A stretch of 64,000 nucleotides of DNA from Candidatus Heimdallarchaeota archaeon (GTDB taxonomy: Archaea > Asgardarchaeota > Heimdallarchaeia > JABLTI01), in the NCBI GenBank assembly GCA_018238155.1, contig JABCTZ010000011.1, forward strand, positions 72,454 through 136,453, given 5' to 3'. Both the position numbers and the translations under genes were made by a program. Below, piece after piece: positions 1 to 64,000 of the stretch. The first letter of the stretch is position 1. The number at the start of each line of letters is the position of its first letter. A model generated the notes under the pieces. It saw only the letters and a program-made list of their open reading frames with translations, had not been told where the DNA came from and made no database searches.

Positions 1-877
1 CTCTGAAATCTTCCAAACCATGAAATTCCATTATCTCATCGATAATCATTTTTGCTCCTTCATTATTGTTATAGAGAAAGTCTAATTTCTCTAGAAGAAA
101 TCTGGAAGCATGTGGTATTTCTTGAATATAGGAGGAAAATGTTCGAGCAACAGCTGTAATATATTCATCAATTTGATAATCAAGCGTCATGAATTCTAAT
201 AATGGATTAGCAATGAGTTCAAATTGATCGGGAAAATTGGAAAGACTGTCAATAGCTGATTCTTTGATATCAATGATCCAATATTCGGAATATTCTGGAT
301 CAAATGTATCATTAGTAGATATTATTGATGTTCCACCATCATGTCCAGCAAAGTAGGGGTCCTCAAAATAATGTTCGTCTAGGGCAAGGATTTGAAGAAA
401 AATGGGGATAAGTGATGGGTTTTTGTCAGTATGTGAAAGACGATTTAAAATCTCAGTAGATTCATAACGCATATCCATATGATTCTCTTTGTTAAGAATA
501 ATTCGACGAGAAATTTCAATACTTCTAGCTTGAAATTCTTTCATATGATAAAGAACATAAGCTAACCGATATAAAATATAAGGACATTCAGTATCATCCT
601 TCAAGAGATTAGTAACAAAAGAGGGTATGACTTGAGCTATTTCTATGATTTTTGCAATAATAAAAACTAAACATTTTCTATTGGTAACATCAACTTCCTG
701 TTCAAGCTGGGCTAACAGGAACTCAAAAATACTGGAAATAAAATCCGGCTTTATATTAATGGTTGAATTTTCAAAATATTGGAAATCAATCGCTAAAACA
801 TCTATTCCTATTGCTTCACAAAGCTGCTCAATAATTGCATCACCTTTATCATCAAATTGTAAAACTTCATCAATCAT
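1..877 (-). CDS. Hypothetical alpha-helical (HEAT-repeat-like) protein, runs off the window edge
   Basis: Manually read open frame from ATG at 877 (MIDEVLQFDDKGDAIIEQLCEAIGIDVLAIDFQYF...) with no stop before base 1; amphipathic helical repeats; absent from the ORF track because it is truncated. Confidence 0.65.
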   Translation of the reverse strand, partial: MIDEVLQFDDKGDAIIEQLCEAIGIDVLAIDFQYFENSTINIKPDFISSIFEFLLAQLEQEVDVTNRKCLVFIIAKIIEIAQVIPSFVTNLLKDDTECPYILYRLAYVLYHMKEFQARSIEISRRIILNKENHMDMRYESTEILNRLSHTDKNPSLIPIFLQILALDEHYFEDPYFAGHDGGTSIISTNDTFDPEYSEYWIIDIKESAIDSLSNFPDQFELIANPLLEFMTLDYQIDEYITAVARTFSSYIQEIPHASRFLLEKLDFLYNNNEGAKMIIDEIMEFHGLEDFR

Positions 878-1208
878 TAGAAATCCTCACTCTTTCCTAG
901 TGTTATCTTCTTTATAAAATACTAAATGAAAGCCAAAAATTAGTGAATTGTAATATCAGACAAAGAAAGGGAAAGAATATTTCTCATTTAAATATCAAAT
1001 GACTCTTTACTCCCTTTTTCTTTTATTTCAACAATTTTGTTTCTTTTTTCCCCTTCTACTTAATATAGAAATAAAAACAAAAATATTCCAGAGCTAAGTG
1101 TTACAAACATCTTAATTACACAATCTTAAAAAATATGGGAAACGATAAAAACATGCGGTGTAGGCACAAATTTTAATAATTTCTAAGCAATCAATATTTA
1201 GTATTTAA

Positions 1209-4145
1209 ATGAGAAGGAAGTGGCTAATGATAAAGGAAATTGAAAGTAAACTTGAAGAATTTCTATCTTTTGCAAAAAAATTGTCTGGTAGAGAAAAACA
1301 AGAAGCCCAAACTTTCTTGAACCATTTATTCGAAGCATTTGGACATGAAGGGGTTATTGAGTGTGGAGCTTCTTTTGAAACCTCAATAAAAATCGAGAAC
1401 AAAACCTATTATGCAGATTTGTTTTGACCTGAAAAAGTATTAATAGAAATGAAATCAAGAGGGGAAGATTTAAACAAACATATAAGTCAAGCTAAATTCT
1501 ACTGGATAAATATCTATAAAATGCGACCTTCTTATGTCATTTTGTGTAATTTTGATGAATTTTGGATATTTGATTGGAACAAACAACCCGATCCAATTGA
1601 TAAAATACATATAGATAATTTAGTAATTAGATGGAGAGCTTTATCATTTCTTTACACTGGTGGAGATATAAAACCTATATTCAATAATGATAGAGTTGCT
1701 GTTACAGAAGTAGCAGCACAAAAAATAGCAAAATTATATTTGAGTCTAATAAAGAGAGGTGTAAGTCATGAAAAAGCTCAAATGTTTACACTTCAATGTT
1801 TAGTTTGTTTTTTTGCTGAAGATACTGGTTTATTTCCAGTCCGAGGTTTTTTCACAGAATTAATCCAAGATTGTATAAATGGAGCTAATAGTTACGATCT
1901 TTTTAAATTACTTTTTACTAAGATGAATTCAACAAAAAAAGAAACAGGAGGTAGATTTAAAGAAGTTTCATATTTCGATGGTGGTATTTTTGAAATCATA
2001 CAACCTATTGAATTAAACAAGAGTGAATTGGAAAATTTACTCGCAGTAGCTCTTCATGATTGGTCTAAAATCCAACCTGCTATTTTTGGCAATATATTTG
2101 AATCAAGTCTAAGAAAAGATGAACGTCATAAATATGGTGCTCATTATACAAGAGAATCAGACATTATGAAAATAATTGAGCCAACTATTCTGCGACCGAT
2201 TAGATTAAAAATTAATGAGGTAAAATCACTAAAAGATTTGGAGAAGATTTGGATTTCTTTAAGTAAAATGAGAATTCTAGATCCTGCTTGTGGAAGTGGT
2301 AATTTTCTCTATATAGCGTTTAGGGAACTAAAATATTTAGAACTTGATTTAATACGAAAAATGATAACTGATTATCCATCACTTGAGAAGAAAAAATTCT
2401 CTTTACAATCAAAAATTAAATCAACACAATTTTTCGGAATTGATACTAATCCTTTTGCAATAGAACTTGCCAAAATAACATTATCATTCGCAAAGAAAGA
2501 TGCAATAGATACTTTTAATGAATTCAATAATCAGCGTTTGTTGCATTATGATGGTGAGAGTCCTTTGCCTTTTGATAATCTAGATACAAATTTCATCATT
2601 GATGATGCCCTATTTATTGAATGGCCGGTTGCAGATATAATCATTGGTAATCCTCCATTTCAGTCTAAAAATAAGATGATTGAAGAATTTGGACCAGAAT
2701 ATGTGGAGAAGTTAAGAAAACAATTTCCAGATGTAAATGGTAGAGTAGATTACTGTGTTTATTGGTTCCGCAAAGCTCATAACAAGTTAAAAGAAGGTGG
2801 TAAAGCAGGGCTTGTTGGTACAAATACAATCAGACAAACTTATTCAAAAAAAGATGGGTTAGAGTATATTATTGAAAATAATGGGACTATTATAGAAGCT
2901 GTTTCCACTATGCCATGGAGTGGGGAAGCTCAAGTTCACGTTTCCATTGTAAATTGGATTAAGGGAGAGATAGATGAATCTAAGAATAAGAAATTACTAT
3001 TCTATGATGAGAAAAACCCCAATAATTTACTTGAGGAATATGATCTAGAATGGATACCTTCTTCTCTATCACAAAAAATAGATGTCATCTCAGCTAAAGA
3101 ATTGATTACAAATAAGAATTCAGGAACTTGTTACCAAGGTCAAACTCATGGACACAGCGGGTTTATTTTATCTCGACAACAAGCTAAAGATATTTTCAAA
3201 AGGGAACCTGAAGCAAGAGAAATAATTTTTCCTTACTTAATAGCGAACGCAATGCTGGGTAATATAAAATCTCGTCCAGACCGATTAGTGATAGATTTTC
3301 AATCGATGTCTTTATTTGATGCACAGAGATTTAAAACCCCATTTAAAATAGTAAAACAAAAAGTTCTACCAACAATTGAACAAAAAGCTGATGAAGAAAA
3401 GAAGTTATTTGAAAAACTAAAGAAAAAAGATACCGTTCGTCAAAATCATTTAAAGAAATGGTGGTTATTTTGGAGAACTAGAAAGGATTTAATAAATCAA
3501 ATTCAGACTATTCCAAGATACATTGCTTGTAGTCAGGTTGCAAAAAGATCAATATTTGATTTTGTCTCATCAAATATTAGACTAAATGCTGCACTAATAG
3601 CATTTCCTTTAAGTGATGATTATTCATTTGGTATTTTACAGAGTTTATTTCATTGGGAATGGATAAAAGCACGCTGTTCAACTTTGAAAGGAGATTATAG
3701 ATATACAATAACAACAATCTATAATACATTTCCCTGGCCTCAATTTGGTATTATAAACGATATTGATATTCAAGATAACTTGGATGAAAAAATTGAACTT
3801 TGTATTGATGTAGCAAATAAAGCTAGAGAATTAAGAGTAACGCGGAACAAACTAAGAGACGAAAAACATTTGTCATTAAGAGATATGTATAGAACACTAG
3901 AATTGCCTGGAGATAATATTCTAAGAAAATTACATGAAGAACTAGATAACGCTGTAAGAAAAGCTTATTCCTATGGATTAATAGATACAGAAAAAACTTT
4001 TGATCCATTAAAACTACTTCTTCAATTGAATAACGCTTGTAAACATTTTGAAGAAGAAAATAAAAACCTTATAAAACCTGGGTTGCCATTTTTCTGTAAG
4101 AAAAAAGAATTCTATTCAGATGATTGTATAAGTTATCAAATATAA
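1209..4145 (+). pseudogene. MmeI-like type IIL restriction-modification enzyme interrupted by an in-frame TGA at 1425-1427
   Basis: ORFs 1209-1427 and 1449-4145 are in the same frame and read through as YADLF*PEKVLIEMKSRG (PD-(D/E)xK motif, normally DLFWP..LIEMKS); E..EAQTF..F N-terminus; MTase motifs GAHYT, LDPACGSGNFL, IIGNPPF; C-terminal target-recognition domain (YNTFPWP). Confidence 0.85.
1449..4145 (+). CDS. N6-adenine DNA methyltransferase + TRD part of the MmeI-like enzyme
   Basis: DPACGSGNF (SAM binding) and GNPPF (catalytic) motifs intact. Confidence 0.85.
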   Translation: MKSRGEDLNKHISQAKFYWINIYKMRPSYVILCNFDEFWIFDWNKQPDPIDKIHIDNLVIRWRALSFLYTGGDIKPIFNNDRVAVTEVAAQKIAKLYLSLIKRGVSHEKAQMFTLQCLVCFFAEDTGLFPVRGFFTELIQDCINGANSYDLFKLLFTKMNSTKKETGGRFKEVSYFDGGIFEIIQPIELNKSELENLLAVALHDWSKIQPAIFGNIFESSLRKDERHKYGAHYTRESDIMKIIEPTILRPIRLKINEVKSLKDLEKIWISLSKMRILDPACGSGNFLYIAFRELKYLELDLIRKMITDYPSLEKKKFSLQSKIKSTQFFGIDTNPFAIELAKITLSFAKKDAIDTFNEFNNQRLLHYDGESPLPFDNLDTNFIIDDALFIEWPVADIIIGNPPFQSKNKMIEEFGPEYVEKLRKQFPDVNGRVDYCVYWFRKAHNKLKEGGKAGLVGTNTIRQTYSKKDGLEYIIENNGTIIEAVSTMPWSGEAQVHVSIVNWIKGEIDESKNKKLLFYDEKNPNNLLEEYDLEWIPSSLSQKIDVISAKELITNKNSGTCYQGQTHGHSGFILSRQQAKDIFKREPEAREIIFPYLIANAMLGNIKSRPDRLVIDFQSMSLFDAQRFKTPFKIVKQKVLPTIEQKADEEKKLFEKLKKKDTVRQNHLKKWWLFWRTRKDLINQIQTIPRYIACSQVAKRSIFDFVSSNIRLNAALIAFPLSDDYSFGILQSLFHWEWIKARCSTLKGDYRYTITTIYNTFPWPQFGIINDIDIQDNLDEKIELCIDVANKARELRVTRNKLRDEKHLSLRDMYRTLELPGDNILRKLHEELDNAVRKAYSYGLIDTEKTFDPLKLLLQLNNACKHFEEENKNLIKPGLPFFCKKKEFYSDDCISYQI

Positions 4146-4236
4146 ACCTAAATATTTCTAGACACTCTTTAGAATTAAATCATTTGTCTACTTATTCTAA
4201 AAAAAGAGTCTACAAGAAGGAAAAGAGAAAAGAATG

Positions 4237-4263
4237 TGGCGGACACAGTAGAATATGAATCCA
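4237..4263 (-). repeat. Degenerate copy of the tRNA-Ala 3' end (putative att site / target duplication)
   Basis: tggcggacacagtagaatatgaatcca vs 17934-17960 tggtggaccggatggaatttgaatcca, 20/27 identical, same orientation, intergenic. Confidence 0.6.
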
Positions 4264-4273
4264 AGCTCTTTTG

Positions 4274-5143
4274 TTAAATATTAAATAGATCTTTATTTTC
4301 CTTCCCTTTTTTAGTAACATATTCCCTTTTTTCTTCATTATAATAAATAGTATCAATAGGTAGTATATCTTTAGGTATTGGAGTATTTGCTACTGGATTA
4401 ATATAGAGAGTTGCTTTCTTATCAGTCAATGTAAACGCATTTAAATTTGTAGTAATTAAGATAGCACTCACATCACGATTTCTGTAAAAAAAAGTGTTAT
4501 TTTTTTCATCATATTTTCCAATTTGACCTTCAATAATTAATTGTATCTCAGATTCTTCAATTGACATAACAAATCCATAAATAGCATCCTTAATTGTTTC
4601 ATTATCAATTGGTAATCCATTAGTACAGATATTCAAAGCTAAAATGTATGGTTTATTTTGTAAAGAATATTTTGCTGGGTGTTTTTTATTTATTGCAACT
4701 CTCAATATTTCAATTGGTCTTGTTTCGTGTATCGTTAAGGAACCAACTCTTCCTTCTTTTGTTTCCTGTTGTGATTTTTTTTTACTTACTTTTGCTTCAA
4801 GATAGAATTTAGTTTGTTTCCGTTTGGCATAAAAATCTGGAGTATTTTCCTCATTTTCTATATCCGGATGAATTTTAATATCATAACCACTTAAAAATAA
4901 CATCTCATGTAAATAGAGTTCAAATAGTGCTCCTCTATGAACTCCAATTTCATTTGCGATAAATCTTCGGTAAACCTCACAATTTATATTTTCGGGAAAT
5001 CTATTAAACCATTTTTGTAATCTAAATTTGACCTTAGTAATTTCTGAACTATCTGATTCAAGTAAACAACAATACTCAGAATCATTCTTTTTCTTCTCAT
5101 TACAATTTTCTTTTCGTTCTGAATTAAATAATTTAAGGTTCAC
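4274..5143 (-). CDS. PD-(D/E)xK nuclease-fold protein
   Basis: ALFELY...TPDFYAKRKQTKFYLEAK matches the E...PD...ExK restriction-endonuclease pattern. Confidence 0.65.
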   Translation of the reverse strand: MNLKLFNSERKENCNEKKKNDSEYCCLLESDSSEITKVKFRLQKWFNRFPENINCEVYRRFIANEIGVHRGALFELYLHEMLFLSGYDIKIHPDIENEENTPDFYAKRKQTKFYLEAKVSKKKSQQETKEGRVGSLTIHETRPIEILRVAINKKHPAKYSLQNKPYILALNICTNGLPIDNETIKDAIYGFVMSIEESEIQLIIEGQIGKYDEKNNTFFYRNRDVSAILITTNLNAFTLTDKKATLYINPVANTPIPKDILPIDTIYYNEEKREYVTKKGKENKDLFNI

Positions 5144-5151
5144 TGTTTTTC

Positions 5152-5322
5152 CTAATCCTTTGGATATGATATTTCAACTTCTTTAGTTATAAATATTAAA
5201 CCGTTGTCGTCTTGTAAGAAGATTAAATCATCTCCTTTACAAAGATCTAATTTATCTCTTACTGTTTTTGGTAATGTAATCTGACTTTTAGTTGCTAATT
5301 TAGCACTTCCGAGAAATTTCAT
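5152..5322 (-). CDS. AbrB/MazE/SpoVT-family DNA-binding protein (56 aa)
   Basis: Manually translated MKFLGSAKLATKSQITLPKTVRDKLDLCKGDDLIFLQDDNGLIFITKEVEISYPKD; QITLPxxVRxxLxLxxGD signature; below the ORF-track size cutoff. Confidence 0.85.
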   Translation of the reverse strand: MKFLGSAKLATKSQITLPKTVRDKLDLCKGDDLIFLQDDNGLIFITKEVEISYPKD

Positions 5323-5392
5323 TAATTGCACCTATATAATTATTTGATTCAAGTAAAATAAACCTTTCCTTAAAATCAATTAAAAATAACAA

Positions 5393-5410
5393 TATTGGTA
5401 AAACCCAATA
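5393..5410. promoter_or_regulatory. Palindromic operator candidate in the divergent promoter
   Basis: TATTGG-N6-CCAATA between the divergently transcribed abrB-like gene and 5466. Confidence 0.4.
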
Positions 5411-5465
5411 ATTTGGGAACCCCTTAAATAAAACCTTCTCCTATATATCTATAGGTGATAAGAAA

Positions 5466-7601
5466 ATGGCTCTAGTAATAAAAAACAAGATTTCTTCATA
5501 CACAAAAGAAAACAGAGTACTCATTTATCAAAAAGAGAAAAAAATTAGAGGTTCTCATTATAGTATTTATTCGGATGGAACAATAGAGATTAGAGGAAAG
5601 CTATTGAGTAGTACTAAATTTACTATACCAAAAGATTTGTTCCAATGGTTTGAAATCTCCAATCCATCAAGGATATTTTATGTGGAAATCAAATTGTTTC
5701 CAATAAACACCTATAGTGCTGATATTAAAGCACGGTTTTTATGCGAAAAATATGGAACCTTCATTCAATTTTTGGAACAGCTAGATCTAAAGATTGGAGA
5801 ACAAGTTTTATTTAAACTTGATTTTAGAAATTCGAATATCAAACCCACTCCTAAATTCCATAAAACACTAGCTTTGTTAGAATTACATTCCTTACCCTCT
5901 ATTGAAACTCTAACTTATCTTTTTACTGGCGGTAAAGGGAATCGCGAGTTCTCTCTCTATAAAGATAACAGAAATGTTCTTTTTGTAAAGGCTAATGGGA
6001 CGCTAAGAGATGGTGGTTCAGTCTCTCTGTCACAAGAATTGGGATATTATATTGAGGATTGGTTTGAAAAAGATCATTTAGTTTACGCTTCCAAGGATAA
6101 AGAAGAAGCAAAAATAATAGAATCTAGAATAATTCGAAAAAATACTACAAGACATCTTGAAAAATGCATCTATTTTCCTTATCAAGGGAAAAGTAAACCA
6201 ATTTCATTTGTGATCTCTTCCCATGAATTTCAGTTAACAAGAGATGCAATTCAAGACTTTGATATCAAACAATCTTTAACAGAAAAAGGAATATCAATAA
6301 GTCGTTTTAAATCACATTCTCTTTTAATTGGAAATCATTGTGATTATAAATTTGAGGCTAAAATTAGAAAAATTGCTCATCAATTCTCTTCGAATTATGA
6401 TTGGTTCAATTCTCCTGAGGTTTACTTAGAATTTAATAATCAAAATTATACCATTCAAGGAAATTTCAAAACAGTTGACAATATCATTACAGAAAGAAAC
6501 CTACTAAAAATACTACTAATGGAAATAAAGACATCTGATAAAAATTTAGGAAGTGAATTAGAATATGCTATTGCGAGTATATTACACACTAAAAGCATGT
6601 TTAATCGAGACTACGTTTTTCCTATTCTTTTTATCAACCAAGATACTAAACGATTGAATGGTAGTTTAATCATAACTGAAAATTTCGGTTTCTCTTGCGG
6701 AATTATACTTATTGGTCCCGAAAAGGCATCTTCCCTTCAAGAATCTCCTCAAAAATTATTGAGTATTTTGAATGATTACACTGAAAAAATGAATATTCTT
6801 TCCAAAGAACGGTCAAAACTAATTCATCCCATTTCAGGCAATATAACAACAAATATACTTCTGCAGAAAGAGGCATATCAACTTTTAGCTAATTCAAAAC
6901 TTTCTGAAAACAAGATAATTCCTATTTATTGTTTATTAATGGGAATTACTCTTACTGATTTTTGGTTATTATATAGATATTTTAGAGAATCAATTAATAA
7001 TTGTCAAATGCAAAACCAGAGTGATTTTGGTATTCTTCAAGATGTTGAAAAGAAATCACCAAATTTAGCAATTTTTGATTATTTACATAATCTTTTAGTG
7101 GAAAAGGGCTATTTTGCTCTTTTAGCGCTAAAATCAAAGTTACCTCAAAATGAAGACTTGCACATTCTTTTACAAAATCAAGATCTCATACTTGAAAGAT
7201 TCCCAGCTTGTATAAAAATTCGTGACATCTGGAAACGAAAGAGAGGTAAGGGAACTGCTTATGAACATGAAATAAGAAAGAAATTAATTAAGAATGGATA
7301 TCAAGTAGCTTCCAATGTTATGCTTTCAAATCTTAGTAAACCATTTGAAGTTGACCACTTAGCTTTTAAGAATAACGCAATTACTCTTGTAAGCTGTAAA
7401 GATAGACGAAATATATCTTATGAACCAGATCTTCCACATTTGATAAGAGAAGCAGCAAACGTTCTTGAGTTTCGCAAAAACCTTCTTAATATTGATACTG
7501 CAATTCTTTATGTAAAAGTCAACCCCAACTTCTTTCACAATCAACAATTACTGTTTGGACAGAAACCTTGGGTCAAAAATGTTGAAATAATAATTGAATG
7601 A
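5466..7601 (+). CDS. Large protein with two PD-(D/E)xK nuclease-like domains
   Basis: Internal KFEAKIR...TVDNII...LLMEIKTS and C-terminal GTAYEHEIRKKL...FEVDHLAF...LVSCKD (Mrr/NERD-like). Confidence 0.6.
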   Translation: MALVIKNKISSYTKENRVLIYQKEKKIRGSHYSIYSDGTIEIRGKLLSSTKFTIPKDLFQWFEISNPSRIFYVEIKLFPINTYSADIKARFLCEKYGTFIQFLEQLDLKIGEQVLFKLDFRNSNIKPTPKFHKTLALLELHSLPSIETLTYLFTGGKGNREFSLYKDNRNVLFVKANGTLRDGGSVSLSQELGYYIEDWFEKDHLVYASKDKEEAKIIESRIIRKNTTRHLEKCIYFPYQGKSKPISFVISSHEFQLTRDAIQDFDIKQSLTEKGISISRFKSHSLLIGNHCDYKFEAKIRKIAHQFSSNYDWFNSPEVYLEFNNQNYTIQGNFKTVDNIITERNLLKILLMEIKTSDKNLGSELEYAIASILHTKSMFNRDYVFPILFINQDTKRLNGSLIITENFGFSCGIILIGPEKASSLQESPQKLLSILNDYTEKMNILSKERSKLIHPISGNITTNILLQKEAYQLLANSKLSENKIIPIYCLLMGITLTDFWLLYRYFRESINNCQMQNQSDFGILQDVEKKSPNLAIFDYLHNLLVEKGYFALLALKSKLPQNEDLHILLQNQDLILERFPACIKIRDIWKRKRGKGTAYEHEIRKKLIKNGYQVASNVMLSNLSKPFEVDHLAFKNNAITLVSCKDRRNISYEPDLPHLIREAANVLEFRKNLLNIDTAILYVKVNPNFFHNQQLLFGQKPWVKNVEIIIE

Positions 7602-8050
7602 GAGTTAACTATATGAAACAAGATGTTCCTTTACTTGAAAGTTTATTCGGAACAAGTGATTTACCAACAATTGAAAAATATCTAACAGATGTAGAAGAAG
7701 AAACTAGAGCCAAAGCAATATGGGCATTAACGAAATTTTCTGTGGGGATAACTTTTGAACAAGTTAGAGAAGAATTAATATCTGCAAAAAAAGACCGAAC
7801 AAGGATTTTTCTAGCGGGAGCTTTATACCTTCTAAATTCTTCTTATCAATCACGAGAAATGATTTTCCTTTCCAAATATTATTTACAACATTATTTTGAT
7901 GTAGAAAAAGAAGAGTTAAAAGTTGATTTTACAGGAGATTATGGACGTTCAGCAATAGTCATAGGACTTATTCTCTGGGATGTGGGATATGAAATATTTG
8001 CAACAAATACCTTGGACTTTTACGGTTTAAATTGGCTAATTGAAAAATAA
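7598..8050 (+). CDS. Hypothetical HEAT-repeat-like protein
   Basis: ATGA overlap with the upstream gene; LTDVEEETRAKAIWALTKF resembles a HEAT unit. Confidence 0.55.
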   Translation: MRVNYMKQDVPLLESLFGTSDLPTIEKYLTDVEEETRAKAIWALTKFSVGITFEQVREELISAKKDRTRIFLAGALYLLNSSYQSREMIFLSKYYLQHYFDVEKEELKVDFTGDYGRSAIVIGLILWDVGYEIFATNTLDFYGLNWLIEK

Positions 8051-8102
8051 ACAGTTTTTCTTTTTCAATATCTGTTTTTGAAGTGGAGAATATAACACTA
8101 GA

Positions 8103-9737
8103 TTGGAAGTACATTTTGAAATGAACCAACAAAACTTTCTCACCTGGAAAACTGATCCATTTCTTATAGATCCAATACCCACAAGGAAAAATGATTGGTT
8201 AACTGCGAATAAGCTATTAGAACAAAAAGAGCAGTCAAAAATTTTCCTCAAAAATGATATCCTCAACCTTTATTCCATAATGGTTCGCAAAAACGATTTT
8301 CTTGCCGGAGAACGCCTTATTCAACGATTGCCTTATGTCTCTTTACCACCTGATTTAGCTTCTAGTTTGCGTAAACCGTCACTAAAATTAGCTGAGAGAT
8401 GCCATTACTATTTTCAAGATACTGCTATCAATTATTCTATCAAGAAGTGGCAGCAAAAGATTATTGATTATACGGAGAAGCAGCATCGACTACCATTTCC
8501 TTTATTTAGGATGAGTGATTTCTGGCAAGACTTTCTAATGCAAAAGTACGTTCCCTTCCAATCTGCACGAGGAGAAACCTTCCATTTACCAACTATTCTC
8601 TCTAAAGATTTAGCTTATTTCTTAGGAGTAGTTATTGGCGATGGTCATTTGAACTATTATAATATCGAATTAGTGGACTTTTCCCAAGAGCACACGATTA
8701 TGTTACAAAAATTAGCCATGAAATTATTTGGTATTGAGGGTGCAATTTCTGGTGAGAAAAAAGTGTGGTTGTTACATTTGAATAATAAATGGCTTGTACG
8801 GTTAGCTAATTTCCTAACGGATCAACCAATTACCGGGAAAAAATACCATGCTTTACGCGAACCACTTATTTTTACGTCGGATGAGAATCTTCGATGGGAA
8901 TTCTGGAATGGAGTATTAGATGCAGATGGCAGCTATAAATCACAGATCAATTTCTGTTCTTCATCAAAAAAATTCATAGAAGCATTTGGCTCATTTCTAG
9001 ATTCATACAATTTTGACTATAAAATACGAGAATTAACCTCTGACTTGGGGAATGGTTATTCTTTAAATATTAAAGCGAAACATAAACATTTTTTTAGCCA
9101 ATTCATACAACCAAGACATCCAATAAAGCAAGAAGATTTTTCACAGCACTTAAATCGTCAATCAAACAAAAATCTCAATAATCCTACATTCAAGCGTATG
9201 TATATTAAAGATATTAATCCTCAGACACTAGTTACTATTAATGATACTGCTTTTTTTAATTTCGAACTCATACCTATGCTCAATGTCACAAATTGCACCA
9301 GCTATTTACGAAAGTCTCGTGAAACTAACCAATGGACACAGCAAGATTTAGCTAATTTTCTAGAAATTCAAAAAGGACGATTAGCAGCATATGAATACAC
9401 CGGAAATCTCCCTATTGCTTATCTTGTCAAACTTCTTCCAATTATCCCTAAGAGTACTCCTCATTTAATGCTATTTCTAAAACGGAACAAACATAATTAT
9501 TTTCGTTCACGAAAAACAATTGCTAAGTTAGATCTAGAACCAACTAGTAGTTTGCTTTCTTTAATGAAATCATTAGTGTTCTGTAAGGATTATATTACGA
9601 TTAAAAATAAAAGACCAATTATTACTGAATTGAAAGACCAATTTGAAATAGAAATTGTGAAAAAGAATCTAATTAAAAATTCGGTTTTGCATCGATTTAT
9701 TAAAACATTTTTTTTGCTGAGTACAGAACGAGAATAA
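8103..9737 (+). CDS. Stand-alone double-motif LAGLIDADG endonuclease-like protein with XRE-type HTH
   Basis: LAYFLGVVIGDG and FWNGVLDADG motifs; LRKSRETNQWTQQDLANFLEIQKGRLAAYE HTH; likely start 8121. Confidence 0.85.
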   Translation: MEVHFEMNQQNFLTWKTDPFLIDPIPTRKNDWLTANKLLEQKEQSKIFLKNDILNLYSIMVRKNDFLAGERLIQRLPYVSLPPDLASSLRKPSLKLAERCHYYFQDTAINYSIKKWQQKIIDYTEKQHRLPFPLFRMSDFWQDFLMQKYVPFQSARGETFHLPTILSKDLAYFLGVVIGDGHLNYYNIELVDFSQEHTIMLQKLAMKLFGIEGAISGEKKVWLLHLNNKWLVRLANFLTDQPITGKKYHALREPLIFTSDENLRWEFWNGVLDADGSYKSQINFCSSSKKFIEAFGSFLDSYNFDYKIRELTSDLGNGYSLNIKAKHKHFFSQFIQPRHPIKQEDFSQHLNRQSNKNLNNPTFKRMYIKDINPQTLVTINDTAFFNFELIPMLNVTNCTSYLRKSRETNQWTQQDLANFLEIQKGRLAAYEYTGNLPIAYLVKLLPIIPKSTPHLMLFLKRNKHNYFRSRKTIAKLDLEPTSSLLSLMKSLVFCKDYITIKNKRPIITELKDQFEIEIVKKNLIKNSVLHRFIKTFFLLSTERE

Positions 9738-9797
9738 TGTTTAGAGATGGTTAAGAGTTCCTCTGTCATTTTGAAAAATTGAAGTATTTTGGAAATG

Positions 9798-9919
9798 CTC
9801 TCACAGCTCAGAAGTGAGAGTGAATGTTCTTGACCAAAACTCTATCGCTGAACGCTCCACTCGTGCGACCTAAAAGCCCACGCTTCGGTGGTCTTTTTTA
9901 ACGGTCGTCTTCGACACGA
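9798..9919 (+). ncRNA. Candidate structured RNA or DNA element
   Basis: GC-rich patch with nested stems CTCTCAC/GTGAGAG, TCGTG/CACGA, CGACC/GGTCG, AAAAG/CTTTT and a C(TTCG)G loop. Confidence 0.4.
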
Positions 9920-10092
9920 AAACCAGAGAGAAATCAAAGAGATGATTTTGTCGTGAAAAAATACCCAAGAAAGAACATGAAAATAGGAAAAAAAGCAGAA
10001 AAAGAGATTCTAAAGGGACTTAGAATAACCTTCCGCTATACAAAAAGAAGCCTTCTCCTGCCTTATTTTCAGGCTGATTTTTCGAGACTTTT

Positions 10093-10150
10093 TGTTTTTT
10101 GACGAATTCTTAACATACAGTAAATTCTTGTTTCTGTTTTTTGGCGAATT
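10093..10150 (+). repeat. Pair of 16-bp direct repeats (TGTTTTTTGRCGAATT), 42-bp period, upstream of the Cas1 operon
   Basis: 10093-10108 and 10135-10150, 15/16 identical. Confidence 0.55.
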
Positions 10151-10183
10151 TTGTGCTTTTTAAACAAAATTTGATAGAATTAG

Positions 10184-10822
10184 GTGAGAATAATGACTTT
10201 GGAATCATCTGTGACGCAAGAACAGCATATTCATAAGGATTTATCTAGTGCTAAAGTTAAAGTGACAAACACAGTTCAAACTTTCTGTAAATACTTAATT
10301 GACAGCGCATTGAATCATGGCAGATATTATTATCCTTCATTGAATACTTTCAAATTTGATGAGAAATTGACATTAGTCTCAAGAACAATAGATCGCTTAG
10401 TGAGATTTTTAGTTCAAGTTAATATTCTAACTAAATTAACACGATCGAAAACACAAGCTTATCAAGTCAATGTCAATAATCCATTATTCCACCTTATTTT
10501 GAGAATATATCATCCTGTTCATCCAATTACCATTTGTACAAAACAAGACATCATTTCAATAAAAAGAATTGAAGAACTACAAAGCGGTGTAGAGCACTTG
10601 AAACATGTTTTTAGTCTATTAGAATCAAAAGAGGATCATAGATTAGAACTTCATAGAGATTTGTTGGATGAAATAACTGAATATACTACAGTCTCAGATA
10701 TTTCAACAGAAGATCTAAAAGAGAAATTAAGGTCAATCATCTTAGGCTCTAGCACAAGTGCAGAGATTAACAACTTTTCCATATTAAATGAATTTTTGCT
10801 AGAGTATAACAAGGGGGATTAA
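10184..10822 (+). CDS. Winged-helix DNA-binding protein, first gene of the Cas1-like operon
   Basis: SRTIDRLVRFLVQVNILTKLTRSKTQAYQVN..NP wHTH recognition helix + wing. Confidence 0.65.
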   Translation: MRIMTLESSVTQEQHIHKDLSSAKVKVTNTVQTFCKYLIDSALNHGRYYYPSLNTFKFDEKLTLVSRTIDRLVRFLVQVNILTKLTRSKTQAYQVNVNNPLFHLILRIYHPVHPITICTKQDIISIKRIEELQSGVEHLKHVFSLLESKEDHRLELHRDLLDEITEYTTVSDISTEDLKEKLRSIILGSSTSAEINNFSILNEFLLEYNKGD

Positions 10823-10823
10823 T

Positions 10824-12389
10824 TTGGGATTCATAAACACTCTACCTAAAGCCATCACTACCGTTCTTCGAGATTATTCTTTTCCTTCTGGTGTTGATAA
10901 AGACACCATTCGCAAAGCTGTTAGGTGTGATGAAGACCTGCTTTTTGTTACACCAGATCTAGATGAGCAATTGCAGGTTGCAGTTACTTTAGCTCTTCTA
11001 AATGCTCGATTTGCCGACTCATCATCTATGATTATTGTGCGAACTTCTGATGATGCAAGAAAAATATACAGTATACTCAACCCACAACATCAGGTTAACG
11101 TTTCTAGTGATAGTGTAACAAATGAAACTATTTCTCCACCAATAGATAAATATGCCATTCGTGTTGCTTCCACTTTTTCCAAATTTAAGGGAAATAGCTT
11201 CTCTTCAGCTAATGATTGTATAATAATTACAAGCTATGATTGCTTGCTTCGAAATTTACTCTATCGAAAAAGTTCCGAAGTGGATTTAAAGAACAGAATT
11301 ACTTTACCACATACAAATGCCTATATTTTCGTTGACCCATTTGGCGAAAATAGATCTCTACGAAGAGCTTTAGAGAGCTTCATAACTTTTGATATAGATA
11401 GCATATTGTTTTTCAAGAGAAGAACAAATAACCTTAACATCAGAATGCATTATATCTCACCTGGCATAGTTTCTTTAGATGAACAGAAGAATATGCTAAA
11501 AGTAACATCAACAGTCAAAATTTCTGGAAATCTTGAGCTTGACTTTAGTTTTTCAACGGATAGACATGACATTAGAGAAAATCTCCAATCTGTTCTACCA
11601 TATTTAATGTTATTAAGACTTTATTCTGGGCATCCAACTAAAAAACAATTAACACGTCGAGTGCAAAATTCGGTTAATTATCGTTTACTTCAAAACACTC
11701 ACGAATCAAAAACTAATCCTGAATTTCTTCAGGAAGTTTTAATTGAGACATTGTTTCAATCAACTGATTCTACTGAATGCTTATTTGAATCGTATCAGCA
11801 AAGTCTTGGAAAATTCGCTCTTGCATTAAGAGCTAATGGAAATTCAGGAAAATATATCCTCACACCATTTGGCAAGAAGTTTCTCATAGCCTCAACATAT
11901 TTTAAAGAAATACAAGATGATCCCATTAGTGTTATATTGGATATTAAAAACAGAACACAGAATGATATTCTAGATTGGAACAGCATCTCAGAAATATTCC
12001 ATAATTTTACTAATGGAAAATTAGCTTACGATGATCTGCAAATACTGCTAGGGATATTAAAAACAGAAGCGAATGTTGAAGATGAGACAATTGCTAACAT
12101 TCTATCCAGAACACAAGATAGTTATTCTGTTTTTAAAGTCTGTAGATTACTTGCAAGCTTTCAGGATCATATGACACCTGAAGCAAAAAAGAGCTTCAAT
12201 ATCATTAGCAAGGCATTAGGGCAAAATCTTGACACAGTAAATGAACCGTTAGTAGGAAAGAAAGATAGATTAGCAATCGAGCAAGCGATAAAAGAAGAAC
12301 TAGAATTTGCTACAGATCCAATGACAAAAGCACAAATTGCTCTAAATCTCTCATTATTGAGTTCTGATGTAAAACAAGCAATTGGTTAA
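10824..12389 (+). CDS. Inactivated Hel308/Ski2-like SF2 helicase derivative; probably continuous with 12382-12897 through a +1 frameshift
   Basis: Degenerate motifs in the correct order: LLFVTPDLDEQLQVA (Walker A lost), IIVRTSDDARKIY (Ia), IIITSYD (Ib), IFVDPF (DExH lost), MHYISPGI (SAT lost); YILTPFGK winged helix; ends in the middle of an HTH. Confidence 0.6.
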   Translation: MGFINTLPKAITTVLRDYSFPSGVDKDTIRKAVRCDEDLLFVTPDLDEQLQVAVTLALLNARFADSSSMIIVRTSDDARKIYSILNPQHQVNVSSDSVTNETISPPIDKYAIRVASTFSKFKGNSFSSANDCIIITSYDCLLRNLLYRKSSEVDLKNRITLPHTNAYIFVDPFGENRSLRRALESFITFDIDSILFFKRRTNNLNIRMHYISPGIVSLDEQKNMLKVTSTVKISGNLELDFSFSTDRHDIRENLQSVLPYLMLLRLYSGHPTKKQLTRRVQNSVNYRLLQNTHESKTNPEFLQEVLIETLFQSTDSTECLFESYQQSLGKFALALRANGNSGKYILTPFGKKFLIASTYFKEIQDDPISVILDIKNRTQNDILDWNSISEIFHNFTNGKLAYDDLQILLGILKTEANVEDETIANILSRTQDSYSVFKVCRLLASFQDHMTPEAKKSFNIISKALGQNLDTVNEPLVGKKDRLAIEQAIKEELEFATDPMTKAQIALNLSLLSSDVKQAIG

Positions 12390-12897
12390 TATTAAAAAAA
12401 ATAGTTCGTTACCACTAAAAACTGTTACAGGAAAACCACCAATAGGGAGAAATGTTACGTACTATTCTACAAAAGAAATCCCAGAGCATTTCTATAAAAA
12501 ATGCGGTGACTGTTACTATTTTAGCAAAAATTATTGCATTTTCTGGCGACGAGTGAAAGAGACTGCAGAGCGAAAAGTCCCAAAAGACAAAATGGGCTAT
12601 ATTTCAACCTCAATTCTTAGAAAAAATACTGTTGCCTGTGAAGCATTTCTAGAAGTAGAAACAATGGTGATACATTTCACTATTGATGAATTCAATAAAA
12701 CAGTAACAAAAAGATTTGATGGCTATACTGAAGATGGGGAGGAAAAATTTACTCATTTTTGCCCAATCTGTAGTAAGCAAGGAGAAATGGTACCGCTAAA
12801 GGCATTAGGCAATGCTGCGTTTCCTCAGCAGGGATCAACTCCGACAAGATGTCCAAGATGTGGTTCATCATTTAAGCTTTATCAGGAAAGAAATTGA
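12382..12897 (+). CDS. wHTH wing plus Cys-rich/Zn-ribbon domain (C-terminal part of the upstream gene)
   Basis: GRNVTYY wing; CGDC..C..C cluster and CPIC...CPRC Zn ribbon. Confidence 0.65.
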   Translation: MVNIKKNSSLPLKTVTGKPPIGRNVTYYSTKEIPEHFYKKCGDCYYFSKNYCIFWRRVKETAERKVPKDKMGYISTSILRKNTVACEAFLEVETMVIHFTIDEFNKTVTKRFDGYTEDGEEKFTHFCPICSKQGEMVPLKALGNAAFPQQGSTPTRCPRCGSSFKLYQERN

Positions 12898-12913
12898 AAC
12901 ATTTAGTAGTTAA

Positions 12914-14419
12914 GTGATAAAAATGACTGAAAAAAATACTGGAAAACAACAAATAAAATGTGTGAAAGATAGCAGTCATATACTTTATGACCGGATATAC
13001 AATTTAACAGGTTTGGCAGCTGAAGAGATAGAAGAAGCAAGAACTAATTTAGGAACTCCTATTTATCAAGGCTATGATGTACGATTGATCGATGATGATC
13101 TGTTTATTGGAGATGTAAGGTATAAACTAAAGGATATTAAATTCATCTTTGATTATGCAGGCATTCAAGAAGAGATTAAACAACGATTGCTTGATTATGG
13201 CTGTTATTATGAACGGAAAACTAATTTGAGTGGATGGTTTAATGTCGAAAGAATCGAGCCAAAAAGAGCTGTTTATGTTGATGCTATTAGATTAAGCAAT
13301 GGGTTCAACAATCTCTATCTAAAATCAGTGATCAAGAGTGACCTTAGCATTATCTTCGCACTGCAAGGAATGATACCCGATCAAAGAGTGCTAAAGAAGT
13401 ATGTAGATAAAATTGGTGATGCATATCTCTATGGCTATCACAGTCATGCAAATAAGCTATGCAATTCAGCAGAAGGTTTAGCAGCAGATGTTCTCTGGGA
13501 ATTCACTAACAAGCTGATAGAACCTTACAACTTTAAAATAAGTAATCGAATTTCTGACCGACTCTGCCAATTGAGACGCATGGTTGGAAATTATAGCAGT
13601 ATGGCAAAAACAGCTACAGATGCCTTATTTAACACCACATACCAACTCTTTGAGGAAGAAATATGGAAGATTCTTGAAGAGAAAAAAATTAATTATTTGG
13701 GAGTTGGCGGTTTTTCACATTTCAGTTATTATTCAGACCTTTCTTGGATGGGATTGCCATTAGATCTTGGTGATGCATTAAAGAAAGGAGGGCACTATAC
13801 ATTAGTCGATACTATATTAGCTGAAGAAATAACTCATGAAGATATTAAGCGGCTAACTGCATTCAAAGGAGAGGATAATTATACTGTTACGAAATATGGG
13901 TGTGACATCCTCTATGAGAAGAAGGAAGAACTTTTCGAAAGCTCATGCTTTTATCGTGGGAAACAATATTCATCTTTTAGAGAAGCTTGCAGGGAAGAAA
14001 TTGACAAATTTGATCGCCTATTATCGAATATCGGTGATAGATTAGAAGAGGAGCATCTGTCTATTAAAAGCCCTGATCTAGGGAATAATTTAGCCGTTAA
14101 ACTCTGGCGATTAACGTTAGACTGGGAATATTTGCCAGCAAAATTGAGGGAGAACCTGGGAGAAAGTGTTTTTCAAATATGTCAAGAAGAGATCCAAAAG
14201 CTTGACTTTCAGCCATTAGTATGGATGCGATCGAAACACATAGAACAAAGAGTGAATCAGGAAATTGCTAATTTTGAGGAACTTGCATTCTTATTTACTG
14301 ATAGGGAAGAAAAGCACCACCAAAAACATGGCAGAAAAATCGGTCAATTATCACCAATCACTAAAGAATTCAGTGAAACATTATTGGAGTTACCTGTATC
14401 ATGGATAAACTTGGAGTAA
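12914..14419 (+). CDS. cas1: Highly diverged Cas1-family integrase/endonuclease (solo, Asgard-type)
   Basis: NSAEGLAA (E), ATDALFNTTY (NxxLNxxY equivalent), GVGGFSH (H), GLPLDLGD (D..D), later FYRGKQY..EA; order and spacing match the Cas1 catalytic helical domain; likely start 12923. Confidence 0.75.
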   Translation: MIKMTEKNTGKQQIKCVKDSSHILYDRIYNLTGLAAEEIEEARTNLGTPIYQGYDVRLIDDDLFIGDVRYKLKDIKFIFDYAGIQEEIKQRLLDYGCYYERKTNLSGWFNVERIEPKRAVYVDAIRLSNGFNNLYLKSVIKSDLSIIFALQGMIPDQRVLKKYVDKIGDAYLYGYHSHANKLCNSAEGLAADVLWEFTNKLIEPYNFKISNRISDRLCQLRRMVGNYSSMAKTATDALFNTTYQLFEEEIWKILEEKKINYLGVGGFSHFSYYSDLSWMGLPLDLGDALKKGGHYTLVDTILAEEITHEDIKRLTAFKGEDNYTVTKYGCDILYEKKEELFESSCFYRGKQYSSFREACREEIDKFDRLLSNIGDRLEEEHLSIKSPDLGNNLAVKLWRLTLDWEYLPAKLRENLGESVFQICQEEIQKLDFQPLVWMRSKHIEQRVNQEIANFEELAFLFTDREEKHHQKHGRKIGQLSPITKEFSETLLELPVSWINLE

Positions 14420-14640
14420 TGCTCTTTTTGCTAAAGGAGTACAATGAATTTGGCACTATTCATCCAAAGAGCGCAAAAGAGATCTCTATAGAGGTGGAAT
14501 TGGCTCCCAGTGAAACATATCTTACTCTTGAGACATTACAGCAAGATGGATTGATCTGGCGAGTGGGTAGGAAAAATCTTTACAGGTATGGTATTAAGGA
14601 AGAATCTTTAGCTCATCTAAACAAGCTATTCTCTGCTTAA
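14419..14640 (+). CDS. Small winged-helix protein (TrmB/ArsR-like)
   Basis: SAKEISIEVELAPSETYLTLETLQQDGLIWRVGRKNLYRY; TAATG overlap with the cas1-like stop. Confidence 0.75.
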   Translation: MLFLLKEYNEFGTIHPKSAKEISIEVELAPSETYLTLETLQQDGLIWRVGRKNLYRYGIKEESLAHLNKLFSA

Positions 14641-14654
14641 TTAATGGTAAACAA

Positions 14655-14951
14655 TTGCCGTCTGAGATGTTAATTGATTATCAGAAGCTTGATGAAGTAG
14701 CAGAAAATTATGAGAAGAAGTTTGAGATAGAGAAACAAGAAGGGCTCCTTGTGAAGGAGATCAAGGCATTGCTTAGTCAACTGGTCTTTATTGAATATAA
14801 TAACCGATTCGACATGATTGATTCAGCTGTTGATGATATTGTTGAGGCTTGTTCTCCTGAAAATTTAGATGAAAAATTCGAGCAATTTTTAGAGGATAAG
14901 CTTGAATCAATTTGGGAATATATTATCAGTGCAAGATTGGTGGAGGGATAA
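14655..14951 (+). CDS. Small acidic helical hypothetical protein
   Basis: 98 aa, D/E-rich, operonic spacing. Confidence 0.6.
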   Translation: MPSEMLIDYQKLDEVAENYEKKFEIEKQEGLLVKEIKALLSQLVFIEYNNRFDMIDSAVDDIVEACSPENLDEKFEQFLEDKLESIWEYIISARLVEG

Positions 14952-14954
14952 GGA

Positions 14955-17282
14955 ATGTCTCGAGGAATTCTTGTAAAATCGGTTTTTGATTTGCCACCAT
15001 CAGTGTGTAAAGTATCTGATTGCTATGTAGGCGATGACGAAGTTGGATTAGAGAATATAGGAAAAAGTATCCAAGAGCTATTCTCACACAAGCTCTACTC
15101 TTATCAATTAGAAGCAATTAGAACTGTACTCAAAGGAAATGATTGTTTCCTTGCTGTTGGAACAGGTTCTGGAAAATCTGAAGCATTTTTATTCCCAATT
15201 TTGGAGGATATCGTTGCCGGAAAAATTAATTGTGCGATTATAATTTATCCAACAAAACAACTAGCAGAGGATCAAGAACAACGCATTGCAAAATACTGCA
15301 ATAAGATTCATGAAACGACCGGCAAAAGAATTACTTACAGTAGGTACAATGGTGATTTAACTCGAAAGGAAATTGACTTTGTAGAAAAAAGTAAACCAAA
15401 TATTATTCTTGCAACTATTGACAAATTATTTTATCGTTTCTTTAAGGAAGGCAATGAAGACTTTCTTGATTGGCTGCTCAATGCTGGTGCTTTCGTTGTT
15501 GATGAGATTCATGCCGGCTCAGGAGGATATTTAGATCATGTTCGAGAAATAATTTCAATCTTGAAAAAGATTAATCCAACTTTAAGAGTTATTCTTGCTT
15601 CCGCTACTGTAAAGGAAGTGGAAACTTTTCGCGATAAATTTCTCCCATCAGCTCAAATAATTACAGGAAATGCTACAAGAGGTTCTGTTAGAGTGATGAT
15701 TCTTCAGCCAGAGTCAATAGAAGATCTGCTTTTGGAAAAGATAGACCCCTATTTGTGCAAAGTAAAAGGAGTTTGCGTAATTTTTGTTGATGATATTCGA
15801 AAGGTAGGTGAGTTGGTTGCAAAATGTAATGAACTGTATAAGAAAAAAACAAACATACCTGATGAAATCCTAAGAATACATTCACCATTTGCTTGCATTA
15901 ATAGTCAGTTAAATAGTCAAGAGAAAACATACGTTGTAAAAGGAGTTCATAATGGTACAATTAGGTTTGTGTTTACAACGTCCTTATTGGAACTGGGGAT
16001 GGACATACCAAATATCGTTCATATAATAAATATTTCTTGGCCCATTACGGGAGTTAATGGTCTATTGCAACGATTGGGGAGATTGCGATTTGTAGACCTT
16101 TCCGAGAAAAAGAATTTCTCATTAGTGCTAAATCCAGAAAGAACAATTGATGAATATTACTTGAGCCATCCTGAAAAAATAGAAGAAATCATGATGAAAA
16201 ACAAGACTGAACGAATATTATTTGACTCAAAATCATTGCAAAGAGCACAAGCATTCGTTCTCTTAAGACTTGTTCTTGGTGTAACTAAAATTAAAGATAT
16301 CTTATCCCTATGCACAGATGAGCTAGATAACGGAATTACACGAACCGCAATATCATTACTTTTCGCCAAAGGTTTGTTATCAACTGAAAATCATCACTTG
16401 CCGTTTCTGGAAAGAACCTTAATTATAGCAGAAAGAAATGAAGTTAATGCTTTTATTCGAAAGCATCGTATTCGCTCAACTGAATACCAATGGGAAATAA
16501 TACTGAAGAATTCCAAAAATCAAGAAGAAAAAATCGCTTCAATAGATGAACGACGAATAATCTTTTCAGCTTTGCAAAGGAATTTGTTACATCTAGGAAG
16601 CAAAGGGAATGTTTTTCGAGTAAAAAGTTTGACTAATGAAAAAGTGTTCGTTGAAAAGCTAAATATCATCAAAACAAATATTGAACGAAACAAAGTAAAG
16701 CCACCAATTTTTATTATCGATGGTCAATCTAGAACGCAGCAATTTGAACAGCTAAATATTAGATTTGGAAGGATGATCATTCGCTGGGAAACAAGTGAAA
16801 TAAAGGAATATTCTCGAGATGGACAATTACTTGAAAACCAAATGAAAAAGTCAACTCAAGGAAATGACACATTAGTAGTTACTGATAATGAAAAGCGTCA
16901 AAATCACATTTGGGATGAAAAAACAAGTGGAGTGCTCATAGAATTTGTGAACATCTCAAAAGCTCTTACCAACAAACAAAAGAAACAATCACTAAGGCTA
17001 TTTAGAGAATTACTGGTGAAAAGTATTGAGCTAGAGCTTCACATCTCAGAATCATCATTTCGCACATATTTGAATAATTTTGAAAACAAAATTGCTCTTT
17101 ATGATCGAGGTGGGGAGCTGGGAAATGCTGAAGCAGTTTTCACACAAATAAAACGAGTGCTAAAGCACATGCTCAGCTTATTGCTTGAGAATACAAACGA
17201 CTCTATACTCCCTCTAGTTGGCAATATCTCGGAAAAATCAATAGAAATAACCAAAAAAATGTTAGAGGAGATGGTAAAGTAA
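14955..17282 (+). CDS. YprA/Hrq1/MrfA-like DEAD/DEAH-box helicase with degenerate DUF1998-like C-terminus
   Basis: LYSYQ, GTGSGKS, IYPTKQLAEDQ, DEIH, SAT, TTSLLELGMDI, QRLGR; IALYD..G.G near the C-terminus but no terminal Cys cluster. Confidence 0.85.
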   Translation: MSRGILVKSVFDLPPSVCKVSDCYVGDDEVGLENIGKSIQELFSHKLYSYQLEAIRTVLKGNDCFLAVGTGSGKSEAFLFPILEDIVAGKINCAIIIYPTKQLAEDQEQRIAKYCNKIHETTGKRITYSRYNGDLTRKEIDFVEKSKPNIILATIDKLFYRFFKEGNEDFLDWLLNAGAFVVDEIHAGSGGYLDHVREIISILKKINPTLRVILASATVKEVETFRDKFLPSAQIITGNATRGSVRVMILQPESIEDLLLEKIDPYLCKVKGVCVIFVDDIRKVGELVAKCNELYKKKTNIPDEILRIHSPFACINSQLNSQEKTYVVKGVHNGTIRFVFTTSLLELGMDIPNIVHIINISWPITGVNGLLQRLGRLRFVDLSEKKNFSLVLNPERTIDEYYLSHPEKIEEIMMKNKTERILFDSKSLQRAQAFVLLRLVLGVTKIKDILSLCTDELDNGITRTAISLLFAKGLLSTENHHLPFLERTLIIAERNEVNAFIRKHRIRSTEYQWEIILKNSKNQEEKIASIDERRIIFSALQRNLLHLGSKGNVFRVKSLTNEKVFVEKLNIIKTNIERNKVKPPIFIIDGQSRTQQFEQLNIRFGRMIIRWETSEIKEYSRDGQLLENQMKKSTQGNDTLVVTDNEKRQNHIWDEKTSGVLIEFVNISKALTNKQKKQSLRLFRELLVKSIELELHISESSFRTYLNNFENKIALYDRGGELGNAEAVFTQIKRVLKHMLSLLLENTNDSILPLVGNISEKSIEITKKMLEEMVK

Positions 17283-17283
17283 A

Positions 17284-17955
17284 ATGCCTGATACAGTAAT
17301 AATTGGTGATGTTCATCTTGGAGCAGATGGTTGTTTAAAGGAGGAATTCAAAGAAGCACTGCTGAGCGTTGCAGAAGAAGTGGATCTAATTCTATTCAAT
17401 GGTGACTTTATCGATAATTATGGAGAGAAGGGAAAAAAAGCTCTTGAACAATTCTTAGAATGGATAGACAATAAAAGTTGGAAAGAAAAAATAGTCTTCA
17501 TAACTGGTGGTATGGGTCACGAGGGAAATATTCTATTTGATTGTCCTACAATTCAAATTTTGCCTTGGGCAATTTTAAACACAAAAGAAGGGCGAATTAT
17601 TGTCTGTCATGGACATAATATTGGTCTGGTGAAAAAAGATGATGAGACGTGGGTAGAAGCATCCTGTCGACTTAAGCAGCGCTTAGTGCGCAATGGTTCT
17701 GAGTTCTTGCCAGAGATTTTATCGACAGACAAGATTATTATCAGCCACACTCATGTACCATTTTACAAAATGGATAATGGTATGTTTGCAACAGGGGGAT
17801 GGCGAATAAAAGAGGACTGGTCTGAGGACTATATCAGAAGGAATGTTGGAGTGTTTATCATAATAGATGATGAAGATAGAGATGACCCAATAAAAATGAA
17901 AAGATGGTTAAATGATAAAAAGGGAAGAAAAATTGGTGGACCGGATGGAATTTGA
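17284..17955 (+). CDS. Calcineurin-like metallophosphoesterase
   Basis: GDVHLG, NGDFID, GHE, CHGH, SHTH motifs; last 22 nt are antisense to the tRNA-Ala 3' end. Confidence 0.85.
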   Translation: MPDTVIIGDVHLGADGCLKEEFKEALLSVAEEVDLILFNGDFIDNYGEKGKKALEQFLEWIDNKSWKEKIVFITGGMGHEGNILFDCPTIQILPWAILNTKEGRIIVCHGHNIGLVKKDDETWVEASCRLKQRLVRNGSEFLPEILSTDKIIISHTHVPFYKMDNGMFATGGWRIKEDWSEDYIRRNVGVFIIIDDEDRDDPIKMKRWLNDKKGRKIGGPDGI

Positions 17956-18041
17956 ATCCATGGCCTCCTCAATTTTTTTCTTATAGGACGCATCCTTTAA
18001 GATTGCAAATGAGGCGATCTACCAGTCTGATCTACCGGCCC
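17934..18041 (-). tRNA. tRNA-Ala(UGC) with a 31-nt intron at canonical position 37/38 (intron 17973-18003), encoded CCA
   Basis: GGGCCGG/CCGGTCC acceptor with G3:U70, GATC D-stem, CCTCA/TGAGG anticodon stem, TGC anticodon, TTCAAAT T-loop, ACCA end. Confidence 0.93.
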
Positions 18042-18118
18042 TGTTAGTTATTTTTTTTGAGTATGTTTCTCTTTTTGAATCTTTGTATTAGGAAATTCTT
18101 TCTTCTTTTTCTTTCTTT

Positions 18119-18991
18119 TTACTTTGCATAAGTTACTATTATTAATACATTTAGCAGTACATGTCCTACTGATACGCCAAAGATATTTTCTGTTTCCATT
18201 ACTGTTATTCCTGTTAGCACTCCTGATACTATAATGAATATTATTGAATTGCCCACTCCAATATAATTTTGCAACCAGAAGAATTCTTGTATATGTCCAC
18301 CTAGCCAGGCAATATTTTGTAGAATGAATCCTAATATTTTCCCGCTTTTTATCTCCAGAGCTCCTTTAAACAGTTTCAGTGAACCTTTTGCTTGGCTAAA
18401 TTGTATTTGTATGAATGCTTTTGAATAGAATTCGAAAACAAGGACATTTATTGCAAAGAACGCTATTAGAGTCACCCACTCCCCTGGTCCAAAAAGAAAA
18501 TAACTTATCTGATTTACATTTGTCAAATATTTTTGTGAAAGTAGTATCCAAGGGTAAAATAGTCCTGCGTGCATTACACACCCTTGTATTAAGCTGCTTA
18601 TGACTTTCTTTGTAGACATTCCTTTTTTCGTTGCCAAAAAGAAATATTTTGCTTTGCCCGTTTTTATTTGAAAAACAGTTAAATAAATTATTGGGACCAC
18701 TACAAAACAAATTAATGCTAAAAAAACATGAAAATAATATTCGCTTCCAAACATCTCAAAATGTCCAAGATATTCTACTGGAAAATAAATGGCTAAAGCA
18801 ATTATTCCAACAATAATATTAGCGATCACTGCGTCTTTCAAGCTTAACTCATTCGTTTTATCTCCCTCAAAATAAAATTCCATCACTCGAGTAGATTTTA
18901 TTTGATGTGCAGTAACAGAAGTGTCTGTTTTTTTTTCCGACATTTGGTCTGTTCCTTTTTGACCCTTAGATATTTCTTCTGCTTTTGTCAT
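18119..18991 (-). CDS. CPBP (CAAX protease-like) intramembrane protein
   Basis: Multiple TM helices; FEFYSKA, WLGGH, GHVLLN motifs. Confidence 0.6.
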   Translation of the reverse strand: MTKAEEISKGQKGTDQMSEKKTDTSVTAHQIKSTRVMEFYFEGDKTNELSLKDAVIANIIVGIIALAIYFPVEYLGHFEMFGSEYYFHVFLALICFVVVPIIYLTVFQIKTGKAKYFFLATKKGMSTKKVISSLIQGCVMHAGLFYPWILLSQKYLTNVNQISYFLFGPGEWVTLIAFFAINVLVFEFYSKAFIQIQFSQAKGSLKLFKGALEIKSGKILGFILQNIAWLGGHIQEFFWLQNYIGVGNSIIFIIVSGVLTGITVMETENIFGVSVGHVLLNVLIIVTYAK

Positions 18992-19376
18992 AGAACAATT
19001 AACTACAATATGATTTAATTAAGCTTCCTTTTTCGAGTCATAATTCTCTATTGGCAAGAAGTGTTATTAAAAGCGAATATTGACTAATGTGTTTAATTTC
19101 TCTTTTTTCTTGCAATTGAAATAAATCTTGAAGGAATAATATATCCAAAAAACAAAATACTGGTAGGAAGAGAAATAGGTTTTGTTCCAGACGTGATGAC
19201 ATAATAACCAAAAAAATATAAGTACCATTGGAAATATTTCAATGTTGTTAAGTGATGTAGAAACACTCAGTACTACAATAAATGTTGATGTTTCTTTCAC
19301 TGACATGAAACAGCTGACTTGGAGAGGATAATTGCCTTAAAGAAGAGCTGGTTTGAAGCAAAGGTTGAGAAGTTAA

Positions 19377-20759
19377 ATGTCTAACGAAAACTCATTTGAT
19401 AGCACCCGCGGGATTATCTGCGATTTACATTGTCATTCTTCGTATGCTGGTGGCACTGGTAGTTTAGATTTACGTACTGCAGTAGAAAACATGCCAATGA
19501 AAGGCGTGCAATTAGTTGGTACAGGTGATTGTCTTTTTCAGCCATGGTTGAAAACTCTGAAAGAACAATTACATGATCCTGCTGAAACTGGTATTTTCGA
19601 ATTGAAAGATGCTTCAGAGCAAGACAGAGCTACTAAATTTGTTCTCCAAACTGAATTAGCTTTTACTGCTCCTATCGGAGTAAATAGGAAAGTAGTTCAT
19701 TGTGTTTTTCTCTGGCCAAGTTTTGATGTAGTTGATGAAGCAATTCAAGTGATAGAAAAAATGGGCGTAAAGAATTCTATGGGTCGTCCTTTTGTTACCA
19801 ATAATTCTATCGAGGAAGTTGGCTCGAAAATTAATACCATGTTGGACATCGATCCGTTAGTAGAATTTTTCCCAGCACATATTTTAGTTCCTTTAGGGAT
19901 TTATGGTCCAAAACCTTCCATAACACGTATGTCCGATTATTTTGGTGATGCTGCAGAGCGAATCCATGCTTTTGAAACCGGATTAAGCGCCGATCCAACA
20001 ATTACTGCTCTGATACCCGAATTAGATAAGCTTACTTTACTTTCAAATAGTGATGCGCACTCTGCAGCTCTAAATCGCCTTGGAAGAGAATTAACGAGTT
20101 TAGATATGAAAAAAATGACTTTTGCAGAATTAATTGATACTATTAGAAACAATCGAGTTTGTTATACAGCTGAATTTCATCCTTCTGAAGGACGTTATTT
20201 CCTAACAGGACATAGAGCGGGTGTAAACAACCACAAGGCTGACGAGTACTGTGTATTTTCTCCTGATACTGCACCCAAGGATATGATATGCCCGATTTGT
20301 GATTTAAGTTTGAAACCAGGCGTTCTTCAGAGAGCAATGGAATTAGCAAAAGCACAAGGCAGTGAAAGGGTCTATGGTACGATGTATGGTCCAAAAAGAA
20401 ACTTTTACCGAATGGTTCCACTTGTAGAAATTATTGCAAATGGTATTGGAATCAAGAGCCCAAACACAAAAAGTGTAAGAAAAATTTACGAATTAATAAT
20501 TGGAGCTATAGGCAATGAATGCAAATTATGGACCACTCCTCTTGCTGAACTAGAAGAGCTTCTCCAAAAATTAGTTGCTGAAAAAATAGCTAATGCAATC
20601 ATTCAAGTGCGTCAAGGGAATTTTTGCTTCGCCCCACCAGGATTCGATGGCAGCTATGGAGAACTAACTGTTGGAGCAACATCAGATTATTATGGAATTA
20701 AGATCATCAAAGGAGAAATAAAAAACAAAAAACAAAGAATCTTAGATGATTTTAGCTAG
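19377..20759 (+). CDS. endoQ: Endonuclease Q (PHP domain)
   Basis: DLHCHSSY, GTGD, ETGLSAD, SNSDAHS, LGRE, GRY..GHR, CPIC..GV..R, PGFDGSYG. Confidence 0.9.
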   Translation: MSNENSFDSTRGIICDLHCHSSYAGGTGSLDLRTAVENMPMKGVQLVGTGDCLFQPWLKTLKEQLHDPAETGIFELKDASEQDRATKFVLQTELAFTAPIGVNRKVVHCVFLWPSFDVVDEAIQVIEKMGVKNSMGRPFVTNNSIEEVGSKINTMLDIDPLVEFFPAHILVPLGIYGPKPSITRMSDYFGDAAERIHAFETGLSADPTITALIPELDKLTLLSNSDAHSAALNRLGRELTSLDMKKMTFAELIDTIRNNRVCYTAEFHPSEGRYFLTGHRAGVNNHKADEYCVFSPDTAPKDMICPICDLSLKPGVLQRAMELAKAQGSERVYGTMYGPKRNFYRMVPLVEIIANGIGIKSPNTKSVRKIYELIIGAIGNECKLWTTPLAELEELLQKLVAEKIANAIIQVRQGNFCFAPPGFDGSYGELTVGATSDYYGIKIIKGEIKNKKQRILDDFS

Positions 20760-22126
20760 TGAATATTTTTACTTATCTTAGCTAAAATATTTGGTAATCG
20801 TAATAGATATCTCTCTGCTGCTGAGTTAGTTGAATCTAGTGCTACAAAAAGAACTGACTTTTCTTTAATCTTCAATATAAGAATTTCTTTTCCACCCATC
20901 GCTAATTTCACAAATTCATTTGGTTTTTTTGTTGCAGTAAGGTTTAGTAATTTATTTATCTGTAGTCCTAAAACAGATTGCATCCAATCATTGATATCTG
21001 AAGTTCTCCTGCTTACAAAGAATTTACTTTCCGGACAAATTACTCCAACTAAGAAAATCTCTTTGTAAATATCCATCAAAGTATAGAGTTGATCTTCTTC
21101 TTTCTTCCATTTATTATCGTCATCACCAAATGATATTTTAGATGTTTGACGTTCTAGTTCACTTTTCTCGGATTCATTTTCTCCTTTAATTTCCCTCATT
21201 TCCATTGAAAGTTGACCAAGAATCTCATGTTCAGATGTGGTCTCCAAATTTTGAAGAATCTTTATTCCAGAAGTATCCCGTCGTAAACCTTCACATCTAT
21301 TCATCAATTTTGTAATAGTATTGGTTAACTTCTTTTCATTCGCTAGTCCTTTGATTACTTCAAAAACACAATAATAGTTGTCACTTTCACGGATAATAAA
21401 ACGATAACTTTGAGTACTAACTTCTTCCAGAGTGCCTGGATCAAGATTTTTCATCGATTTCTTAATGCCAATAATAAAATTAGAAAGTGTTTGGATATTG
21501 AAAATTGACTCTCCTCGATAAAATTCCGAATGAATCATTTGGTCGCTCTCTTTTGAAATGATAAATAACCCATCCACTCCTGCAAGTTTATCGACAATGT
21601 ATTTGATATCTCTACTCTTTTTAATATCTGATTCGAGTTTCTTATGAGCGTCAATATATCGTGCTTCTTTGGTGCGGAGCTTTACTAATCTACGACCAAA
21701 TTTCTCATATTCAGGTGTTTCAGTTAAATTTGAAATTAATAATGCGTTATCAATATCTGAATTACTTGCTCCCTCAAACCGAGAGATAATTTTCATAATA
21801 AAGGAATCGTAATTTTCTGTACTATTCTTTGTTTTTTCTATCCAAATAACATAAAAGAATTTTTCACGTAATTCAAAAATAAAGCTGGAATTTGAAGTGA
21901 CAATTGTTTTAATTTTCTCTGCACTAATAATTTCTGAGAGTGCTTGTAGACTTGAGAGAAGACCTGCTAGAAGGATTACATCTATTTTTTCTTCGGTTAA
22001 AAATTCGACATATTTTGGCAGCCCTGATTCTTCAATAACAACAAAACCTCTAACAGAATTATAAAATTCCTCTGCTAATTGTGTATCTTCTGTTTCTTGA
22101 GAAGTCAAGATAACTTTTACCCCCAA
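20756..22126 (-). CDS. Multi-longin/roadblock domain protein (Asgard eukaryotic-signature-like)
   Basis: Repeated GxxVIxxxG...LLxGLLxxLxxxS..IxxIxT..xxFIxE..xYVxx units; second copy at DGLFIISKES...; third degenerate unit at the C-terminus. Confidence 0.65.
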   Translation of the reverse strand: MGVKVILTSQETEDTQLAEEFYNSVRGFVVIEESGLPKYVEFLTEEKIDVILLAGLLSSLQALSEIISAEKIKTIVTSNSSFIFELREKFFYVIWIEKTKNSTENYDSFIMKIISRFEGASNSDIDNALLISNLTETPEYEKFGRRLVKLRTKEARYIDAHKKLESDIKKSRDIKYIVDKLAGVDGLFIISKESDQMIHSEFYRGESIFNIQTLSNFIIGIKKSMKNLDPGTLEEVSTQSYRFIIRESDNYYCVFEVIKGLANEKKLTNTITKLMNRCEGLRRDTSGIKILQNLETTSEHEILGQLSMEMREIKGENESEKSELERQTSKISFGDDDNKWKKEEDQLYTLMDIYKEIFLVGVICPESKFFVSRRTSDINDWMQSVLGLQINKLLNLTATKKPNEFVKLAMGGKEILILKIKEKSVLFVALDSTNSAAERYLLRLPNILAKISKNIH

Positions 22127-22337
22127 ATGATTCGTTGTAAATATTGAGTTGTAAAGACTTTTCTAACCAATACACCTTCAGTAGTCGATATTAAAAACTC
22201 AACCTTTGAGGCAAAAACTAGTGAAATGTTAGATTTAATTTTGATTAATTTTCAATCAAAAAGAAAAAGCTTCATCATATTTATTAATTGAAATCTATTT
22301 CAATGTTACATGAACGGTATAAAGGACTATTTTTAAA

Positions 22338-23474
22338 ATGACCGGTAAAATTGACATCACCGAATTGCTGAAAAAGTGTGTCCAATGTGGTTCATGCATA
22401 TTAATCTGCCCAATTTATAGAGCAACTGGCCAAGAGGTTTTTTCACCTCGAGGAAAGCTATACTATTTGAAATTAAAAGATGCCTTACCAGAGAAATTCG
22501 ATGATGGAGAGTTAGCCAAGGATTATGCTTCCACTATTTTCACCTGTGCTTTTTGCGGACGCTGTGTTGAAACTTGTTCCTCCGAAGTAAAGTTAACAGA
22601 TATCTTTAGGGAACAAAGAAAGGATACTGTAAAGCTCTTTCCTAAATTAATGCAAATTGAAGAAAATATTAACGATGAAATGAATGTTTATGGGCTAGAC
22701 AATGAAATGAGGTCAGAATCTTGGACTATGGAGCTCGAAGATGATTTCCCTGATATAGAGGATAAAATCTATAGTAAAGGTAAAACATCTGATATAGTCT
22801 TTTTCGTTGGTTGTTTAATGTCATTTAGAAGTAGACATACAAACGTATTGAAATCCATTTTCAAAGTAATGAAGTATATAGATGAAGATTATCTTGTTCT
22901 TGGAGGAGAAGAATTCTGTTGTGGGCATCCACTTGATCTTCTTGGAAAAGTAGAGGAAGCAGATGAATTGAGGGCACACAACACAGAGGTCTTCAACAAA
23001 ATAAAAGCAAAAACGATTGTTACAGATTGTCCTGGTTGTTTAGAAGCTTTAAGAGATCATCATAAAATCGATTCTTCTGTGAGAATTTTACATTTAACGG
23101 AATATTTTGATGAGAAAATCGATTCAGTTCCCAAGAAATTGAACATCAAACTCAAATATCATGATCCATGTGAATTATTTAGAAATAACAAAGTAATTCA
23201 AGCGCCTAGGAATTTAATGAAAAAGATAGGCATTGAAGTAATTGAAATGGAACCATCTTGTTGTGGAGGTGGAGGAATGTTACGTGTTACAAATAATGAA
23301 ATAGCACAAGATATTATTGATCAAAGGATAGTCAAAGAGAAACTCAAAGAGGAAGATATTTGTGTTGTGACTTGTTGTCCTTCCTGCCTCGAGCAATTTG
23401 AACAAAGTGGCATAACAACGTGGGACATCGTAGAACATCTTGCCCAAGCGATTTCAACTGAGGAGGAGAAATAA
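22338..23474 (+). CDS. (Fe-S)-binding protein, GlpC/GlcF/HdrD family
   Basis: Two CxxCxxCxxxC ferredoxin motifs and two CCG domains. Confidence 0.9.
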   Translation: MTGKIDITELLKKCVQCGSCILICPIYRATGQEVFSPRGKLYYLKLKDALPEKFDDGELAKDYASTIFTCAFCGRCVETCSSEVKLTDIFREQRKDTVKLFPKLMQIEENINDEMNVYGLDNEMRSESWTMELEDDFPDIEDKIYSKGKTSDIVFFVGCLMSFRSRHTNVLKSIFKVMKYIDEDYLVLGGEEFCCGHPLDLLGKVEEADELRAHNTEVFNKIKAKTIVTDCPGCLEALRDHHKIDSSVRILHLTEYFDEKIDSVPKKLNIKLKYHDPCELFRNNKVIQAPRNLMKKIGIEVIEMEPSCCGGGGMLRVTNNEIAQDIIDQRIVKEKLKEEDICVVTCCPSCLEQFEQSGITTWDIVEHLAQAISTEEEK

Positions 23475-23475
23475 A

Positions 23476-24873
23476 ATGGAAAAATTACGTCGAATAATTA
23501 TCGGTTCAAATGCATCTATTTTTCAGAAGATTGATCCCGATTCAAACATAGCAGTCTTTTCACCAACAAATGAATCTGAAATAAATGAGGCAATCACTTT
23601 TGCTCGAGAGAACAATTTACCTATTACAACTAAAGGTGGTGGTTCAGGTTTAAGTGGTGCTTGTACAGGTGCTTCGAGGAAGAAAGTAGTTATTAGTGCT
23701 ATGCGATTGAAAAAAGTGCTTGAACTGAATTTTGAGGATGGATATGCAGTTGTTGAGCCCGGAATCACTCCAGATGAATTAAATGAGATAATTCAAAAAC
23801 AAAAAGCAAATTGGAAATTTTTCATTGCTCCCTCGAGTAGAGACATCGCCACTTTAGGAGGAATTCTAAGCACAGATGGTGGGGGAAATGATGCTTGGTT
23901 AGCGGGAACAATGATTGATAATGTTCTTGCTGTTGAGTTAATCGATTACAATAACAACAAAATCATCATAGATCAGCTTGAGGGTCAAAAAGACAAGCTC
24001 AAAGTAAAAATATCTTCTGAAAATAAAGAACTAGAGAAGAAATTACAAGAAACACATTTTTCACTGATGGATATTGCGGGATCTCACGGAGTGCTTGGTT
24101 TTATTTCTAAAATCAAAGTTGAAATTAAGGCATTACCCGATACTGGAAAACCAAGTTATGCTTTTGTTCATTGTGATAACCTAGATGCATTCGGAAAAGT
24201 GATTTATGATTTAATTGAAAATGATATTCCATTAACATATGGTGAAAGTATCATACAAGCAGAACATCCTGATATCGCTACTAAAACAAATCCTCCAATG
24301 TTTATCTTTGAATATCCTCAAAAATACAATGATAAAATGATTGAGATAATTAAAAACATCTCCTCCTCCACTTTTTCTGAAGTAGATTTGAAAGAATTTG
24401 AAATGATAAAGGATGTACGAATAAAAATGGCTAAAAGAAATCCTCCCGAAGGATATCAAATCGCTCTATTCGAAGGATATGGGATATATGGTGAAAATCT
24501 CTTAAGATTTGAAGAAATGATTAAGGAAATCAATAAAACATTAGGAAAATACCATTTCTTACCCTTTATTAAATTCGGTCATGCACCATCTTTATGGCAT
24601 GTTGGAAATGAAAAAATAAAAGGAATTATTATGCATTCACGTGAAATTCGTCCGACGAATTTTACTCGAGATTTAGTTTTTGATGGTATTGTAGATTTAG
24701 TGAAAACGTGTGAAAGACTCGGAATAACACCAAAACCAGAACATAAATGGCCATTCTCAAAAACAACCGTAAAGCATAAAAGACTCTCAGAATTAACAAA
24801 AGTTCTGGGAACCAATTTCAATCCATTTTTGTTGGATTGTACATTAAAAGAACTATCAGGAATGGTATTCTAA
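23476..24873 (+). CDS. FAD-binding oxidoreductase, GlcD/D-lactate dehydrogenase family
   Basis: GGGSGLSG, VEPGIT, PSS..ATLGG, GSHGVLG, EH near the C-terminus; GGAGG RBS before ATG 23476. Confidence 0.88.
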   Translation: MEKLRRIIIGSNASIFQKIDPDSNIAVFSPTNESEINEAITFARENNLPITTKGGGSGLSGACTGASRKKVVISAMRLKKVLELNFEDGYAVVEPGITPDELNEIIQKQKANWKFFIAPSSRDIATLGGILSTDGGGNDAWLAGTMIDNVLAVELIDYNNNKIIIDQLEGQKDKLKVKISSENKELEKKLQETHFSLMDIAGSHGVLGFISKIKVEIKALPDTGKPSYAFVHCDNLDAFGKVIYDLIENDIPLTYGESIIQAEHPDIATKTNPPMFIFEYPQKYNDKMIEIIKNISSSTFSEVDLKEFEMIKDVRIKMAKRNPPEGYQIALFEGYGIYGENLLRFEEMIKEINKTLGKYHFLPFIKFGHAPSLWHVGNEKIKGIIMHSREIRPTNFTRDLVFDGIVDLVKTCERLGITPKPEHKWPFSKTTVKHKRLSELTKVLGTNFNPFLLDCTLKELSGMVF

Positions 24874-25190
24874 GTTTGAATTTACCGAATAAGCCCTAAC
24901 TACAAATTCGGTATTTCTTCTGACTTAATTTTTCTTTAGGTATTTTTAAAATAATGTTTTTAGAATTAAATTTGAAATAGTTATTATTGATATGTATCAA
25001 AACCTGAGGAGGTCTATTTTTAGTTTTAGGTATCATATACCAATGCTCGAAAATGTTTTTGGACCTATGCTTGCTTTGATATTAATTAAAAGACAAGTTT
25101 AGTTCATTACTCAAATGCTTTGATCATAATTTCATCTACAAATTTGTTAAAAAAATGCTTTAGTAAAAATAAGATTTTTTTTAAAAACTA

Positions 25191-25637
25191 TTATTTTTTG
25201 AAAAAATCCAAAACGATATTTACTGCTTCAACAACAAATTTAGGGCAATTCTCTTTATACCTTCCTTCTTCTGAAGCTCTTTGTTTTGCATCAGGATCAT
25301 TTGGATCTATACCTATTAATCCATAACAAGTGCTATGCCTGAATTTCTCTTGGAAGATTTTATAAAATTCAATTGTATCATCTCTAGTCTTCATTTTTAC
25401 ATCGATGATATCATCAAAAAGCTGCCCGTTCAAAACTCCGATTGCCATAATTGCACCTGAAACAACTCCACATATCTCTCCTCTTCCAACTATACCCCCA
25501 CCATAAGAGGCTGTAACAAAAGGCGCTTGATCAAAATAGGCTCCTTTTTCTTCCAAAATAGTTCTCAGAACAGCTTGAGAGCAATTATAGTCTCCCTTAA
25601 AATATTTCAATGCTTTTTCTTCTATTTCATTATACAA
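25191..25637 (-). CDS. C_GCAxxG_C_C family redox-active protein
   Basis: YNCSQAV, GGG..GEICGVVSG, STC, NC. Confidence 0.88.
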   Translation of the reverse strand: MYNEIEEKALKYFKGDYNCSQAVLRTILEEKGAYFDQAPFVTASYGGGIVGRGEICGVVSGAIMAIGVLNGQLFDDIIDVKMKTRDDTIEFYKIFQEKFRHSTCYGLIGIDPNDPDAKQRASEEGRYKENCPKFVVEAVNIVLDFFKK

Positions 25638-25861
25638 AATAACTTCCTCACTTAAAGATTAATTTGAAATCAATTATCTTGTATATTTCCTAAATAAAAA
25701 ACTACTGAATACTAGAACAATAGTTCATATTGGTATATTTATTTTTAGTGTTTTCTTCACCGAATGAAATAGTTCTAATTATCGGGTTAGATCGTTTACT
25801 AGATTTAAACCCGAATCTTTGTTTTGTCGAAAATGTAATATTGCTTCAATACTAAAATAGT

Positions 25862-27007
25862 GTGGAGCTTCCTATGTGGTTTCTACATCGTCCTGATGCT
25901 GCGAATGTTTGGAAAAATGACGCCGTATGTAATCGTTACTCGAGATACAAAGGCATACTAGATGGCACTAAAATACCTCGCTATCTTATAGCGAAAAAAT
26001 TAGTCGTTAATATTTCATTTGAAGAACCATTGGAAAAATTATGGCTTGCTCATGAACAAGCTTCAAAAGAATTCATAGAGCTCCTTAGGAAAATCGATTC
26101 TGAAGAAATTTTACTAAATGAACTATCATCTCCTGAAAAATCATTTCTTGATTTGAAAGAAAAGATAGCTTGTAAAATATTAGAATCTTGTCATTTTTGT
26201 GAACGGCGTTGCGGGGTAAATAGAGCACAAGGAAAAATTGGATTCTGTAGATTGGGAAAGGATAGCTATATTTCTTCTGCTTTTGCTCACACAGGTGAAG
26301 AGTCAGTGTTAGTTCCAAGTGGAACGATATTCTTCACTGGTTGTACATTCACTTGTGTTTTTTGTCAAAATTCTGATATTTCTCAAGAATGGGGTGATGT
26401 TATAGACAACAAAGTTTCAGAAGGTGTAAAAGTGACCTCTAAACAAGTTGCTTTAATGGCTGAAAAATTATGGAAAGATGGAGTGAGAAATATTAATTTC
26501 GTTGGTGGAGACCCTACACCTAATTTGCATACAATTATTTCCGCTCTGAAACAATTTGAAAGAAATATTACTATTCTTTGGAATTCCAATATGTATCAAT
26601 CTTTAGAAGCAACGAAATTATTACTTGAATTAATGGATTTTTGGTTACCTGATTTCAAATTCTGGGAAAATGATTTTGCTAAACAAATGTCAGGAGTAAA
26701 TAATTATCGAGAAATTATTACTAGAAATATCAAGTTAGCTTATGCTGAGGGTTCTGGAGAAATTCTTATTCGGCATCTAATTATGCCTGGGAGAGTAGAA
26801 CAAGATACATTTCCGATTTTAGATTGGTGTGCAAAAGATATTCCAAAAGCAATGATTAATCTAATGGATCAATATCGTCCCGAATATCTTGTCAGAAGAA
26901 CACCGAATATCTATCGTTCAATAAACCAAAGAATTTCCACTATTGAATGGCAAAAAGCAACTGAAAAAGCAGATGCATTGGATCTACTTTGGAAACCTGT
27001 TTCATGA
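25862..27007 (+). CDS. Radical SAM protein, PflX-like
   Basis: CHFCERRCGVNR, SGTIFFTGCTFTCVFCQN, NINFVGGDPTP. Confidence 0.9.
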   Translation: MELPMWFLHRPDAANVWKNDAVCNRYSRYKGILDGTKIPRYLIAKKLVVNISFEEPLEKLWLAHEQASKEFIELLRKIDSEEILLNELSSPEKSFLDLKEKIACKILESCHFCERRCGVNRAQGKIGFCRLGKDSYISSAFAHTGEESVLVPSGTIFFTGCTFTCVFCQNSDISQEWGDVIDNKVSEGVKVTSKQVALMAEKLWKDGVRNINFVGGDPTPNLHTIISALKQFERNITILWNSNMYQSLEATKLLLELMDFWLPDFKFWENDFAKQMSGVNNYREIITRNIKLAYAEGSGEILIRHLIMPGRVEQDTFPILDWCAKDIPKAMINLMDQYRPEYLVRRTPNIYRSINQRISTIEWQKATEKADALDLLWKPVS

Positions 27008-27052
27008 AAAATTACTTGCTTTGCAAATAAAAAAATTGATTAGCAAGCAGAA

Positions 27053-27526
27053 TTAATCTCTGCTAGCTTTTGTTCCATAAACTCTTGATTGTCTTGTATT
27101 ATACCAGAAGGCAATGAATATTATTAGTACTAATCCCACTATTTGACAAAGTGCATATTGCTCTACCGGATTTAGTATAGTGAAAAGGTCAACACCATTT
27201 AGAATAGCAAACGTAATGTAATAACACAGATAATAAACAATAGTTATTGCTGTTGCGGATATGAACGGTGCTCTATAATCTTTGATATCATAGCTTCTTA
27301 ATCGCACAAGAAGAGCTTCATATAAAATGATTTCTGCGTTAGCAATAATGAATACTGCTGCAATAGTAATGGTAATATATGCTGCCAGATATTCACTTTC
27401 TATTACATTGAGAATCTCTCGTGCGTGATAAATAATCGGCATTTGTGTTAATAAAGCGAACCCTGCTAGTATAGCTAAGACACCTAAGGGTTTTCCAAGT
27501 TTCCATTGAATATTAAGATTTGACAT
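27053..27526 (-). CDS. Hypothetical 4-TM membrane protein
   Basis: Four hydrophobic segments; likely start MSNLNIQ at 27526. Confidence 0.65.
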   Translation of the reverse strand: MSNLNIQWKLGKPLGVLAILAGFALLTQMPIIYHAREILNVIESEYLAAYITITIAAVFIIANAEIILYEALLVRLRSYDIKDYRAPFISATAITIVYYLCYYITFAILNGVDLFTILNPVEQYALCQIVGLVLIIFIAFWYNTRQSRVYGTKASRD

Positions 27527-27661
27527 TCTACAGACCTTTCGTATATGTTGTTCAAAGTTTGAAGTATCAAATATTCGATACATAATGAATTATACTTTCG
27601 GTTTTTCTTCTACACATTAAAAATTGTTTCGGAAAAACTCAAATTTTCCCTTTAAATTATC

Positions 27662-28285
27662 CTATTTTGAAAGTTTAATATATCGTTCAAACTCTTCTAC
27701 TCCGCCATCACGAAGCCTTTGACGAATTAAATCTCTCAGAGAATCTAAATTGGTCCCTCGTTTTGCACTAACAAAGAGAAATGATTCTTGGAGTTGCTTG
27801 GATAATCGGTTGAAATTTACCGAGTCCTTAAAATATTCCATTGCTTGATCTGCTTCGTGCTTATAGATTTTGTCAATTTTATTCAAGACAACAATAGGCT
27901 TAATTTTGTTCGATAGTAAGAATTGATATAATTCTTGATCAATAGGAATGATCCCCTTTTTTGAAAGGCGTTTAGAAACATCAATCAAACTTTTAGCATC
28001 AATTACTAGAACACAAGCCGGTATTCGAAAACTATTCTCTTCAAAATAATCAACGATTTCTTGTTTTACTCTTTCTTCAAATTCTTTAGTTCTACTATGA
28101 ACTTTACCCCAACCTGGGACATCAACAACTTTGAATTTCTTAGAGAGATTATATTCATTTATACGTCTGGTAGAACCGGGCTTCTTTCCAATAGTAGGAT
28201 TGACTGCAGTTAATTTTCCAATTAACGAACTCTTACCAGCATTTGGTCTTCCTACGAAAATAAGTAACCAAGCAAAAGCTTCCAT
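27662..28285 (-). CDS. engB: GTP-binding protein EngB (archaeal)
   Basis: GRPNAGKSS, KPGST, DVPGWG, NKIDK, SAK; IPID.E archaeal signature. Confidence 0.9.
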   Translation of the reverse strand: MEAFAWLLIFVGRPNAGKSSLIGKLTAVNPTIGKKPGSTRRINEYNLSKKFKVVDVPGWGKVHSRTKEFEERVKQEIVDYFEENSFRIPACVLVIDAKSLIDVSKRLSKKGIIPIDQELYQFLLSNKIKPIVVLNKIDKIYKHEADQAMEYFKDSVNFNRLSKQLQESFLFVSAKRGTNLDSLRDLIRQRLRDGGVEEFERYIKLSK

Positions 28286-28330
28286 ATAGTAACAGAGAAA
28301 CTACGATAGATATGTCTTTTCTCTCGAGTG

Positions 28331-31195
28331 TTAATCACCCCAGAAAGGACGTGTACGTGAATATTCTTTTTCCGCATCAATTATTTCAGAATAGAACTCA
28401 TAATCTTCCTTAGAGTAACTTTTCTGAAGAACTTTACTTGCACTTCTTGGACCTATACCTCGAGCAGAGAGGGCAATAATAGCTTTCTTTCCTGAAGCAA
28501 TAACTAAATCAGCGCTTTTGAATCCTCTTTTGAGGATCTTTTCTTCATCTGGGTCCAATTTTTCTCTTCGAAGGTGTTTTCTAATTATTGGATGAAGATC
28601 TTCATTATATGTTGATACCGCAGCAAGATAGCGAGCACCACACTTTGGACATTCAGGTTTATCATCAAGATTACCTACAGTGGAAATGACATTATATTTT
28701 CCACACCACATACAAATTAAGCGTATCTTTTTCTTGTCAAGTCTTTCCTGTACTTTCTTAGCTAGTTGCCGGTCTGGTTTTGAAGGGATAATAAATCCCG
28801 TAAATCTCAATTGATTCAGTGCCGAACGAGCAAGAGGAGAAATGTCTTCTAAAGATTTCTTTTCAATTAGAGCAAATTCAATCTCCCGTTTGTTTATTTT
28901 TTCAAGAACTTTCTTGGTTTGTTCAATATCTAATTTATCATGGAGAAGTTCTTGAAATGTAGAATCGGCAATTAGTGTTCCTTCATAAGCTCTAGCTATT
29001 CGTTTTGGAGATATTTTTCTTCCTTCCCAGTGTCCTCTAATTGCTCCGAAACGCTTTGCAATGTGAATAAACCGCCAATCATACATTGATGTTTGTGGGA
29101 TAGTTCTTCGAAGAAGCTCTTCAACGAAATTTCCTCGCAATTCGCGGAAAGCACCTTCTATATGCTGAGGTTTGAGATAATATGGAAAACTAAGAATAAT
29201 TCTATAGGAATCAGCTCGGATACTAATTGCACAAGCAAATCTAGCCATTAACAAAGAACCAACAAGTTGCCCTAATGTTTGATTCACATTCGTACCAAAA
29301 TCAGTATGGATAATACCAAAATTACCCAACGTCTCAATAACAATTCTTTTGTTGGTGGGCATTGGATTATCTTTCGAGTAATGATTAAATAGGTATTTAA
29401 TAATTTCATCTTTGGAATCTTCGTCAATAGGATAATCGGTAAGCGCTTCTTTTGCATCATTCAAATCGTCAGATCCATTGAATTTCTCCCAAATCTTCCC
29501 ACGTATTTCACCTACCTCTTGAGCTACTGAAAAGGGGACAGGAATTAGTTCGCCACCCCAAGCAGGAATAGCGCCAATAGGATTATGAACTGGTGCTACT
29601 TCAATTCTTTCTTCATGAATTGCAAGGATTTTCCAAGGAACACCTTTAACAATAAAAACAGTTCCAACAGCGCCTGAAATTTGAACAAACTCCTCATCAA
29701 GAGAACCTACAATGCGGTTCGTAGCAACATCATAGATTTGACATCGTTTCACATCTCTAATTGGACTAAGATTCCCAAAGTAATAATGTAGTGTATACTT
29801 TCTTCGAGTAACTTTACCATCGTCCTCTACCCAGAGAGTACCTAATTCCTTCATTAATCGAAGCAGTTCCCATAATTTCTCTTTGGTAATATCTTTGAAA
29901 GGATAAGCACGACTAATAATAGTAAATAGTTCATCAACCGTTCGAGGTGCATTCTCCATCAAAATACCTGCAATTTGATGGGCCAATACTTCCCACGGGG
30001 CGAAGTGTGGTTTTGGTGGCTCAAGTTCTTTGTTGAGAGCTTTGCGACCAATTACTGCTGCTTCTAGAATATCTTCTGCATCAATAGTAATGAGTATACC
30101 ATTACTAGTCTTGTCAATTTTATGACCACTTCTACCTATCCTTTGAAGGAGTGGAGCAATTTCTCGGCTGGACATCATTTGGATTACAGTATCTACAGAA
30201 CCAATATCAATACCTAATTCAAGACTAGACGTGCAAATTATGGCTTTCAAATCACCACTTTTAAAACGGTCTTCAGCTTCTTTTCGAATATCTTTGGAAA
30301 GAGATCCATGATGAACACCAAAGGGAAAATCGGTGCCTATCAAACGCATTCTGTTACCAAGTATTTCAGTAAATTGGCGAGTATTAGTAAAAACAAGAGT
30401 GTGAGCGTTCTCACGAATTATATCAATAACCTTTCTAGCTCGAGCAGCGGCTTCAGGACTCGAAAAAATCTTCTCTGCGAGCTCTTCATCTTCTTTAGAA
30501 ATTTGAGGGTAAATAATTGATAGATTGATTGATTTAATTGTTGGCTCTTCAAGGATAGCACATTCTCTATCTTTTCCTACCAGGAGATTGGCGACTAAAT
30601 GAGAATCACCAACTGTTGCTGAAAGACCTATCCTTTGGAAACTGTTTTTACAAAATTGTTCAAGACGTTCTAAAGAAAGAAATAATTGTGTCCCTCTCTT
30701 CGAATCAACAAGCTCATGAATTTCATCAATTATTACCCATGAAACGTTACGAAGATGCTGACCAAGACGTTTAGCAGTAAGAATAATACCCAACGTTTCA
30801 GGAGTAGTAACTAAAAGGTGAGGTGGGTCAAGTGTTTGTTTTCTGCGTTCATGTTGTGTTGTATCAGAATGACGGATACTAGTTTTAATATCCAACTGTT
30901 CACCAATATCGATAACTCGCTTGAAAATATCTCGATTAAGGGCTCGGAGAGGAGTGATATATAAAATATTGATACCTGGTTTAAGACCGGTAGATTCACG
31001 ATCTCGAATAAGCTGATCAAAAACAGGGAAAACAGCTGCCTCAGTTTTTCCAGAACCTGTGGCACTAATAATAAGTGCATTTGTATTTTTTTGAAGTACC
31101 GGAAAGGCTAACTCCTGAATAGGGGTGAATTTTTCAAAACCAAGAGAAGTAATTACTTCTCGTAAGGCTGGACTAAAATTGCTGAAATCAAGCAT
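28331..31195 (-). CDS. lhr: Lhr-like ATP-dependent helicase with C-terminal Zn finger
   Basis: TGSGKTEAA, TPLRALNRD, DEIH, GLSATVG, HHGSLS, LQRIGRSGH, CMWC..CPKC; probable start MLDFS at 31195. Confidence 0.92.
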   Translation of the reverse strand: MLDFSNFSPALREVITSLGFEKFTPIQELAFPVLQKNTNALIISATGSGKTEAAVFPVFDQLIRDRESTGLKPGINILYITPLRALNRDIFKRVIDIGEQLDIKTSIRHSDTTQHERRKQTLDPPHLLVTTPETLGIILTAKRLGQHLRNVSWVIIDEIHELVDSKRGTQLFLSLERLEQFCKNSFQRIGLSATVGDSHLVANLLVGKDRECAILEEPTIKSINLSIIYPQISKEDEELAEKIFSSPEAAARARKVIDIIRENAHTLVFTNTRQFTEILGNRMRLIGTDFPFGVHHGSLSKDIRKEAEDRFKSGDLKAIICTSSLELGIDIGSVDTVIQMMSSREIAPLLQRIGRSGHKIDKTSNGILITIDAEDILEAAVIGRKALNKELEPPKPHFAPWEVLAHQIAGILMENAPRTVDELFTIISRAYPFKDITKEKLWELLRLMKELGTLWVEDDGKVTRRKYTLHYYFGNLSPIRDVKRCQIYDVATNRIVGSLDEEFVQISGAVGTVFIVKGVPWKILAIHEERIEVAPVHNPIGAIPAWGGELIPVPFSVAQEVGEIRGKIWEKFNGSDDLNDAKEALTDYPIDEDSKDEIIKYLFNHYSKDNPMPTNKRIVIETLGNFGIIHTDFGTNVNQTLGQLVGSLLMARFACAISIRADSYRIILSFPYYLKPQHIEGAFRELRGNFVEELLRRTIPQTSMYDWRFIHIAKRFGAIRGHWEGRKISPKRIARAYEGTLIADSTFQELLHDKLDIEQTKKVLEKINKREIEFALIEKKSLEDISPLARSALNQLRFTGFIIPSKPDRQLAKKVQERLDKKKIRLICMWCGKYNVISTVGNLDDKPECPKCGARYLAAVSTYNEDLHPIIRKHLRREKLDPDEEKILKRGFKSADLVIASGKKAIIALSARGIGPRSASKVLQKSYSKEDYEFYSEIIDAEKEYSRTRPFWGD

Positions 31196-31420
31196 AAAAG
31201 TACCCTTGTTTTCATACGCTTTGCTTCTTCTTTTAAAATAAAAGATAACTTCGAGAAATTTCTTGTAATGGAGATAAGTAATTATTGATATTTGTCTCTT
31301 TTCAATTTTCATTAAAACAAGAATAAGAAAAAAGAACGTGTTTGTATAACTACTCTTTGTTATTTTAAGTGCATTTGTAAGAGAATGCTAGTATAACAGT
31401 AAAAAATGGGAGCAGCGAAT

Positions 31421-31525
31421 TTACTCTTCTTCTTCACCGCTGACAAGATGATAACCCAGTGCTAAGAAACCACCGAGAATTAAAACCAGGTAAACAATGT
31501 AAAGGATAGTATTTGAGTCAATCAT
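31421..31525 (-). CDS. 34-aa single-pass membrane mini-protein, OST4-like
   Basis: Manually translated MIDSNTILYIVYLVLILGGFLALGYHLVSGEEEE; one TM helix ending in YHxV. Confidence 0.55.
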   Translation of the reverse strand: MIDSNTILYIVYLVLILGGFLALGYHLVSGEEEE

Positions 31526-31922
31526 AATCATTCATCTCTTTCGACTTTTTTTTATAAGCGTATAAGTTCCTAATTTCTTCCCTTAAAAACTCTTTCAACC
31601 TTTTTATTATTTATTTAAATTAATTATAAAAACAAATGATTCAAAAATATTAAGTGAGAATATTATGGTTGAAGAAAAATCATTCTATAATGAAGATGAT
31701 TTTGGTGATGATCCAAGTAAATTAACTGAAAATGATATCCCTAAATTACTTTGGATGGTTGAAAAAAGAATGCAAAGATCGAATATGCTTTATATTGATA
31801 ATATGCATTAGGTCGAGAACAATCTTAATAGTCTTAATTTTGATTCAATTAGTTCCAATTATTCTGTCTTGCATTAGTTTATTTATCTAGAAAAGAGAAA
31901 AACAACCATTTTTAATTAATAG

Positions 31923-32243
31923 TTATTTTTCAATAGCTAATCTTACATGAATAATTTTTTTAGAATGTTTATGAGTTTCAACTTTTGTTGCAATAATATT
32001 ATAGAAAAATAATTTGTCAATCACTGAAACGGGTAAAAATAATATGTTATCTTTTTCATGTATACCTTGAACAGTTGTTGTGATAAATATTGCTTTATAA
32101 TTAAAATTAAAATTCTTAATAAGTAAATCAAGAATTTTTTGAACGTATACAGGTGGGATGAGTTTCTGAATCCCATTGGACATATGGATACAAACATCCT
32201 TCTTTACCAAAAGAATTTTTCTTTCTCCTATAATGGTGCTCAC
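31923..32243 (-). CDS. Hypothetical protein
   Basis: 106-aa ORF in an AT-rich gap; no recognised motif. Confidence 0.35.
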   Translation of the reverse strand: MSTIIGERKILLVKKDVCIHMSNGIQKLIPPVYVQKILDLLIKNFNFNYKAIFITTTVQGIHEKDNILFLPVSVIDKLFFYNIIATKVETHKHSKKIIHVRLAIEK

Positions 32244-32496
32244 TATTAATCTCTCTTATAACAACATTCGAAATACATCATATAAACACCGTTTTTATCA
32301 TTTTTAGCGAAAGAAATTTGTTTGAATCATCTTCTAGTATTATATGAGGAAAATGGAAAAGTGAAGTTTGATTACCGATCAGAGAAGTATTTTGGTCGTT
32401 TATCTTACAAGAGGATAGAATAGTTTCGTTTATCTCCCAAGATAACCGTTAATATTATTATTTTGAATTGATAGAATATCTTCTATCTAACTAATT

Positions 32497-33672
32497 GTGG
32501 TCGCAATCGTGGCATTTTTACAAAAATCACAGAATCAAGCAAAGGTTCCAAAAAAAGAACGAAATTTTCTTTTTCATGTAGATTTAGATTGTTTTTTTGC
32601 TGCTGTTGAAATTAGGGAACAACCATCATTGAAAGGGTTACCCATTATCGTTGGAGGTGATAAAGAATCAAAAAGGGGAGTTGTTACTACATGTACTTAT
32701 GAAGCAAGACGATTTGGAGTACATTCTGGGATGTCTATCGTTGATGCACTGAAATTGTGCCCTGAATCTATTTGTTTGCCAAGAGGAAATTATCTTCTAT
32801 ATAGGGAAGTTTCTGATAGTGTTATGTCTATATTATCAACATATACAGACGAATTTCGGTGTGCATCTATTGATGAAGCTTATTTGAATTTAACAAAAAT
32901 AATCAATAAAGAATTTAATGGAAATCCCATTCCAATAGCTGAGGAAATTAAAAAAGAAATTTTTGAAATAGAGGGAATAACATGTTCTATTGGTATTGGA
33001 TCAAATACAACTATCGCTAAAATGGCCACATCTCAAAATAAACCGAATGGAATAACATATATTCCTAAAGAGCACATCAAAGAATTTCTAAAACCTTTAC
33101 CTGTAAGGAGAATTAGTGGCATAGGTCCTAAATCAGCAGAACGTCTCCAGAAAAACCATGGCGTTGAAACAATCGGTCAAATTATGAAATTAGAAACAGA
33201 ATATGAAATGATAAGAAAATATGGAAGCTTGGGGAAATTTTTCTATCGGATTATATCTGGTGAAGGAAGAACCAAGTTGAAAACTAATGATTATTATGGC
33301 GCGCAATCAATCAGTAAAGGTAGAACGTTCTATGGATATCTTGAAGATGGAGAGCCAATTACTGCAGAGAAACTGTTACCAAAACTCATAGATCAAGTTC
33401 ATGAGCGCTTAACTAAAAAATCTTTCAGATTTAAGACAGTAACACTCGAGATAAAATTACAAAATAGTTTCAAAAATATCAATAAAAGCAGATCTTTCTT
33501 AGCTGCAAATGATGATAAAGAGAGAATAAATTCAACTGTTTTTGAACTTCTAGAAGAATTTAGGAATACGCACAAAGATGAACCCATAAGAAAAGTCGCT
33601 GTACGAGTATCTAATTTTGGAAAAAAGGATTCAAATCAGAAATCCATCACAGATTTCTTTAGTGAAAAATAA
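32497..33672 (+). CDS. dinB: Y-family DNA polymerase IV
   Basis: HVDLDCFFAAVE, YEARRFGV.SGM, SIDEAYL, AKMA...KPNG, GIG. Confidence 0.95.
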   Translation: MVAIVAFLQKSQNQAKVPKKERNFLFHVDLDCFFAAVEIREQPSLKGLPIIVGGDKESKRGVVTTCTYEARRFGVHSGMSIVDALKLCPESICLPRGNYLLYREVSDSVMSILSTYTDEFRCASIDEAYLNLTKIINKEFNGNPIPIAEEIKKEIFEIEGITCSIGIGSNTTIAKMATSQNKPNGITYIPKEHIKEFLKPLPVRRISGIGPKSAERLQKNHGVETIGQIMKLETEYEMIRKYGSLGKFFYRIISGEGRTKLKTNDYYGAQSISKGRTFYGYLEDGEPITAEKLLPKLIDQVHERLTKKSFRFKTVTLEIKLQNSFKNINKSRSFLAANDDKERINSTVFELLEEFRNTHKDEPIRKVAVRVSNFGKKDSNQKSITDFFSEK

Positions 33673-33683
33673 TCATCATTCAA

Positions 33684-34190
33684 TTATTCTTTATTTAATT
33701 TCTTTATACCATAACGGACTTTCACTGCTGTTCCACTTTGAAAAGCAATCATATATTCAGCAGATAGCTTGGCTCTACCAACAGCTAAGAGTTTGTCCTC
33801 TTCTGATACAATAACTACCTCATCTTCAGGTTGAATTTCAGGGTCAACACATACAACGTGTTTAGCAAAAACATTTCGTCCATCAGCAATAAATTCAGCA
33901 ACATCAGTTTTCACTACAACTCTTCTCTTTGGACTTTTTGTTTTCTGTACTATTCTTTCTGCTCCTGCCAATCCAAGGGAATATGCACCATCAGTTGGTC
34001 TCAATGTTGCTAACCTTTGCTCTTTGTAGATGATTTCTCTGACTTTTTTGGTTCTTTTAGAAAAGCTTACAAAGATACCTTCTGGAGATAATATATCAGC
34101 AAATTCGGAACCAAATTGGTATTGGGCAATTATACGCAATTGTCTTATTGTCCAATCATCTGGTTTTATACCCTTAGTTTTTGGAGTCAT
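33684..34190 (-). CDS. PUA-domain protein (archaeosine TGT C-terminal-like)
   Basis: IAQYQFG, GRNVFAKHV, DEVVIV..LLAVGRA, AVKVR. Confidence 0.85.
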   Translation of the reverse strand: MTPKTKGIKPDDWTIRQLRIIAQYQFGSEFADILSPEGIFVSFSKRTKKVREIIYKEQRLATLRPTDGAYSLGLAGAERIVQKTKSPKRRVVVKTDVAEFIADGRNVFAKHVVCVDPEIQPEDEVVIVSEEDKLLAVGRAKLSAEYMIAFQSGTAVKVRYGIKKLNKE

Positions 34191-34227
34191 TTCTTACACC
34201 ACATTAATTACTATTCTATTTCATATT

Positions 34228-35097
34228 CTAATTAATCTTCACATCAAATACGATATGATTCATACCGGGTGAAATTTTTTTCACTCGTTTAAAGGCAATA
34301 TCCATATCCGATATAGTTTCTTGTTCAATAATAACTGCTATTTGTTTAATCATTTTATCTGTTTCTTTTTCTTTTGCCTGAATAATTTCATGGAAATGAA
34401 CCATCCCTCCCTTCTTACATAATCTTATTGCTAATCTTTTCTGTTGATTATCGCCATTAAAATATCCAAAAAGGACTCTATCAGCTTGACCATGATACTC
34501 AGATAAGACTGTTCGATTATCACCAAATATGGCAATCATTCTATTCTCAACTTTATTCAGTTTGATATTTTGTTCAAGGTATCTATATGCTAAAGGGTTT
34601 ATTTCAACGGCAACAATTTTCTTTGGCTCATTATTAATAGCAAGAGGTAGTGAGAGGTTTCCAACACAACTGAACATATCAACAATGAATTCATTTTTTT
34701 GTACAATATCGATTAACCTTTTTCTTTCTCCGTGATTACCTGGAGAAAAAGTAAGCTTGGCGGCATCAATTTTAAACTGACCTCCTAATTCTTTATGAAT
34801 GGTTTCAGAGTTAGTATCTCCGGCTAGAAAAACAAATTCAGGCGTTCGAATAATATCTCTTGTAGGACCCACTTTGCCAAAAACGGAGCGAGCTTTCCCT
34901 TGTTCTACTTGAAGAAATACTTCACCAAGAATGTGTTTAAAATTAAGGAGTTGCTTTGGGACAGAAACAATGAGAATGTCTCCAATATACCACCAGCTGT
35001 GAGGAATATAAGAGGAAAGATTCGATGGGATTTGATCTTCGAGTAATTTGTGTATTATGGCTCTTTTACTTTCACGACCACGAATCAACAAAATCAA
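34228..35097 (-). CDS. Trm5/Taw2 (Met-10+) family tRNA-modifying SAM-dependent transferase
   Basis: IGDILIV, TIHKE.G..F..D, FSPGN..ER, VDMFSCVG, VEINP.AY. Confidence 0.88.
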   Translation of the reverse strand: MILLIRGRESKRAIIHKLLEDQIPSNLSSYIPHSWWYIGDILIVSVPKQLLNFKHILGEVFLQVEQGKARSVFGKVGPTRDIIRTPEFVFLAGDTNSETIHKELGGQFKIDAAKLTFSPGNHGERKRLIDIVQKNEFIVDMFSCVGNLSLPLAINNEPKKIVAVEINPLAYRYLEQNIKLNKVENRMIAIFGDNRTVLSEYHGQADRVLFGYFNGDNQQKRLAIRLCKKGGMVHFHEIIQAKEKETDKMIKQIAVIIEQETISDMDIAFKRVKKISPGMNHIVFDVKIN

Positions 35098-35615
35098 TCC
35101 TTTGAATCATGCCTTTCTAAAAGATCAATCAAGTATCTTGAAATGCATTCAACGCTATTCTTTACTTCAGTTGACATTTCTTCCATGTATTCAAGAGATT
35201 TAGGTTCGATACCAATAAATATTGCAGAAATATCTTTCAAGTAATGTTTTAGATACTTCATATACATGGTCATTGATACTTGATGTGGAGTGACCATATA
35301 AGCATCATCAATATCTTTCTCTGTAAAAACTCTAATTGTACCTGGTTTCTCATCCATTTTTGCAGCATCAATTACAACAAGAATTTCTGTATGAAAATCT
35401 TTAATCACTCCAGTAAAAGCTTCAGGAACAGGACCTGCATTGATAATTTTGATGTTTTCTGCGAATTTTTTTCTTTCAAGCTTCTCTATAACTGCCAATC
35501 CAGAATAATCATCTGCTCGGTCAAAATTTCCAATACCCATTAAACAGATTTTTTTATTCGTTGAAATAATTTTTAGTAGCTTTTCCTTTTTGATTTCATG
35601 ATTCATAGAATGCAC
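35094..35615 (-). CDS. hycI: Hydrogenase maturation protease, HycI-like
   Basis: MGIGN..RADDYSG, GPVPE, VIDAA, TPH. Confidence 0.85.
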   Translation of the reverse strand: MHSMNHEIKKEKLLKIISTNKKICLMGIGNFDRADDYSGLAVIEKLERKKFAENIKIINAGPVPEAFTGVIKDFHTEILVVIDAAKMDEKPGTIRVFTEKDIDDAYMVTPHQVSMTMYMKYLKHYLKDISAIFIGIEPKSLEYMEEMSTEVKNSVECISRYLIDLLERHDSKD

Positions 35616-35639
35616 CTACAATTAAAAGAAAACTAGGTC

Positions 35640-37214
35640 CTATAGAAAAGTAGGACCTGAGGGAAGTTCATCAATATATTTCAGTAATTTTTCTGGCCAT
35701 TTATCTGGATTCGTTCCCTTCTGAGCAACGAAGGCAGAGATATATCTTTCAAAACTACCACCACCACAACCTGACCAAAGTTCTTTTCCTGATTGTGATT
35801 TTACCGTGAAATTCTTGGTATATTTATTTCCTAAAATTGATACATTTTGTGTCTCTAACCAATTACTTTGATTGCGTTTTCCTCGATAAGGCATATAAAT
35901 TTCCATATCGATTGTACCAATTTGATCGAAGTTTTTCAATTCAATAGTGCTCTCCTCTTCATCATCACCTTTGCCTTCTTGTGAAGACCACCAAGGAGTT
36001 ACCCATGCTTCCCTAAATTCTAGATCAAGAACATCGCCAATAATCTTCCTAAAATTAGCTCGAAGATCTTGGGCTACCTTCTTTATCTGTTCTGGGAAAC
36101 CAATATACAAAGTTTCAATACGATGAAGTTCATCTACACGCTCAAAACCATGTGCTGCACCACTTTCATATCGAAAAGTTGGTCCTGACCAATCATAATA
36201 AAATAATGGAAAACTATCATCACTAATAGTTTTGCCTTGTAAGTAGGTCCAAAATGGTGGGCATTGAGCAAAACTCAATCCACCGATAGGAGGTCGAAGT
36301 TTTTCCATAATTTTTTCAGGTTCAATTTCAAGTGTAATCCTAAAGTAATCAGCAATTTCCTCCCAATATTCTGGATCAGCTGTTTTTGGCGTACAAACAA
36401 AATATGGTTCAAATCCTCCTTGGTAAATACCTGATAAATGACCGCTTCTTTTCCATACTTCCCAAGGAACAACTTTGGGAAAAACCATATTTTTAAAACC
36501 TAGAGGCTTGTAAAGATGTTCGACCATAATTTCCTTTAGTGTTTCAGTTAAAGCACTAATAGCTGGTGCAAAAATCCATTGATTGCGATAACTAGTTCTT
36601 TGTATCCAACCATCTTTAATCATAATATCAGTAGGATTTTCGTTGGTAACAGGTTTTTTCTGCTCACTGGACCAAACTACAAGATGATGCTCATCTTTTC
36701 CTCGAATGATTTGTTCTACAATCTTATTTCTAACCAATTTAACAATTCTATCAATAGATCCTTTTTCGATAAAATCAATTGGAATGTTTTTTTCAAGGGT
36801 TATTTTTGCAGTGTCATTTGTAAATATAATTGTAGAAACGAAAGGTAATGTAAATTCCTTTGCTGGTTTATTTGGAATATCGATGTCTATTTTGTATGAC
36901 TTAATATCAATACCACTTATTCCTAATCGAAATTCTTTGCCAAATTTCCCACTGAAAAATTTTCTCATTCTTAGTAAGGCATGATGGGCCGGCATTGTCT
37001 CTCCACTAACTACCGTTAAGAGCAGCTCATCTTCTTTCTCATTCACTGATTTTAAAACCCATTTCTTAACTTTAGAAATCTTCTTTAAATCTCTCTCTTG
37101 AATACCTTTTTCTAATAACTGCTGAAGTTCAGTAAACCATTCTTTCATTCTTTCTTGAGCTTCAACTGGGAATTTTCCTCGTAACTTAAAACTAAACTGC
37201 AAATTATACTTCAT
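35640..37214 (-). CDS. serS: Serine--tRNA ligase, methanogen (type 2) form
   Basis: Long N-terminal domain with HHALLRMRK...GKEFRLG; FAQCPPF, FRYESG..HG.ERVDE.HRIE, LWSGC. Confidence 0.92.
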   Translation of the reverse strand: MKYNLQFSFKLRGKFPVEAQERMKEWFTELQQLLEKGIQERDLKKISKVKKWVLKSVNEKEDELLLTVVSGETMPAHHALLRMRKFFSGKFGKEFRLGISGIDIKSYKIDIDIPNKPAKEFTLPFVSTIIFTNDTAKITLEKNIPIDFIEKGSIDRIVKLVRNKIVEQIIRGKDEHHLVVWSSEQKKPVTNENPTDIMIKDGWIQRTSYRNQWIFAPAISALTETLKEIMVEHLYKPLGFKNMVFPKVVPWEVWKRSGHLSGIYQGGFEPYFVCTPKTADPEYWEEIADYFRITLEIEPEKIMEKLRPPIGGLSFAQCPPFWTYLQGKTISDDSFPLFYYDWSGPTFRYESGAAHGFERVDELHRIETLYIGFPEQIKKVAQDLRANFRKIIGDVLDLEFREAWVTPWWSSQEGKGDDEEESTIELKNFDQIGTIDMEIYMPYRGKRNQSNWLETQNVSILGNKYTKNFTVKSQSGKELWSGCGGGSFERYISAFVAQKGTNPDKWPEKLLKYIDELPSGPTFL

Positions 37215-37282
37215 TATACTATCCTCTGGCTACTAAAAAAAATAATCGAAAGATAAAACTTTCGAGCAATTCCTTTATTTTT

Positions 37283-38242
37283 TCATATGAAGATTGCAAT
37301 TATGGGATAAATAAAGAACCCTATACCCATTAGGAAAAAGAATAGTGAGATAATTATTCGGCGAGAACGTTTAATATCAAAGTAAAGAGCGTTTAAGCGC
37401 ATTTTTGCAACGCGCTCAAAGGAGAACGGAACGAATTTATCTTTGGAAGCATCTTTGCCTGGATTGAAAATGTTAGTTGTTCCGCCTCTGCTTAGAGGAA
37501 CATTTTCAATTACTCCCTTCTCTTTTCTACGGGGATCAAAGATAGCTTTGGCTTTGTCAGCAAAATCTTTGTATACTCGAGGGAAAAAGTGAAAACTACC
37601 AATTTTAATTCCCTCTGAATCAAAATTCATTTCCTCAAGTTTGATATCTTTGACAACAAACTTTCTTTCTTTAGTTTTTGAAGAAACTATCCACGCTTCT
37701 ATAACAATAGATGTTGTTTTCTTTTTTGGAGCAAAGTTTTCCATTATCTCAGTATAAAAGAGTCCATCTTCTTGGATTTGTAATATTTCTTCGTAGAGAA
37801 TGTTTTGCTTCAAATCATAAATGGTAAATTCAATTTCATTATCAATACAGTCTTCTATGACATATCCACATACAAGCATACCTTTTCCAACAACAGAAGC
37901 ATCACTTGGACTAACTAAACGAATGGGGATTTTTCTTTGACCGCCCCAAAAACCACTTGCTCCACCACCAATAATTGCAATTCCACCAAACATCATTAAA
38001 TAGATAATGACCCATTCTCCAAAAGTAGACGGATGTTCTGCAGCCAAAGTATTTGTTATTGCACCTAAAGCTACTGCGATTCCTGAAGAAACAACAAGAA
38101 TTACAAGAAAAATCAATAATAATTTGTTAAGAGGAATTGGTGGTTTTGTTTCTTTTTCTTCTTTGTGTAATTCAAGCTGTAAATCATCAATTTCTCCCTC
38201 TTCAACATCTTCGGAAATATCTTCAACATTATTCTCTGACAT
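37283..38242 (-). CDS. Hypothetical membrane protein
   Basis: Two N-terminal TM helices, soluble middle region, one C-terminal TM. Confidence 0.7.
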   Translation of the reverse strand: MSENNVEDISEDVEEGEIDDLQLELHKEEKETKPPIPLNKLLLIFLVILVVSSGIAVALGAITNTLAAEHPSTFGEWVIIYLMMFGGIAIIGGGASGFWGGQRKIPIRLVSPSDASVVGKGMLVCGYVIEDCIDNEIEFTIYDLKQNILYEEILQIQEDGLFYTEIMENFAPKKKTTSIVIEAWIVSSKTKERKFVVKDIKLEEMNFDSEGIKIGSFHFFPRVYKDFADKAKAIFDPRRKEKGVIENVPLSRGGTTNIFNPGKDASKDKFVPFSFERVAKMRLNALYFDIKRSRRIIISLFFFLMGIGFFIYPIIAIFI

Positions 38243-38353
38243 ATACGACCACCAAATTGTATAGATTAATATTTGAAATGGCTTTTATTTATCTTTACAA
38301 ATAAGTGAAAATAGAAATTTTATCAAGAAAACATGTCATTGAAATAGAATAAT

Positions 38354-38611
38354 TCAACTACTAACAACATTTTGTTCTTGACATATTAAACGATAAGCAA
38401 TACGTGAAAGATTCATTGCTACACTAAAATTTTCTAATTTGATGAATATAACTGCAAGCTTATTCCAAATTCTTGCATTTTCCGGTTCAAAAGATAATGC
38501 TCTGAAAAAATAATTCAGTGAACGTAAATAATTACCTGTATCAAAGTGTTCTTGCGCTAGTTGAATAAGTAGTTCTGAATTTGTATTGTTTAAAATGAGA
38601 TTTTGTTCCAA
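38354..38611 (-). CDS. Small TPR protein
   Basis: LAQEHFDTGNY..SL.YF.RAL..EPENARIWNKLA. Confidence 0.7.
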   Translation of the reverse strand: MEQNLILNNTNSELLIQLAQEHFDTGNYLRSLNYFFRALSFEPENARIWNKLAVIFIKLENFSVAMNLSRIAYRLICQEQNVVSS

Positions 38612-38807
38612 TTCGATTATTTTTTTGATTTCTAAAAATTGTTAAATCGTGTTTAAGATTATTAGTTTTAGCAGTCATCTATCATTGTCTCAGTTTGTTC
38701 TTTAATAATATATATTGATTTTTACTTTAAAACATATAAATTAAAAATCAGAAGAGCTTTTTATTAGATAAGAACAAGAAAATGTTCTCAAGAGCGTGCC
38801 GTAATTA

Positions 38808-40214
38808 ATGCATAAAGAAATCAAACTGACAGTTAGTGGTACAGGTTTTGTTGGATTAATAACTGCTGGAATATTTGCCGACAGAGGATTTTTAACAACA
38901 GCATTAGATACCGATGAAAATAAAATTGTTACTGTAAATAAGGGAGAAACATTCTTCTTTGAACCATATCTTCCAGAATTAATCAAGCGAGTAGTTTTGG
39001 AGAAAAAAACCTTAATAGCGAGTACAGAAAGGATAAAGTCAATCAAAGAAAGTGATGTTACACTCATTTGTGTAGGTACACCCTCTAAAAGTGATGGAAG
39101 CTGTAATCTAAGCTTTATTGAAAGCGCAGCAGAGGATATTGGAAAAGCACTAGCACAAAAGGAAGGTTATCATCTTGTTGTAGCAAAATCAACTATTGTC
39201 CCTGAGACAACTAGAACATTGATCAAAACAATTATTGAAAAACAGTCCAATAAAAAAGCGGGTGTTGATTTTGGTTTATGTATGAGTCCAGAATTTCTAA
39301 GAGAAGGGCAAAGTGTTCATGATACCATTTTTCCAGATAAAATTGTTATAGGACAATTTGATGAAAAGTCGGGTGAAAAATTGGAAGCAATTTTCCAACA
39401 CTTATATAGAGTTGAAGATGATGACTTTTCCAAAACATGGGGAACAATTTTTGGTAAGAAAGTTTCTTGTCCAAAAATACTGCGTCGTTCAATTGAAACT
39501 GCAGAATGCATTAAATATGCTAATAATTCATTTCTTGCAACAAAAATATCTTTCATCAATGAATTTGCCAATATTTGTGAACGAGTTCCAGGGGTAGATA
39601 TCAAACACGTTGCAGAAGCAATTGGTTTTGACTTTAGAATAAGTGATAAATTTCTGCAAGCAGGAACAGGATTCGGTGGCTCATGCTTCCCAAAAGATGT
39701 AAATGCAATGATTACTTTTGCAAAAGATCATAATTATAGCCCGAAACTATTGGAAAGCGTAATGGCTGTAAATATCCAACAAGCAAAAAGAATGGTTCAA
39801 CTAACAGAAAACGCAATTGGAGATCTAAAAGGGAAACAAATTGCAATTTTGGGTTTGTCATTTAAACCCGAAACTGATGATATGAGAAATGCTCCATCAA
39901 TAAAAATTATTGATGAGTTATTGTCAAAGGGAGCCAATGTAATTGCATGGGATCCTAAAGCAATCGAAAAAGCAAAAAAAGAAAGTGAGCTTAGTGATAA
40001 GATAACTTATGCAAATACTCTCGGAGAAATTTTTGACAATACTGATGCATGCCTCTTAGTGACTGAATGGAATCAATTTAAGAAATTAGAACCAAAAGAT
40101 TTCAAAAAGATGGCAAAACCTGTTGTGATAGATGGGCGAAGGATTTATGATTATAAGAAATTCAGAGAAGAAGGTATTATCTGCGTTGGAATAGGTTTAG
40201 GAGAAATAAAATAA
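38808..40214 (+). CDS. ugd: UDP-glucose 6-dehydrogenase
   Basis: GTGFVGL, CVGTPS, KSTIVP, PEFLREG, KYANN.FLA.KISF.NE, GFGGSCFPKD, DGR. Confidence 0.95.
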   Translation: MHKEIKLTVSGTGFVGLITAGIFADRGFLTTALDTDENKIVTVNKGETFFFEPYLPELIKRVVLEKKTLIASTERIKSIKESDVTLICVGTPSKSDGSCNLSFIESAAEDIGKALAQKEGYHLVVAKSTIVPETTRTLIKTIIEKQSNKKAGVDFGLCMSPEFLREGQSVHDTIFPDKIVIGQFDEKSGEKLEAIFQHLYRVEDDDFSKTWGTIFGKKVSCPKILRRSIETAECIKYANNSFLATKISFINEFANICERVPGVDIKHVAEAIGFDFRISDKFLQAGTGFGGSCFPKDVNAMITFAKDHNYSPKLLESVMAVNIQQAKRMVQLTENAIGDLKGKQIAILGLSFKPETDDMRNAPSIKIIDELLSKGANVIAWDPKAIEKAKKESELSDKITYANTLGEIFDNTDACLLVTEWNQFKKLEPKDFKKMAKPVVIDGRRIYDYKKFREEGIICVGIGLGEIK

Positions 40215-40243
40215 ATTAGCCACAAAAATAAGGTGAATAAGTA

Positions 40244-41194
40244 ATGAATCATAACATTTCATTGACAAAAGAATCCATGAGATATCTAAAAGATTTGAAA
40301 GAAAATGCTGAGAAATATCAAGTAAAAATTTCAACAATAAACGATGCAACTATTATTGATTGTGGAATAAACTGTGAAGGGAGTATTGCTGCAGGATTAC
40401 TCTTTACAAAAATAAGCTTGGGTGGTATAGCAAAGGTAAACATTGATTTTCCTGCTGTGAAAAGTATTCCAATGATAGCAATGCGTGTGGAAACTTCATA
40501 TCCCGTATTGGCAACTATTGGATGCCAGGCAGCAAGCTGGAATATTAACAAAGGTGATTTCTTTGGTATGGCTTGTGGTCCTGGACGTGCAGTTGCTCAT
40601 AAACCATCAAAAATTTACAAATTGATCAATTACAAGGATACTGCATCACAAGCGATTCTTTGTATTGAATCGGACAAATTACCTACTACTGAAGTAATAG
40701 AATATCTTGCAGATAAATGCAAAGTAGAAAAGAAAAATCTAACCTTGTTAATGATAAAAACAAGTTGCTTGATCGAGTATTTACAAATGGCTGCTAGAGC
40801 AATTGAGTTGGGAGTATTCAAACTAGTAGAGCAATTAGGATATCCTCATGAGCGAATTCTCCATGCAATAGGTACAGGTATTGTTGCACCATTATCAATT
40901 GATGATGACCTTTCCAATGATCGAGTAAATAATGCTTTAATTTATGGAACACGATTATATCTGATAATCAAATCAGATGTTGAAGATAATCTAGATGAGC
41001 TAGTAAAGCAAATACCCTCTACTTCATCCCATTCTTATGGCAGGAAATTTCTAGAACTTTTCAAAGAAGCTGATGGCGATTTTTCAAAAATGGATTTAAA
41101 TCTCTTAGCACCGTCTGAAGTAATATTAAATGATGTCAGAACAGGAAAGCTATATCAAGCAGGTAAAATAGATATGAGCTTTATCATGGATTGA
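40244..41194 (+). CDS. mch: Methenyltetrahydromethanopterin cyclohydrolase
   Basis: IIDCGI, GCQAASW, GPGRA, LCIESDKLP, Q.AAR.IE, N.AL.YG, PS..S..YG..F, LLAP. Confidence 0.92.
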   Translation: MNHNISLTKESMRYLKDLKENAEKYQVKISTINDATIIDCGINCEGSIAAGLLFTKISLGGIAKVNIDFPAVKSIPMIAMRVETSYPVLATIGCQAASWNINKGDFFGMACGPGRAVAHKPSKIYKLINYKDTASQAILCIESDKLPTTEVIEYLADKCKVEKKNLTLLMIKTSCLIEYLQMAARAIELGVFKLVEQLGYPHERILHAIGTGIVAPLSIDDDLSNDRVNNALIYGTRLYLIIKSDVEDNLDELVKQIPSTSSHSYGRKFLELFKEADGDFSKMDLNLLAPSEVILNDVRTGKLYQAGKIDMSFIMD

Positions 41195-41264
41195 GTTAGA
41201 ATTCAATCCAACATCATTCTTTTTCTCCTCAAGGAAAACTGGCAATAAAAGTAGATAATTGATT

Positions 41265-41777
41265 TTACTCGACAATTTCAAGTTGTTCTTCTTCTTCTTC
41301 ATCTGTTTTTGGACGTGAATCAATAACTTTGTTAATAATCTCAAGCCCATGCGTAAGTGAATAAGATGACATATCAAAGTGTTTTACACCACTGTCAGTT
41401 AGGAAAACCATCGATTTTATTCTTCTAAGGACAGAATTATGATCTTTCGTTTGGATATCATTTGCTCGTCCAACAGAGATAACGTCTGACCAACTAATGC
41501 GTTCCCACAAGAAACGGTCCCGATAGCGAATTTCTTCTGTATTTACATAAAGTTTTACTGTGGCAATTCGGAGAATTCTCCAAAGAGTAATGAAAATCAT
41601 AACTCCACCAGAGAAAATAATTACAAATTGAGCCATCGTGCTATCATCCAAAAGAATCAATGCACCTGTAATAATAATGATCCCAATTACACAACCAATA
41701 ATTGCTCTAATTGAGCCTAATATTCTTTCCTTAAAATAAGGTGAAAGTTCAATATTGAAGGGTTCATTATTTACCAT
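41265..41777 (-). CDS. Membrane protein with 2 TM + bacterial-PH-like domain
   Basis: Two TM helices then LYVNTEEIRYR...ISWSDV. Confidence 0.6.
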   Translation of the reverse strand: MVNNEPFNIELSPYFKERILGSIRAIIGCVIGIIIITGALILLDDSTMAQFVIIFSGGVMIFITLWRILRIATVKLYVNTEEIRYRDRFLWERISWSDVISVGRANDIQTKDHNSVLRRIKSMVFLTDSGVKHFDMSSYSLTHGLEIINKVIDSRPKTDEEEEEQLEIVE

Positions 41778-42122
41778 TATTGTTTATCTCCTAGTAAAAG
41801 TAACCATTAAATTACTTGTATGTATTTATTATCCTACTATTGTTTAAAACTTTTCATTTAATAGACAATAAAAGCCAAAAAAACCATCCAAAACGCAAAC
41901 AGAACTTGATAAATTATTAAAAAAAAACTCGGTGATAAGATATTGCTGAAAAATATGATGAATATTGACTACTTCATACCATTTATACTATATCTCTAAA
42001 GCAAATGCTGGTCCCAGACAAGTACATTCCTTTTTCTCTCACTATGAATGATCAATAGAAGCTTTTGCAAAAATAATCTATTTCTACTTTGTATCATTTT
42101 GATGCAATGGTAATGTTTATTA

Positions 42123-42140
42123 AGTTTGGTTAACCTAACT
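42123..42140. promoter_or_regulatory. DtxR/IdeR-type metal-repressor box upstream of feoA
   Basis: AGTTTGGTT-AACCTAACT palindrome (8/9) resembling TTAGG-N4-CCTAA, directly downstream of a TTTATTAA TATA-like box. Confidence 0.6.
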
Positions 42141-42182
42141 CAAAATATACTTGTAAATAACATTTTTAACAGGAGCTAAGAT

Positions 42183-42467
42183 TTGAACAATTCTAAAACC
42201 AACGGAAAGCGATACCCAATTGGTTCCAATATTAAGGGTCAAAAGAAAACATTGCTATCTTTAAAAGTTGGAGAAAAAGGCATTGTTGTAAAGATACTTG
42301 GTGGACAAGGTGCTTGCAAACGCCTAAATGAGTTGGGATTTGTTCCTGGAACAGAAGTAAAACTAGTAAACAAAATTTCAAGTGGACCAGTAATGATTCG
42401 AGTAAAAGGATCAAAACTTGCACTTGGAAGAGGATTAGCAAATAAGGTAGAAGTTATTATAAAATAA
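42183..42467 (+). CDS. feoA: Ferrous iron transport protein A
   Basis: RLNELGFVPGTEV...GPVMIRVKGSKLALGRGLANKV. Confidence 0.92.
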   Translation: MNNSKTNGKRYPIGSNIKGQKKTLLSLKVGEKGIVVKILGGQGACKRLNELGFVPGTEVKLVNKISSGPVMIRVKGSKLALGRGLANKVEVIIK

Positions 42468-42497
42468 CTTCAAGATAGAACTTTTTCTTTAACTAGG

Positions 42498-43181
42498 TTA
42501 TACATATTTGAAAGTGCCAGGAAGAGGTTCGAAAATATCTCCTTCACTTTGCAAGGAACGTAATTCAGGTTCGAGTTCTTTTGTACTTAACCCTAATTCT
42601 TTTTTAATACTATCAAAAGTGCATCCATCTTCAAGGTTCTCTTTCTTCTTCAATAATGTAAGAATATGATCTTTGATTTCATCGCTCTCTGAAAGTTTTG
42701 CTTGCTTTTTCATTGCTGTTTCAATACTTTCTGTAGCTTCAGCTGTCAACCCTTTTTTGCGATAGTATCTTGAAATTTCAAGATCTCTTAGAACTTTTAA
42801 AGCTTCATCTTGAACAAGGGCACAAAGTTCACAACTTATGTAGACTTTACCATCAGATGCTTCTCGGATCAATCCAACAATATCTACTGTAGAACCTTCA
42901 ACTAACCCTTTCATTTCTAAATATACTTGACCTGCCCATTCATTGCCCCCACCTTTAACTTTCACAGTTCCAGTTTCATCTTCAACATCAATCAGTATAC
43001 TTTCATCACTCTCAATATCAACTTTTGAGGTGATTTTACCCATGATTCTTGCTCTTCGAACAATATCATTTGTTTTAACGTGTAAAGCTTTGGAACCATC
43101 TTGTTCTGTTGTAAATTCACCTTCAACAATATCTTTAATTTTCATTTTTAGTGCTACTGCGCGTCGCCTACCTGACATCAA
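42498..43181 (-). CDS. RPA32-like OB-fold + winged-helix ssDNA-binding protein
   Basis: R..A.KMKI.DI..G.F, VRRARIMG, VEDETG, C-terminal L..EGDIFEPLPG.FK. Confidence 0.85.
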   Translation of the reverse strand: MMSGRRRAVALKMKIKDIVEGEFTTEQDGSKALHVKTNDIVRRARIMGKITSKVDIESDESILIDVEDETGTVKVKGGGNEWAGQVYLEMKGLVEGSTVDIVGLIREASDGKVYISCELCALVQDEALKVLRDLEISRYYRKKGLTAEATESIETAMKKQAKLSESDEIKDHILTLLKKKENLEDGCTFDSIKKELGLSTKELEPELRSLQSEGDIFEPLPGTFKYV

Positions 43182-43304
43182 AAATCCTCAAATTAGTTTT
43201 ACTTTATTATAAATAATTCACTCGTTAATAAAAAATTCCCAAACTCGAACTAAAAAGATACCGAAAGAAAAAGGAGAGAAATCTCTCCAAGGAATAAATA
43301 GCGC

Positions 43305-44081
43305 CTATTTTATCATCGGTTTGAAAGGTTCTACAGTCTTTAATTTCTGACAAAAATCAAATGCTTTCTTTACTACTTCTTTATCACCAATGAGAAGCAA
43401 AGTAACAGCTCCTTCTGCGCCACCAACTCCACCACTTGCAATATGAAGAACCTCATCTAATTCAAAGAGCGTTTCTAAAGCTTCAATTTCTGTGAATGTT
43501 TCACCAAATATCGGGAAGAGACCAGATTTATATCCATCCACAAAATCAATTTCCTCAATGCCCATATCCTGGGATGTATAGAGAACGGAATGAGTAACTA
43601 GTTTCTCTAAACCAATTGGAATTAAGAGCTCAAAACCTTTAGCTTTCAAAGAACCCCAGAAAGCACCAACAGTACCTCCTTGAGGATGAGCAATAAGCAC
43701 ACCCGCAACACCATCAGGATCAAGAGCATTAGCTCCTTTAACGATAATATCACCTTTGGTCATTTCTTCTAATGCTTGTTGTATAGGCATCTCTTTTGAT
43801 TTACCATTAACGAAAAGAATTTCTGGCAAACGCTTGTCACTTGGACAAGCAGTTAACCGCTCACCTTCGGGGATGATTTGTCCTGCGACATAACACTTTT
43901 TATCAAAAGAAGAGATGGCTAGCATTTCTTGTAAAACATAAGCGTTTGTTGTTCCTCTTGTAATAAAGATTCTCCCTTTTTTCATTTTCTCTTTGATATA
44001 ATCATTGCTTGTAATTCCAACAGCAATCAATTTTTTAGATTCACTGGGTAATAAAGTAATTAATGCTTTAGCAGTAGTCAT
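43305..44081 (-). CDS. Conserved hypothetical protein
   Basis: SESKKLIA, GTTNAYV, KGANALD, GGTVG, PIGLEK, GGVGGAEG look like conserved motifs; function not recognised. Confidence 0.7.
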   Translation of the reverse strand: MTTAKALITLLPSESKKLIAVGITSNDYIKEKMKKGRIFITRGTTNAYVLQEMLAISSFDKKCYVAGQIIPEGERLTACPSDKRLPEILFVNGKSKEMPIQQALEEMTKGDIIVKGANALDPDGVAGVLIAHPQGGTVGAFWGSLKAKGFELLIPIGLEKLVTHSVLYTSQDMGIEEIDFVDGYKSGLFPIFGETFTEIEALETLFELDEVLHIASGGVGGAEGAVTLLLIGDKEVVKKAFDFCQKLKTVEPFKPMIK

Positions 44082-44188
44082 TTCAATAACATCCTTAAAG
44101 TTAGGTTTTTCCTATCTTATTTCTTAGATACTAATAAGACACTTTTTAATTTATTTGATTATTTAATTAAAGTAGAATTAAAATCTAG

Positions 44189-44644
44189 GTGAAAATTATG
44201 AGTGAAACTGAACATAAATACCATGTAATAATGGATATGATTGCTGATAGAGAAGGAAATTTTATTCTTGATGATAAGGATAAACCAGTTATCCGAGTAG
44301 TAACCCCTCCAGAATTTAAAGGAGGAAAACCAGGAAAACACTCTCCTGAGGATCTCTTTGTTGGTGCAGTAGCTGCTTGTAAAATGACCACCTTTTGCGC
44401 GATGGCTGAAAAATTGGATATCGGTTTACAATCATTAAAAGTAGATGCAACAGGATATCTTGGACAAGCTGAAACAAGAGGAATGGCTTTTACTAAAATT
44501 GAAACTCATTTAATAATTGCTATTGATGATGAAGAAAATAGAAAGTCGGCTGAGAAATGTGTTGATTTGACCAAAAAATACTGTCTTATTACTAATTCAA
44601 TAAAATCAGAAACCACACTTACATTTGATATATCAGTAGTTTAA
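44189..44644 (+). CDS. OsmC/Ohr family protein
   Basis: PPEFKGG...SPEDLF.GAVAAC, KYCLITNSIK. Confidence 0.9.
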   Translation: MKIMSETEHKYHVIMDMIADREGNFILDDKDKPVIRVVTPPEFKGGKPGKHSPEDLFVGAVAACKMTTFCAMAEKLDIGLQSLKVDATGYLGQAETRGMAFTKIETHLIIAIDDEENRKSAEKCVDLTKKYCLITNSIKSETTLTFDISVV

Positions 44645-44683
44645 AGGAAAAAAGAGAAAATCTAGAATGTAAAGATACGTGAT

Positions 44684-45265
44684 CTAAACATTCTTTCTTT
44701 TTTTAGTTATTAAGGTTCTAGCAAAAAGAATCACTGAAAAAGTGATTACCAATTCTCCAAGACCAAATGAAAGAGGTGCGGATTTTGTAGAAGTATTTGT
44801 AGTACCTTTTGTCATATTAATTGAGAAATAGAATGTATCTGCAATGGGTTCAAAGATATTATCGTATCCAAGATAATCAATTGAGTCAGGTGCAATTAGA
44901 GCACTACCATTTGTTAAAGAAATTAATAATTCGTACCCTATCAAACCAGTTTCTTCGACAACAGTAAAATTACCATTCCAAACATTCTCAGTTTCTGTAG
45001 TCATAGCAATTTTTGGGAAATGACAAATGAAATCAGGTACCAAAGCACAATATTGTATTTGTATTCCAGAAACATTCGTATCGTCATTAAAAGTAATTTC
45101 AACAGTAACTTTGATATCCTTTGAAATATCAGTTGGACTATGAGATACTGATACTACTGCTATTTCAGCTGAAGCAACCTTCAAGGATGAACTAGTAAGG
45201 AATAATGTTGCAATGATCGCTATTGCGAAAATTGCTATCCATTTTGTATGTTGTTGTTTTTTCAT
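44684..45265 (-). CDS. Secreted, membrane-anchored Ig-like protein
   Basis: Signal peptide, beta-rich domain, C-terminal TM + basic tail. Confidence 0.7.
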   Translation of the reverse strand: MKKQQHTKWIAIFAIAIIATLFLTSSSLKVASAEIAVVSVSHSPTDISKDIKVTVEITFNDDTNVSGIQIQYCALVPDFICHFPKIAMTTETENVWNGNFTVVEETGLIGYELLISLTNGSALIAPDSIDYLGYDNIFEPIADTFYFSINMTKGTTNTSTKSAPLSFGLGELVITFSVILFARTLITKKRKNV

Positions 45266-45303
45266 CTATTTTTACCTCACTTTCTTATTTTGTTATGCTA
45301 TAT

Positions 45304-46758
45304 CTAACTTACACGGAAGTGGTTCCAGAAGAAATATCCAATGAGGAATCCACCTGCAAGAATAAGGAGAGCTCCACTCAATATTTTTACAAACTTTGTC
45401 GAAGCTTGTAATCTATTAATTAATGTTTCTTTTGAAAGACCAACTAGTATAGTAATAATTATCATTGGTAATCCCATTGCTAATGAATAAATCGCAAAGA
45501 TGAGTATTGCTTTAGCAAAAGCACCGGATTCTATCGCACTGAATGACATCGCAAGCAAAATCGGTAAATTACAACCAATTGATGCAAGTGCATACGTAAC
45601 TCCATAGAAGAATAATTGGACAAATTGTGGCGTTTCAGAAGATGTTTTATTTTGAAATTCATTAGTAATTCCATCTTCTCCTTCTGCCATATCATTAGCT
45701 TGTAATTCTAGTTTCTCGACTTCTTTCCTTCTCTTTCTTCGAGTTGCAAGATTATTAATGGCATTAATTGCTTTACTCATATCAAGTGAAACTGGTGTTA
45801 AAGAAATAATTCCTAAAATAACAAGTAAAATTCCTATTGCAAGGGAAATGTATTCAGTAGCATTAGCAAGACGATCTAACCCTTCTCCTACACCTTCACT
45901 TACGGAAGCAACAATGATACCAATTATCATATAGAATAATACAATACCTAAAGCAGCAGCTGTCCCCCAGCTAAGTGATTTCCAGATGCGTCTTTTTATT
46001 GCAGCTTTCTTTTCTTCTTTATCCTTCTTTCCATTTTTCTCTTCTTGCTCATGTTGTTCGTCCCTCATTAACAAATCTAAATTATACGCCATATATCCTG
46101 GCAATAATGGAAATGCACATGGAGAGAAGAAAGACAATACTCCCGCAAAAACTGCAGTTAGCATAGAAAATTCGATACCTGAAGAGATTGGATCTGCAGT
46201 ACCAGCAATTGTTTCGCTGATCTTTTCAGTTAAACCACTACCAGCAGTAAAACCTGTTTCAGCAAGGGTAATATATCCATTAGCATCAATTACTACTGTT
46301 TTTGGAATATCCAATACAGAATACTTTTCAAAAAGATTGTCTGAATCTAATGCAAAATCCCAAGTAGCATTGAAGTTATTTTTAAAAGTAAGCAATTGTG
46401 ATTCAGTATCAGTTGGATCAACATCAATTGACAGTATTACTAAATCATCAGTAAATTCTTCTGAAATTGATACTAATTCAGGCATAAGTTGCTTACAAGG
46501 AGCACATGTTACGCTCATAAAATCTAAAAGAACAACCTTTCCTCTATAATCTGATAAGGTGAAATTCGCTCCTGCAAGGGTAGTTACTGAGAAATCTTGT
46601 GCGGGTTCTGAATTTCCAGTATTTGTAATGAAATAGAATCCTCCGTACCCAAGTCCACCAAGTACAACAATTATAGCAAGTGATATACCGATAATTTTCA
46701 ACCATTTTCTGTTTTTTGATGGGGCAATATTTTCATCACTCATTTGAAACACGCTCAT
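45304..46758 (-). CDS. TlpA/redoxin domain fused to a CcdA (DsbD-like) membrane domain
   Basis: GKVVLLDF..TCAPC; GVLSFFSPCAFPLLPGY; ASIGCNLP. Confidence 0.9.
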   Translation of the reverse strand: MSVFQMSDENIAPSKNRKWLKIIGISLAIIVVLGGLGYGGFYFITNTGNSEPAQDFSVTTLAGANFTLSDYRGKVVLLDFMSVTCAPCKQLMPELVSISEEFTDDLVILSIDVDPTDTESQLLTFKNNFNATWDFALDSDNLFEKYSVLDIPKTVVIDANGYITLAETGFTAGSGLTEKISETIAGTADPISSGIEFSMLTAVFAGVLSFFSPCAFPLLPGYMAYNLDLLMRDEQHEQEEKNGKKDKEEKKAAIKRRIWKSLSWGTAAALGIVLFYMIIGIIVASVSEGVGEGLDRLANATEYISLAIGILLVILGIISLTPVSLDMSKAINAINNLATRRKRRKEVEKLELQANDMAEGEDGITNEFQNKTSSETPQFVQLFFYGVTYALASIGCNLPILLAMSFSAIESGAFAKAILIFAIYSLAMGLPMIIITILVGLSKETLINRLQASTKFVKILSGALLILAGGFLIGYFFWNHFRVS

Positions 46759-46847
46759 TATTTTGTTTTACAATAAAAGCTTAGTGAGATGATTGAGAAA
46801 AAAATAAGCAACTGTCCGTGATTAGAGGACAGTATCTTTAAATTCTT

Positions 46848-48137
46848 TTATTTTTTCTTGGCAAGCCTTTGAAGAGGCACAGCTATAATTCCACTAAGAA
46901 CAAATAATGCTATAATGGTAGGGAGAGCAAAACCTGCAGCACCACTTGTAACAGTGTAATTGAACTCAACAGTAATGTTTTTACCTGAGACATCATTAGC
47001 ATTAACTTTGATGACTAATTCCTCAGCTGGACCAACTTTTAAACTATATAACTTAGCATTATAAGTGTCCCCAACATTGGTCATCACTTGACTCGCGTTT
47101 AACTTACCGTTTGTCCAAATTTCTAATGTTGCACCAAGAACCATAGTATCGTCCGTAATGGTCACATTGATATCGAAAGTCTGTCCATAATCTCCATCTA
47201 TTTCAACAACAGAATCTAAAGTAATTACTGGTGGCGTAGTATCTGGTAATTTAGCAACGTCAACCGTCAATGTATCTGTTGTCTGATTACCTCTGAAATC
47301 TTGAACCACTATCTCTATTGTTGCTGAGGTGATGCTATTTTGTGTTTCATTCCAAATAACAATAGGATCAAGCACAAATTCACATTCGTTCTTGCCTGAA
47401 TCTGGTGACCAGAATTTTCGTCCTTCAGTATAACTTCCCAATGTTAATTCATATTCAACGAAACGTAGTGCATCATCGGTGATATCTACAGAAGCAGTGA
47501 AAGTGCTGTCTAAAATTGATATAGGTTCTACATCTGATTCAAAATTTGACAGAATAGGAGCTGTCTTATCATCCATTGCTAAAAGCTCATCAATAATCCC
47601 CTTAAGTGCTTCTTCTCCACCAAATCCTTCCTCAACGTAGTAAACATATTGGTACTGATTAAATATCATTAATGTAGGAATAGCAGATATCTCATAGTAG
47701 TTACTAATTGAAGCTGTATCTCTAAAGATAAACCAGTTCATGTTATATGTTCCAGCAAACGTTTCAATCGCTGCCTCTTGTTCACTGATGTCAGTATCAA
47801 CACTCATCATTACAAAATCTGGTTCAGCTGCATAATAATCATTGATATTTCTTAGATATGGCATAGCAGCTTTGCAAGGACCACACCACATAGCAAAAAA
47901 GTCTATCAAAACAACTTTTCCTGCGAAACTGGAAAAGGTTTTGCTTGTATCGCTCATAATTTCTTCCATTGTCCAATCAATGGCTTCTTCTCCAGCATTA
48001 ACCAAATTTGGTGTTAAGTCATTTCCTGTTTCAGGATTAGTACTAACACTGTGGATATTTGTTATTTTAAATAAAACTGAAGAAAGCACCAATAGAGTGA
48101 GTAAAATAAAGCTTACTTTTTTCATTCTCATAATCAA
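46848..48137 (-). CDS. Surface-anchored TlpA-family disulfide reductase with Ig-like domains
   Basis: Signal peptide, GKVVLIDFFAMWCGPC, D.T.P Ig starts, C-terminal TM. Confidence 0.85.
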   Translation of the reverse strand: MIMRMKKVSFILLTLLVLSSVLFKITNIHSVSTNPETGNDLTPNLVNAGEEAIDWTMEEIMSDTSKTFSSFAGKVVLIDFFAMWCGPCKAAMPYLRNINDYYAAEPDFVMMSVDTDISEQEAAIETFAGTYNMNWFIFRDTASISNYYEISAIPTLMIFNQYQYVYYVEEGFGGEEALKGIIDELLAMDDKTAPILSNFESDVEPISILDSTFTASVDITDDALRFVEYELTLGSYTEGRKFWSPDSGKNECEFVLDPIVIWNETQNSITSATIEIVVQDFRGNQTTDTLTVDVAKLPDTTPPVITLDSVVEIDGDYGQTFDINVTITDDTMVLGATLEIWTNGKLNASQVMTNVGDTYNAKLYSLKVGPAEELVIKVNANDVSGKNITVEFNYTVTSGAAGFALPTIIALFVLSGIIAVPLQRLAKKK

Positions 48138-48227
48138 TCACATACTCTCTCAACATCAAGAGATTTTATAGCTTTCTATTTTTAACAGTAAAGCTCAATT
48201 AAACTGTCTGATTTAGTTCTTAATAAT

Positions 48228-49589
48228 CTAATCATTTGTTTCAATATCACCAGCTTCTCCCTTAGCAATAGTCTTTTCTTCTACATCTTGTTTTGAATTA
48301 AAAGCTAAGACAAAAGGGATGAGTGTCACTATCAATCCAATACTTGCCAATGAAATGCCAGTATAGAATTCTGCTGTTCTTCTGATGGTTAGCGTTGAAA
48401 TCATTTGAGTTTGTACTTGAAAGTCAATAGAACTATTCCAATCTACAAGAATGAAGACTGAATAGAGTGTAGCTTTTTGAGATAAAACGAAGGAGATTTC
48501 TTGAGTGCTATTTGCTACAACATTATGATGTTTAAGAGAAGAAGCTAAAAAATGATTGACCGTCGTTTGATAGTTAGTAATTAACCAACTATATGATAGC
48601 GAAAGAGATTCATTGTTATATTGATTAAAAATAACCTCTAAACTACCTGCTAAGGTAGAAAATTGCTCACCAGTAGCGATAGCTGCACCAATTGTACAGT
48701 AGGAATTATTTTCCGCAAAATCAGCAGCAAGATTTAAAGAATCTCTCTTATCTAGCTCGAAACTTTGTACAAGACCATAATTTGTTTGTTCTTCAGAGAA
48801 AAAGAGTGTTGAAGTAAATTCCCTGTCTTCAACTCGCTCGAGACGAAGAGCAGGACCTAGTATGATGCCAAATGATAGCAATATTAATCCGAATGCTAAT
48901 AATGGATTTCTAAATTTCTTAATGCTAGTATAGAGTTTCATTGGTTTTTGATATTTTTTAGTCCAATCAATAATTGCCATCATTGGGAAGAAAATAAACC
49001 AAGCAACGAAAATCAGTGCATGTAAGGGAAAATCAGTAATGTAGATATAGATGAATTCTGCACCAAAATACTGAATTCTATCTTCAGGTGAAAGATTTAG
49101 AAAATAAGTACTAATTCCCTCTTTCAAAGAAATGCTTGTCCACTCGAAATTGAATCCTTTGAAAAGCAAAGGAAAATCAAGGTCCCAAATCATATAAGCG
49201 TTAAGATTATACAATCGATTATCAAAAGGATAGAATAATAGAACGGGTCCAGTTGTTAAATCTAGAATGCAATGTAGGAGTATGAATACACCAATAATAA
49301 TAAGACTTCTAGCAAATAAATCAGCTTTTTCTCCTAACGTCTTCTTTTGAATATATTTTGTAACAATAAGCCAGATAATTGTACCAAGGATTAAACCAAT
49401 AGGCCAAACAATCGAATGAAGGTACGTTCTGTGTAAAAAAATGAAAATATCAATATCCGGGAAAAGAGCAAAGAGTGATAAAAGAGCAAAGAGCCCTCTT
49501 TTATCACTGAAAATCTCACGATTCTTCTTTCCTATACCGACCCAAACGAGAAAAGCTTCTAATGCAACATGAGTTGGACCCCAAGTCAA
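48228..49589 (-). CDS. YdjM-like metal-dependent membrane hydrolase
   Basis: TH, FPDID, HRTYLHS, HCILD, LFYPF. Confidence 0.85.
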   Translation of the reverse strand: MTWGPTHVALEAFLVWVGIGKKNREIFSDKRGLFALLSLFALFPDIDIFIFLHRTYLHSIVWPIGLILGTIIWLIVTKYIQKKTLGEKADLFARSLIIIGVFILLHCILDLTTGPVLLFYPFDNRLYNLNAYMIWDLDFPLLFKGFNFEWTSISLKEGISTYFLNLSPEDRIQYFGAEFIYIYITDFPLHALIFVAWFIFFPMMAIIDWTKKYQKPMKLYTSIKKFRNPLLAFGLILLSFGIILGPALRLERVEDREFTSTLFFSEEQTNYGLVQSFELDKRDSLNLAADFAENNSYCTIGAAIATGEQFSTLAGSLEVIFNQYNNESLSLSYSWLITNYQTTVNHFLASSLKHHNVVANSTQEISFVLSQKATLYSVFILVDWNSSIDFQVQTQMISTLTIRRTAEFYTGISLASIGLIVTLIPFVLAFNSKQDVEEKTIAKGEAGDIETND

Positions 49590-49737
49590 AGTGTATCAAT
49601 CCTACAAATAATCTACTATAAGAATAAGTATTACTTATCTTTCAATTATTCGACGAGTTCTTTTCAAACTTGATAGAAAAAATATATATGGCTCCCATGA
49701 ACGAGGAATAATTAATTAAAAGGATAGATGAAATCTC

Positions 49738-50463
49738 ATGTTCGATGCGGTATTATTTGATGCAGATAGAACCATTTTCAATAATGATGGATTACATGAA
49801 CTTGTAACGTTAAAAATAATTGAGAAAGTAGGATTAGATGAAGCCTTGGCTGACCATGTACACAAAGCATGGGATAAAAAATATTTCGAAGAACAAACGA
49901 GATTGATGGAAAATGAAGGGTTCTGTGTAGATAGAGAAACATCTGCAAAATCACTTGTAATCGCTCTAAAGGAATTTGGAAAAGAAATTTCCTATGAAGA
50001 CGCATATAAGATGTACCAAATAATGGTTGATGAATTCACAGAAAGATCAAAACCATATCCTGACATGTTAACGTTAATGGATTTCTTGATAGAAAAAGGA
50101 ATAAAAATGGCTATAGTATCAAATGGAGATAATGAAGTAATTATGAACCGCTTGAAAAAAGCCAATATAGAAAATCATTTCGAGTTTGTAATTGCTCCAT
50201 GCGAACAATATCCACTCACAAAACCAGATGTTAAAATCTTTGAGGAGTCATTAGCAAAGATCAGAACTACTGCCAAAAGAACCATTTTTGTAGGAGATAA
50301 TCCTTACGCAGATGTCAAAGGAGCAAATAACGCAGGGATGTTCTCAGTGCTTATTGATAGATGGGAAGCATATAATCAACTTGAAGGATTAGAAGTTCCT
50401 GATTTACAAATAACCAATTTTGATGAATTGAAAGCGTATATCTGTGAAAGAATAACCAGTTAA
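49738..50463 (+). CDS. HAD-superfamily hydrolase
   Basis: FDADRT, VSNG, KPD..IF, VGDNPYADV.GA. Confidence 0.92.
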   Translation: MFDAVLFDADRTIFNNDGLHELVTLKIIEKVGLDEALADHVHKAWDKKYFEEQTRLMENEGFCVDRETSAKSLVIALKEFGKEISYEDAYKMYQIMVDEFTERSKPYPDMLTLMDFLIEKGIKMAIVSNGDNEVIMNRLKKANIENHFEFVIAPCEQYPLTKPDVKIFEESLAKIRTTAKRTIFVGDNPYADVKGANNAGMFSVLIDRWEAYNQLEGLEVPDLQITNFDELKAYICERITS

Positions 50464-50491
50464 ATTATTAATTACAAAAAGCAAATATTAA

Positions 50492-51352
50492 TTGGAGCTG
50501 TTTTCGATAAAAATAACAATCTTCTATTTTAGTGGCACAGGTAATACTTGGTGGGCAACAGAACAATTACAACAAATGCTTAAAGAAAAAAAATTTGAGG
50601 TAGAATATTTCTCAGCAGAATCGAAAGTTGTTCAAGATGGAAATAAAGTAAATGAACTAATCAACCAATCCGATTTAGTTGGTTTTGGTTATCCAATATA
50701 TGGATCGGATATTCCATTAGTTTTTATGGATTTCATTAAGAATCTTGCACCATTAAAAAACAAGAATGCTTTTGTGTATACTACAATGATGCTTTTTAGT
50801 GGAGACGGCGCATTAGTAGCGAGAAGACAACTAAGAAAGAAAGGATTCAAAGTAAAACAAGCAACCAATATACGAATGCCAAATAATATTAGACTGCCAT
50901 ATCCAATCTTCAAACATTTTCCAATAAATAATGGCGCAGAAAATGATTGGGTAAAGAAGAAAAAAGCATTGCCAAAAATCGCTAAATTAGTAGACCGCAT
51001 AGTAAATAATAAGCGATGGATACAAGGGTGGGATCCGGCAAATGTTGCATTAGGGTTAATGCAAAGGATGGAAATGAGATTTGGTAAAGTGTATAAATAT
51101 GCTCGAAATTATTCCGTAGATGAAGAAACATGCACACAATGTATGCAATGTGTTGACAACTGCCCAACAGAGAATATTACTTTTGAAGATGAAATTTTCT
51201 CCTGGGGAAAAAATTGCCTATTCTGTTTAAGATGTTATCACTTCTGCCCAGAAGATGCAGTACTATTCAAAAAACCAACTCTAGATAGAAAACAATATCC
51301 AAGGTACAAAGGACCAGGAGATGGCTTTACTCTAGATAAATTAAAGAAATAA
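50492..51352 (+). CDS. EFR1-family flavodoxin-ferredoxin fusion
   Basis: YFSGTGNT, GYPIY, MPNN, CTQCMQCVDNCP and CLFCLRCYHFCP. Confidence 0.9.
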   Translation: MELFSIKITIFYFSGTGNTWWATEQLQQMLKEKKFEVEYFSAESKVVQDGNKVNELINQSDLVGFGYPIYGSDIPLVFMDFIKNLAPLKNKNAFVYTTMMLFSGDGALVARRQLRKKGFKVKQATNIRMPNNIRLPYPIFKHFPINNGAENDWVKKKKALPKIAKLVDRIVNNKRWIQGWDPANVALGLMQRMEMRFGKVYKYARNYSVDEETCTQCMQCVDNCPTENITFEDEIFSWGKNCLFCLRCYHFCPEDAVLFKKPTLDRKQYPRYKGPGDGFTLDKLKK

Positions 51353-51398
51353 GCTGAACATTCGATATTCAAATTATTTCAGCTTTGTTTGTCTCTGC

Positions 51399-51938
51399 TT
51401 AATAGGAGAAATGAGGATTATCTTTATCCTCAAGTCTCATCTGATAGACTTTACTATTTTTCAAATCAATATTTTGTAAATGAAAACGTTTGTGAACGGA
51501 CTCAAATTTAATAATTCTCAATGGCACCACTTTGACCAAAACCATCTCCTTGACACACGAAAAAGAATCATACCATTTGGGCGAAAATTTAGCTCGAAAT
51601 AAATCACCAATAACATTGAATTTTTTGTCACCCGCCCAACCAAGCACCTCAGCTTCACCCTCAATTTGAAGCTTACGCAAATTAAAAGCTACATTCTTAT
51701 TCCCTCTCAATTGAATGATTTTCTTGTTGTGCTCCCAAGAAAAGAAATAGATTGTGAAATCTTCATTGACAAAGGAAACAATTCTGGCAGAAACTCTATT
51801 GTCAAGGGAAGTAGCAAGAACCATATCTTTATTGTCTGCAAACAAAGTTAGAATTTCACTTCTAACATTGTTAAAATCAGGTTCTTCTCTCATTTTTACT
51901 ATTGTTTCATAACTGTCAAGATCCTCAAAGTTCAACAT
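51399..51938 (-). CDS. Pyridoxamine 5'-phosphate oxidase-like FMN-binding protein
   Basis: MVLATS..VSAR.V, IYF, K..QL..N.NVA, LQIEG.A. Confidence 0.85.
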   Translation of the reverse strand: MLNFEDLDSYETIVKMREEPDFNNVRSEILTLFADNKDMVLATSLDNRVSARIVSFVNEDFTIYFFSWEHNKKIIQLRGNKNVAFNLRKLQIEGEAEVLGWAGDKKFNVIGDLFRAKFSPKWYDSFSCVKEMVLVKVVPLRIIKFESVHKRFHLQNIDLKNSKVYQMRLEDKDNPHFSY

Positions 51939-52082
51939 TTAATTCTCCAAAAACTACCTTACCAAAGGTAATTGTACTAAATAAATAGAATATCAAATTA
52001 TAAAATTATTGTGTAGAGAAAAATCTTACTCACAGAGAGAGACTCTTGAAATTATCAATACAAAAAAAGTAAATGGTTGATT

Positions 52083-52892
52083 ATTCGCATCCATCCCACC
52101 AGATCAATAATGAGAACGAAAGGGCTGCTCTTGGAAAAGCAGCGGTTCTCGTAAAGCATGATATTTCTTTCCACCAATAGGTTGACTGGTAAGAAAAGAG
52201 AAGAAACGGACAACCCAGAGATTGGTAATAATAAGTGTGGGACTATTTTCGGTTTGCAGCTGAATTCTGCCGATTTGATCAAACAATCGCTGAAACTGTT
52301 CCTTTAGTTGACGAATATTCTCTATGGAATAATCAACAATGAGGAGAACATATTTCTTAAGACTACCATCACCATTGACCATGCCGGAGAGATAAGCGAT
52401 TTCATCTGTTAAGTGTAAAGGCAGAGTAAACGCTTCACCTCGAGCAGATTCAAAAGAACGATTGTGAAAATCAATTTTTAATTCCTCAGGGAAACAGCGG
52501 AGAAAAGGAAGCGGAACAAACCCTCGTTCAAGGTCTTTCTGCAAAATATCTCGCCACTCTAAAATTCGTCTATTGTCCGATTTATAGAAATAATCACGTA
52601 ATTTCTCAGCAATGAGTAACTCTTGGCTAGTAATGATCTCTTTTTCTTCTTCAGTCAATTGCACATAGGGAAAGCGTGCAAGGATACGATCTGCTGATTT
52701 TTCACGAATAAAATCACTACGACGAACCATCAACGGATACAAGTTGAGGGTTTTTTTATCTTCCAGAAAAATATCGTTTATCCTGTTGTTTGTTACTAGT
52801 TCATTTGCATTAAGCCATTCGCTAACAGGTCTAGCTTCTGAATCAAAATAAATTGGATCCTCTTGCCAATTAAGGTGTAATTCAGCAGTCAT
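52083..52892 (-). pseudogene. Truncated paralog of the 8103-9737 LAGLIDADG protein
   Basis: Colinear N-terminus, IAYLSGMVNGDG, QPIGGKKYHALREPLLF; stop TGA at 52104-52106 sits at the W of the second motif (Y*SGGMDAN vs FWNGVLDAD), after which homology is lost. Confidence 0.85.
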
Positions 52893-53031
52893 TGTTCTTG
52901 CAAACCATTTGTTCTATACTTCTGTAACAATTCTAGTTCTTAAATACCTCTTTGAAAAGATGTACGGTATTCTATTTTAATAACCATTTAATTAAGTTAA
53001 TAATTATTAGTTTCGGTAATCTCTTTAAATA

Positions 53032-54365
53032 ATAGCTATATATCGAGCTATCTATAATACTATATGTTGCAAAATGTCTGACAAAAAAATCATTTACCGA
53101 ACTTATAAGTATCGGCTCTATCCAACCAAAAAACAAGAAGCAGTCTTTAATGAATGGTTAGAAACATGCAGACGACTTTACAATTACTTTGTCCAACAAC
53201 GATTTGAGCATTGGGAAATCGAAAAACATTTACCAAAAGAATATCGAGTGTACAAGTCTTATTTTGACCAATGTAAACAACTACCAGAACTAAAAAAAGA
53301 TAATCACTATCTAAAACGAGCATATGCAGCAGTTTTAGTTAATGTTGCAAAAAGAGTCGATAAGACTTTTTCGGATTTTATCCGAGAAATAAGTGAAGGA
53401 AACTCAAAATACGGAAAACCAAAATTCAAGTATAGATTTTATTACAATTCATTCACATATCCCCAACCAGGTATTAAAAATCAAAAATTCAGAATAGAGG
53501 GTAACAGATTATATCTTGGAAAAATAGGGCATGTTAAGATTATTCTAGATAGGAAATTACCACAAGAAGCAGTTATCAAAAATTGCTCAATAAAACGTGA
53601 AGTGAATCATTGGTATGCTCATATAAGTTTCAAGCAAATTGCAACAATTCCCGAACTTCAAGTTAATGAGAATAAAGCAGTTGGAATTGACTTAGGAATC
53701 AAGACTTATGGAGTTCTTAGTGATGGAGAAGAGATTAAAAATCCAAAATGGTTACAAGTGATGGAAAAGAAATTGGTAAGAGAACAGAGAAATCTATCAC
53801 GAAAAAAGAAAGGATCTAAAAATTGGAGAAAGCAATTAATTAAACTTTCAAAAATTTATAGAAAAGTTAGATTTCAAAGAAATGATTTTCTCCATAAAGA
53901 AACTACTAAATTAACTAACGATTATGATTTAGTTGTTCTTGAAGATTTACAAATTAATAACTTGGTACGAAACAACAGGTTAGCTAAAAACATTAGTGAA
54001 GTATCTTGGGGTTTTTTTCAAAAATTTCTCTCATACAAAGTTAATGAAAAAGGGAAAAAACTTCTTGTAGTAAATCCTCGAAATACCAGCCAAATTTGTA
54101 GTAATTGTGGAGAGATGGTTAGAAAGAGTTTGAAGGTTAGAATACATGAATGTCCTAACTGCAATATTGTTCTTGATAGAGATTTGAACGCAGCAAAGAA
54201 CATTCTTCAAAGAGGATTAGAGGAATTACGGTCATCTATTGACAACACCGTTGGGTTAACGGGAAGTGCTTGTGGAGAAGTTTCAAAGGAAACTCAAGGA
54301 AGCAAGAAATTTGTTAAAACAACAAATAAACCAAAGCTTGGATAGTGTGTCTCATTTGCACTATC
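53032..54365 (+). mobile_element. IS200/IS605-family (IS1341-like) element lacking tnpA
   Basis: Solo tnpB flanked by short hairpins (ATAGCT/AGCTAT at 53032-53051; GATAGTG/CACTATC at 54341-54365); ends approximate. Confidence 0.55.
53074..54345 (+). CDS. tnpB: RNA-guided endonuclease TnpB
   Basis: YKYRLYPTKKQ, VGIDLGIK (RuvC-I), VLEDLQI (RuvC-II), TSQICSNCG..CPNC, DRDLNAAKNI (RuvC-III). Confidence 0.96.
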   Translation: MSDKKIIYRTYKYRLYPTKKQEAVFNEWLETCRRLYNYFVQQRFEHWEIEKHLPKEYRVYKSYFDQCKQLPELKKDNHYLKRAYAAVLVNVAKRVDKTFSDFIREISEGNSKYGKPKFKYRFYYNSFTYPQPGIKNQKFRIEGNRLYLGKIGHVKIILDRKLPQEAVIKNCSIKREVNHWYAHISFKQIATIPELQVNENKAVGIDLGIKTYGVLSDGEEIKNPKWLQVMEKKLVREQRNLSRKKKGSKNWRKQLIKLSKIYRKVRFQRNDFLHKETTKLTNDYDLVVLEDLQINNLVRNNRLAKNISEVSWGFFQKFLSYKVNEKGKKLLVVNPRNTSQICSNCGEMVRKSLKVRIHECPNCNIVLDRDLNAAKNILQRGLEELRSSIDNTVGLTGSACGEVSKETQGSKKFVKTTNKPKLG

Positions 54366-54375
54366 TCTATTTCAT
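54247..54375 (+). ncRNA. Probable TnpB omega/reRNA overlapping the tnpB 3' end
   Basis: ACCGTTGGG..ACGGGAAG.GCTTGTGGAGA...CTC..GAAGCAAGAA pattern typical of IS605 right ends; boundaries approximate. Confidence 0.55.
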
Positions 54376-54436
54376 TTTTTCAATTAAAACCTATAGTTTT
54401 ATAAATTCCAAATTTTGAATTAGAAACCAGATATTC

Positions 54437-54514
54437 GGGTGTGTAGTATAGTACGGATAGTGCGTCTGCTTGCGGAGTAGAAGGTCGGCGGTTCAAATCC
54501 GCTCACACCCGCCA
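54437..54514 (+). tRNA. tRNA-Arg(GCG)
   Basis: GGGTGTG/CACACCC acceptor, TCTGC/GTAGA stem with TT-GCG-GA loop, GGCGG-TTCAAAT-CCGCT T-arm, GCCA end. Confidence 0.92.
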
Positions 54515-54897
54515 ATTTATTTTATATAGATTTGAACATTTGACTTAGTAATAAAATGGTGGAATCTTTCTGAAATTTTATCCTTCATAGTGACGGTTAT
54601 TACGATAAAAAAGAGAAAATTGTAAAACTACTTAACAGAATTAAGAGATATTACCGAAAATTATAATCTCTATATAATAAGACGAGAATAATTAAAGATG
54701 AAATGTCTGCAAAAAATATCTGAGTAAATTAGTTTCCCAATAGAAATTCACATGGAGCGTTGTGAATCACTGTAAGTGATGAACAGTGACTGCGTGACTC
54801 TGCTCCGAGCATGGATATTGAGGTTTTACTTAACAGCAACTTATGACTAAATTACAGAAACTAGACTAATAGTGTAAATTAAATTATAAGAAAAAAA

Positions 54898-55896
54898 TCA
54901 TTCGAGATAAAATGCCTTAACGTCATCCCAGTATTTGGTTTCCCACGACAGTTTGGGAACAGAAGCACGAACATCTTTCTTAAGTTGTTCTAAAAGAGAT
55001 TCATTTTTAGCAAAAAAATCTTCCACAAGGGGGAGCGTTTCTTCGAATTGAAAATGGCACAAAGTTAAGAGAGCAAAGTACAGAAGTTTGTGCATCTTGG
55101 GTAGTGAAAGAGATTCATCTTGCAGCTGTTGAATTAATGATATAATATAATCTGAGACAACAGGATGCGTTGCTAAATTTACTAAGGAAGAAACGCCATT
55201 GAGGAAAAGGATACGTTCCGGTGAAATTGCTCCTGAAGACAATTGCTGAGAAAGATAGGAAAGATAATCCACATTCAATAACGAATTATGATATTGACGA
55301 AGAAGGATACGATTGTGGTCAAATTTTTCAAATCTTTTATCTATCCCTTCTCGAATAGAAGGAACATTAAAGGGATGAGAATTATAAGCGAAGTATAAGA
55401 AACCAGTTTTTGAAACATTGAGGTTACCAAAGAATAGAAAAGCATCTTCAGCTGTGAAGAACACCTCACCAGGGATTTTAGCGACATCAACAGTGCCAAA
55501 CCTCCTGTTATCAAGTCGTTTACTACCCTTTTCCATACGAGCAAAATCAGAGAGACGAATAATTCTTGGTTCATTAAGATGTGTAATTGTTAGCTTCATA
55601 GCAAAACAATCAATGATGCGACAATCAACTAAAGGGGGGTAGCCACAGAAACAAACACTTTTGGGAAATAACAGATCCTTGGATTCTAACTCAAAAAAGT
55701 GGTTTTGAAGTTGTTTGGGAAAAGCATTACGGGTAGACTCGTTAAAAAAGAGGTCTTGCAAGAATGGAAAAGCAGTACCAACCGAGCCACTTTCATAAGA
55801 TTCTTCTGCAAATAAAATAACTGTATCATTGACAAGAAACAATTTGAGAGGATCTTTTTTATCAATAAAATACAAAGGAAGAGAATTTGGAAGCAA
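54898..55896 (-). CDS. Hypothetical protein
   Basis: 332-aa ORF downstream of tRNA-Arg; no recognised family. Confidence 0.6.
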   Translation of the reverse strand: MLPNSLPLYFIDKKDPLKLFLVNDTVILFAEESYESGSVGTAFPFLQDLFFNESTRNAFPKQLQNHFFELESKDLLFPKSVCFCGYPPLVDCRIIDCFAMKLTITHLNEPRIIRLSDFARMEKGSKRLDNRRFGTVDVAKIPGEVFFTAEDAFLFFGNLNVSKTGFLYFAYNSHPFNVPSIREGIDKRFEKFDHNRILLRQYHNSLLNVDYLSYLSQQLSSGAISPERILFLNGVSSLVNLATHPVVSDYIISLIQQLQDESLSLPKMHKLLYFALLTLCHFQFEETLPLVEDFFAKNESLLEQLKKDVRASVPKLSWETKYWDDVKAFYLE

Positions 55897-56033
55897 GGCT
55901 AATACAACAAGTTAGAAATGAAAAGCAAAGCATAAAAAGCTAATGCCAAGAAAAAATGCAAGGCTCAACTTAATCTTTGAGTAGCATATAAAATAGATAA
56001 TAGTAATAATTGGCGTTAGAAGGATGAGCAACT

Positions 56034-56860
56034 ATGGAAAATAGAAAACGCATTATTCTTTTTGTGATTATTATTTCACTAATATTGTTGGGTACTGGAA
56101 TAGGTTTAGGGACTTTTTTTGGGATAAATAAGCCTACCAGGTTATTTATTGCCATTCATTGTGAACCTGGCTCTTTTCCTGCTACCACGGATTATCCTGA
56201 ACAATATTGGTTTAATTTACTTCAAATGATTTCTCAAGCAGATCAGAATGATGTTAAATTGAATTTACTCTTTAATCCCCAGTGGGGGTCGTATATTCTT
56301 CAAAACACTACTAGATTCTCTCTTGTTAGATCTTGGGAAAGCAATGGTCATGAGATTGGTTTACATGTTCATGGTCCTAATCAAGGTAGTTGGTGTGGTT
56401 ATACTAATCAAGCTGCTTTTGCATCTGACCCCAAATATCTTGGAACGATTGCTGAAATGATGGTAATTATGAATCAGCTTCCCGCTTTCGGTCAAATATT
56501 GACCACCTGTTCAGCTACTGATGAAGATATTATTTTTGATTATCCTGTAGGAGTGCTTTTCAGAACATCTGGTGGAAGTGAAAAAATGAATCATTTGTGG
56601 AGTAAACCAACCACTGAAACTTTTACTGGTCAATCAACGGCTGGTTTTAACCATGCAAGATATGGCAACATTCAATCTGATATTAACAAGACTTTGACGA
56701 ATTCAAGCAATTATACCAAAAGCGCAATAATGAATATGTTATGGGATTAGTATGGCATGTGTTCAATTACGAAGACAGTCCTTTAGCCTTCATTCAATTA
56801 TTTGAGTATCTTTCCTCGCAGAACATTAAAACTTGTCGAGTGTCTGAGCTTACAGCTTGA
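56034..56860 (+). pseudogene. Secreted NodB/polysaccharide-deacetylase-like protein with a frameshift near 56690
   Basis: N-terminal TM, IAIHCEP, GHEIGLHVH; the natural-looking C-terminus DFDEFKQLY...VMGLVWHVFNY...LFEYL...VSEL continues in the -1 frame to 56860. Confidence 0.7.
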
Positions 56861-56992
56861 TCTCGCTATCTAAAATCTACTAAAAAATAAAATCTTTTCT
56901 TTTTCAAAAACAATATGTATATATTTTTAAGATGTTATTAGATATATTGATTGAAAATGTTAGTTATTATCTGTTGGTAAGTGTGATTATTA

Positions 56993-59900
56993 TTGTCTCT
57001 AAACAAATTTGTCTTAGGAATTAAGAGCAGAGTTATTTTGCGAATAGTTTGTTTAATTATTATTTTTGTGTTTATAGCAAATCCTTCTGTCATCCATTCA
57101 CTTGCTAAATCTTTTAGCAATGAAACTGTTTCAGGGATCATAATCAACGGGGGTAGTACTAGTCCTTTCGATTTTGGTTCTAAACCTGGAGAGTCTTCTT
57201 TATCCTTAGCGGCATTTGAAGGAGGTAGTAGTTCATTTTCTGGAAACGCTCTTCCGGGTGGTGTTGTCTGGAATAATGTAACTATGCTTGATTCCCCATA
57301 CCTACCTGTTACTCCAAAAACTGTGGTAGATAGAGATGATAATGTGCATTTTTGTTGGACAAATTGGTATAACGGTCGAACTCTTTATCATCAAATCTTA
57401 TTTGCTAATGGGAGTTGGAGTGAAAAAACAGTTTTAATTAATTATAGTAATGGAGTGTCTATTGGAGTAGATATTATTGCTGATGCTTTTGGAAAGGTTC
57501 ATTTGGCTTATTCTTGGGGACAACTAATTGACAATCAAAAGACCTATTATGCTTTTTGGGAGGATGATGTTTGGAGTTCTTTTGAACGGGTTGATTTCGG
57601 TGTGGATGAGTTTGGAAATTCCATACCTGCTAGCTATCCACTCATTCGTGTATCCTCTGATGGAACTCCTCATGTTGTTTGGTCTGGCGAAATTTTCTAT
57701 TTAAATGAGGGTATAAATTTTCATCCTCTCTATTATCAGAAGCGTTTAGCTCCCGGATCTTGGAGCAGTGTTTTGTTGGCTGGTTATAGTTTTCCTAAAA
57801 CCTTTTCATTTTTGATTACAAAAGATGATTATTGTTATGTTGGAACCTCAATAATTGGCGGAGGATCTTATGCTGCTAATCATCATATCAATATCCTCCG
57901 TAAAAAGATAACTGATAATAATTGGTTATCAACTGATGAAATTGCATATTATGATATGCCAAATTACCTTCGTATTGTACCCAATGTGGAATTGTTAGAA
58001 GTCGGAAATACCATTCATTGCTTAGCTGTCTATTTAGATGATACACACCCTGCGATTCTTGATTTTACTAGTGCAGGTGTTCTTTGGAATGATGTTGAAC
58101 TAGTTACTACTGATATTGGCATTGAAAATAAAATTCAACTCTCTGCTACAGTAATTAATGGAAGTGATATAGCTCTAGTGTATAACTGGCATCACTATGA
58201 AAATGACACTCTCTTATCAGGTGTATACTACAAGATGTTTTATGATACCAAACAAGAATGGTCTGAAACAATGCCGGTCTCCGTGAACCATTCACAAGTA
58301 ATCTTGCCCAATATTTCTCACGATAGTAAAGAAAAATTACATGTAACCTGGTGTGATGACCATCCTGTATCTGGAAAAGCTCTGTATCATTCAATTGGAA
58401 TACCTGACAAGGATTTAGATGGTTTATCAAATTACGATGAGCGAATGATCTACTTTACTGATCCAAATGATCCTGATTCAGATGATGATTTACTGAACGA
58501 TGGTGATGAAATAGCACTTGGTATGGATCCCCTAAATCCGGATGAGGATTCAGATTTAATATTAGATGGTTGGGAACTTAATTTTGGTTTAGATCCATTT
58601 AATGCAACAGATGCAACAATAGATCTAGATATAGATGGATTAACAAGCCTTGAAGAATTTAATGCTCAGACAGATCCAACGAATAATGATACCGATGCGG
58701 ATTCCCTTTTAGATGGAGATGAAGTATTTGGAATTCATCATCCTACAAATCCCGGAGCGAATGCTACTGGATGGGTTGTGGGATTGGATCCAACAAATCC
58801 GGACACGGATACAGATGGGCTTTCAGATGGAGATGAACTTTCTATCTGGGGTACGAATCCTCTAAATGATGATACAGATTCAGATGGAATGCATGATGGT
58901 TTTGAAACGTATTATGGTCTTGATCCACTGATTGATGATGCTAGTGGGGATTTAGATGGAGAAGGGTTATCTAATTATGAAGAATATATTCTTGGAACAA
59001 ATCCAATTAATAACGATACAGATTCTGACAATTTAACTGATTATGCAGAAGTGATAACTTATCTAACTGATCCTTTGGATGAAGATACTGATGATGATTT
59101 ACTCTCAGATTATTATGAGATTATCATTGATCCCTTTGACGACCTCTATCTAACAAATAATACATATCAAACTAATCCTTTACTTGCTGATACCGACAGT
59201 GATTTCTTATCAGATTTATATGAGTTGAATGTTTCCTTAACAAATCCTCTAGTGAATGATACCGATGCAGACCAAATGCTAGATGGATATGAATGGGAAT
59301 ATGGCTTAGACCCTTTCACAAATGATGCTGCTGAAGATTATGATTCGGATGGATTAACAAATTATATTGAGTCGTTATATTGGTCAGATCCATTTAACGA
59401 AGATACCGATGGAGATAATCTTTTGGATGCAGAGGAAATTGAATATGGAACTAGTTTAATCTCAGCTGATACAGACAGTGACCTTCTAACTGATTATCAA
59501 GAGATTATCGTTCATCATACAGACCCCTTAGATTCAGACTCCGATTCGGACGGTCTCTTGGATGGATACGAGGTCTATTTCTTTGGTACGAATCCTCTTA
59601 ATTCCGATACAGATGGAGATACTTTATCGGATGGCTTTGAGATTCTCACCTTTGGTTCAAATCCATTTCTGAAAGATTCTGATTACGATGGTTTAGATGA
59701 TAATATAGAGCTAGATTTCGATTCGAATCCTAATGCAATTGATACAGATTTAGATGGCATGATTGATCTCTGGGAATGGACGTATGGATTTAATCCCCAA
59801 TATAATGATGGAATTGACGATGCCGATGGAGATGGTTTGTCAAATTATGAAGAATTCCTGTTCTTTGCTCATCCGCATATGAATGATACAGATAGTGACT

Positions 59901-60385
59901 TGTTAAACGATTTTGAAGAAGTCTATGTTTATCTTACTTACCCATTTAATAACGACACTGACAACGATTTTCTAAGCGATTATGATGAAGTTCACACCTA
60001 TTTCACTGATGTTCATGATCCCGATACAGATGATGATAACTTATTAGATGGAGAAGAAATTTTCATTTATCTAACAGATCCAAACCTTTACGATACCGAT
60101 TCTGATGGGTATAGCGATTCCAAGGAACTCTTGGCAGGAACGAATCCTTTAGATCCTCGTAGTAACCCTAAAGATCGACAAATAACACTTGTCGTATCAA
60201 TCTTTTCCATAATTATAGGGTTTCTCTTAATTTACTATTTCACGCCTTTCTTTATCTCTAAGGGATCTGGTGGCAGTGAACGTAAATGGATTATGATAGG
60301 GCATAAAAAACGTCTTGAAAGATCTAACCAGCTTTTAAAAGTGCTTGAAAATGAAGTTCCTGATTCTGATACAGAGAAGAACTAA
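56993..60385 (+). CDS. Large cell-surface protein: propeller-like N-domain, Ca-binding DxDxDG (TSP3-like) repeats, C-terminal TM
   Basis: Signal peptide; D.xG..H.xW repeats; many TDP..xDTDxDGLxDGxE units; TM + basic tail. Confidence 0.88.
58400..60170 (+). repeat. Intragenic thrombospondin type-3-like acidic repeats
   Basis: Tandem T(D/N)P...D(T/S)DxDxLxDxxE units, diverged at the DNA level. Confidence 0.85.
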
Positions 60386-60540
60386 TCTTGCATTTTTACT
60401 TCATTTTATTAAAAATAAAACTCTAATTGTGAATGAGGACAATAGAAACCATTTCTTCTAATTTTGATTATTGCACCAAGAATAGAATATTATATATTTA
60501 CTAAGAGCTAATATTTCAGAGCGTAGAAAAAAACGTTCAT

Positions 60541-61479
60541 TTGTGTGAGTTGATTTCCTTGGCACGTTTCCTAGCAAAAGTGATTATTACTCTTGAATCT
60601 GGTTTAAAGAAAGATATCTATCATCAAGCATTACGTCAAATCTCTGCACACAATAAAAGTAACCTCTTAGAAATGATTGGTGTGGATCCTGTTATTTTTC
60701 GCTCAAGAACAAATACAAGCTCTGTTGATTTACAGATTTGGATCACTACAATTACAGGTACAATGTTAAATCGATTAGTATCTCCTCTTTATTTTGCAGG
60801 TGCTCGAAAATATATTTTTATGTGCTCAACAAAAAATGCTCCTAGTTTTGTCATGAATGCCATTGATTTAGCTGCTCAGAATTTCAACGCTTTAAATGAA
60901 ATTATTATTCTTATACCAAAAAGAAGTGCTGAAATAAAACAATCAACACTGAAACGTGATATTACTCAGTCATTTGAAGACAAAGCATTGACAAATTTCT
61001 CTTTCTCTCGATGGAATAAACCAAATGATTTAGTTAATCTATTTGAAAGAATAATTGATGATTTGGTCAATATTTCACCACAAGAATTAGGTTTTGCTCC
61101 TGTTGGATTTGATCTAACTATTGTAGAAGAAATTGTTAAGAAACAAGGTTTCAAAGTAAATCAAAAACATGAGGTAATTATTCTCAAAAACAAATACCTT
61201 TTCAAGCTTAATCTAGAGACAAATAACATTTTTGCTGAAATGAGTGAATGTACTAACTGTGACAAAGAGTGTAAAGTGAGTAAGAAGCTCTGTATACAGA
61301 TTTCTGACAAAGGATTTGCTAATATTACTGGTTTAGGAGACCTCCGTATGCTTTCAATATTGTTTGCAATAGAGAATGAGTCTATATTTAAAGTCAAGGG
61401 AAGAAAGCCACAAGAAGATATTAGTAACCAACTAAAAGAACTGCGAGTGATGTTCAAAAAGAAATGTAGAAAGGAATAG
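60541..61479 (+). CDS. Degenerate Rab/Ras-like GTPase domain fused to a Cys-containing C-terminal domain
   Basis: KVIITLESGLKKD (G1 eroded), MIGVDP (TIGVDF), LQIWITT (LQIWDTAG), LYFAGA (YYRGA); CTNCDKEC...C. Confidence 0.6.
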   Translation: MCELISLARFLAKVIITLESGLKKDIYHQALRQISAHNKSNLLEMIGVDPVIFRSRTNTSSVDLQIWITTITGTMLNRLVSPLYFAGARKYIFMCSTKNAPSFVMNAIDLAAQNFNALNEIIILIPKRSAEIKQSTLKRDITQSFEDKALTNFSFSRWNKPNDLVNLFERIIDDLVNISPQELGFAPVGFDLTIVEEIVKKQGFKVNQKHEVIILKNKYLFKLNLETNNIFAEMSECTNCDKECKVSKKLCIQISDKGFANITGLGDLRMLSILFAIENESIFKVKGRKPQEDISNQLKELRVMFKKKCRKE

Positions 61480-61512
61480 CACCAGCTATCCCTTTTTTTA
61501 AATGAAAATTAA

Positions 61513-62850
61513 TTACTTAAGTAATCCTTTTTCTTTAAGCAATGGTTCTAAAACTGACATCAAATCTGGTTGCCCAATTTCTTGGAGGTCGTATTTGACT
61601 CTAACTGTTTTATGTTTGATGTTAATTAGTTTGGAAAGGTCAATTGGAGTACCGATAACAACTAAATCGCAATCAATAGCGTTGATAGTCTTTTCGAGTT
61701 CTTCAATTTGTTTCGTACCATAACCCATTGCAGGGAGGATAATTCCAAGGTGGTTGTATTTTTCAAAGGTTGCTTTGATTGACCCAATAGCTTTTGGTCT
61801 TGGATCGATTAATTCTTTTGCACCGAATTTCCAAGCGGCAATTGCACCTGCACCGTACTCCATATCACCATGAGTTAATGTAGGTCCGTCTTCTATGACG
61901 AGTACTCTTTTACCTTTGATTTTCTCCCAACCTTCAACTGTAAGAGGAGATGCACCATCAATAACAATTGCTTTAGGATTGTATTCAGCAATGTTTTTTC
62001 TAACAATTGCAACATCAGCTCTGTTTGCTGAATCCATTTTATTAATGATTATTGCATCAGCAGTTCGTAGATTAACTTCACCTGGATAGTAAGATATTTC
62101 ATGACCTGGTCTATGAGGATCGACGACAACAATTTCTAAATCAGATTTGTAGAATGGGAAATCGTTGTTTCCACCATCCCAGATAATGAGATCAGCTTCT
62201 TTTTCAGCTTCGCGGAGGATTCGTTCGTAATCAATTCCGGCGTAAAGGGTTATACCGTTAGTGATCAATGGCTCGTATTCTTCGCGTTCTTCAATTGTGC
62301 AACGGTACTTAACTAAATCCTCAAGAGAACCATAGCGTTGACATGCTTGAGAGTTCAAGTCTGGATCGTAAGGCATTGGATGTCTAATAGCAACAACCTT
62401 TAGACCCATTTTTGAGAGTGAAACAGCGATTTTTCGTGTAGTTTGACTCTTACCGCAACCAGTTCTGACAGCACAGATAGAGATAACTGGTTTCGTGGAT
62501 TTGATAGATGTCTTTTTCTTACCAAGCATCAAAAAGTTTGGTCCTAATCCCATAACTCTTGAAGCAATGTGCATAACATAATCATATGGCAAATCACTAT
62601 ATGATAGAACACAGACCTCTGCTTTAGTCTTCTCAATGACTTCCGCAAGATCTTTTTCATCAAAAATTGGTATTCCCTTTGGATATAACTTACCAGCTAA
62701 TTCTTTTGGATAAGTTCGTCCTTCAATATCAGGGATTTGTGTTGCAGTAAATGCAACGACTTCATAATTTTCATTTTCTCTAAAATAGGTATTGAAATTA
62801 TGAAAGTCTCGACCAGCAGCACCTAAGATTAAAACTTTTGTTGGTTCCAT
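61513..62850 (-). CDS. Predicted P-loop GTPase related to cyclic 2,3-diphosphoglycerate synthetase
   Basis: GAAGRDFHNFN, AVRTGCGKSQ, RHPMPY, TIEEREEYEP, WDGGNND, VIEDGPTLTHG. Confidence 0.88.
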   Translation of the reverse strand: MEPTKVLILGAAGRDFHNFNTYFRENENYEVVAFTATQIPDIEGRTYPKELAGKLYPKGIPIFDEKDLAEVIEKTKAEVCVLSYSDLPYDYVMHIASRVMGLGPNFLMLGKKKTSIKSTKPVISICAVRTGCGKSQTTRKIAVSLSKMGLKVVAIRHPMPYDPDLNSQACQRYGSLEDLVKYRCTIEEREEYEPLITNGITLYAGIDYERILREAEKEADLIIWDGGNNDFPFYKSDLEIVVVDPHRPGHEISYYPGEVNLRTADAIIINKMDSANRADVAIVRKNIAEYNPKAIVIDGASPLTVEGWEKIKGKRVLVIEDGPTLTHGDMEYGAGAIAAWKFGAKELIDPRPKAIGSIKATFEKYNHLGIILPAMGYGTKQIEELEKTINAIDCDLVVIGTPIDLSKLINIKHKTVRVKYDLQEIGQPDLMSVLEPLLKEKGLLK

Positions 62851-63694
62851 AAATTATACTGTCCCTTATTGTTTCTTAACAATAAAAGTTGACTTAATAC
62901 TAATTTGACTTTAAGCTTGTTTATTAAATGGTCGGTCACTTTAGAAATGTGCGTAATCATGAGAAAAGAGGCTATTTTAACATTTTTTCATTGAATCAAC
63001 ATTCGACCAAATGACGGCTATCATACTAAAAGAACAAGAATACGAAACCTACGGATTCTCATTAGAGAGTATTCGAGAACAATAAAAATAGTTGAGGGTT
63101 CGCTCTCAAACAATACTTTTTTTTCGTTCCCAAGCAACCTGTGAGAGAACCAAAACGTTCCGCTCAGAGCGGTTAAACGAGCAAACGATTACTCGTTAGT
63201 GACTTGCGATTTTCCTTTAATTCCGTTCTTCTCCTTTATATTTGAATTACTCCTTTCAAATCGTTTTTGAATCTTTAAGTAGATAAATTTTCAACAAGCT
63301 ATTCCTTATATCGAAATAAGTCAATCAACTTTGTTAATCCTAAATAGTAGTGGTTATTGTGCCGATTGATTCTAATACCATACTTATCATTGTTTTCCAA
63401 GTTCCTTCAATAATATTTTTGGTTATTAATTCATTATCGACTTTATTCTTGAACATGTAAAATATCCCATTTTATTTGTTTCAACTGAATGAATATTTCC
63501 CTTTATTGGGAGTTAGTATTTTTACCTTTCTAAAGAATTTTTAAAGAACGAGAAGCAAAAATATTTTTCATTTAAAATTTTTTCCTCCGACGTAATTTTT
63601 TTTTGAGAAATGATTTTATACTCTCATTGTTTCGTTATTCTGATTACTTCTCGTTGGAGATAGTTAATCGGAGAAAGAAATTGGGTGTATAATT

Positions 63695-64000
63695 TTGAAG
63701 CACACGAAAGGAAAGAAAATTGGTCTTATGATATTTATGATAGCAATTTTTGCAATAATGCCCATCACTTCGATGATTGCTGAAGCAGTTAAAATGGGTG
63801 ATCCGACAATTGAATACGTATCTTCTAAATTACGTGTACCAGAAGAGATGCAAAAAATATCTGATGTTGAGACAGCAATGGATACAGTATATTGTCTTGA
63901 TGTTGAATTACAAGCGACAAAGCGAACAGCAGAATACGTAAATGGTACAATTGAATTCAATGAAGATATCAGTCAATATGGAAAAAACGATTACTACACA
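63695..64000 (+). CDS. Secreted protein, N-terminal fragment (runs off the window edge)
   Basis: Manually read TTG start: MKHTKGKKIGLMIFMIAIFAIMPITSMIAEA... signal peptide, frame open to 64000. Confidence 0.7.
   Translation, partial: MKHTKGKKIGLMIFMIAIFAIMPITSMIAEAVKMGDPTIEYVSSKLRVPEEMQKISDVETAMDTVYCLDVELQATKRTAEYVNGTIEFNEDISQYGKNDYYT

Follow-up and report, generated by a model that had tools for sequence, protein, structure and literature searches.

A degenerate tRNA-Ala repeat bounds the youngest cassette in a 25-kb island of serial insertions in a heimdallarchaeal genome

A repeat that starts at the anticodon arm of a tRNA gene and covers its whole 3' half is, as Williams 2002 reportedly has it, the textbook att of tyrosine integrases. 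Diverged Cas1 homologues of the Asgard archaea ('aCas1') are said to have been catalogued already by Makarova in 2020, in CRISPR J 3:156. Casposases are known to insert at the 3' ends of tRNA genes, where the T-arm is read, and to insert in tandem (PMC9939771). Some of the Asgard loci carrying aCas1 have been predicted to be new mobile elements (PMC8730458).

The locus described here lies in a window of 64,000 nucleotides (the whole stretch of DNA that was analysed) from a genome of Candidatus Heimdallarchaeota. Plain positions are those of the window, and the prefix C11 denotes the contig from which the window was taken. Congener genomes are numbered G0nn, and the labels X1, X2 and X3 denote metagenome contigs. 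According to the original prediction, made from this DNA, a degenerate 3' duplicate of a tRNA-Ala gene defines a 13.7-kb element that was inserted into the tRNA gene, possibly by a Cas1 homologue.

Serial insertion at a tRNA-Ala gene

The integration target is a tRNA-Ala(TGC) gene on the minus strand (17934-18041; 52.7 bits with Rfam) with a 31-nt intron at 17973-18003. ARAGORN misses the gene in a default run and the intron option is needed. The intron is absent from the tRNA-Ala of the congeners with an empty site (see below) and from that of an X1 contig. On the same strand, 4207-4266 is a degenerate relic of the 3' half of the tRNA gene followed by a T/C-rich tail. The particulars first reported for the relic were confirmed: its core (4237-4263) is in direct orientation to 17934-17960 and, when recounted, agrees with it in 20 of the 27 nt. 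The A53-U61 pair, the T-loop and the CCA are all retained, and the T/C-rich tract comes next in the sense of the tRNA. None of the other tRNAs matches it better than tRNA-Ala.

Taken alone, a 20/27 match is weak, and extrapolation from the counts at 16-19 matches gives approximately two to four such matches per genome by chance, in which case the 13.7 kb would be ordinary chromosome. However, a profile of 68 columns built from the sister relics without the 4237 copy still recovers 4207-4266 with 17.7 bits (E 0.0067 genome-wide). A 27-mer scan of both genome strands (8.16 million positions) gave 22 sites with at least 20 of 27 matches, which with few exceptions are tRNA genes or sister relics. 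The match is taken as real. The best 27-mer matches of the 4237-4263 copy are other tRNA-Ala relics (22/27 to the one at C11:69366). The relic also has the same orientation as its sisters, the likeness extends beyond the core, it coincides with a break in identity to the closest relative, and the entire region is missing in four congeners. A chance match is thereby very improbable.

Two further copies of the tRNA-Ala end are found to the left of the window in the same orientation, one at C11:65383 (27/27, approximately 7 kb away) and one at C11:69366 (25/27, approximately 3 kb away). In all, three same-orientation relics of the tRNA-Ala(TGC) 3' half split an island of 25 kb, C11:65383-90387, into cassettes. 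This island is the product of one insertion after another at the tRNA gene, and 4264-17933 is the tRNA-proximal cassette with the relic in the window as its distal boundary. The weak repeat is thus a real scar that marks the youngest cassette. Positions 1-4206 are the right part of an older cassette (C11:69393-76689), which has the 25/27 relic as its left boundary and carries a restriction-modification gene on the plus strand (1449-4145) with Pfam MmeI domains. That the fragment is a true boundary, as had been proposed, is seen in the identity to the closest relative, G077, which is 92.7% left of the relic and 65-80% right of it, and in the synteny with an X1 contig, which ends at 4213 (a loose end).

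An empty tRNA-Ala site is present in G078, G080, G074 and G072, in which the gene of an Arf-like GTPase is joined straight to the tRNA, its stop codon being approximately 28 nt away. As the four empty sites join these two genes directly, the insertion is the 25-kb composite. The predicted insertion into the tRNA-Ala 3' end was therefore upheld by the empty sites, with the unit now a serial array of 25 kb and the 13.7 kb its proximal cassette. The empty-site junction had been expected at approximately 4263, but it joins the tRNA to C11:65383, some 7 kb left of the window. A perfect att accompanied by an integrase left of the window had been named as an alternative explanation for the whole island; the perfect copy (27/27) is there and no integrase goes with it.

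The decay of the repeat had been read as a sign that the element is now fixed. This does not follow, because the relic is nearest to another allele of the repeat and the relatives show turnover: 11.9 kb has been lost from the interior in one metagenome, and genes of the system are interrupted by a frameshift and by a stop codon. In general, relics from different loci are more alike to each other than to their own partners. The repeats span 35-45 nt, from the anticodon arm or the intron border to the CCA, with a T/C tail in some (at least 27 nt at the tRNA-Ala locus). The proximal cassette also has a 17-nt inverted pair (16/17), with the left arm at 4295-4311 and the other arm (17917-17933) adjoining the tRNA end; none of 1500 random pairs reaches 16/17. 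In the other nine of the ten cassettes tested for terminal inverted repeats, nothing comparable stands above background.

Genes of the proximal cassette and the search for recombinases

The cassette begins with a minus-strand ORF of 289 aa (4274-5143), similar to the defence proteins PD-T7-5/PD-T7-1 (PADLOC 2e-08; phrog_8571) and absent from G077; all the following genes are on the plus strand. The 711-aa product of 5466-7601 is a multidomain nuclease with two PD-(D/E)xK-type (NERD/Hjc-like) domains (Pfam NERD). Its AlphaFold2 (AF2) model (pLDDT 83) has Can2 as the best Foldseek matches, suggesting a fold nearest to Can2/Can1, and as a Can2-like nuclease it was rejected as a candidate for a hidden recombinase. 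Its 150-aa partner (7598-8050), of which the C43 paralogue gives a weak HEAT-like match, co-occurs with it in C43, C13, G077 and G075. Next comes a 544-aa LAGLIDADG-like protein with an HTH (8103-9737; Pfam LAGLIDADG_3), which has about ten paralogues in the genome and is found by tblastn next to every Cas1-like cluster examined.

The first gene of what we call the type A operon (10184-10822; 212 aa) is conserved in relatives and has no family match in the Pfam and NCBIfam scans. It is followed by ORFs of 521 and 171 aa (10824-12897), the latter with a Zn-ribbon, separated by a frameshift near 12380; relatives have a single gene of 665-692 aa, and X1 and X2 have one base fewer at 12380. In type B, the Zn-ribbon part is fused to the Cas1-like protein. 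The 501-aa Cas1-fold protein itself is encoded by 12914-14419, and behind it there are two small ORFs of 79 and 98 aa (14401-14951), the 98-aa one conserved in relatives. The last two genes encode a 775-aa DEAD/DEAH helicase with a Lhr-, BrxH- or Cas3-like core (14955-17282; Pfam DEAD and Helicase_C, PADLOC, NCBIfam) and a 223-aa metallophosphoesterase (17284-17955; Pfam Metallophos). The final 22 nt of the latter gene lie antisense over the tRNA 3' end, and this junction is kept in the independent metagenome contig X3.

No tyrosine or serine recombinase or DDE enzyme was found between the tRNA copies when all ORFs were searched with Pfam, NCBIfam, PADLOC and PHROGs, in agreement with what had been noticed at the outset, and the Cas1 homologue is the only integrase-like enzyme in the cassette. 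Genome-wide searches gave no serine or SSV-type integrase and two PF00589 matches, neither of them near a tRNA.

The Cas1-fold protein and the candidates for the integrase

The 501-aa protein has no match to Pfam Cas_Cas1 (PF01867), neither in the ORF scan nor in a six-frame search at E<=1, and the link to this family is transitive only, through a bridge protein, P0034, which scores E 1.2e-4 to PF01867. The AF2 model has the two-domain Cas1 fold (N-terminal beta domain and alpha-helical catalytic domain), and each of the top 50 Foldseek matches is a Cas1 or a casposase, with 6opm in first place (E 5.7e-8). VIA comparison with seven Cas1/casposase structures gave Z 15.2-18.3, the next unrelated match having Z 4.8. 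In six of the seven, 227-245 residues were aligned at an rmsd of about 3 A, and the seventh (2yzs_B) gave Z 17.1 over 270 residues at an rmsd of 11.4 A. E187 (AEG.AA), H269 (GGFSH) and D284 (LDL.D) are invariant in an alignment of 20 homologues and stand in register with the Zn-ribbon-fused form (hhalign E 2.8e-6); the E motif also aligns with the genome's own canonical Cas1, in an alignment that is non-significant. Judged from its predicted structure, the protein is a genuine Cas1-fold protein, and the Cas1 homologue that had been postulated is thus real. Its motifs make it look catalytically intact. There is no Cas2 match in the ORF scans of the cassette (Pfam, NCBIfam) and no CRISPR repeat array in positions 1-22000.

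The two Cas1-like forms, the 501-aa type and the Zn-ribbon-fused one, are confined to one genus, with 5 and 9 of the 10 congeners having them and none of the 72 genomes from other genera. Up to eight loci occur per genome, and eight are present here. It had been suggested to look for homologous loci at tRNA 3' ends, and at least 9 of the 15 assessable clusters adjoin one, with no tRNA found at the other six. Eight tRNA species are involved (Ala-TGC, Ala-GGC, Leu-TAG, Pro-TGG, Lys-CTT twice, Glu-TTC and one with anticodon GAC). The cassette is a member of a family, restricted to this genus, of elements that measure roughly 8-14 kb and sit at the 3' ends of a variety of tRNA genes. Each of these elements has a LAGLIDADG-type protein and, next to it, a Cas1-fold protein that is strongly diverged and apparently active, and in none of them is there a tyrosine, serine or DDE enzyme. 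Two clean elements support mobility, both with direct repeats of the tRNA 3' half and without a tyrosine, serine or DDE enzyme. The first is an 8-kb element at tRNA-Leu (42-nt repeat, 37/42) with its own Orc1/Cdc6 gene, whose site is empty in G076, G078, G080 and G079 (the flank of the last being 91% identical), and the second a type A element of 14.2 kb at tRNA-Pro (35-nt repeat, 28/35).

That the Cas1-like protein acts as the integrase is plausible in our view, at a probability of about 0.45. The Zn-ribbon/winged-helix partner, and perhaps the LAGLIDADG protein as well, would guide it; every new insertion would shift the older cassettes outward, where they would decay through deletion and mutation. 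Of the predicted Cas1-catalysed insertion, the real and intact-looking Cas1, its position as sole integrase-like enzyme and the loci at tRNA ends have stood, but the repeats have the appearance of classical att sites, which leaves the integrase role a proposal, and the LAGLIDADG protein is a second candidate for site recognition. Going by sequence, the anatomy of the repeats (anticodon arm to CCA, 35-45 nt) follows the classical att pattern and not the casposon-type duplication of 14-15 bp. In addition, the distal copy at tRNA-Leu resembles the empty-site allele and the tRNA copy differs, which is exactly what an element-borne attP predicts.

These repeats would also fit a conventional tyrosine integrase, acting in trans or since lost, with the Cas1-like cluster being cargo. 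The cluster would then be a system for defence or DNA processing that derives from CRISPR and travels in a defence island linked to tRNA genes. At a genome completeness of 90.7%, an unbinned plasmid or virus could encode such an integrase. The relics come in allele variants, and the same kind of repeats bound several cassettes that lack a Cas1-like gene, one on C17 with an ABC transporter and small ones on C43 and G075. The partners, among them a Can2-like and a Cas4-like nuclease, a Lhr/Cas3-like helicase and a phosphoesterase, resemble components of defence or repair, which speaks against a Cas1 integrase, as do the want of inverted repeats in most cassettes and the six clusters at which no tRNA is seen; the island also contains UvrD, MmeI-like and PD-T7-5-like genes. 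Divergence is far more rapid in the system genes than in the flanks, and Cas1-bearing ARAMP loci of Asgard archaea are read as defence systems in the literature (PMC8730458). However, no island contig examined in this genome or in the congeners has a tyrosine recombinase match, and G077 has a single PF00589 match genome-wide and yet five tRNA-Ala relics and a 22-kb tRNA-Leu island. The cluster polarity is fixed, with mostly 0-125 nt between its last gene and the tRNA end, an arrangement uncommon in passive cargo, and the 8-kb tRNA-Leu element, with its replication initiator, leaves too little space for a standard integrase. We regard the cargo reading as possible, though rather doubtful.

The constant presence of the LAGLIDADG and HTH gene beside the clusters, and its numerous paralogues, raise the question of whether this protein drives insertion by cutting the tRNA 3' region, the element being copied in by break repair or homing and the Cas1-like protein having another role. 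In the Heimdallarchaeum element HeimM2, a LAGLIDADG enzyme is the factor proposed to direct integration to a specific site (PMC8813620). Homing, however, does not produce direct target repeats, the Pfam matches are weak, and LAGLIDADG domains of the WhiA type are often DNA binders only, so that this explanation is quite improbable.

Comparison with known systems

The family has close counterparts in the casposons (family 2, Aciduliprofundum boonei, Methanosarcina mazei), in which a Cas1-family enzyme is likewise the sole integrase candidate. Insertion at tRNA 3' ends with the T-arm in the site, tandem arrangement and a patchy multi-copy distribution are also shared (PMC9939771). For casposons the EF-2 gene is an alternative target to a tRNA gene. 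Unlike casposons, no PolB domain is present in any ORF of 4274-17955 or in the C43 element, terminal inverted repeats are inconsistent (the one 16/17 pair), the direct repeats measure 35-45 nt instead of 14-15 bp, and the Cas1 has diverged beyond the reach of the Pfam model. The partners also differ, being here a LAGLIDADG protein, a Zn-ribbon/wHTH protein and either a Cas4-like nuclease or a helicase together with a phosphoesterase.

With the Asgard aCas1/ARAMP loci, as far as secondary summaries describe them, the family shares an extremely diverged Cas1, the lack of a CRISPR array and, in one form, a Cas4-like gene, whereas RAMP (Cas5/Cas7) genes are missing here. The islands made by tyrosine integrases at tRNAs (the classes of Williams 2002 and the archaeal pNOB8/SSV-type) similarly have direct repeats of the tRNA 3' half, serial decaying relics and empty sites in relatives. 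In contrast to these, no cassette or island examined here has an integrase gene, and the genomes have very few. CRISPR arrays consist of 30-40-nt spacers and here there are kilobase gene cassettes; moreover, the repeats are tRNA-derived and non-identical, and neither Cas2 nor an effector is present. What is common with CRISPR arrays is a Cas1-family enzyme and same-orientation repeats of 35-45 nt beside a fixed 'leader', in this case the body of the tRNA.

The most far-reaching possibility, which we think unlikely as a whole, is a new PolB-less class in which a diverged Cas1 with Zn-ribbon/wHTH and LAGLIDADG partners would insert kilobase DNA at tRNA 3' halves, each time with a duplication of approximately 40 nt, the size of a CRISPR repeat, beside the tRNA 'leader', and so build arrays of cassettes between tRNA-half repeats. 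If true, this would make the PolB-less Cas1 family an extant intermediate stage linking casposons to CRISPR arrays.

The tRNA-Ala(TGC) site and its 25-kb island

The source genome (4.08 Mb, 90.7% complete, AT-rich) is that of an Asgard archaeon of the Heimdall group, a placement based on an Arf/Rag-like GTPase at the island flank and on homologues coming from Heimdallarchaeota MAGs. It has a tRNA-Ala(TGC) gene on the minus strand at 17934-18041 with a 31-nt intron at 17973-18003, which was recognized by Rfam and by ARAGORN with the intron option and was not detected by ARAGORN with default settings. As originally predicted, the last 27 nt of the gene are matched at 4237-4263 in the same orientation (20/27), and this degenerate copy, here called a relic, retains the CCA, the T-loop and the A53-U61 pair, the next segment in the tRNA sense being a T/C-rich tract. 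The relic is one member of a genome-wide family and is found at a genome-wide E of 0.0067 by a profile of the other relics made without this copy; the match is not a chance one. The nearest 27-mers are other tRNA-Ala relics (22/27), and among the closest 27-mers no different tRNA was found as a better source. Each relic is followed by a conserved T/C-rich tract, which was rejected as a clean element end since at empty sites, too, the tRNA has a T-rich tract behind it.

Left of the window, the same contig (C11) carries two further copies that have the relic's orientation and match better, one at C11:65383 (27/27, with 30 nt identical) and one at C11:69366 (25/27). The site is empty in four congeners (G078, G080, G074 and G072): there, the Arf/Rag-like GTPase gene found at the island flank ends approximately 28 nt away from a tRNA-Ala(TGC) gene without an intron, and therefore all of C11:65383-90387 (25 kb) is inserted DNA. 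The relics split this island into three cassettes. The first carries UvrD, the second carries SBBP, peptidase-like and MmeI-like genes, and the third, on the tRNA side, is the 13.7-kb Cas1-like cassette. In G077, the closest relative (82-86% identity in the flanks), the same site holds a 24.5-kb island with its own relic set. Identity between the two genomes is 92.7% in the MmeI segment and just 65-70% in the genes of the proximal cassette; the switch falls exactly at the relic and the 289-aa gene of our genome, where G077 has 132 unrelated bases. Since synteny with a metagenome contig (run X1) is also lost at 4213, the relic marks a real recombination boundary. The original prediction was thus right about the boundary and misplaced the empty-site junction, which is at C11:65383 and not at approximately 4263.

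The outermost relic and the tRNA (C11:65383-65412 and window 17934-17963) have in common a 30-nt identical block with an ATGGA/TCCAT T-stem, and GTGGA/TCCAC is found in the two inner relics and in the tRNA and relics of G077. Simple proximal insertion followed by decay does not account for this distribution, which may reflect gene conversion or a recent event that affected the island as a whole. The divergence of the relic at 4237-4263 need not mean age, because the GTGGA/TCCAC allele is the one that this relic most resembles. For this reason, and given the signs of turnover, the suggestion that decay of the repeat implies a fixed element was not borne out. The 521/171 gene appears frameshifted in our genome, the Cas1-like gene of G077 has an in-frame stop, and remnants of the phosphoesterase end are still found next to old repeats, both in G077 and at C11:66136-66321. 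In a 43-kb metagenome contig (run X4), 5926 is joined to 17800 by an 11.9-kb internal deletion with 5-nt microhomology. Four metagenome runs over 3600-18400 contained no circular-junction or precise-excision joint, a result from contigs only, with low shares, that has no bearing on absence.

Several further features of the site were observed. The 31-nt intron is present in both genomes with an occupied site and missing in the four empty-site congeners and in an X1 contig. The relics keep a few bases of the intron 3' end, so the repeat begins at the border of the intron and the 3' exon. A contig of metagenome run X3 has 1166 additional bases directly 5' of the tRNA (window 18041-18049), and that side of the gene is therefore variable too. 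Of the proteins encoded by the older cassette (L001:16969-19651 plus window 2-877), one is an SBBP beta-propeller and another is CarboxypepD_reg/peptidase-C13-like.

Cas1-like clusters at tRNA 3' ends

The proximal cassette (4264-17933) contains genes for a PD-T7-5-like protein (289 aa), a protein with two PD-(D/E)xK domains (711 aa) and its 150-aa partner, a LAGLIDADG protein with an HTH (544 aa), a 212-aa protein with no family match, the Cas1-like protein (501 aa), two small ORFs (79 and 98 aa), a DEAD/DEAH helicase (775 aa) and a metallophosphoesterase (223 aa), the stop codon of which lies inside the tRNA 3' end. In addition, the 521-aa and 171-aa ORFs (10824-12897) are a single gene of 665-692 aa in relatives (G076, G074 and G075); relative to our genome, one base is missing at 12380 in two metagenome contigs, and the split there reflects either a frameshift or a misassembly within an A/T run. 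The interval from the relic to the tRNA has no PolB, no Cas2, no CRISPR array and no recombinase or transposase of a classical type, which agrees with the earlier reading of this interval as free of tyrosine and serine recombinases and DDE transposases. The 711-aa protein was considered as a hidden recombinase and ruled out by its predicted, Can2-like fold. An inverted pair close to both cassette ends (4295-4311/17917-17933; 16/17) is significant against random pairs and codes for the Lys/Gly-rich C-termini of the outward-reading 289-aa ORF and the phosphoesterase; nine sister cassettes tested had no terminal inverted repeats above background.

Two conserved gene architectures carry a Cas1-like form. 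Type A comprises LAGLIDADG, 212, 521/171, Cas1-like, 98, helicase and phosphoesterase genes, and type B comprises LAGLIDADG, Cas4-like, 222, Zn-ribbon-Cas1-like and 190 genes; the 711/150-aa pair is a frequent companion of both. The LAGLIDADG protein of these clusters might itself drive the insertion, which we regard as improbable. That such clusters are discrete insertions, with repeats of tRNA 3' halves as their boundaries, is seen from two examples. On contig C6 of our genome, tRNA-Leu(TAG) and a 42-nt direct repeat (37/42) flank an 8-kb type B cluster accompanied by an Orc1/Cdc6 gene, and the site is empty in G079 (flank 91% identical), G078, G080 and G076. In G075:C33, a 14.2-kb type A cluster with the layout of the window cassette lies between tRNA-Pro and a 28/35 repeat, with a further repeat 1 kb beyond. 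Neither element has a standard integrase.

The Cas1-like forms are restricted to the genus, where they occur in 5/10 and 9/10 congeners, as against 0/72 genomes from 17 other genera of the class; our genome has eight such loci. Location of homologous loci at tRNA 3' ends turned out to be common: at least nine of the 15 clusters with judgeable ends adjoin one. In our genome these are the C11 cluster (Ala-TGC, 0 nt), C43 (Ala-GGC, 62 nt), C13 (anticodon GAC, 5 nt) and C6 (Leu-TAG), and in congeners those of G077 (Ala-TGC, about 125 nt), G075:C33 (Pro-TGG, 64 nt), G076:C145 (Lys-CTT, about 100 nt), G075:C84 (Lys-CTT with a T-loop intron) and G075:C19 (Glu-TTC, about 490 nt). No tRNA was detected at the other six (own C19, C17 with two loci, C42, G074:C235 and G075:C106), a count in which tRNAs with odd introns, as at G075:C84, are easily missed; at G074:C235 a degenerate relic may be present. 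The C17 cluster was rejected as part of a tRNA-Ala(CGC) island, PfkB, topoisomerase and Ldh_2 genes intervening.

T-loop introns occur in two tRNA genes adjoining islands (C21:101013-101149 of our genome and G075:C84:50-165), and both are missed by standard tRNA finders. The relics downstream of the former (102449 and 104097) resemble the spliced, intron-less form, which brings to mind the idea that introns shield tRNA genes from integration. Beyond the C13 cluster, partial copies of the last type B gene (C13:176276-176581 and 178495-178815; 66-86% identity with the C43 gene) look like remnants that earlier insertions left at the C13 tRNA.

The Cas1-like protein as candidate integrase

The 501-aa protein has no match in PDB sequences, NCBIfam, PADLOC, ESM Atlas features or Pfam. 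With its AlphaFold model (pLDDT 68, pTM 0.66), the top 50 Foldseek matches were all of the Cas1 family (best, casposase 6opm, E 5.7e-8). A second, independent structural aligner gave Z 15.2-18.3 to seven Cas1 entries, six of them aligned over 227-245 residues with an rmsd of about 3 Å, and Z 4.8 to the next unrelated chain. E187, H269 and D284 are invariant among 20 homologues and lie within Cas1-like motifs. The predicted Cas1 homologue is thus genuine, and by its conserved residues it looks active. The family profile has just 25 matches among 1.84 billion representative proteins; one match, P0034, reaches Pfam Cas1 at E 1.2e-4. Comparison with the canonical Cas1 of this genome by hhalign was not significant (probability 2%), the sole aligned motif being that of E. 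A second form (627-638 aa) has a winged helix and Zn-ribbon fused to the Cas1-like domain and matches the 501-aa form at E 2.8e-6 with all three motifs in register.

Our leading reading, with a probability of roughly 0.45, is that the Cas1-like protein would insert the cassettes at tRNA 3' ends. It is the sole integrase-family protein in every cluster copy, as was proposed for the window cassette. Casposases provide a precedent for tRNA 3'-end targeting, T-arm recognition and tandem insertion (PMC9939771). Several observations count against Cas1. The repeats run from the 3' strand of the anticodon stem, or from the intron/3'-exon border, to CCA; relics of different loci resemble each other more than partners do; apart from the 16/17 pair of the window cassette there are no terminal inverted repeats; some repeat-bounded cassettes are without a Cas1-like gene; and the partner genes and neighbours resemble defence parts. 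A repeat from the anticodon arm to the 3' end is reportedly the classical att of tyrosine integrases, and the Cas1-like cluster could accordingly be cargo moved by an unseen enzyme of that kind. We consider this somewhat doubtful, as classical integrases are nearly absent: PF00589 (tyrosine recombinase) has two matches in our genome, neither near a tRNA, one in G077 despite its large arrays and none on any island contig examined, and our genome has no serine or SSV-type integrase. A further observation against Cas1 comes from tRNA-Leu, where the distal copy and its flank look like the empty-site allele and the tRNA copy deviates; this fits a 3' half supplied by the element, although duplication followed by drift could also have produced it.

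Relation to known Cas1 systems

The locus and its paralogues offer handles on the function of diverged Cas1 proteins: the targets are named tRNA 3' halves, the ends of the elements are defined, sister genomes provide both empty and filled sites, and the candidate proteins are few. To our knowledge, the integrase role of Cas1 is known from two settings only, CRISPR adaptation and casposons, and among the highly diverged Asgard homologues catalogued we know of none with a tested function. Extremely diverged Asgard Cas1 homologues, some of them predicted in new mobile elements, were described by Makarova et al. (2020), as related in PMC8730458 and PMC9939771. The present analysis adds that the clusters are positioned systematically at the 3' ends of tRNA genes, and it contributes the anatomy of the repeats, the sites in their empty and filled states and the serial arrays. 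If Cas1 is not the inserter, the clusters are defence cassettes that contain Cas1 and owe their movement to an unseen integrase, which would still account for the build-up of defence islands beside tRNA genes in Heimdall-group archaea; if Cas1 is the inserter, they would represent a third Cas1-based mobility system, with repeats of CRISPR size around gene cassettes.

Follow-up and report, generated by a model that had tools for sequence, protein, structure and literature searches.

The Cas1-like protein considered here is best read, with a probability that we put at about 0.6, as the integrase of a casposon-like element that has no polymerase and is lodged at the 3′ ends of tRNA genes. It is shown that the protein has a Cas1 fold with conserved catalytic residues, that the element lies next to a tRNA gene and has flanking repeats, and that it contains no other recombinase; the action of the protein as an integrase is inferred (no integration activity has been shown), as are the roles suggested for all of its partners. 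CRISPR adaptation has been proposed to descend from casposons, all described examples of which have their own polymerase and a target duplication of 14–15 bp. If our reading is correct, the range of Cas1-driven mobility is widened by a polymerase-less element that has kept a Cas1-type integrase and a tRNA 3′-end target, and that carries instead a helicase–nuclease pair, a zinc-ribbon partner (fused or adjacent) and flanking duplications of ~30 nt. It would also give a concrete means of testing how Cas1 sets the spacing of its two strand-transfer sites, and it comes naturally in three diverged integrase types, which apparently differ in tRNA target. The case further illustrates that sequence profiles miss whole Cas1 branches in the archaea closest to eukaryotes.

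In the window (the whole 64-kb stretch of DNA that was analysed), the core operon occupies positions 10184–17955 of the forward strand and consists of eight ORFs representing six genes, which overlap or are spaced by no more than 16 nt (Table 1). Two pairs of ORFs are each a single gene interrupted by a 1-nt frameshift: an extra base near 12376–12380 splits the gene for a ~690-aa protein, which is intact (680–697 aa) in ten other loci, and a base missing at 14629 splits the gene for a ~185-aa protein, intact elsewhere at 183–188 aa. Neither frameshift is present in contigs of 95–99% identity (from three other metagenome runs per site). A preliminary description, made from sequence alone, had been right about the co-oriented, packed operon and its six genes, but had given seven ORFs, a single frameshift and a unit of 7.8 kb, which we correct to ~13.7 kb (4270–17933): the cassette is likely to be the core of a larger integrated element. 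Its statement that the 64 kb hold no array, cas2 or family B polymerase was upheld by tandem-array and six-frame searches.

Table 1. Positions, strands and supporting evidence for the features of the element and its insertion site in the window
Feature	Position	Strand	Evidence or remarks
Left direct repeat, attL-like, decayed	4219–4266		Purine run and degenerate copy of tRNA-Ala 3′ end
Variable cargo gene beside left repeat, 289 aa	4274–5143	-	phrog_8571, function unknown
AbrB/MazE-like small regulator, divergent from 711-aa gene	5152–5322	-	Read from sequence
Accessory protein, 711 aa, weakly NERD-like (PD-(D/E)xK) C-terminus	5466–7601	+	Pfam NERD E 7e-4, below cut-off
Partner of 711-aa gene, 150 aa	7598–8050	+	No family; always accompanies 711-aa gene
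LAGLIDADG-like and HTH protein, 544 aa	8103–9737	+	Pfam LAGLIDADG_3 E 2.5e-5, above cut-off
GC-rich conserved non-coding block	9834–9949	+	~90% identical between loci whose proteins are 32–80% identical
Second non-coding block, 10-bp inverted repeat around 7-nt centre	10005–10075	+	Upstream of core operon
First gene of core operon, 212 aa (one ORF), possibly HTH	10184–10822	+	29–63% identity, all loci
~690-aa protein, C-terminal Cys4 zinc ribbon, putative partner of Cas1-like protein	10824–12897	+	Split 521+171 by +1 frameshift
ORF, 521 aa	10824–12389	+	
ORF, 171 aa	12382–12897	+	
Cas1-fold protein, 501 aa (one ORF), predicted integrase	12914–14419	+	AlphaFold model, structure searches, catalytic residues
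~185-aa winged-helix protein, cas2 position	14401–14951	+	Overlaps Cas1-like gene; split 79+98 by -1 frameshift
ORF, 79 aa	14401–14640	+	
ORF, 98 aa	14655–14951	+	
SF2 helicase, 775 aa (one ORF), YprA-like core	14955–17282	+	Pfam DEAD 1.5e-28, Helicase_C 2.7e-12
Calcineurin-like metallophosphoesterase, 223 aa (one ORF)	17284–17955	+	Pfam Metallophos 1.6e-8
tRNA-Ala(TGC) gene, 31-nt intron; 3′ end is insertion site and right repeat	17934–18041	-	Rfam tRNA 52.7 bits; ARAGORN, introns allowed

The identity of the 501-aa protein is not apparent from sequence profiles: those for Cas1 (Pfam PF01867, NCBIfam, PADLOC) gave no match at E ≤0.1, and a profile search of PDB sequences found no Cas1 either. 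With its AlphaFold model (pLDDT 68), Foldseek returned a top 50 made up entirely of Cas1 and casposase structures, led by a casposase (6opm_B, E 5.7e-8), and VIA-align (48,161 chains) gave Z scores of 15.2–18.3 for seven Cas1/casposase chains over 227–270 aligned residues, all non-Cas1 chains scoring under 5 (next best Z 4.8). Some of these alignments span residues 48–441, N-terminal strands included, and the predicted structure has the two-domain Cas1 fold, with an N-terminal beta domain and a C-terminal helical catalytic domain. The four Cas1 motifs are present in the order given in the preliminary description; E187, N240, H269 and D284 are invariant across 20 homologues, and position 287 is D, E or N. 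In an hhalign comparison with 25 Cas1 proteins of Asgard archaea (E 7e-5, probability 63%), the Glu, Asn, His and LDLxE motifs of Cas1 fall on E187, N240, H269 and D284/D287. Identity to Cas1 and casposases is only 10–16%, and we consider the protein likely to be a very divergent member of the Cas1/casposase family with its catalytic residues intact (its activity being inferred from fold and residues). The earlier Cas1 call, made from motifs alone, was thereby sustained: structure searches match only Cas1 and casposases, and the catalytic residues align. Extremely diverged Cas1 homologues have been reported from Asgard archaea, and for some of them a place in unknown mobile elements or in non-programmable defence systems has been predicted (Makarova et al., 2020; PMC8730458).

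In seven loci, an opposite-strand tRNA gene, 3′ end first, comes directly after the phosphoesterase gene, always in the same orientation: tRNA-Ala in the window, L003 and L013, tRNA-Pro in L009, and tRNA-Lys in L011, L002 and L010 (the last two, with introns, are inferred from their alignment to the L011 tRNA, neither being called by Rfam or ARAGORN). In the window, the last codons of the phosphoesterase gene run into the tRNA 3′ end. Direct repeats of the tRNA 3′ end were found far to the left in L009 (33 nt, 91%) and L003 (30 nt, 93%, and 23 nt, 91%). The left repeat of the window, a decayed one, is homologous to the clearer one of L003. Over 45 nt it matches the sister locus L013 at 84% identity (right end together with tRNA 3′ end; E 5e-7), and it agrees with the tRNA 3′ end of the window itself at 21 of 32 positions. 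No direct repeats were found within ~7 kb upstream in L001, L002, L013, L014 and L020, and several loci had neither tRNA nor repeat within the sequence examined. Flanking repeats of 23–33 nt cannot be distinguished from an att core. Such lengths are also typical of the att cores of tyrosine recombinases, which could act from elsewhere in a genome.

Local alignment of the ends of the window, L003 and L009 elements revealed no conserved terminal inverted repeats common to them; the inverted matches that do occur at the ends are short, non-homologous and differently placed (the window has one 17-nt pair, 4295–4311/17917–17933). Nor was a clean empty site or an excised form found, searches of 26 genomes with the tRNA-Pro flanks yielding fragmented matches. 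In the window's own genome, the tRNA-Pro region has a 12.8-kb stretch bounded by two tRNA 3′-end copies, which holds nothing beyond pieces of the 544-aa and phosphoesterase genes and is without an integrase. The genus also has arrays of tRNA-Pro 3′ fragments, in which as many as six copies are separated by unrelated spacers of 0.3–3 kb.

The family of Cas1-like proteins is confined to a single Heimdallarchaeial genus (6 of its 11 genomes, and none of the 72 others of the class). Genomes have from none to four full-length copies, the family forms three clades (100% support), and copies within one genome are old paralogues, 43–55% identical between clades, rather than recent and near-identical. 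In a sister genome with flanks 82–93% identical, the cassette at the same site encodes a Cas1-like protein of no more than 43.6% identity; the left breakpoint of this exchange lies at 9845–10100, and the right end of the exchanged segment is the tRNA-proximal end. Likewise, L003 and L013 share 87% nucleotide identity over 10.7 kb of element, against 68–73% in their flanks. That the element has been swapped between genomes is shown, though ordinary homologous recombination could account for the swapping of the core between conserved blocks on either side. The cargo adjoining the left repeat varies between loci, and the neighbourhoods include an MmeI-type restriction-modification gene, toxin–antitoxin genes and TnpB, as in defence islands.

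As to the partners, a distant relative of 1215 aa is a fusion of the ~690-aa protein with a Cas1-like domain, followed by helicase and phosphoesterase, which we take as evidence of a functional link between partners. The ~690-aa protein had no sequence match in Pfam or the PDB (PDB profile search included). In Atlas embedding it falls near archaeal DEAD/DEAH helicases of ~700 aa at 0.78, below the 0.9 level at which such results are trusted; its AlphaFold model is poor (pLDDT 51, pTM 0.25), and Foldseek with this model found nothing below E 0.001 (the best, at 6.8e-3, being unrelated PCI and winged-helix proteins). The preliminary description had called it a dead Hel308-like protein, which is not confirmed, the embedding being no more than a lead. 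The helicase had been called YprA, correctly as regards its core: its closest solved relative is YprA (6znp, E 8.5e-16), the TIGR03817 and TIGR04121 matches fall under their cut-offs, and PADLOC gives BrxH, Cas3 and DruE-type helicase matches. DUF1998/MZB (PF09369) was not detected in the window's copy, and was matched only faintly in a distant relative (L068). The phosphoesterase call was also right (Pfam), the protein matching a PHROG DNA repair exonuclease at 3e-6 and Mre11/SbcD only at E ~0.5. For the 212-aa protein there were only sub-threshold HTH matches, and for the ~185-aa protein a sub-threshold TrmB-type wHTH match. Three of the checks that the preliminary description had proposed can be reported: Foldseek with the 501-aa protein found only Cas1 and casposases, the core neighbours recur with Cas1-like homologues in other loci of the genus, and complex prediction for the Cas1-like and winged-helix proteins gave weak support only.

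That description had left open two alternatives, a PolB-less Cas1 mobile element and a defence/recombination module. The evidence favours the former, because of the tRNA 3′-end sites, the direct repeats, the exchange of cassettes and the patchy distribution within the genus. The Cas1-like protein would join the 3′-OH ends of the element to the tRNA target, as casposases do, and integration would leave ~30 nt of the tRNA 3′ end duplicated on both sides. Its probable working partner is the ~690-aa zinc-ribbon protein, with the winged-helix protein as a possible second. The YprA-like helicase and the metallophosphoesterase may unwind and trim the ends of the element or, alternatively, help host enzymes to copy it, a task for which casposons have PolB.

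Casposases target tRNA 3′ ends and form tandem insertions, and all described casposons have a family B polymerase (reviewed in PMC9939771). The resemblance is closest to be seen with family 2 casposons (Aciduliprofundum boonei, Methanosarcina mazei): the sole integrase-like gene has a Cas1 fold (casposase 6opm being the best Foldseek match), insertion is at a tRNA 3′ end (tRNA-Pro in A. boonei, tRNA-Leu in M. mazei), an apparently duplicated piece of target flanks the element, tandem remnants occur at the same site, and HTH proteins and nucleases are aboard, with neither Cas2 nor an array of the element's own. The differences are also considerable. The present element lacks a family B polymerase (a six-frame PF00136 search of the whole genome found three genes, all on other contigs, and there was no polymerase family among the window's element genes), its integrase (500 aa) carries a long C-terminal extension and goes unrecognized by the Pfam Cas1 model, and its companions are the 690-aa zinc-ribbon protein, the YprA-like helicase, the metallophosphoesterase and the LAGLIDADG-like protein. 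Two further differences count against our reading. There are no recognizable or shared terminal inverted repeats, and casposases need them; and the repeats, at 23–33 nt, are twice as long as the 14–15 bp casposon duplication. A third objection is that the genome has two tyrosine recombinases, which a six-frame PF00589 search located only on contigs C8 and C19. Also weighing against the reading are the lack of a clean empty site or excised form, the loci with neither tRNA nor repeat, the age of the paralogues and the defence-type neighbours. In its favour, none of the element ORFs of the window, L003 and L009 matched a recombinase family (Pfam).

A possible alternative is that the core operon is a non-programmable defence or DNA-repair/recombination module, carried as cargo on a tRNA-linked island whose movement depends on a recombinase that is unidentified or acts in trans, or on homologous recombination only. 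Pairs of a YprA-family helicase and a nuclease lie at the heart of DISARM, Dpd, Druantia and ARMADA, and these systems are often on tRNA-integrated elements with direct repeats (PMC12458937). The core of the present helicase is nearest to Bacillus subtilis YprA/MrfA (of MrfAB repair), with the PADLOC matches given above, and, as in YprA systems, a nuclease-type gene lies directly downstream in a tRNA-linked integrated element. The restriction-modification, toxin–antitoxin and TnpB genes of the neighbourhoods, the tyrosine recombinases elsewhere in the genome, and the coexistence in each genome of three diverged types, swapped as cassettes between conserved flanks as is often the case with defence genes, all fit this explanation. 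Against it, no PADLOC system model fits the cassette beyond generic helicase matches; the methyltransferase, PLD nuclease, BrxHII and DUF1998/MZB partners of YprA systems are missing or undetected, and the calcineurin-like phosphoesterase found here is a term absent from the YprA survey (PMC12458937). Moreover, the Cas1 homologue, its catalytic residues kept, is the only integrase-like gene that is always with the tRNA-adjacent end, the right end of the exchanged segment is that same tRNA-proximal end, and casposases likewise prefer tRNA 3′ ends (PMC9939771).

Much less probable is that the operon is a derived module of CRISPR-adaptation type, acting in trans on arrays or array-like repeats and not driving its own mobility. 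In its favour, the cassette of L015/L016 (one metagenomic lineage) is flanked on either side by a CRISPR array, the 37-nt repeats of the two being related; the phosphoesterase gene is followed after 28 nt by the first repeat, which is degenerate, and there is a cas8b fragment beyond the left array; the window's genome encodes a canonical cas1–cas2 elsewhere (a six-frame PF01867 search found only that cas1, on another contig). As in a Cas1–Cas2 module, there are a Cas1 fold with Glu/His/Asp residues, a small gene in the cas2 position that overlaps the 3′ end of the Cas1-like gene, and an apparently duplicated target of CRISPR-repeat length (~30 nt). Complex prediction for the Cas1-like and winged-helix proteins scored 0.57 (best control 0.00), which is weak: of 80 solved complexes 58 attain the mark used, as do 2 of 110 mismatched pairs, but with scores ≤0.60 only seven of the 80 solved complexes do so, along with both mismatches, and the runs agreed in at least 0% of contacts, with a partner pLDDT of at least 64. 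On the other side, no tandem array was found in the 64-kb window, nor any CRISPR array there or beside any other locus examined, and all other informative loci adjoin tRNA genes; the array context, limited to one lineage, may be a chance insertion site. Cas2, Cas4 and effector families were not detected in the cassette (Pfam, PADLOC, NCBIfam), a six-frame genome search matching Cas2 only on other contigs, and the window has no leader. The target here is a tRNA gene, and the insert is a 13.7-kb element rather than a spacer of 30–40 bp. ARAMP systems, which are derived from a CRISPR system, have Cas5/Cas7 homologues and nucleases, and no such families were detected in this cassette. The gene set is undescribed in the literature that was searched; Makarova et al. 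2020 (CRISPR J 3:156) lay outside that search.

A bolder version of the casposon-like reading, which we think unlikely, is that the Cas1-like integrase would make staggered cuts ~30 nt apart in the tRNA 3′ end, a spacing like that of a CRISPR repeat, and that each insertion regenerates the target, by which arrays of tRNA-fragment repeat and captured DNA would be built up, as at the tRNA-Pro genes; the element of one lineage, as noted, lies at the end of a CRISPR array. Were this so, casposons and the CRISPR adaptation machinery would be linked by a living intermediate, in which Cas1 duplicates a repeat-sized target without Cas2 or polymerase.

In the left part of the element, the 289-aa cargo protein, which has no Pfam family, has a homologue in L003 only, L009 having an unrelated TPR protein in its place. 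The small regulator is 84% identical to an L003 gene annotated as PF04014 MazE_antitoxin, and similar genes occur in L002, L012, L013 and L020. The 711-aa gene is present, in either orientation, in seven of the examined loci and missing from others. The 544-aa gene (weakly matching a PHROG endonuclease) is in every locus with enough upstream sequence, 44–66% identical, and the second Cas1-like gene of the window's genome also has a gene of this kind next to it.

Finally, we draw attention to the two non-coding blocks between this gene and the core operon. The first may be a structured RNA, or else may represent the point where transcription of the 544-aa gene terminates, together with conserved sequence around it. 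Its covariance model finds matches only in genomes that carry the Cas1-like gene, with 93% of cells paired; the central hairpin has two pairs with compensatory changes, the other two helices being invariant. RNAalifold on a MAFFT alignment gave a weak consensus, and no Rfam family matched at E ≤1. The second block, which is kept in clades A, B and C, is likely to be an operator or promoter region; its centre is TTCTCCT in most loci and the complement, AGGAGAA, in clade B and L009.

The 501-aa protein encoded by the third gene of the core operon is recognised by no sequence library that was searched, and its homologues (n = 20) all come from Heimdallarchaeota MAGs; with the 501-aa query, a search among 1.8 billion cluster representatives returned six proteins only. 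Its alignment-based AlphaFold model is of moderate quality (pLDDT 68, pTM 0.66), and all of its top 50 Foldseek matches in the PDB were Cas1 or casposase, the best being the M. mazei casposase (6opm_B, E 5.7e-8). In a Foldseek-independent scan of 48,161 chains, seven Cas1/casposase chains gave Z values of 15.2–18.3 and five more 7.8–11.4, everything else being at or below 4.8. When the family profile was aligned with one of 25 canonical Asgard Cas1 proteins (E 7e-5, probability 63%), the catalytic Glu and His of Cas1 fell on E187 and H269, its conserved Asn on N240 and its LDLxE motif on D284/D287. Apart from position 287, which is Asp or Glu, and Asn in two proteins, these residues do not vary within the family. 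The protein is thus a member of the Cas1 structural superfamily, and the preliminary description, which had called it Cas1 from motifs, was correct, because the structure matches only Cas1 and casposases and the catalytic residues align. From these conserved residues the protein looks catalytically competent, which is an inference, no activity having been shown.

The operon had been described as seven ORFs, or six genes after one repair. Comparison with 18 related loci confirmed the six genes, but there are eight closely packed ORFs (spaced by 16 nt or less, or overlapping) and two frameshifts, each of a single base: an extra base near 12376–12380 splits the gene for the ~690-aa protein, and a base missing at 14629 splits that for the ~185-aa protein. 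Each frameshift is absent from 95–99% identical contigs in three of the four metagenome runs compared (from subsurface, marine-sediment and hydrothermal-vent metagenomes), these contigs having one letter fewer at 12380 or an A added behind 14629. In the population, then, both genes are unbroken, and the frameshifts in the window are either assembly errors or very recent mutations.

Positions of the features discussed (L numbers denote related or compared loci in other genomes or contigs, or in the window's own genome)
Feature	Locus	Position	Remarks
MmeI-type (type IIL) restriction-modification enzyme, 898 aa	window	1449-4145	directly left of element; 91% identical in L013
Left repeat	window	4219-4266	decayed copy of tRNA 3' end
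Integrated unit	window	about 4270-17933	
Upstream genes of element	window	5152-9737	
First conserved non-coding block	window	9834-9949	116 nt, GC-rich
Second conserved block	window	10005-10075	10-bp inverted repeat, 7-nt centre
Core operon	window	10184-17955 (+)	
Gene 1, 212-aa protein	window		
Gene 2, ~690-aa protein	window		four-cysteine zinc ribbon at C-terminus; split 521+171
Gene 3, 501-aa Cas1-like protein	window	12914-14419 (+)	
Gene 4, ~185-aa winged-helix protein	window		split 79+98
Gene 5, 775-aa helicase	window		
Gene 6, 223-aa metallophosphoesterase	window		
tRNA-Ala(TGC)	window	17934-18041	opposite strand; 31-nt intron
tRNA-Ala at right end	L003, L013		
tRNA-Pro at right end	L009		
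tRNA-Lys(CTT) at right end	L011		
Intron-containing tRNA-Lys(CTT) at right end	L002	15040-15240	by alignment only
Intron-containing tRNA-Lys(CTT) at right end	L010	15020-15200	by alignment only
Archaeal SRP RNA gene	L014 (clade C)	3570-3877	~1.4 kb upstream of 544-aa gene
tRNA-Pro 3' fragment array	L064	2903-7659	genome of same genus
tRNA-Pro 3' fragment array	L065	291-4547	genome of same genus
tRNA-Pro 3' fragment array	L066	110-6759	genome of same genus
Stretch between tRNA-Pro gene and second copy of its 3' end	L063	6733-19543	own genome, contig C39; 12.8 kb
Second Cas1-like protein, 627 aa	L046	8852-10735	own genome, contig C6
CRISPR array context of cassette	L015	8212-9901	clade B, metagenome contig
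CRISPR array context of cassette	L016	487-740	clade B, metagenome contig, same lineage

The partners of the Cas1-like protein are less easily placed. In a distant relative (24% identity) the ~690-aa protein, for which the searches made gave no classification, and a Cas1-like domain are fused into one protein of 1215 aa, which argues that the two probably act together; downstream of the fusion lie a helicase with a faint MZB/DUF1998 match and then a metallophosphoesterase, so the helicase–phosphoesterase pair would probably belong to the same machine. The nearest solved structure to the helicase core is B. subtilis YprA (E 8.5e-16), and the phosphoesterase is of the calcineurin type, with faint similarity to Mre11/SbcD. 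Complex prediction of Cas1 with a neighbour, a check suggested in the preliminary description, gave weak support only: the Cas1-like and winged-helix proteins scored 0.57 (best control 0.00), the runs agreeing in at least 0% of contacts and the partner having a pLDDT of at least 64. Of the solved complexes, 58 of 80 attained the mark used, as did 2 of 110 mismatched pairs; but only seven of the 80, and both of these mismatches, did so with a score of 0.60 or less.

In other genomes the six core genes are preceded by a gene for a 544-aa LAGLIDADG-like/HTH protein, often together with a pair of genes for 711-aa and 150-aa proteins and an AbrB/MazE-like gene in divergent orientation, and the window has the identical arrangement. 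On the right, the phosphoesterase ORF of the window runs into a tRNA-Ala gene whose 3' end faces it, and the same geometry recurs in other loci, at genes for tRNA-Ala, tRNA-Pro or tRNA-Lys. As tRNA genes are spaced by about 90 kb on average, chance cannot account for three kinds of tRNA at one cassette end. Direct repeats of the tRNA 3' end are also present at the far left ends: L009 has one of 33 nt (91%) at 14.2 kb upstream, and L003 has two, of 23 nt (91%) at 13.8 kb and of 30 nt (93%) at 14.5 kb. The decayed copy in the window was recognised from a 45-nt match (84% identity) with the right end of L013, and is homologous to the left end of L003. From this repeat and the tRNA 3' end on the right we conclude that the integrated unit extends well to the left of the core operon, to which the preliminary description had confined it. 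The introns of the tRNA-Lys genes of L002 and L010 are apparently at non-canonical places (in the T arm), and these genes were missed by ARAGORN and Rfam.

Several comparisons point to movement and exchange of the element. L013, from a close relative, shares flanks of 82–93% DNA identity with the window (including the MmeI-type restriction gene to the left and a common gene set to the right), yet the Cas1-like protein of its cassette, at the same tRNA-Ala site, is only 43.6% identical to that of the window. The window core is ~80% identical to L001, located elsewhere in another genome. Homology to L001 spans 9845–17905, whereas that to the positional orthologues ends at 10100 and restarts at 17294, which shows that the core operon was swapped as a block between the conserved non-coding region and the phosphoesterase gene. 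L003 and L013 are 87% identical in DNA across 10.7 kb of the element, up to the tRNA-proximal end, and only 68–73% identical in their flanks. A maximum-likelihood tree of the Cas1-like proteins has three clades with 100% support, and single genomes can hold one member of each (L001, L002 and L003 lie on one 1.55 Mb contig). Where the end is readable, clade B adjoins tRNA-Lys and clade C tRNA-Ala. Of the 11 genomes of one genus, 6 were found to carry the family, against none of 72 from elsewhere in the class.

In several genomes of this genus, tRNA-Pro genes are adjoined by up to six partial copies of the 30-nt tRNA 3' end, in the same orientation and spaced by 0.3–3 kb of mostly unrelated sequence, one spacer matching the left cargo of L009; these arrays may be leftovers of serial insertions. 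In the window's own genome, the tRNA-Pro gene and a further copy of its 3' end enclose a stretch (L063) with caspase-like, ABC transporter, subtilase and LVIVD genes. Pieces of the genes for the 544-aa protein and the phosphoesterase are also present there, and no integrase was detected.

We incline, with a probability of about 0.6, to infer that this is a polymerase-less, casposon-like element. Like casposons, it has a Cas1-family integrase as its sole integrase-like gene, is inserted at tRNA 3' ends and leaves tandem remnants at one site (PMC9939771); unlike them, it has no polymerase and no recognisable terminal inverted repeats, its flanking repeats are twice as long and its companion genes are different. 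The Cas1-like protein would perform the integration (no activity has been shown), and the helicase and phosphoesterase may process or copy the element ends.

The main rival is possible but distinctly less probable: here the operon would serve defence or recombination, and would be mere cargo on an island that something else moves. In its favour are the island-like neighbourhoods, the link of YprA to defence systems and the old age of the paralogues.

In six-frame searches of the whole 4.08 Mb assembly, tyrosine recombinases, family B polymerases, canonical Cas1 and Cas2 were found on other contigs only, and no element ORF of the window, L003 or L009 matched a recombinase family. Beside the left repeat, the usual place of an integrase, the window and L003 have a gene for a 289-aa protein of unknown family, and L009 has one for a TPR protein unrelated to it. 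The search for a tandem array in the 64 kb was likewise negative, so the earlier statement that array, Cas2 and family B polymerase are all absent from it held. Extremely diverged Cas1 homologues, some perhaps in new mobile elements, have been described from Asgard archaea (Makarova et al., 2020, per PMC8730458), and it is undecided whether the present gene set is among those groups.

The second, different Cas1-like protein encoded in the window's genome matches the 501-aa family with an hhalign probability of 94.7% and bears a winged helix and a zinc ribbon at its N-terminus. Its gene lies beside genes for a LAGLIDADG-like protein, a PD-(D/E)xK nuclease, TnpB and Cdc6/Orc1, and the protein may represent another family of Cas1-linked elements.

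In one metagenomic lineage (L015 and L016) the cassette has a CRISPR array on either side, and the 37-nt repeats of the two arrays are related. The one on the right (23 repeats) begins 28 nt past the phosphoesterase gene, its first repeat being degenerate and hybrid-looking, and the left one (3 repeats) is followed by a type I-B cas8b (Cas_TM1802) fragment. This could be a chance insertion site, or could reflect a link of the Cas1 homologue to CRISPR repeats.

Finally, we draw attention to the two conserved blocks between the 544-aa gene and the core operon. The first, which matched no Rfam family, is much more strongly conserved than the proteins encoded on either side and is confined to genomes that have the Cas1-like gene; its central hairpin, backed by two compensatory pairs, is followed by a T run. 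The second, at which the left breakpoint of the cassette exchange falls, has an inverted repeat whose centre is TTCTCCT in most loci. In clade B and L009 the centre is the complement, AGGAGAA, as though the hairpin had been turned round.

Follow-up and report, generated by a model that had tools for sequence, protein, structure and literature searches.

The locus raises the question of whether a very short open reading frame in the genome of a Candidatus Heimdallarchaeota archaeon is a genuine gene and, if so, whether its product is the archaeal counterpart of OST4, the one-helix subunit of eukaryotic oligosaccharyltransferase (OST). The stretch of DNA analysed, henceforth referred to as the window, spans 64,000 nucleotides and belongs to the GTDB lineage JABLTI01, which we take to be a placeholder for Gerdarchaeales; a JABLTI01 contig carries an AglB with 65% identity to that of the host. 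The frame occupies positions 31421-31525 of the window on the minus strand and encodes, as the preliminary description of this DNA had it, 34 residues followed by a stop codon (TAA, 31421-31423). It lies in a gap: the gene downstream encodes an Lhr helicase (28331-31192, minus strand), and farther upstream the opposite strand carries DinB. A second in-frame ATG two codons upstream (31526-31531, minus strand, first base at 31531) would give 36 residues and is probably not the start codon; the start at 31525 is favoured because a Shine-Dalgarno-like GAGATGA (31532-31538, minus strand) lies 6 nt before this ATG and because of where the orthologues start. The same position is AG-rich in the orthologues. 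A putative TATA-box-like element, TTATAAAA (31550-31557, minus strand), is found 25-32 nt upstream, with a similar element in the two closest genomes, and a T6 run 14 nt past the stop codon (31401-31406, minus strand) is a candidate archaeal oligo-T terminator; T runs past the stop also occur in most orthologues. Taken together, these sequence elements suggest that the gene has its own transcript.

Several other elements were seen nearby. An Rfam "skipping-rope" match across the start of the gene was taken as chance (E 0.052; 21 bits vs 36.7). Upstream lies a 106-aa open reading frame (31923-32243, minus strand) with no Pfam match, which is conserved in the two closest genomes (L002 and L003). 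A 48-aa acidic frame (31665-31811, plus strand), divergent from the peptide gene, likewise has no Pfam match and has a 71-aa relative with the same start in L003.

The frame is a gene, not a chance reading frame, and encodes a conserved membrane protein. Orthologues were identified in 8 of the 12 genomes of the host's own family (f1); the other four are 69-84% complete. Among the f1 orthologues, 209, 52 and 514 differences fall at codon positions 1, 2 and 3, respectively, and the ratio dN/dS is about 0.06-0.12 where dS could be estimated (8 genomes of the host family). Coding identity is 67-95%, compared with 25-60% in the flanks. The predicted structure is a single helix (residues 4-33, pLDDT 91) with a hydropathy peak of 2.36, compared with 2.37 for human OST4. 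Residues G18-G19 and G24-Y25-H26-L27 are invariant, and the tail consists of four Glu. The exact peptide sequence is absent from a collection of 15 billion proteins, in which its close relatives are unnamed or labelled "hypothetical protein", and a profile search of 1.84 billion proteins returned 4 members of the family only, all Asgard. Annotation overlooks the family for the most part, and Pfam-based lists of eukaryotic signature proteins fail to pick up the gene.

Direct comparison with eukaryotic OST4 was made with human and yeast reference sequences checked against PDB 2LAT and 1RKL. The preliminary description had placed the peptide in ungapped register with OST4 on the strength of an N-terminal MI-D and of Y25, H26 and V28. 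The last three residues do align in that register, ungapped, and the peptide also has Ile2, one helix and a similar length (34 aa vs 36-37). The N-terminal MI(T/S)D of human and yeast OST4 is not matched, however, since the peptide has Asp at position 3 and OST4 at position 4, and aligning the two would need a gap that the YHxV register forbids. Position 28 is also not conserved, being V in only 5 of 8 orthologues and L or F in the others. Further differences are Leu15 in place of the Gly15 of human and yeast OST4, Gly18-Gly19 where OST4 has large residues, and an acidic tail where that of OST4 is basic.

Over 30 residues the peptide shares 6 identities with human and 7 with yeast OST4, compared with 12 between human and yeast, and the summed BLOSUM scores are 12 and 15, compared with 53. 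By BLOSUM score the peptide ranks 112th of the 2,231 hydrophobic small ORFs of its own genome. Shuffling the helix core gave p 0.30, and p 0.97 when the YHLV end was held fixed (97% of shuffles score as well or better); about 6-7% of decoys outscore the peptide against a human plus yeast OST4 profile. The pattern YHx[VIL] at positions 22-29 occurs in 11 of the same 2,231 ORFs, and a motif of the YHxV type is by itself weak evidence. Searches with the Pfam Ost4 model (PF10215; 25-bit threshold), which had been suggested as a check, gave no match to the peptide at E values up to 10; the peptide is not among the model's 4 matches in its own genome, and no Asgard sequence exceeded the cut-off in 301 genomes. 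Neither the peptide nor the family profiles retrieved OST4 when searched against Pfam, NCBIfam and PDB sequences. By sequence measures, direct likeness to human and yeast OST4 is near chance and not significant, and by the Pfam model the peptide is not a member of PF10215.

The peptide nevertheless belongs to a family that extends across the Asgard archaea. Other Asgard families are coded here as f17, f11, f2, f7, f4, f26, f24 and f21, of which we take f17 to be Hermodarchaeia, f11 Thorarchaeia, and f2 Heimdall- and Kariarchaeaceae. A profile built from the f1 orthologues found a peptide of 34-35 aa in f17, present in one copy in 19 of 19 genomes, and the reciprocal f17 profile ranked the window ORF first among 31,019 small ORFs (E 0.0018). 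A wider profile added peptides from many f2 genomes, from f7, and one each from f4 and f11; the f11 peptide is present in 60 of the 61 genomes of that family. These queries recovered no member from f3, from f14 or from four genomes of the host's own genus that are incomplete, which is not proof of absence. Occurrence is near-universal and mostly single-copy across the lineages, which fits a housekeeping subunit. Tyr25-His26, the conservation of which was a point to be checked, is invariant in 10 of 10 family members, and His26 in 18 sequences from five Asgard families; another residue stands in place of His in the four f11 peptides read. A family peptide, a 66% identical AglB and the same gene order were also seen in a MAG titled Bathyarchaeia (L049, DATKZI010000022.1, and L117), a title that is probably wrong.

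The steadiest neighbours of the gene handle DNA. Lhr flanks it in f1 and in two other Asgard families (f7 and f17), RPA in f2 and f17, and DinB in f1, while an orthologue of the EngB/YihA-type GTPase of the window (27662-28285, minus strand) lies two genes away in one f11 genome. The window's own Lhr and EngB, both of which we place outside the system, are the best matches of the Lhr that adjoins the peptide gene in f17 and f7 and of the EngB near the f11 peptide. Such company could mean that the peptide is a partner of the adjoining repair and replication proteins (Lhr, DinB, RPA), for instance a membrane anchor whose acidic tail imitates single-stranded DNA. We consider this very improbable, since no more than about 5 residues protrude from the membrane, the orientation relative to Lhr varies between tandem and convergent, a T run follows the stop codon, the link is broken in G005 and G008, and other lineages have EngB, IF2 or TRAP-like genes beside it. 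Two genomes assembled as single contigs (G016 and G026) have the family gene about 4 kb from aglB, which is followed by one gene, then RPA, then the peptide gene. These clusters (L282:2714-9100 in G016 and L283:6867-13350 in G026) hold aglB, a 438-aa gene, RPA and the Ost4-like gene within about 6 kb; the 438-aa gene gave weak winged-helix matches.

A connection to eukaryotic OST4 was obtained indirectly, through a 42-aa called gene of f26 (L041:1462-1587:+, on G114:C15) that has a sub-threshold Pfam Ost4 match. Of the Asgard peptides encountered in this analysis, L041 provides the best bridge to the OST4 of eukaryotes. Its only PDB matches are to yeast Ost4 (E 0.14; human vs yeast OST4 gives 0.067), and the human plus yeast OST4 profile ranks it above all decoys, a likeness that is selected for, L041 having been picked from the Pfam Ost4 list. 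From the other side, only 1 of 2,225 small-ORF decoys and none of 1,959 real membrane-helix decoys outranks L041 under a profile of f1 and f17, both reached from the window ORF alone. The scoring used a custom ungapped profile, in which a Tyr-His after the helix adds to every score. The window peptide is thus linked to yeast Ost4 transitively, as the f1 and f17 profile leads to L041 and L041 leads to Ost4. Under a pan-Asgard profile built without f26, the OST4 sequences of human and yeast rank within the top 0.1-0.5% of decoys, a ranking that is partly circular. As a query for protein homologues, L041 matched itself only; relatives of it were found in f24 and f21. The L041 peptide has a basic tail, is far more like yeast Ost4 than the window peptide is, and is divergent from a TRAP-alpha-like gene (E 4.8e-4). 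In f24 (L094:2451-2999:+, L095, L101 and L106) the Ost4-like gene is one gene away from that of a 160-190-aa protein with a signal peptide, a beta-domain and a C-terminal helix, resembling the TRAP-alpha-like gene beside L041; the arrangement amounts to a small translocon-related cluster.

These relatives bear on a further alternative, namely that the window peptide fills the same groove in AglB but arose independently of OST4, or has an ancestry that can no longer be recovered, the true orthologues being the f24, f26 and f21 peptides beside TRAP-like genes. In favour of such an origin, direct similarity is near chance; the two groups also differ in gene neighbourhood and in having acidic or basic tails, and a profile of f24, f21 and f26 does not place the window ORF among its top 25 in the host genome (G000). 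Ungapped profiles nevertheless join the pan-Asgard family to the f24/f26/f21 group, as does a pairwise hhalign comparison (90%, E 1.4e-6). The two types have the same length and the same Tyr-His register and occur together in no genome searched, and we regard independent origin as unlikely. Common descent of the peptide with eukaryotic OST4 is probable, by this indirect route. The proposal of an archaeal OST4 homologue therefore stands as the best reading of the family, the two-step profile link and the docking model described below, while its direct match to OST4 is not significant. None of the outcomes that had been named as refuting the proposal was seen: the frame is conserved, YH does not vary within the host family and docking is predicted.

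The host genome encodes partners for an OST subunit. It contains one STT3/AglB (G000:C15:185357-187516; Pfam STT3, 150 bits), which is of eukaryotic type (E 7.5e-88 to human STT3A), as well as ribophorin I and Ost5, both above the Pfam cut-off. A DC2/OST3-like protein of 167 aa (G000:C41, L268:1339-1842:+) falls below the cut-off (E 4.5e-5), and a DAD/Ost2 match inside a 483-aa frame is weak (E 6.5e-4). The AglB, ribophorin I, Ost5 and DC2-like genes all lie elsewhere in the genome, and the peptide gene is thus not clustered with other OST genes. The DC2/OSTC-like protein corresponds to the membrane part of OST3_OST6 only and its gene is convergent with a 136-aa thioredoxin-like gene (WCPPC motif); the pair resembles a split Ost3/Ost6, which may be chance.

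Docking with the host AglB, also proposed as a check, was predicted at the OST4 site. The peptide was modelled with the membrane part of AglB (residues 1-480) and the complex scored 0.74, whereas the best of 3 controls, whose partners need not be hydrophobic helices, scored 0.00. Of solved pairs 58 of 80 pass the mark applied, as do 2 of 110 mismatched pairs; these counts apply only approximately, because the present model was built from custom alignments. Model runs agreed in at least 89% of contacts, with a partner pLDDT of at least 77. The modelled interface on AglB comprises residues 3-29 (TM1), 129-142, 411-422 and 443-470 (TM13); the helix runs antiparallel to TM1 and is closest at residues 18-22. 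The peptide is therefore likely to sit between TM1 and TM13 of AglB, the Ost4 site, although the pass may reflect memory of solved OST. Because complexes with eukaryotic OST4 or yeast Ost4p have already been solved (6S7O, 6S7T, 6EZN and 6C26) and memory is possible, the score of 0.74 is read as likeness and not as binding. In yeast, Ost4 sits between TMH1 and TMH13, and charged substitutions at positions 18-24 destabilise the subcomplex (PMC7226087). The closest modelled contacts fall within that sensitive zone. The model implies an N-out/C-in orientation, as in OST4, with an acidic tail that departs from the positive-inside rule.

Placement in AglB could instead be a generic, learnt filling of a groove, the peptide being in fact a regulator or subunit of another membrane protein, in the style of MgtS, KdpF or sarcolipin, or a translocon accessory. 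The nearest named ESM Atlas clusters are MgtS-like (0.82) and YldA-like (0.81), which are leads only, as shuffled proteins also reach Atlas scores under 0.9. These bacterial proteins (PF22865 and PF23689) share with the peptide its length, one helix, a patch of small residues and an acidic end. The acidic cytoplasmic tail, as in MgtS, was counted in favour of this possibility, as was the absence of direct OST4 similarity. The link to them is an Atlas feature score of 0.81-0.82, the peptide matching neither family model in Pfam or NCBIfam. The three model controls scored 0.00, no transporter gene is a conserved neighbour, and the family is found only in Asgard genomes that carry an STT3-type AglB. 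We judge a role with another membrane protein improbable.

Our preferred reading, to which we assign a probability of roughly 0.7, is that the peptide serves as the Ost4 of this archaeon, contributing one helix but no catalysis to an oligosaccharyltransferase of several subunits; it likely works like OST4. The peptide would insert N-out/C-in, antiparallel to TM1 of STT3/AglB, and fill a groove lined by TM1, the TM3-TM4 region and TM12-TM13. G18-G19 would permit close packing onto TM1, Y25-H26 would cap the helix at its cytoplasmic end, and the Glu tail would face Arg/Lys-rich cytoplasmic loops of AglB. If yeast Ost4 is a guide, the peptide may brace AglB and help to hold a DC2/Ost3-type partner. 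If this assignment is right, the core genes of Asgard archaea include one for the smallest subunit of the machinery that carries out N-glycosylation in eukaryotes, and assembly of an STT3-Ost4-Ost3/DC2 subcomplex before eukaryotes arose gains support.

The preliminary description had also presented the peptide as an overlooked eukaryotic signature protein. That part does not hold, since Ost4 and Ost5 homologues in most Asgard classes have already been published (Eme et al. 2023, PMC10307638). The family described here likewise covers most Asgard classes; the two sets are likened at the level of classes. OST4 is not mentioned by Carilo et al. 2024 (PMC11417166), and our literature search found no experimental test of an Asgard Ost4. 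The peptide confirms rather than discovers Asgard Ost4, the general claim being already in print; added here are the sequence set of the family, neighbour links between lineages, a docking model with the host enzyme and two candidate residue pairs.

These pairs belong to a broader proposal, that the near-universal Asgard miniprotein family is the ancestor of eukaryotic OST4 and has co-evolved with AglB. Under this proposal, which we hold tentatively and at somewhat less than even odds, the replacement of Gly by Leu at peptide position 15 in this lineage has its counterpart in a Gly at AglB18, and across lineages a small residue at peptide position 18 goes with a large one at AglB14; if true, it would define an archaeal STT3-Ost4-DC2 subcomplex. 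Over the 25 best contact pairs no overall co-variation in size was detected (mean r -0.015; shifted registers -0.10 to +0.06). AglB14 and peptide position 18 gave r -0.72 across 9 related lineages, the 5th most negative of 513 pairs, AglB14 being large where peptide position 18 is small, and vice versa. AglB18 and peptide position 15 gave r -0.59 in the same number of related lineages. All 10 f1 sequences examined, and those of no other lineage, have Gly at AglB18, which contacts Leu15 of the peptide in the model; the equivalent of peptide position 15 is Gly, Ala or Ser in most other lineages. The Gly equivalent to OST4 Gly15 is kept in f24, f26, and most f21 and f11 peptides, and in f11 and in fungi alike STT3 carries Ala at AglB18 and the peptide Gly. 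The two pairs are suggestive candidates for compensating change. Every lineage has a basic loop after TM12 of AglB, its basicity being only somewhat lower where the peptide tail is basic, which hints weakly at charge pairing between tail and loop. The AglB frames themselves differ in size, those of f17 and f11 (L208-L212 and L281) measuring 930-1040 aa compared with 719 aa in the host family, a difference of 200-300 residues.
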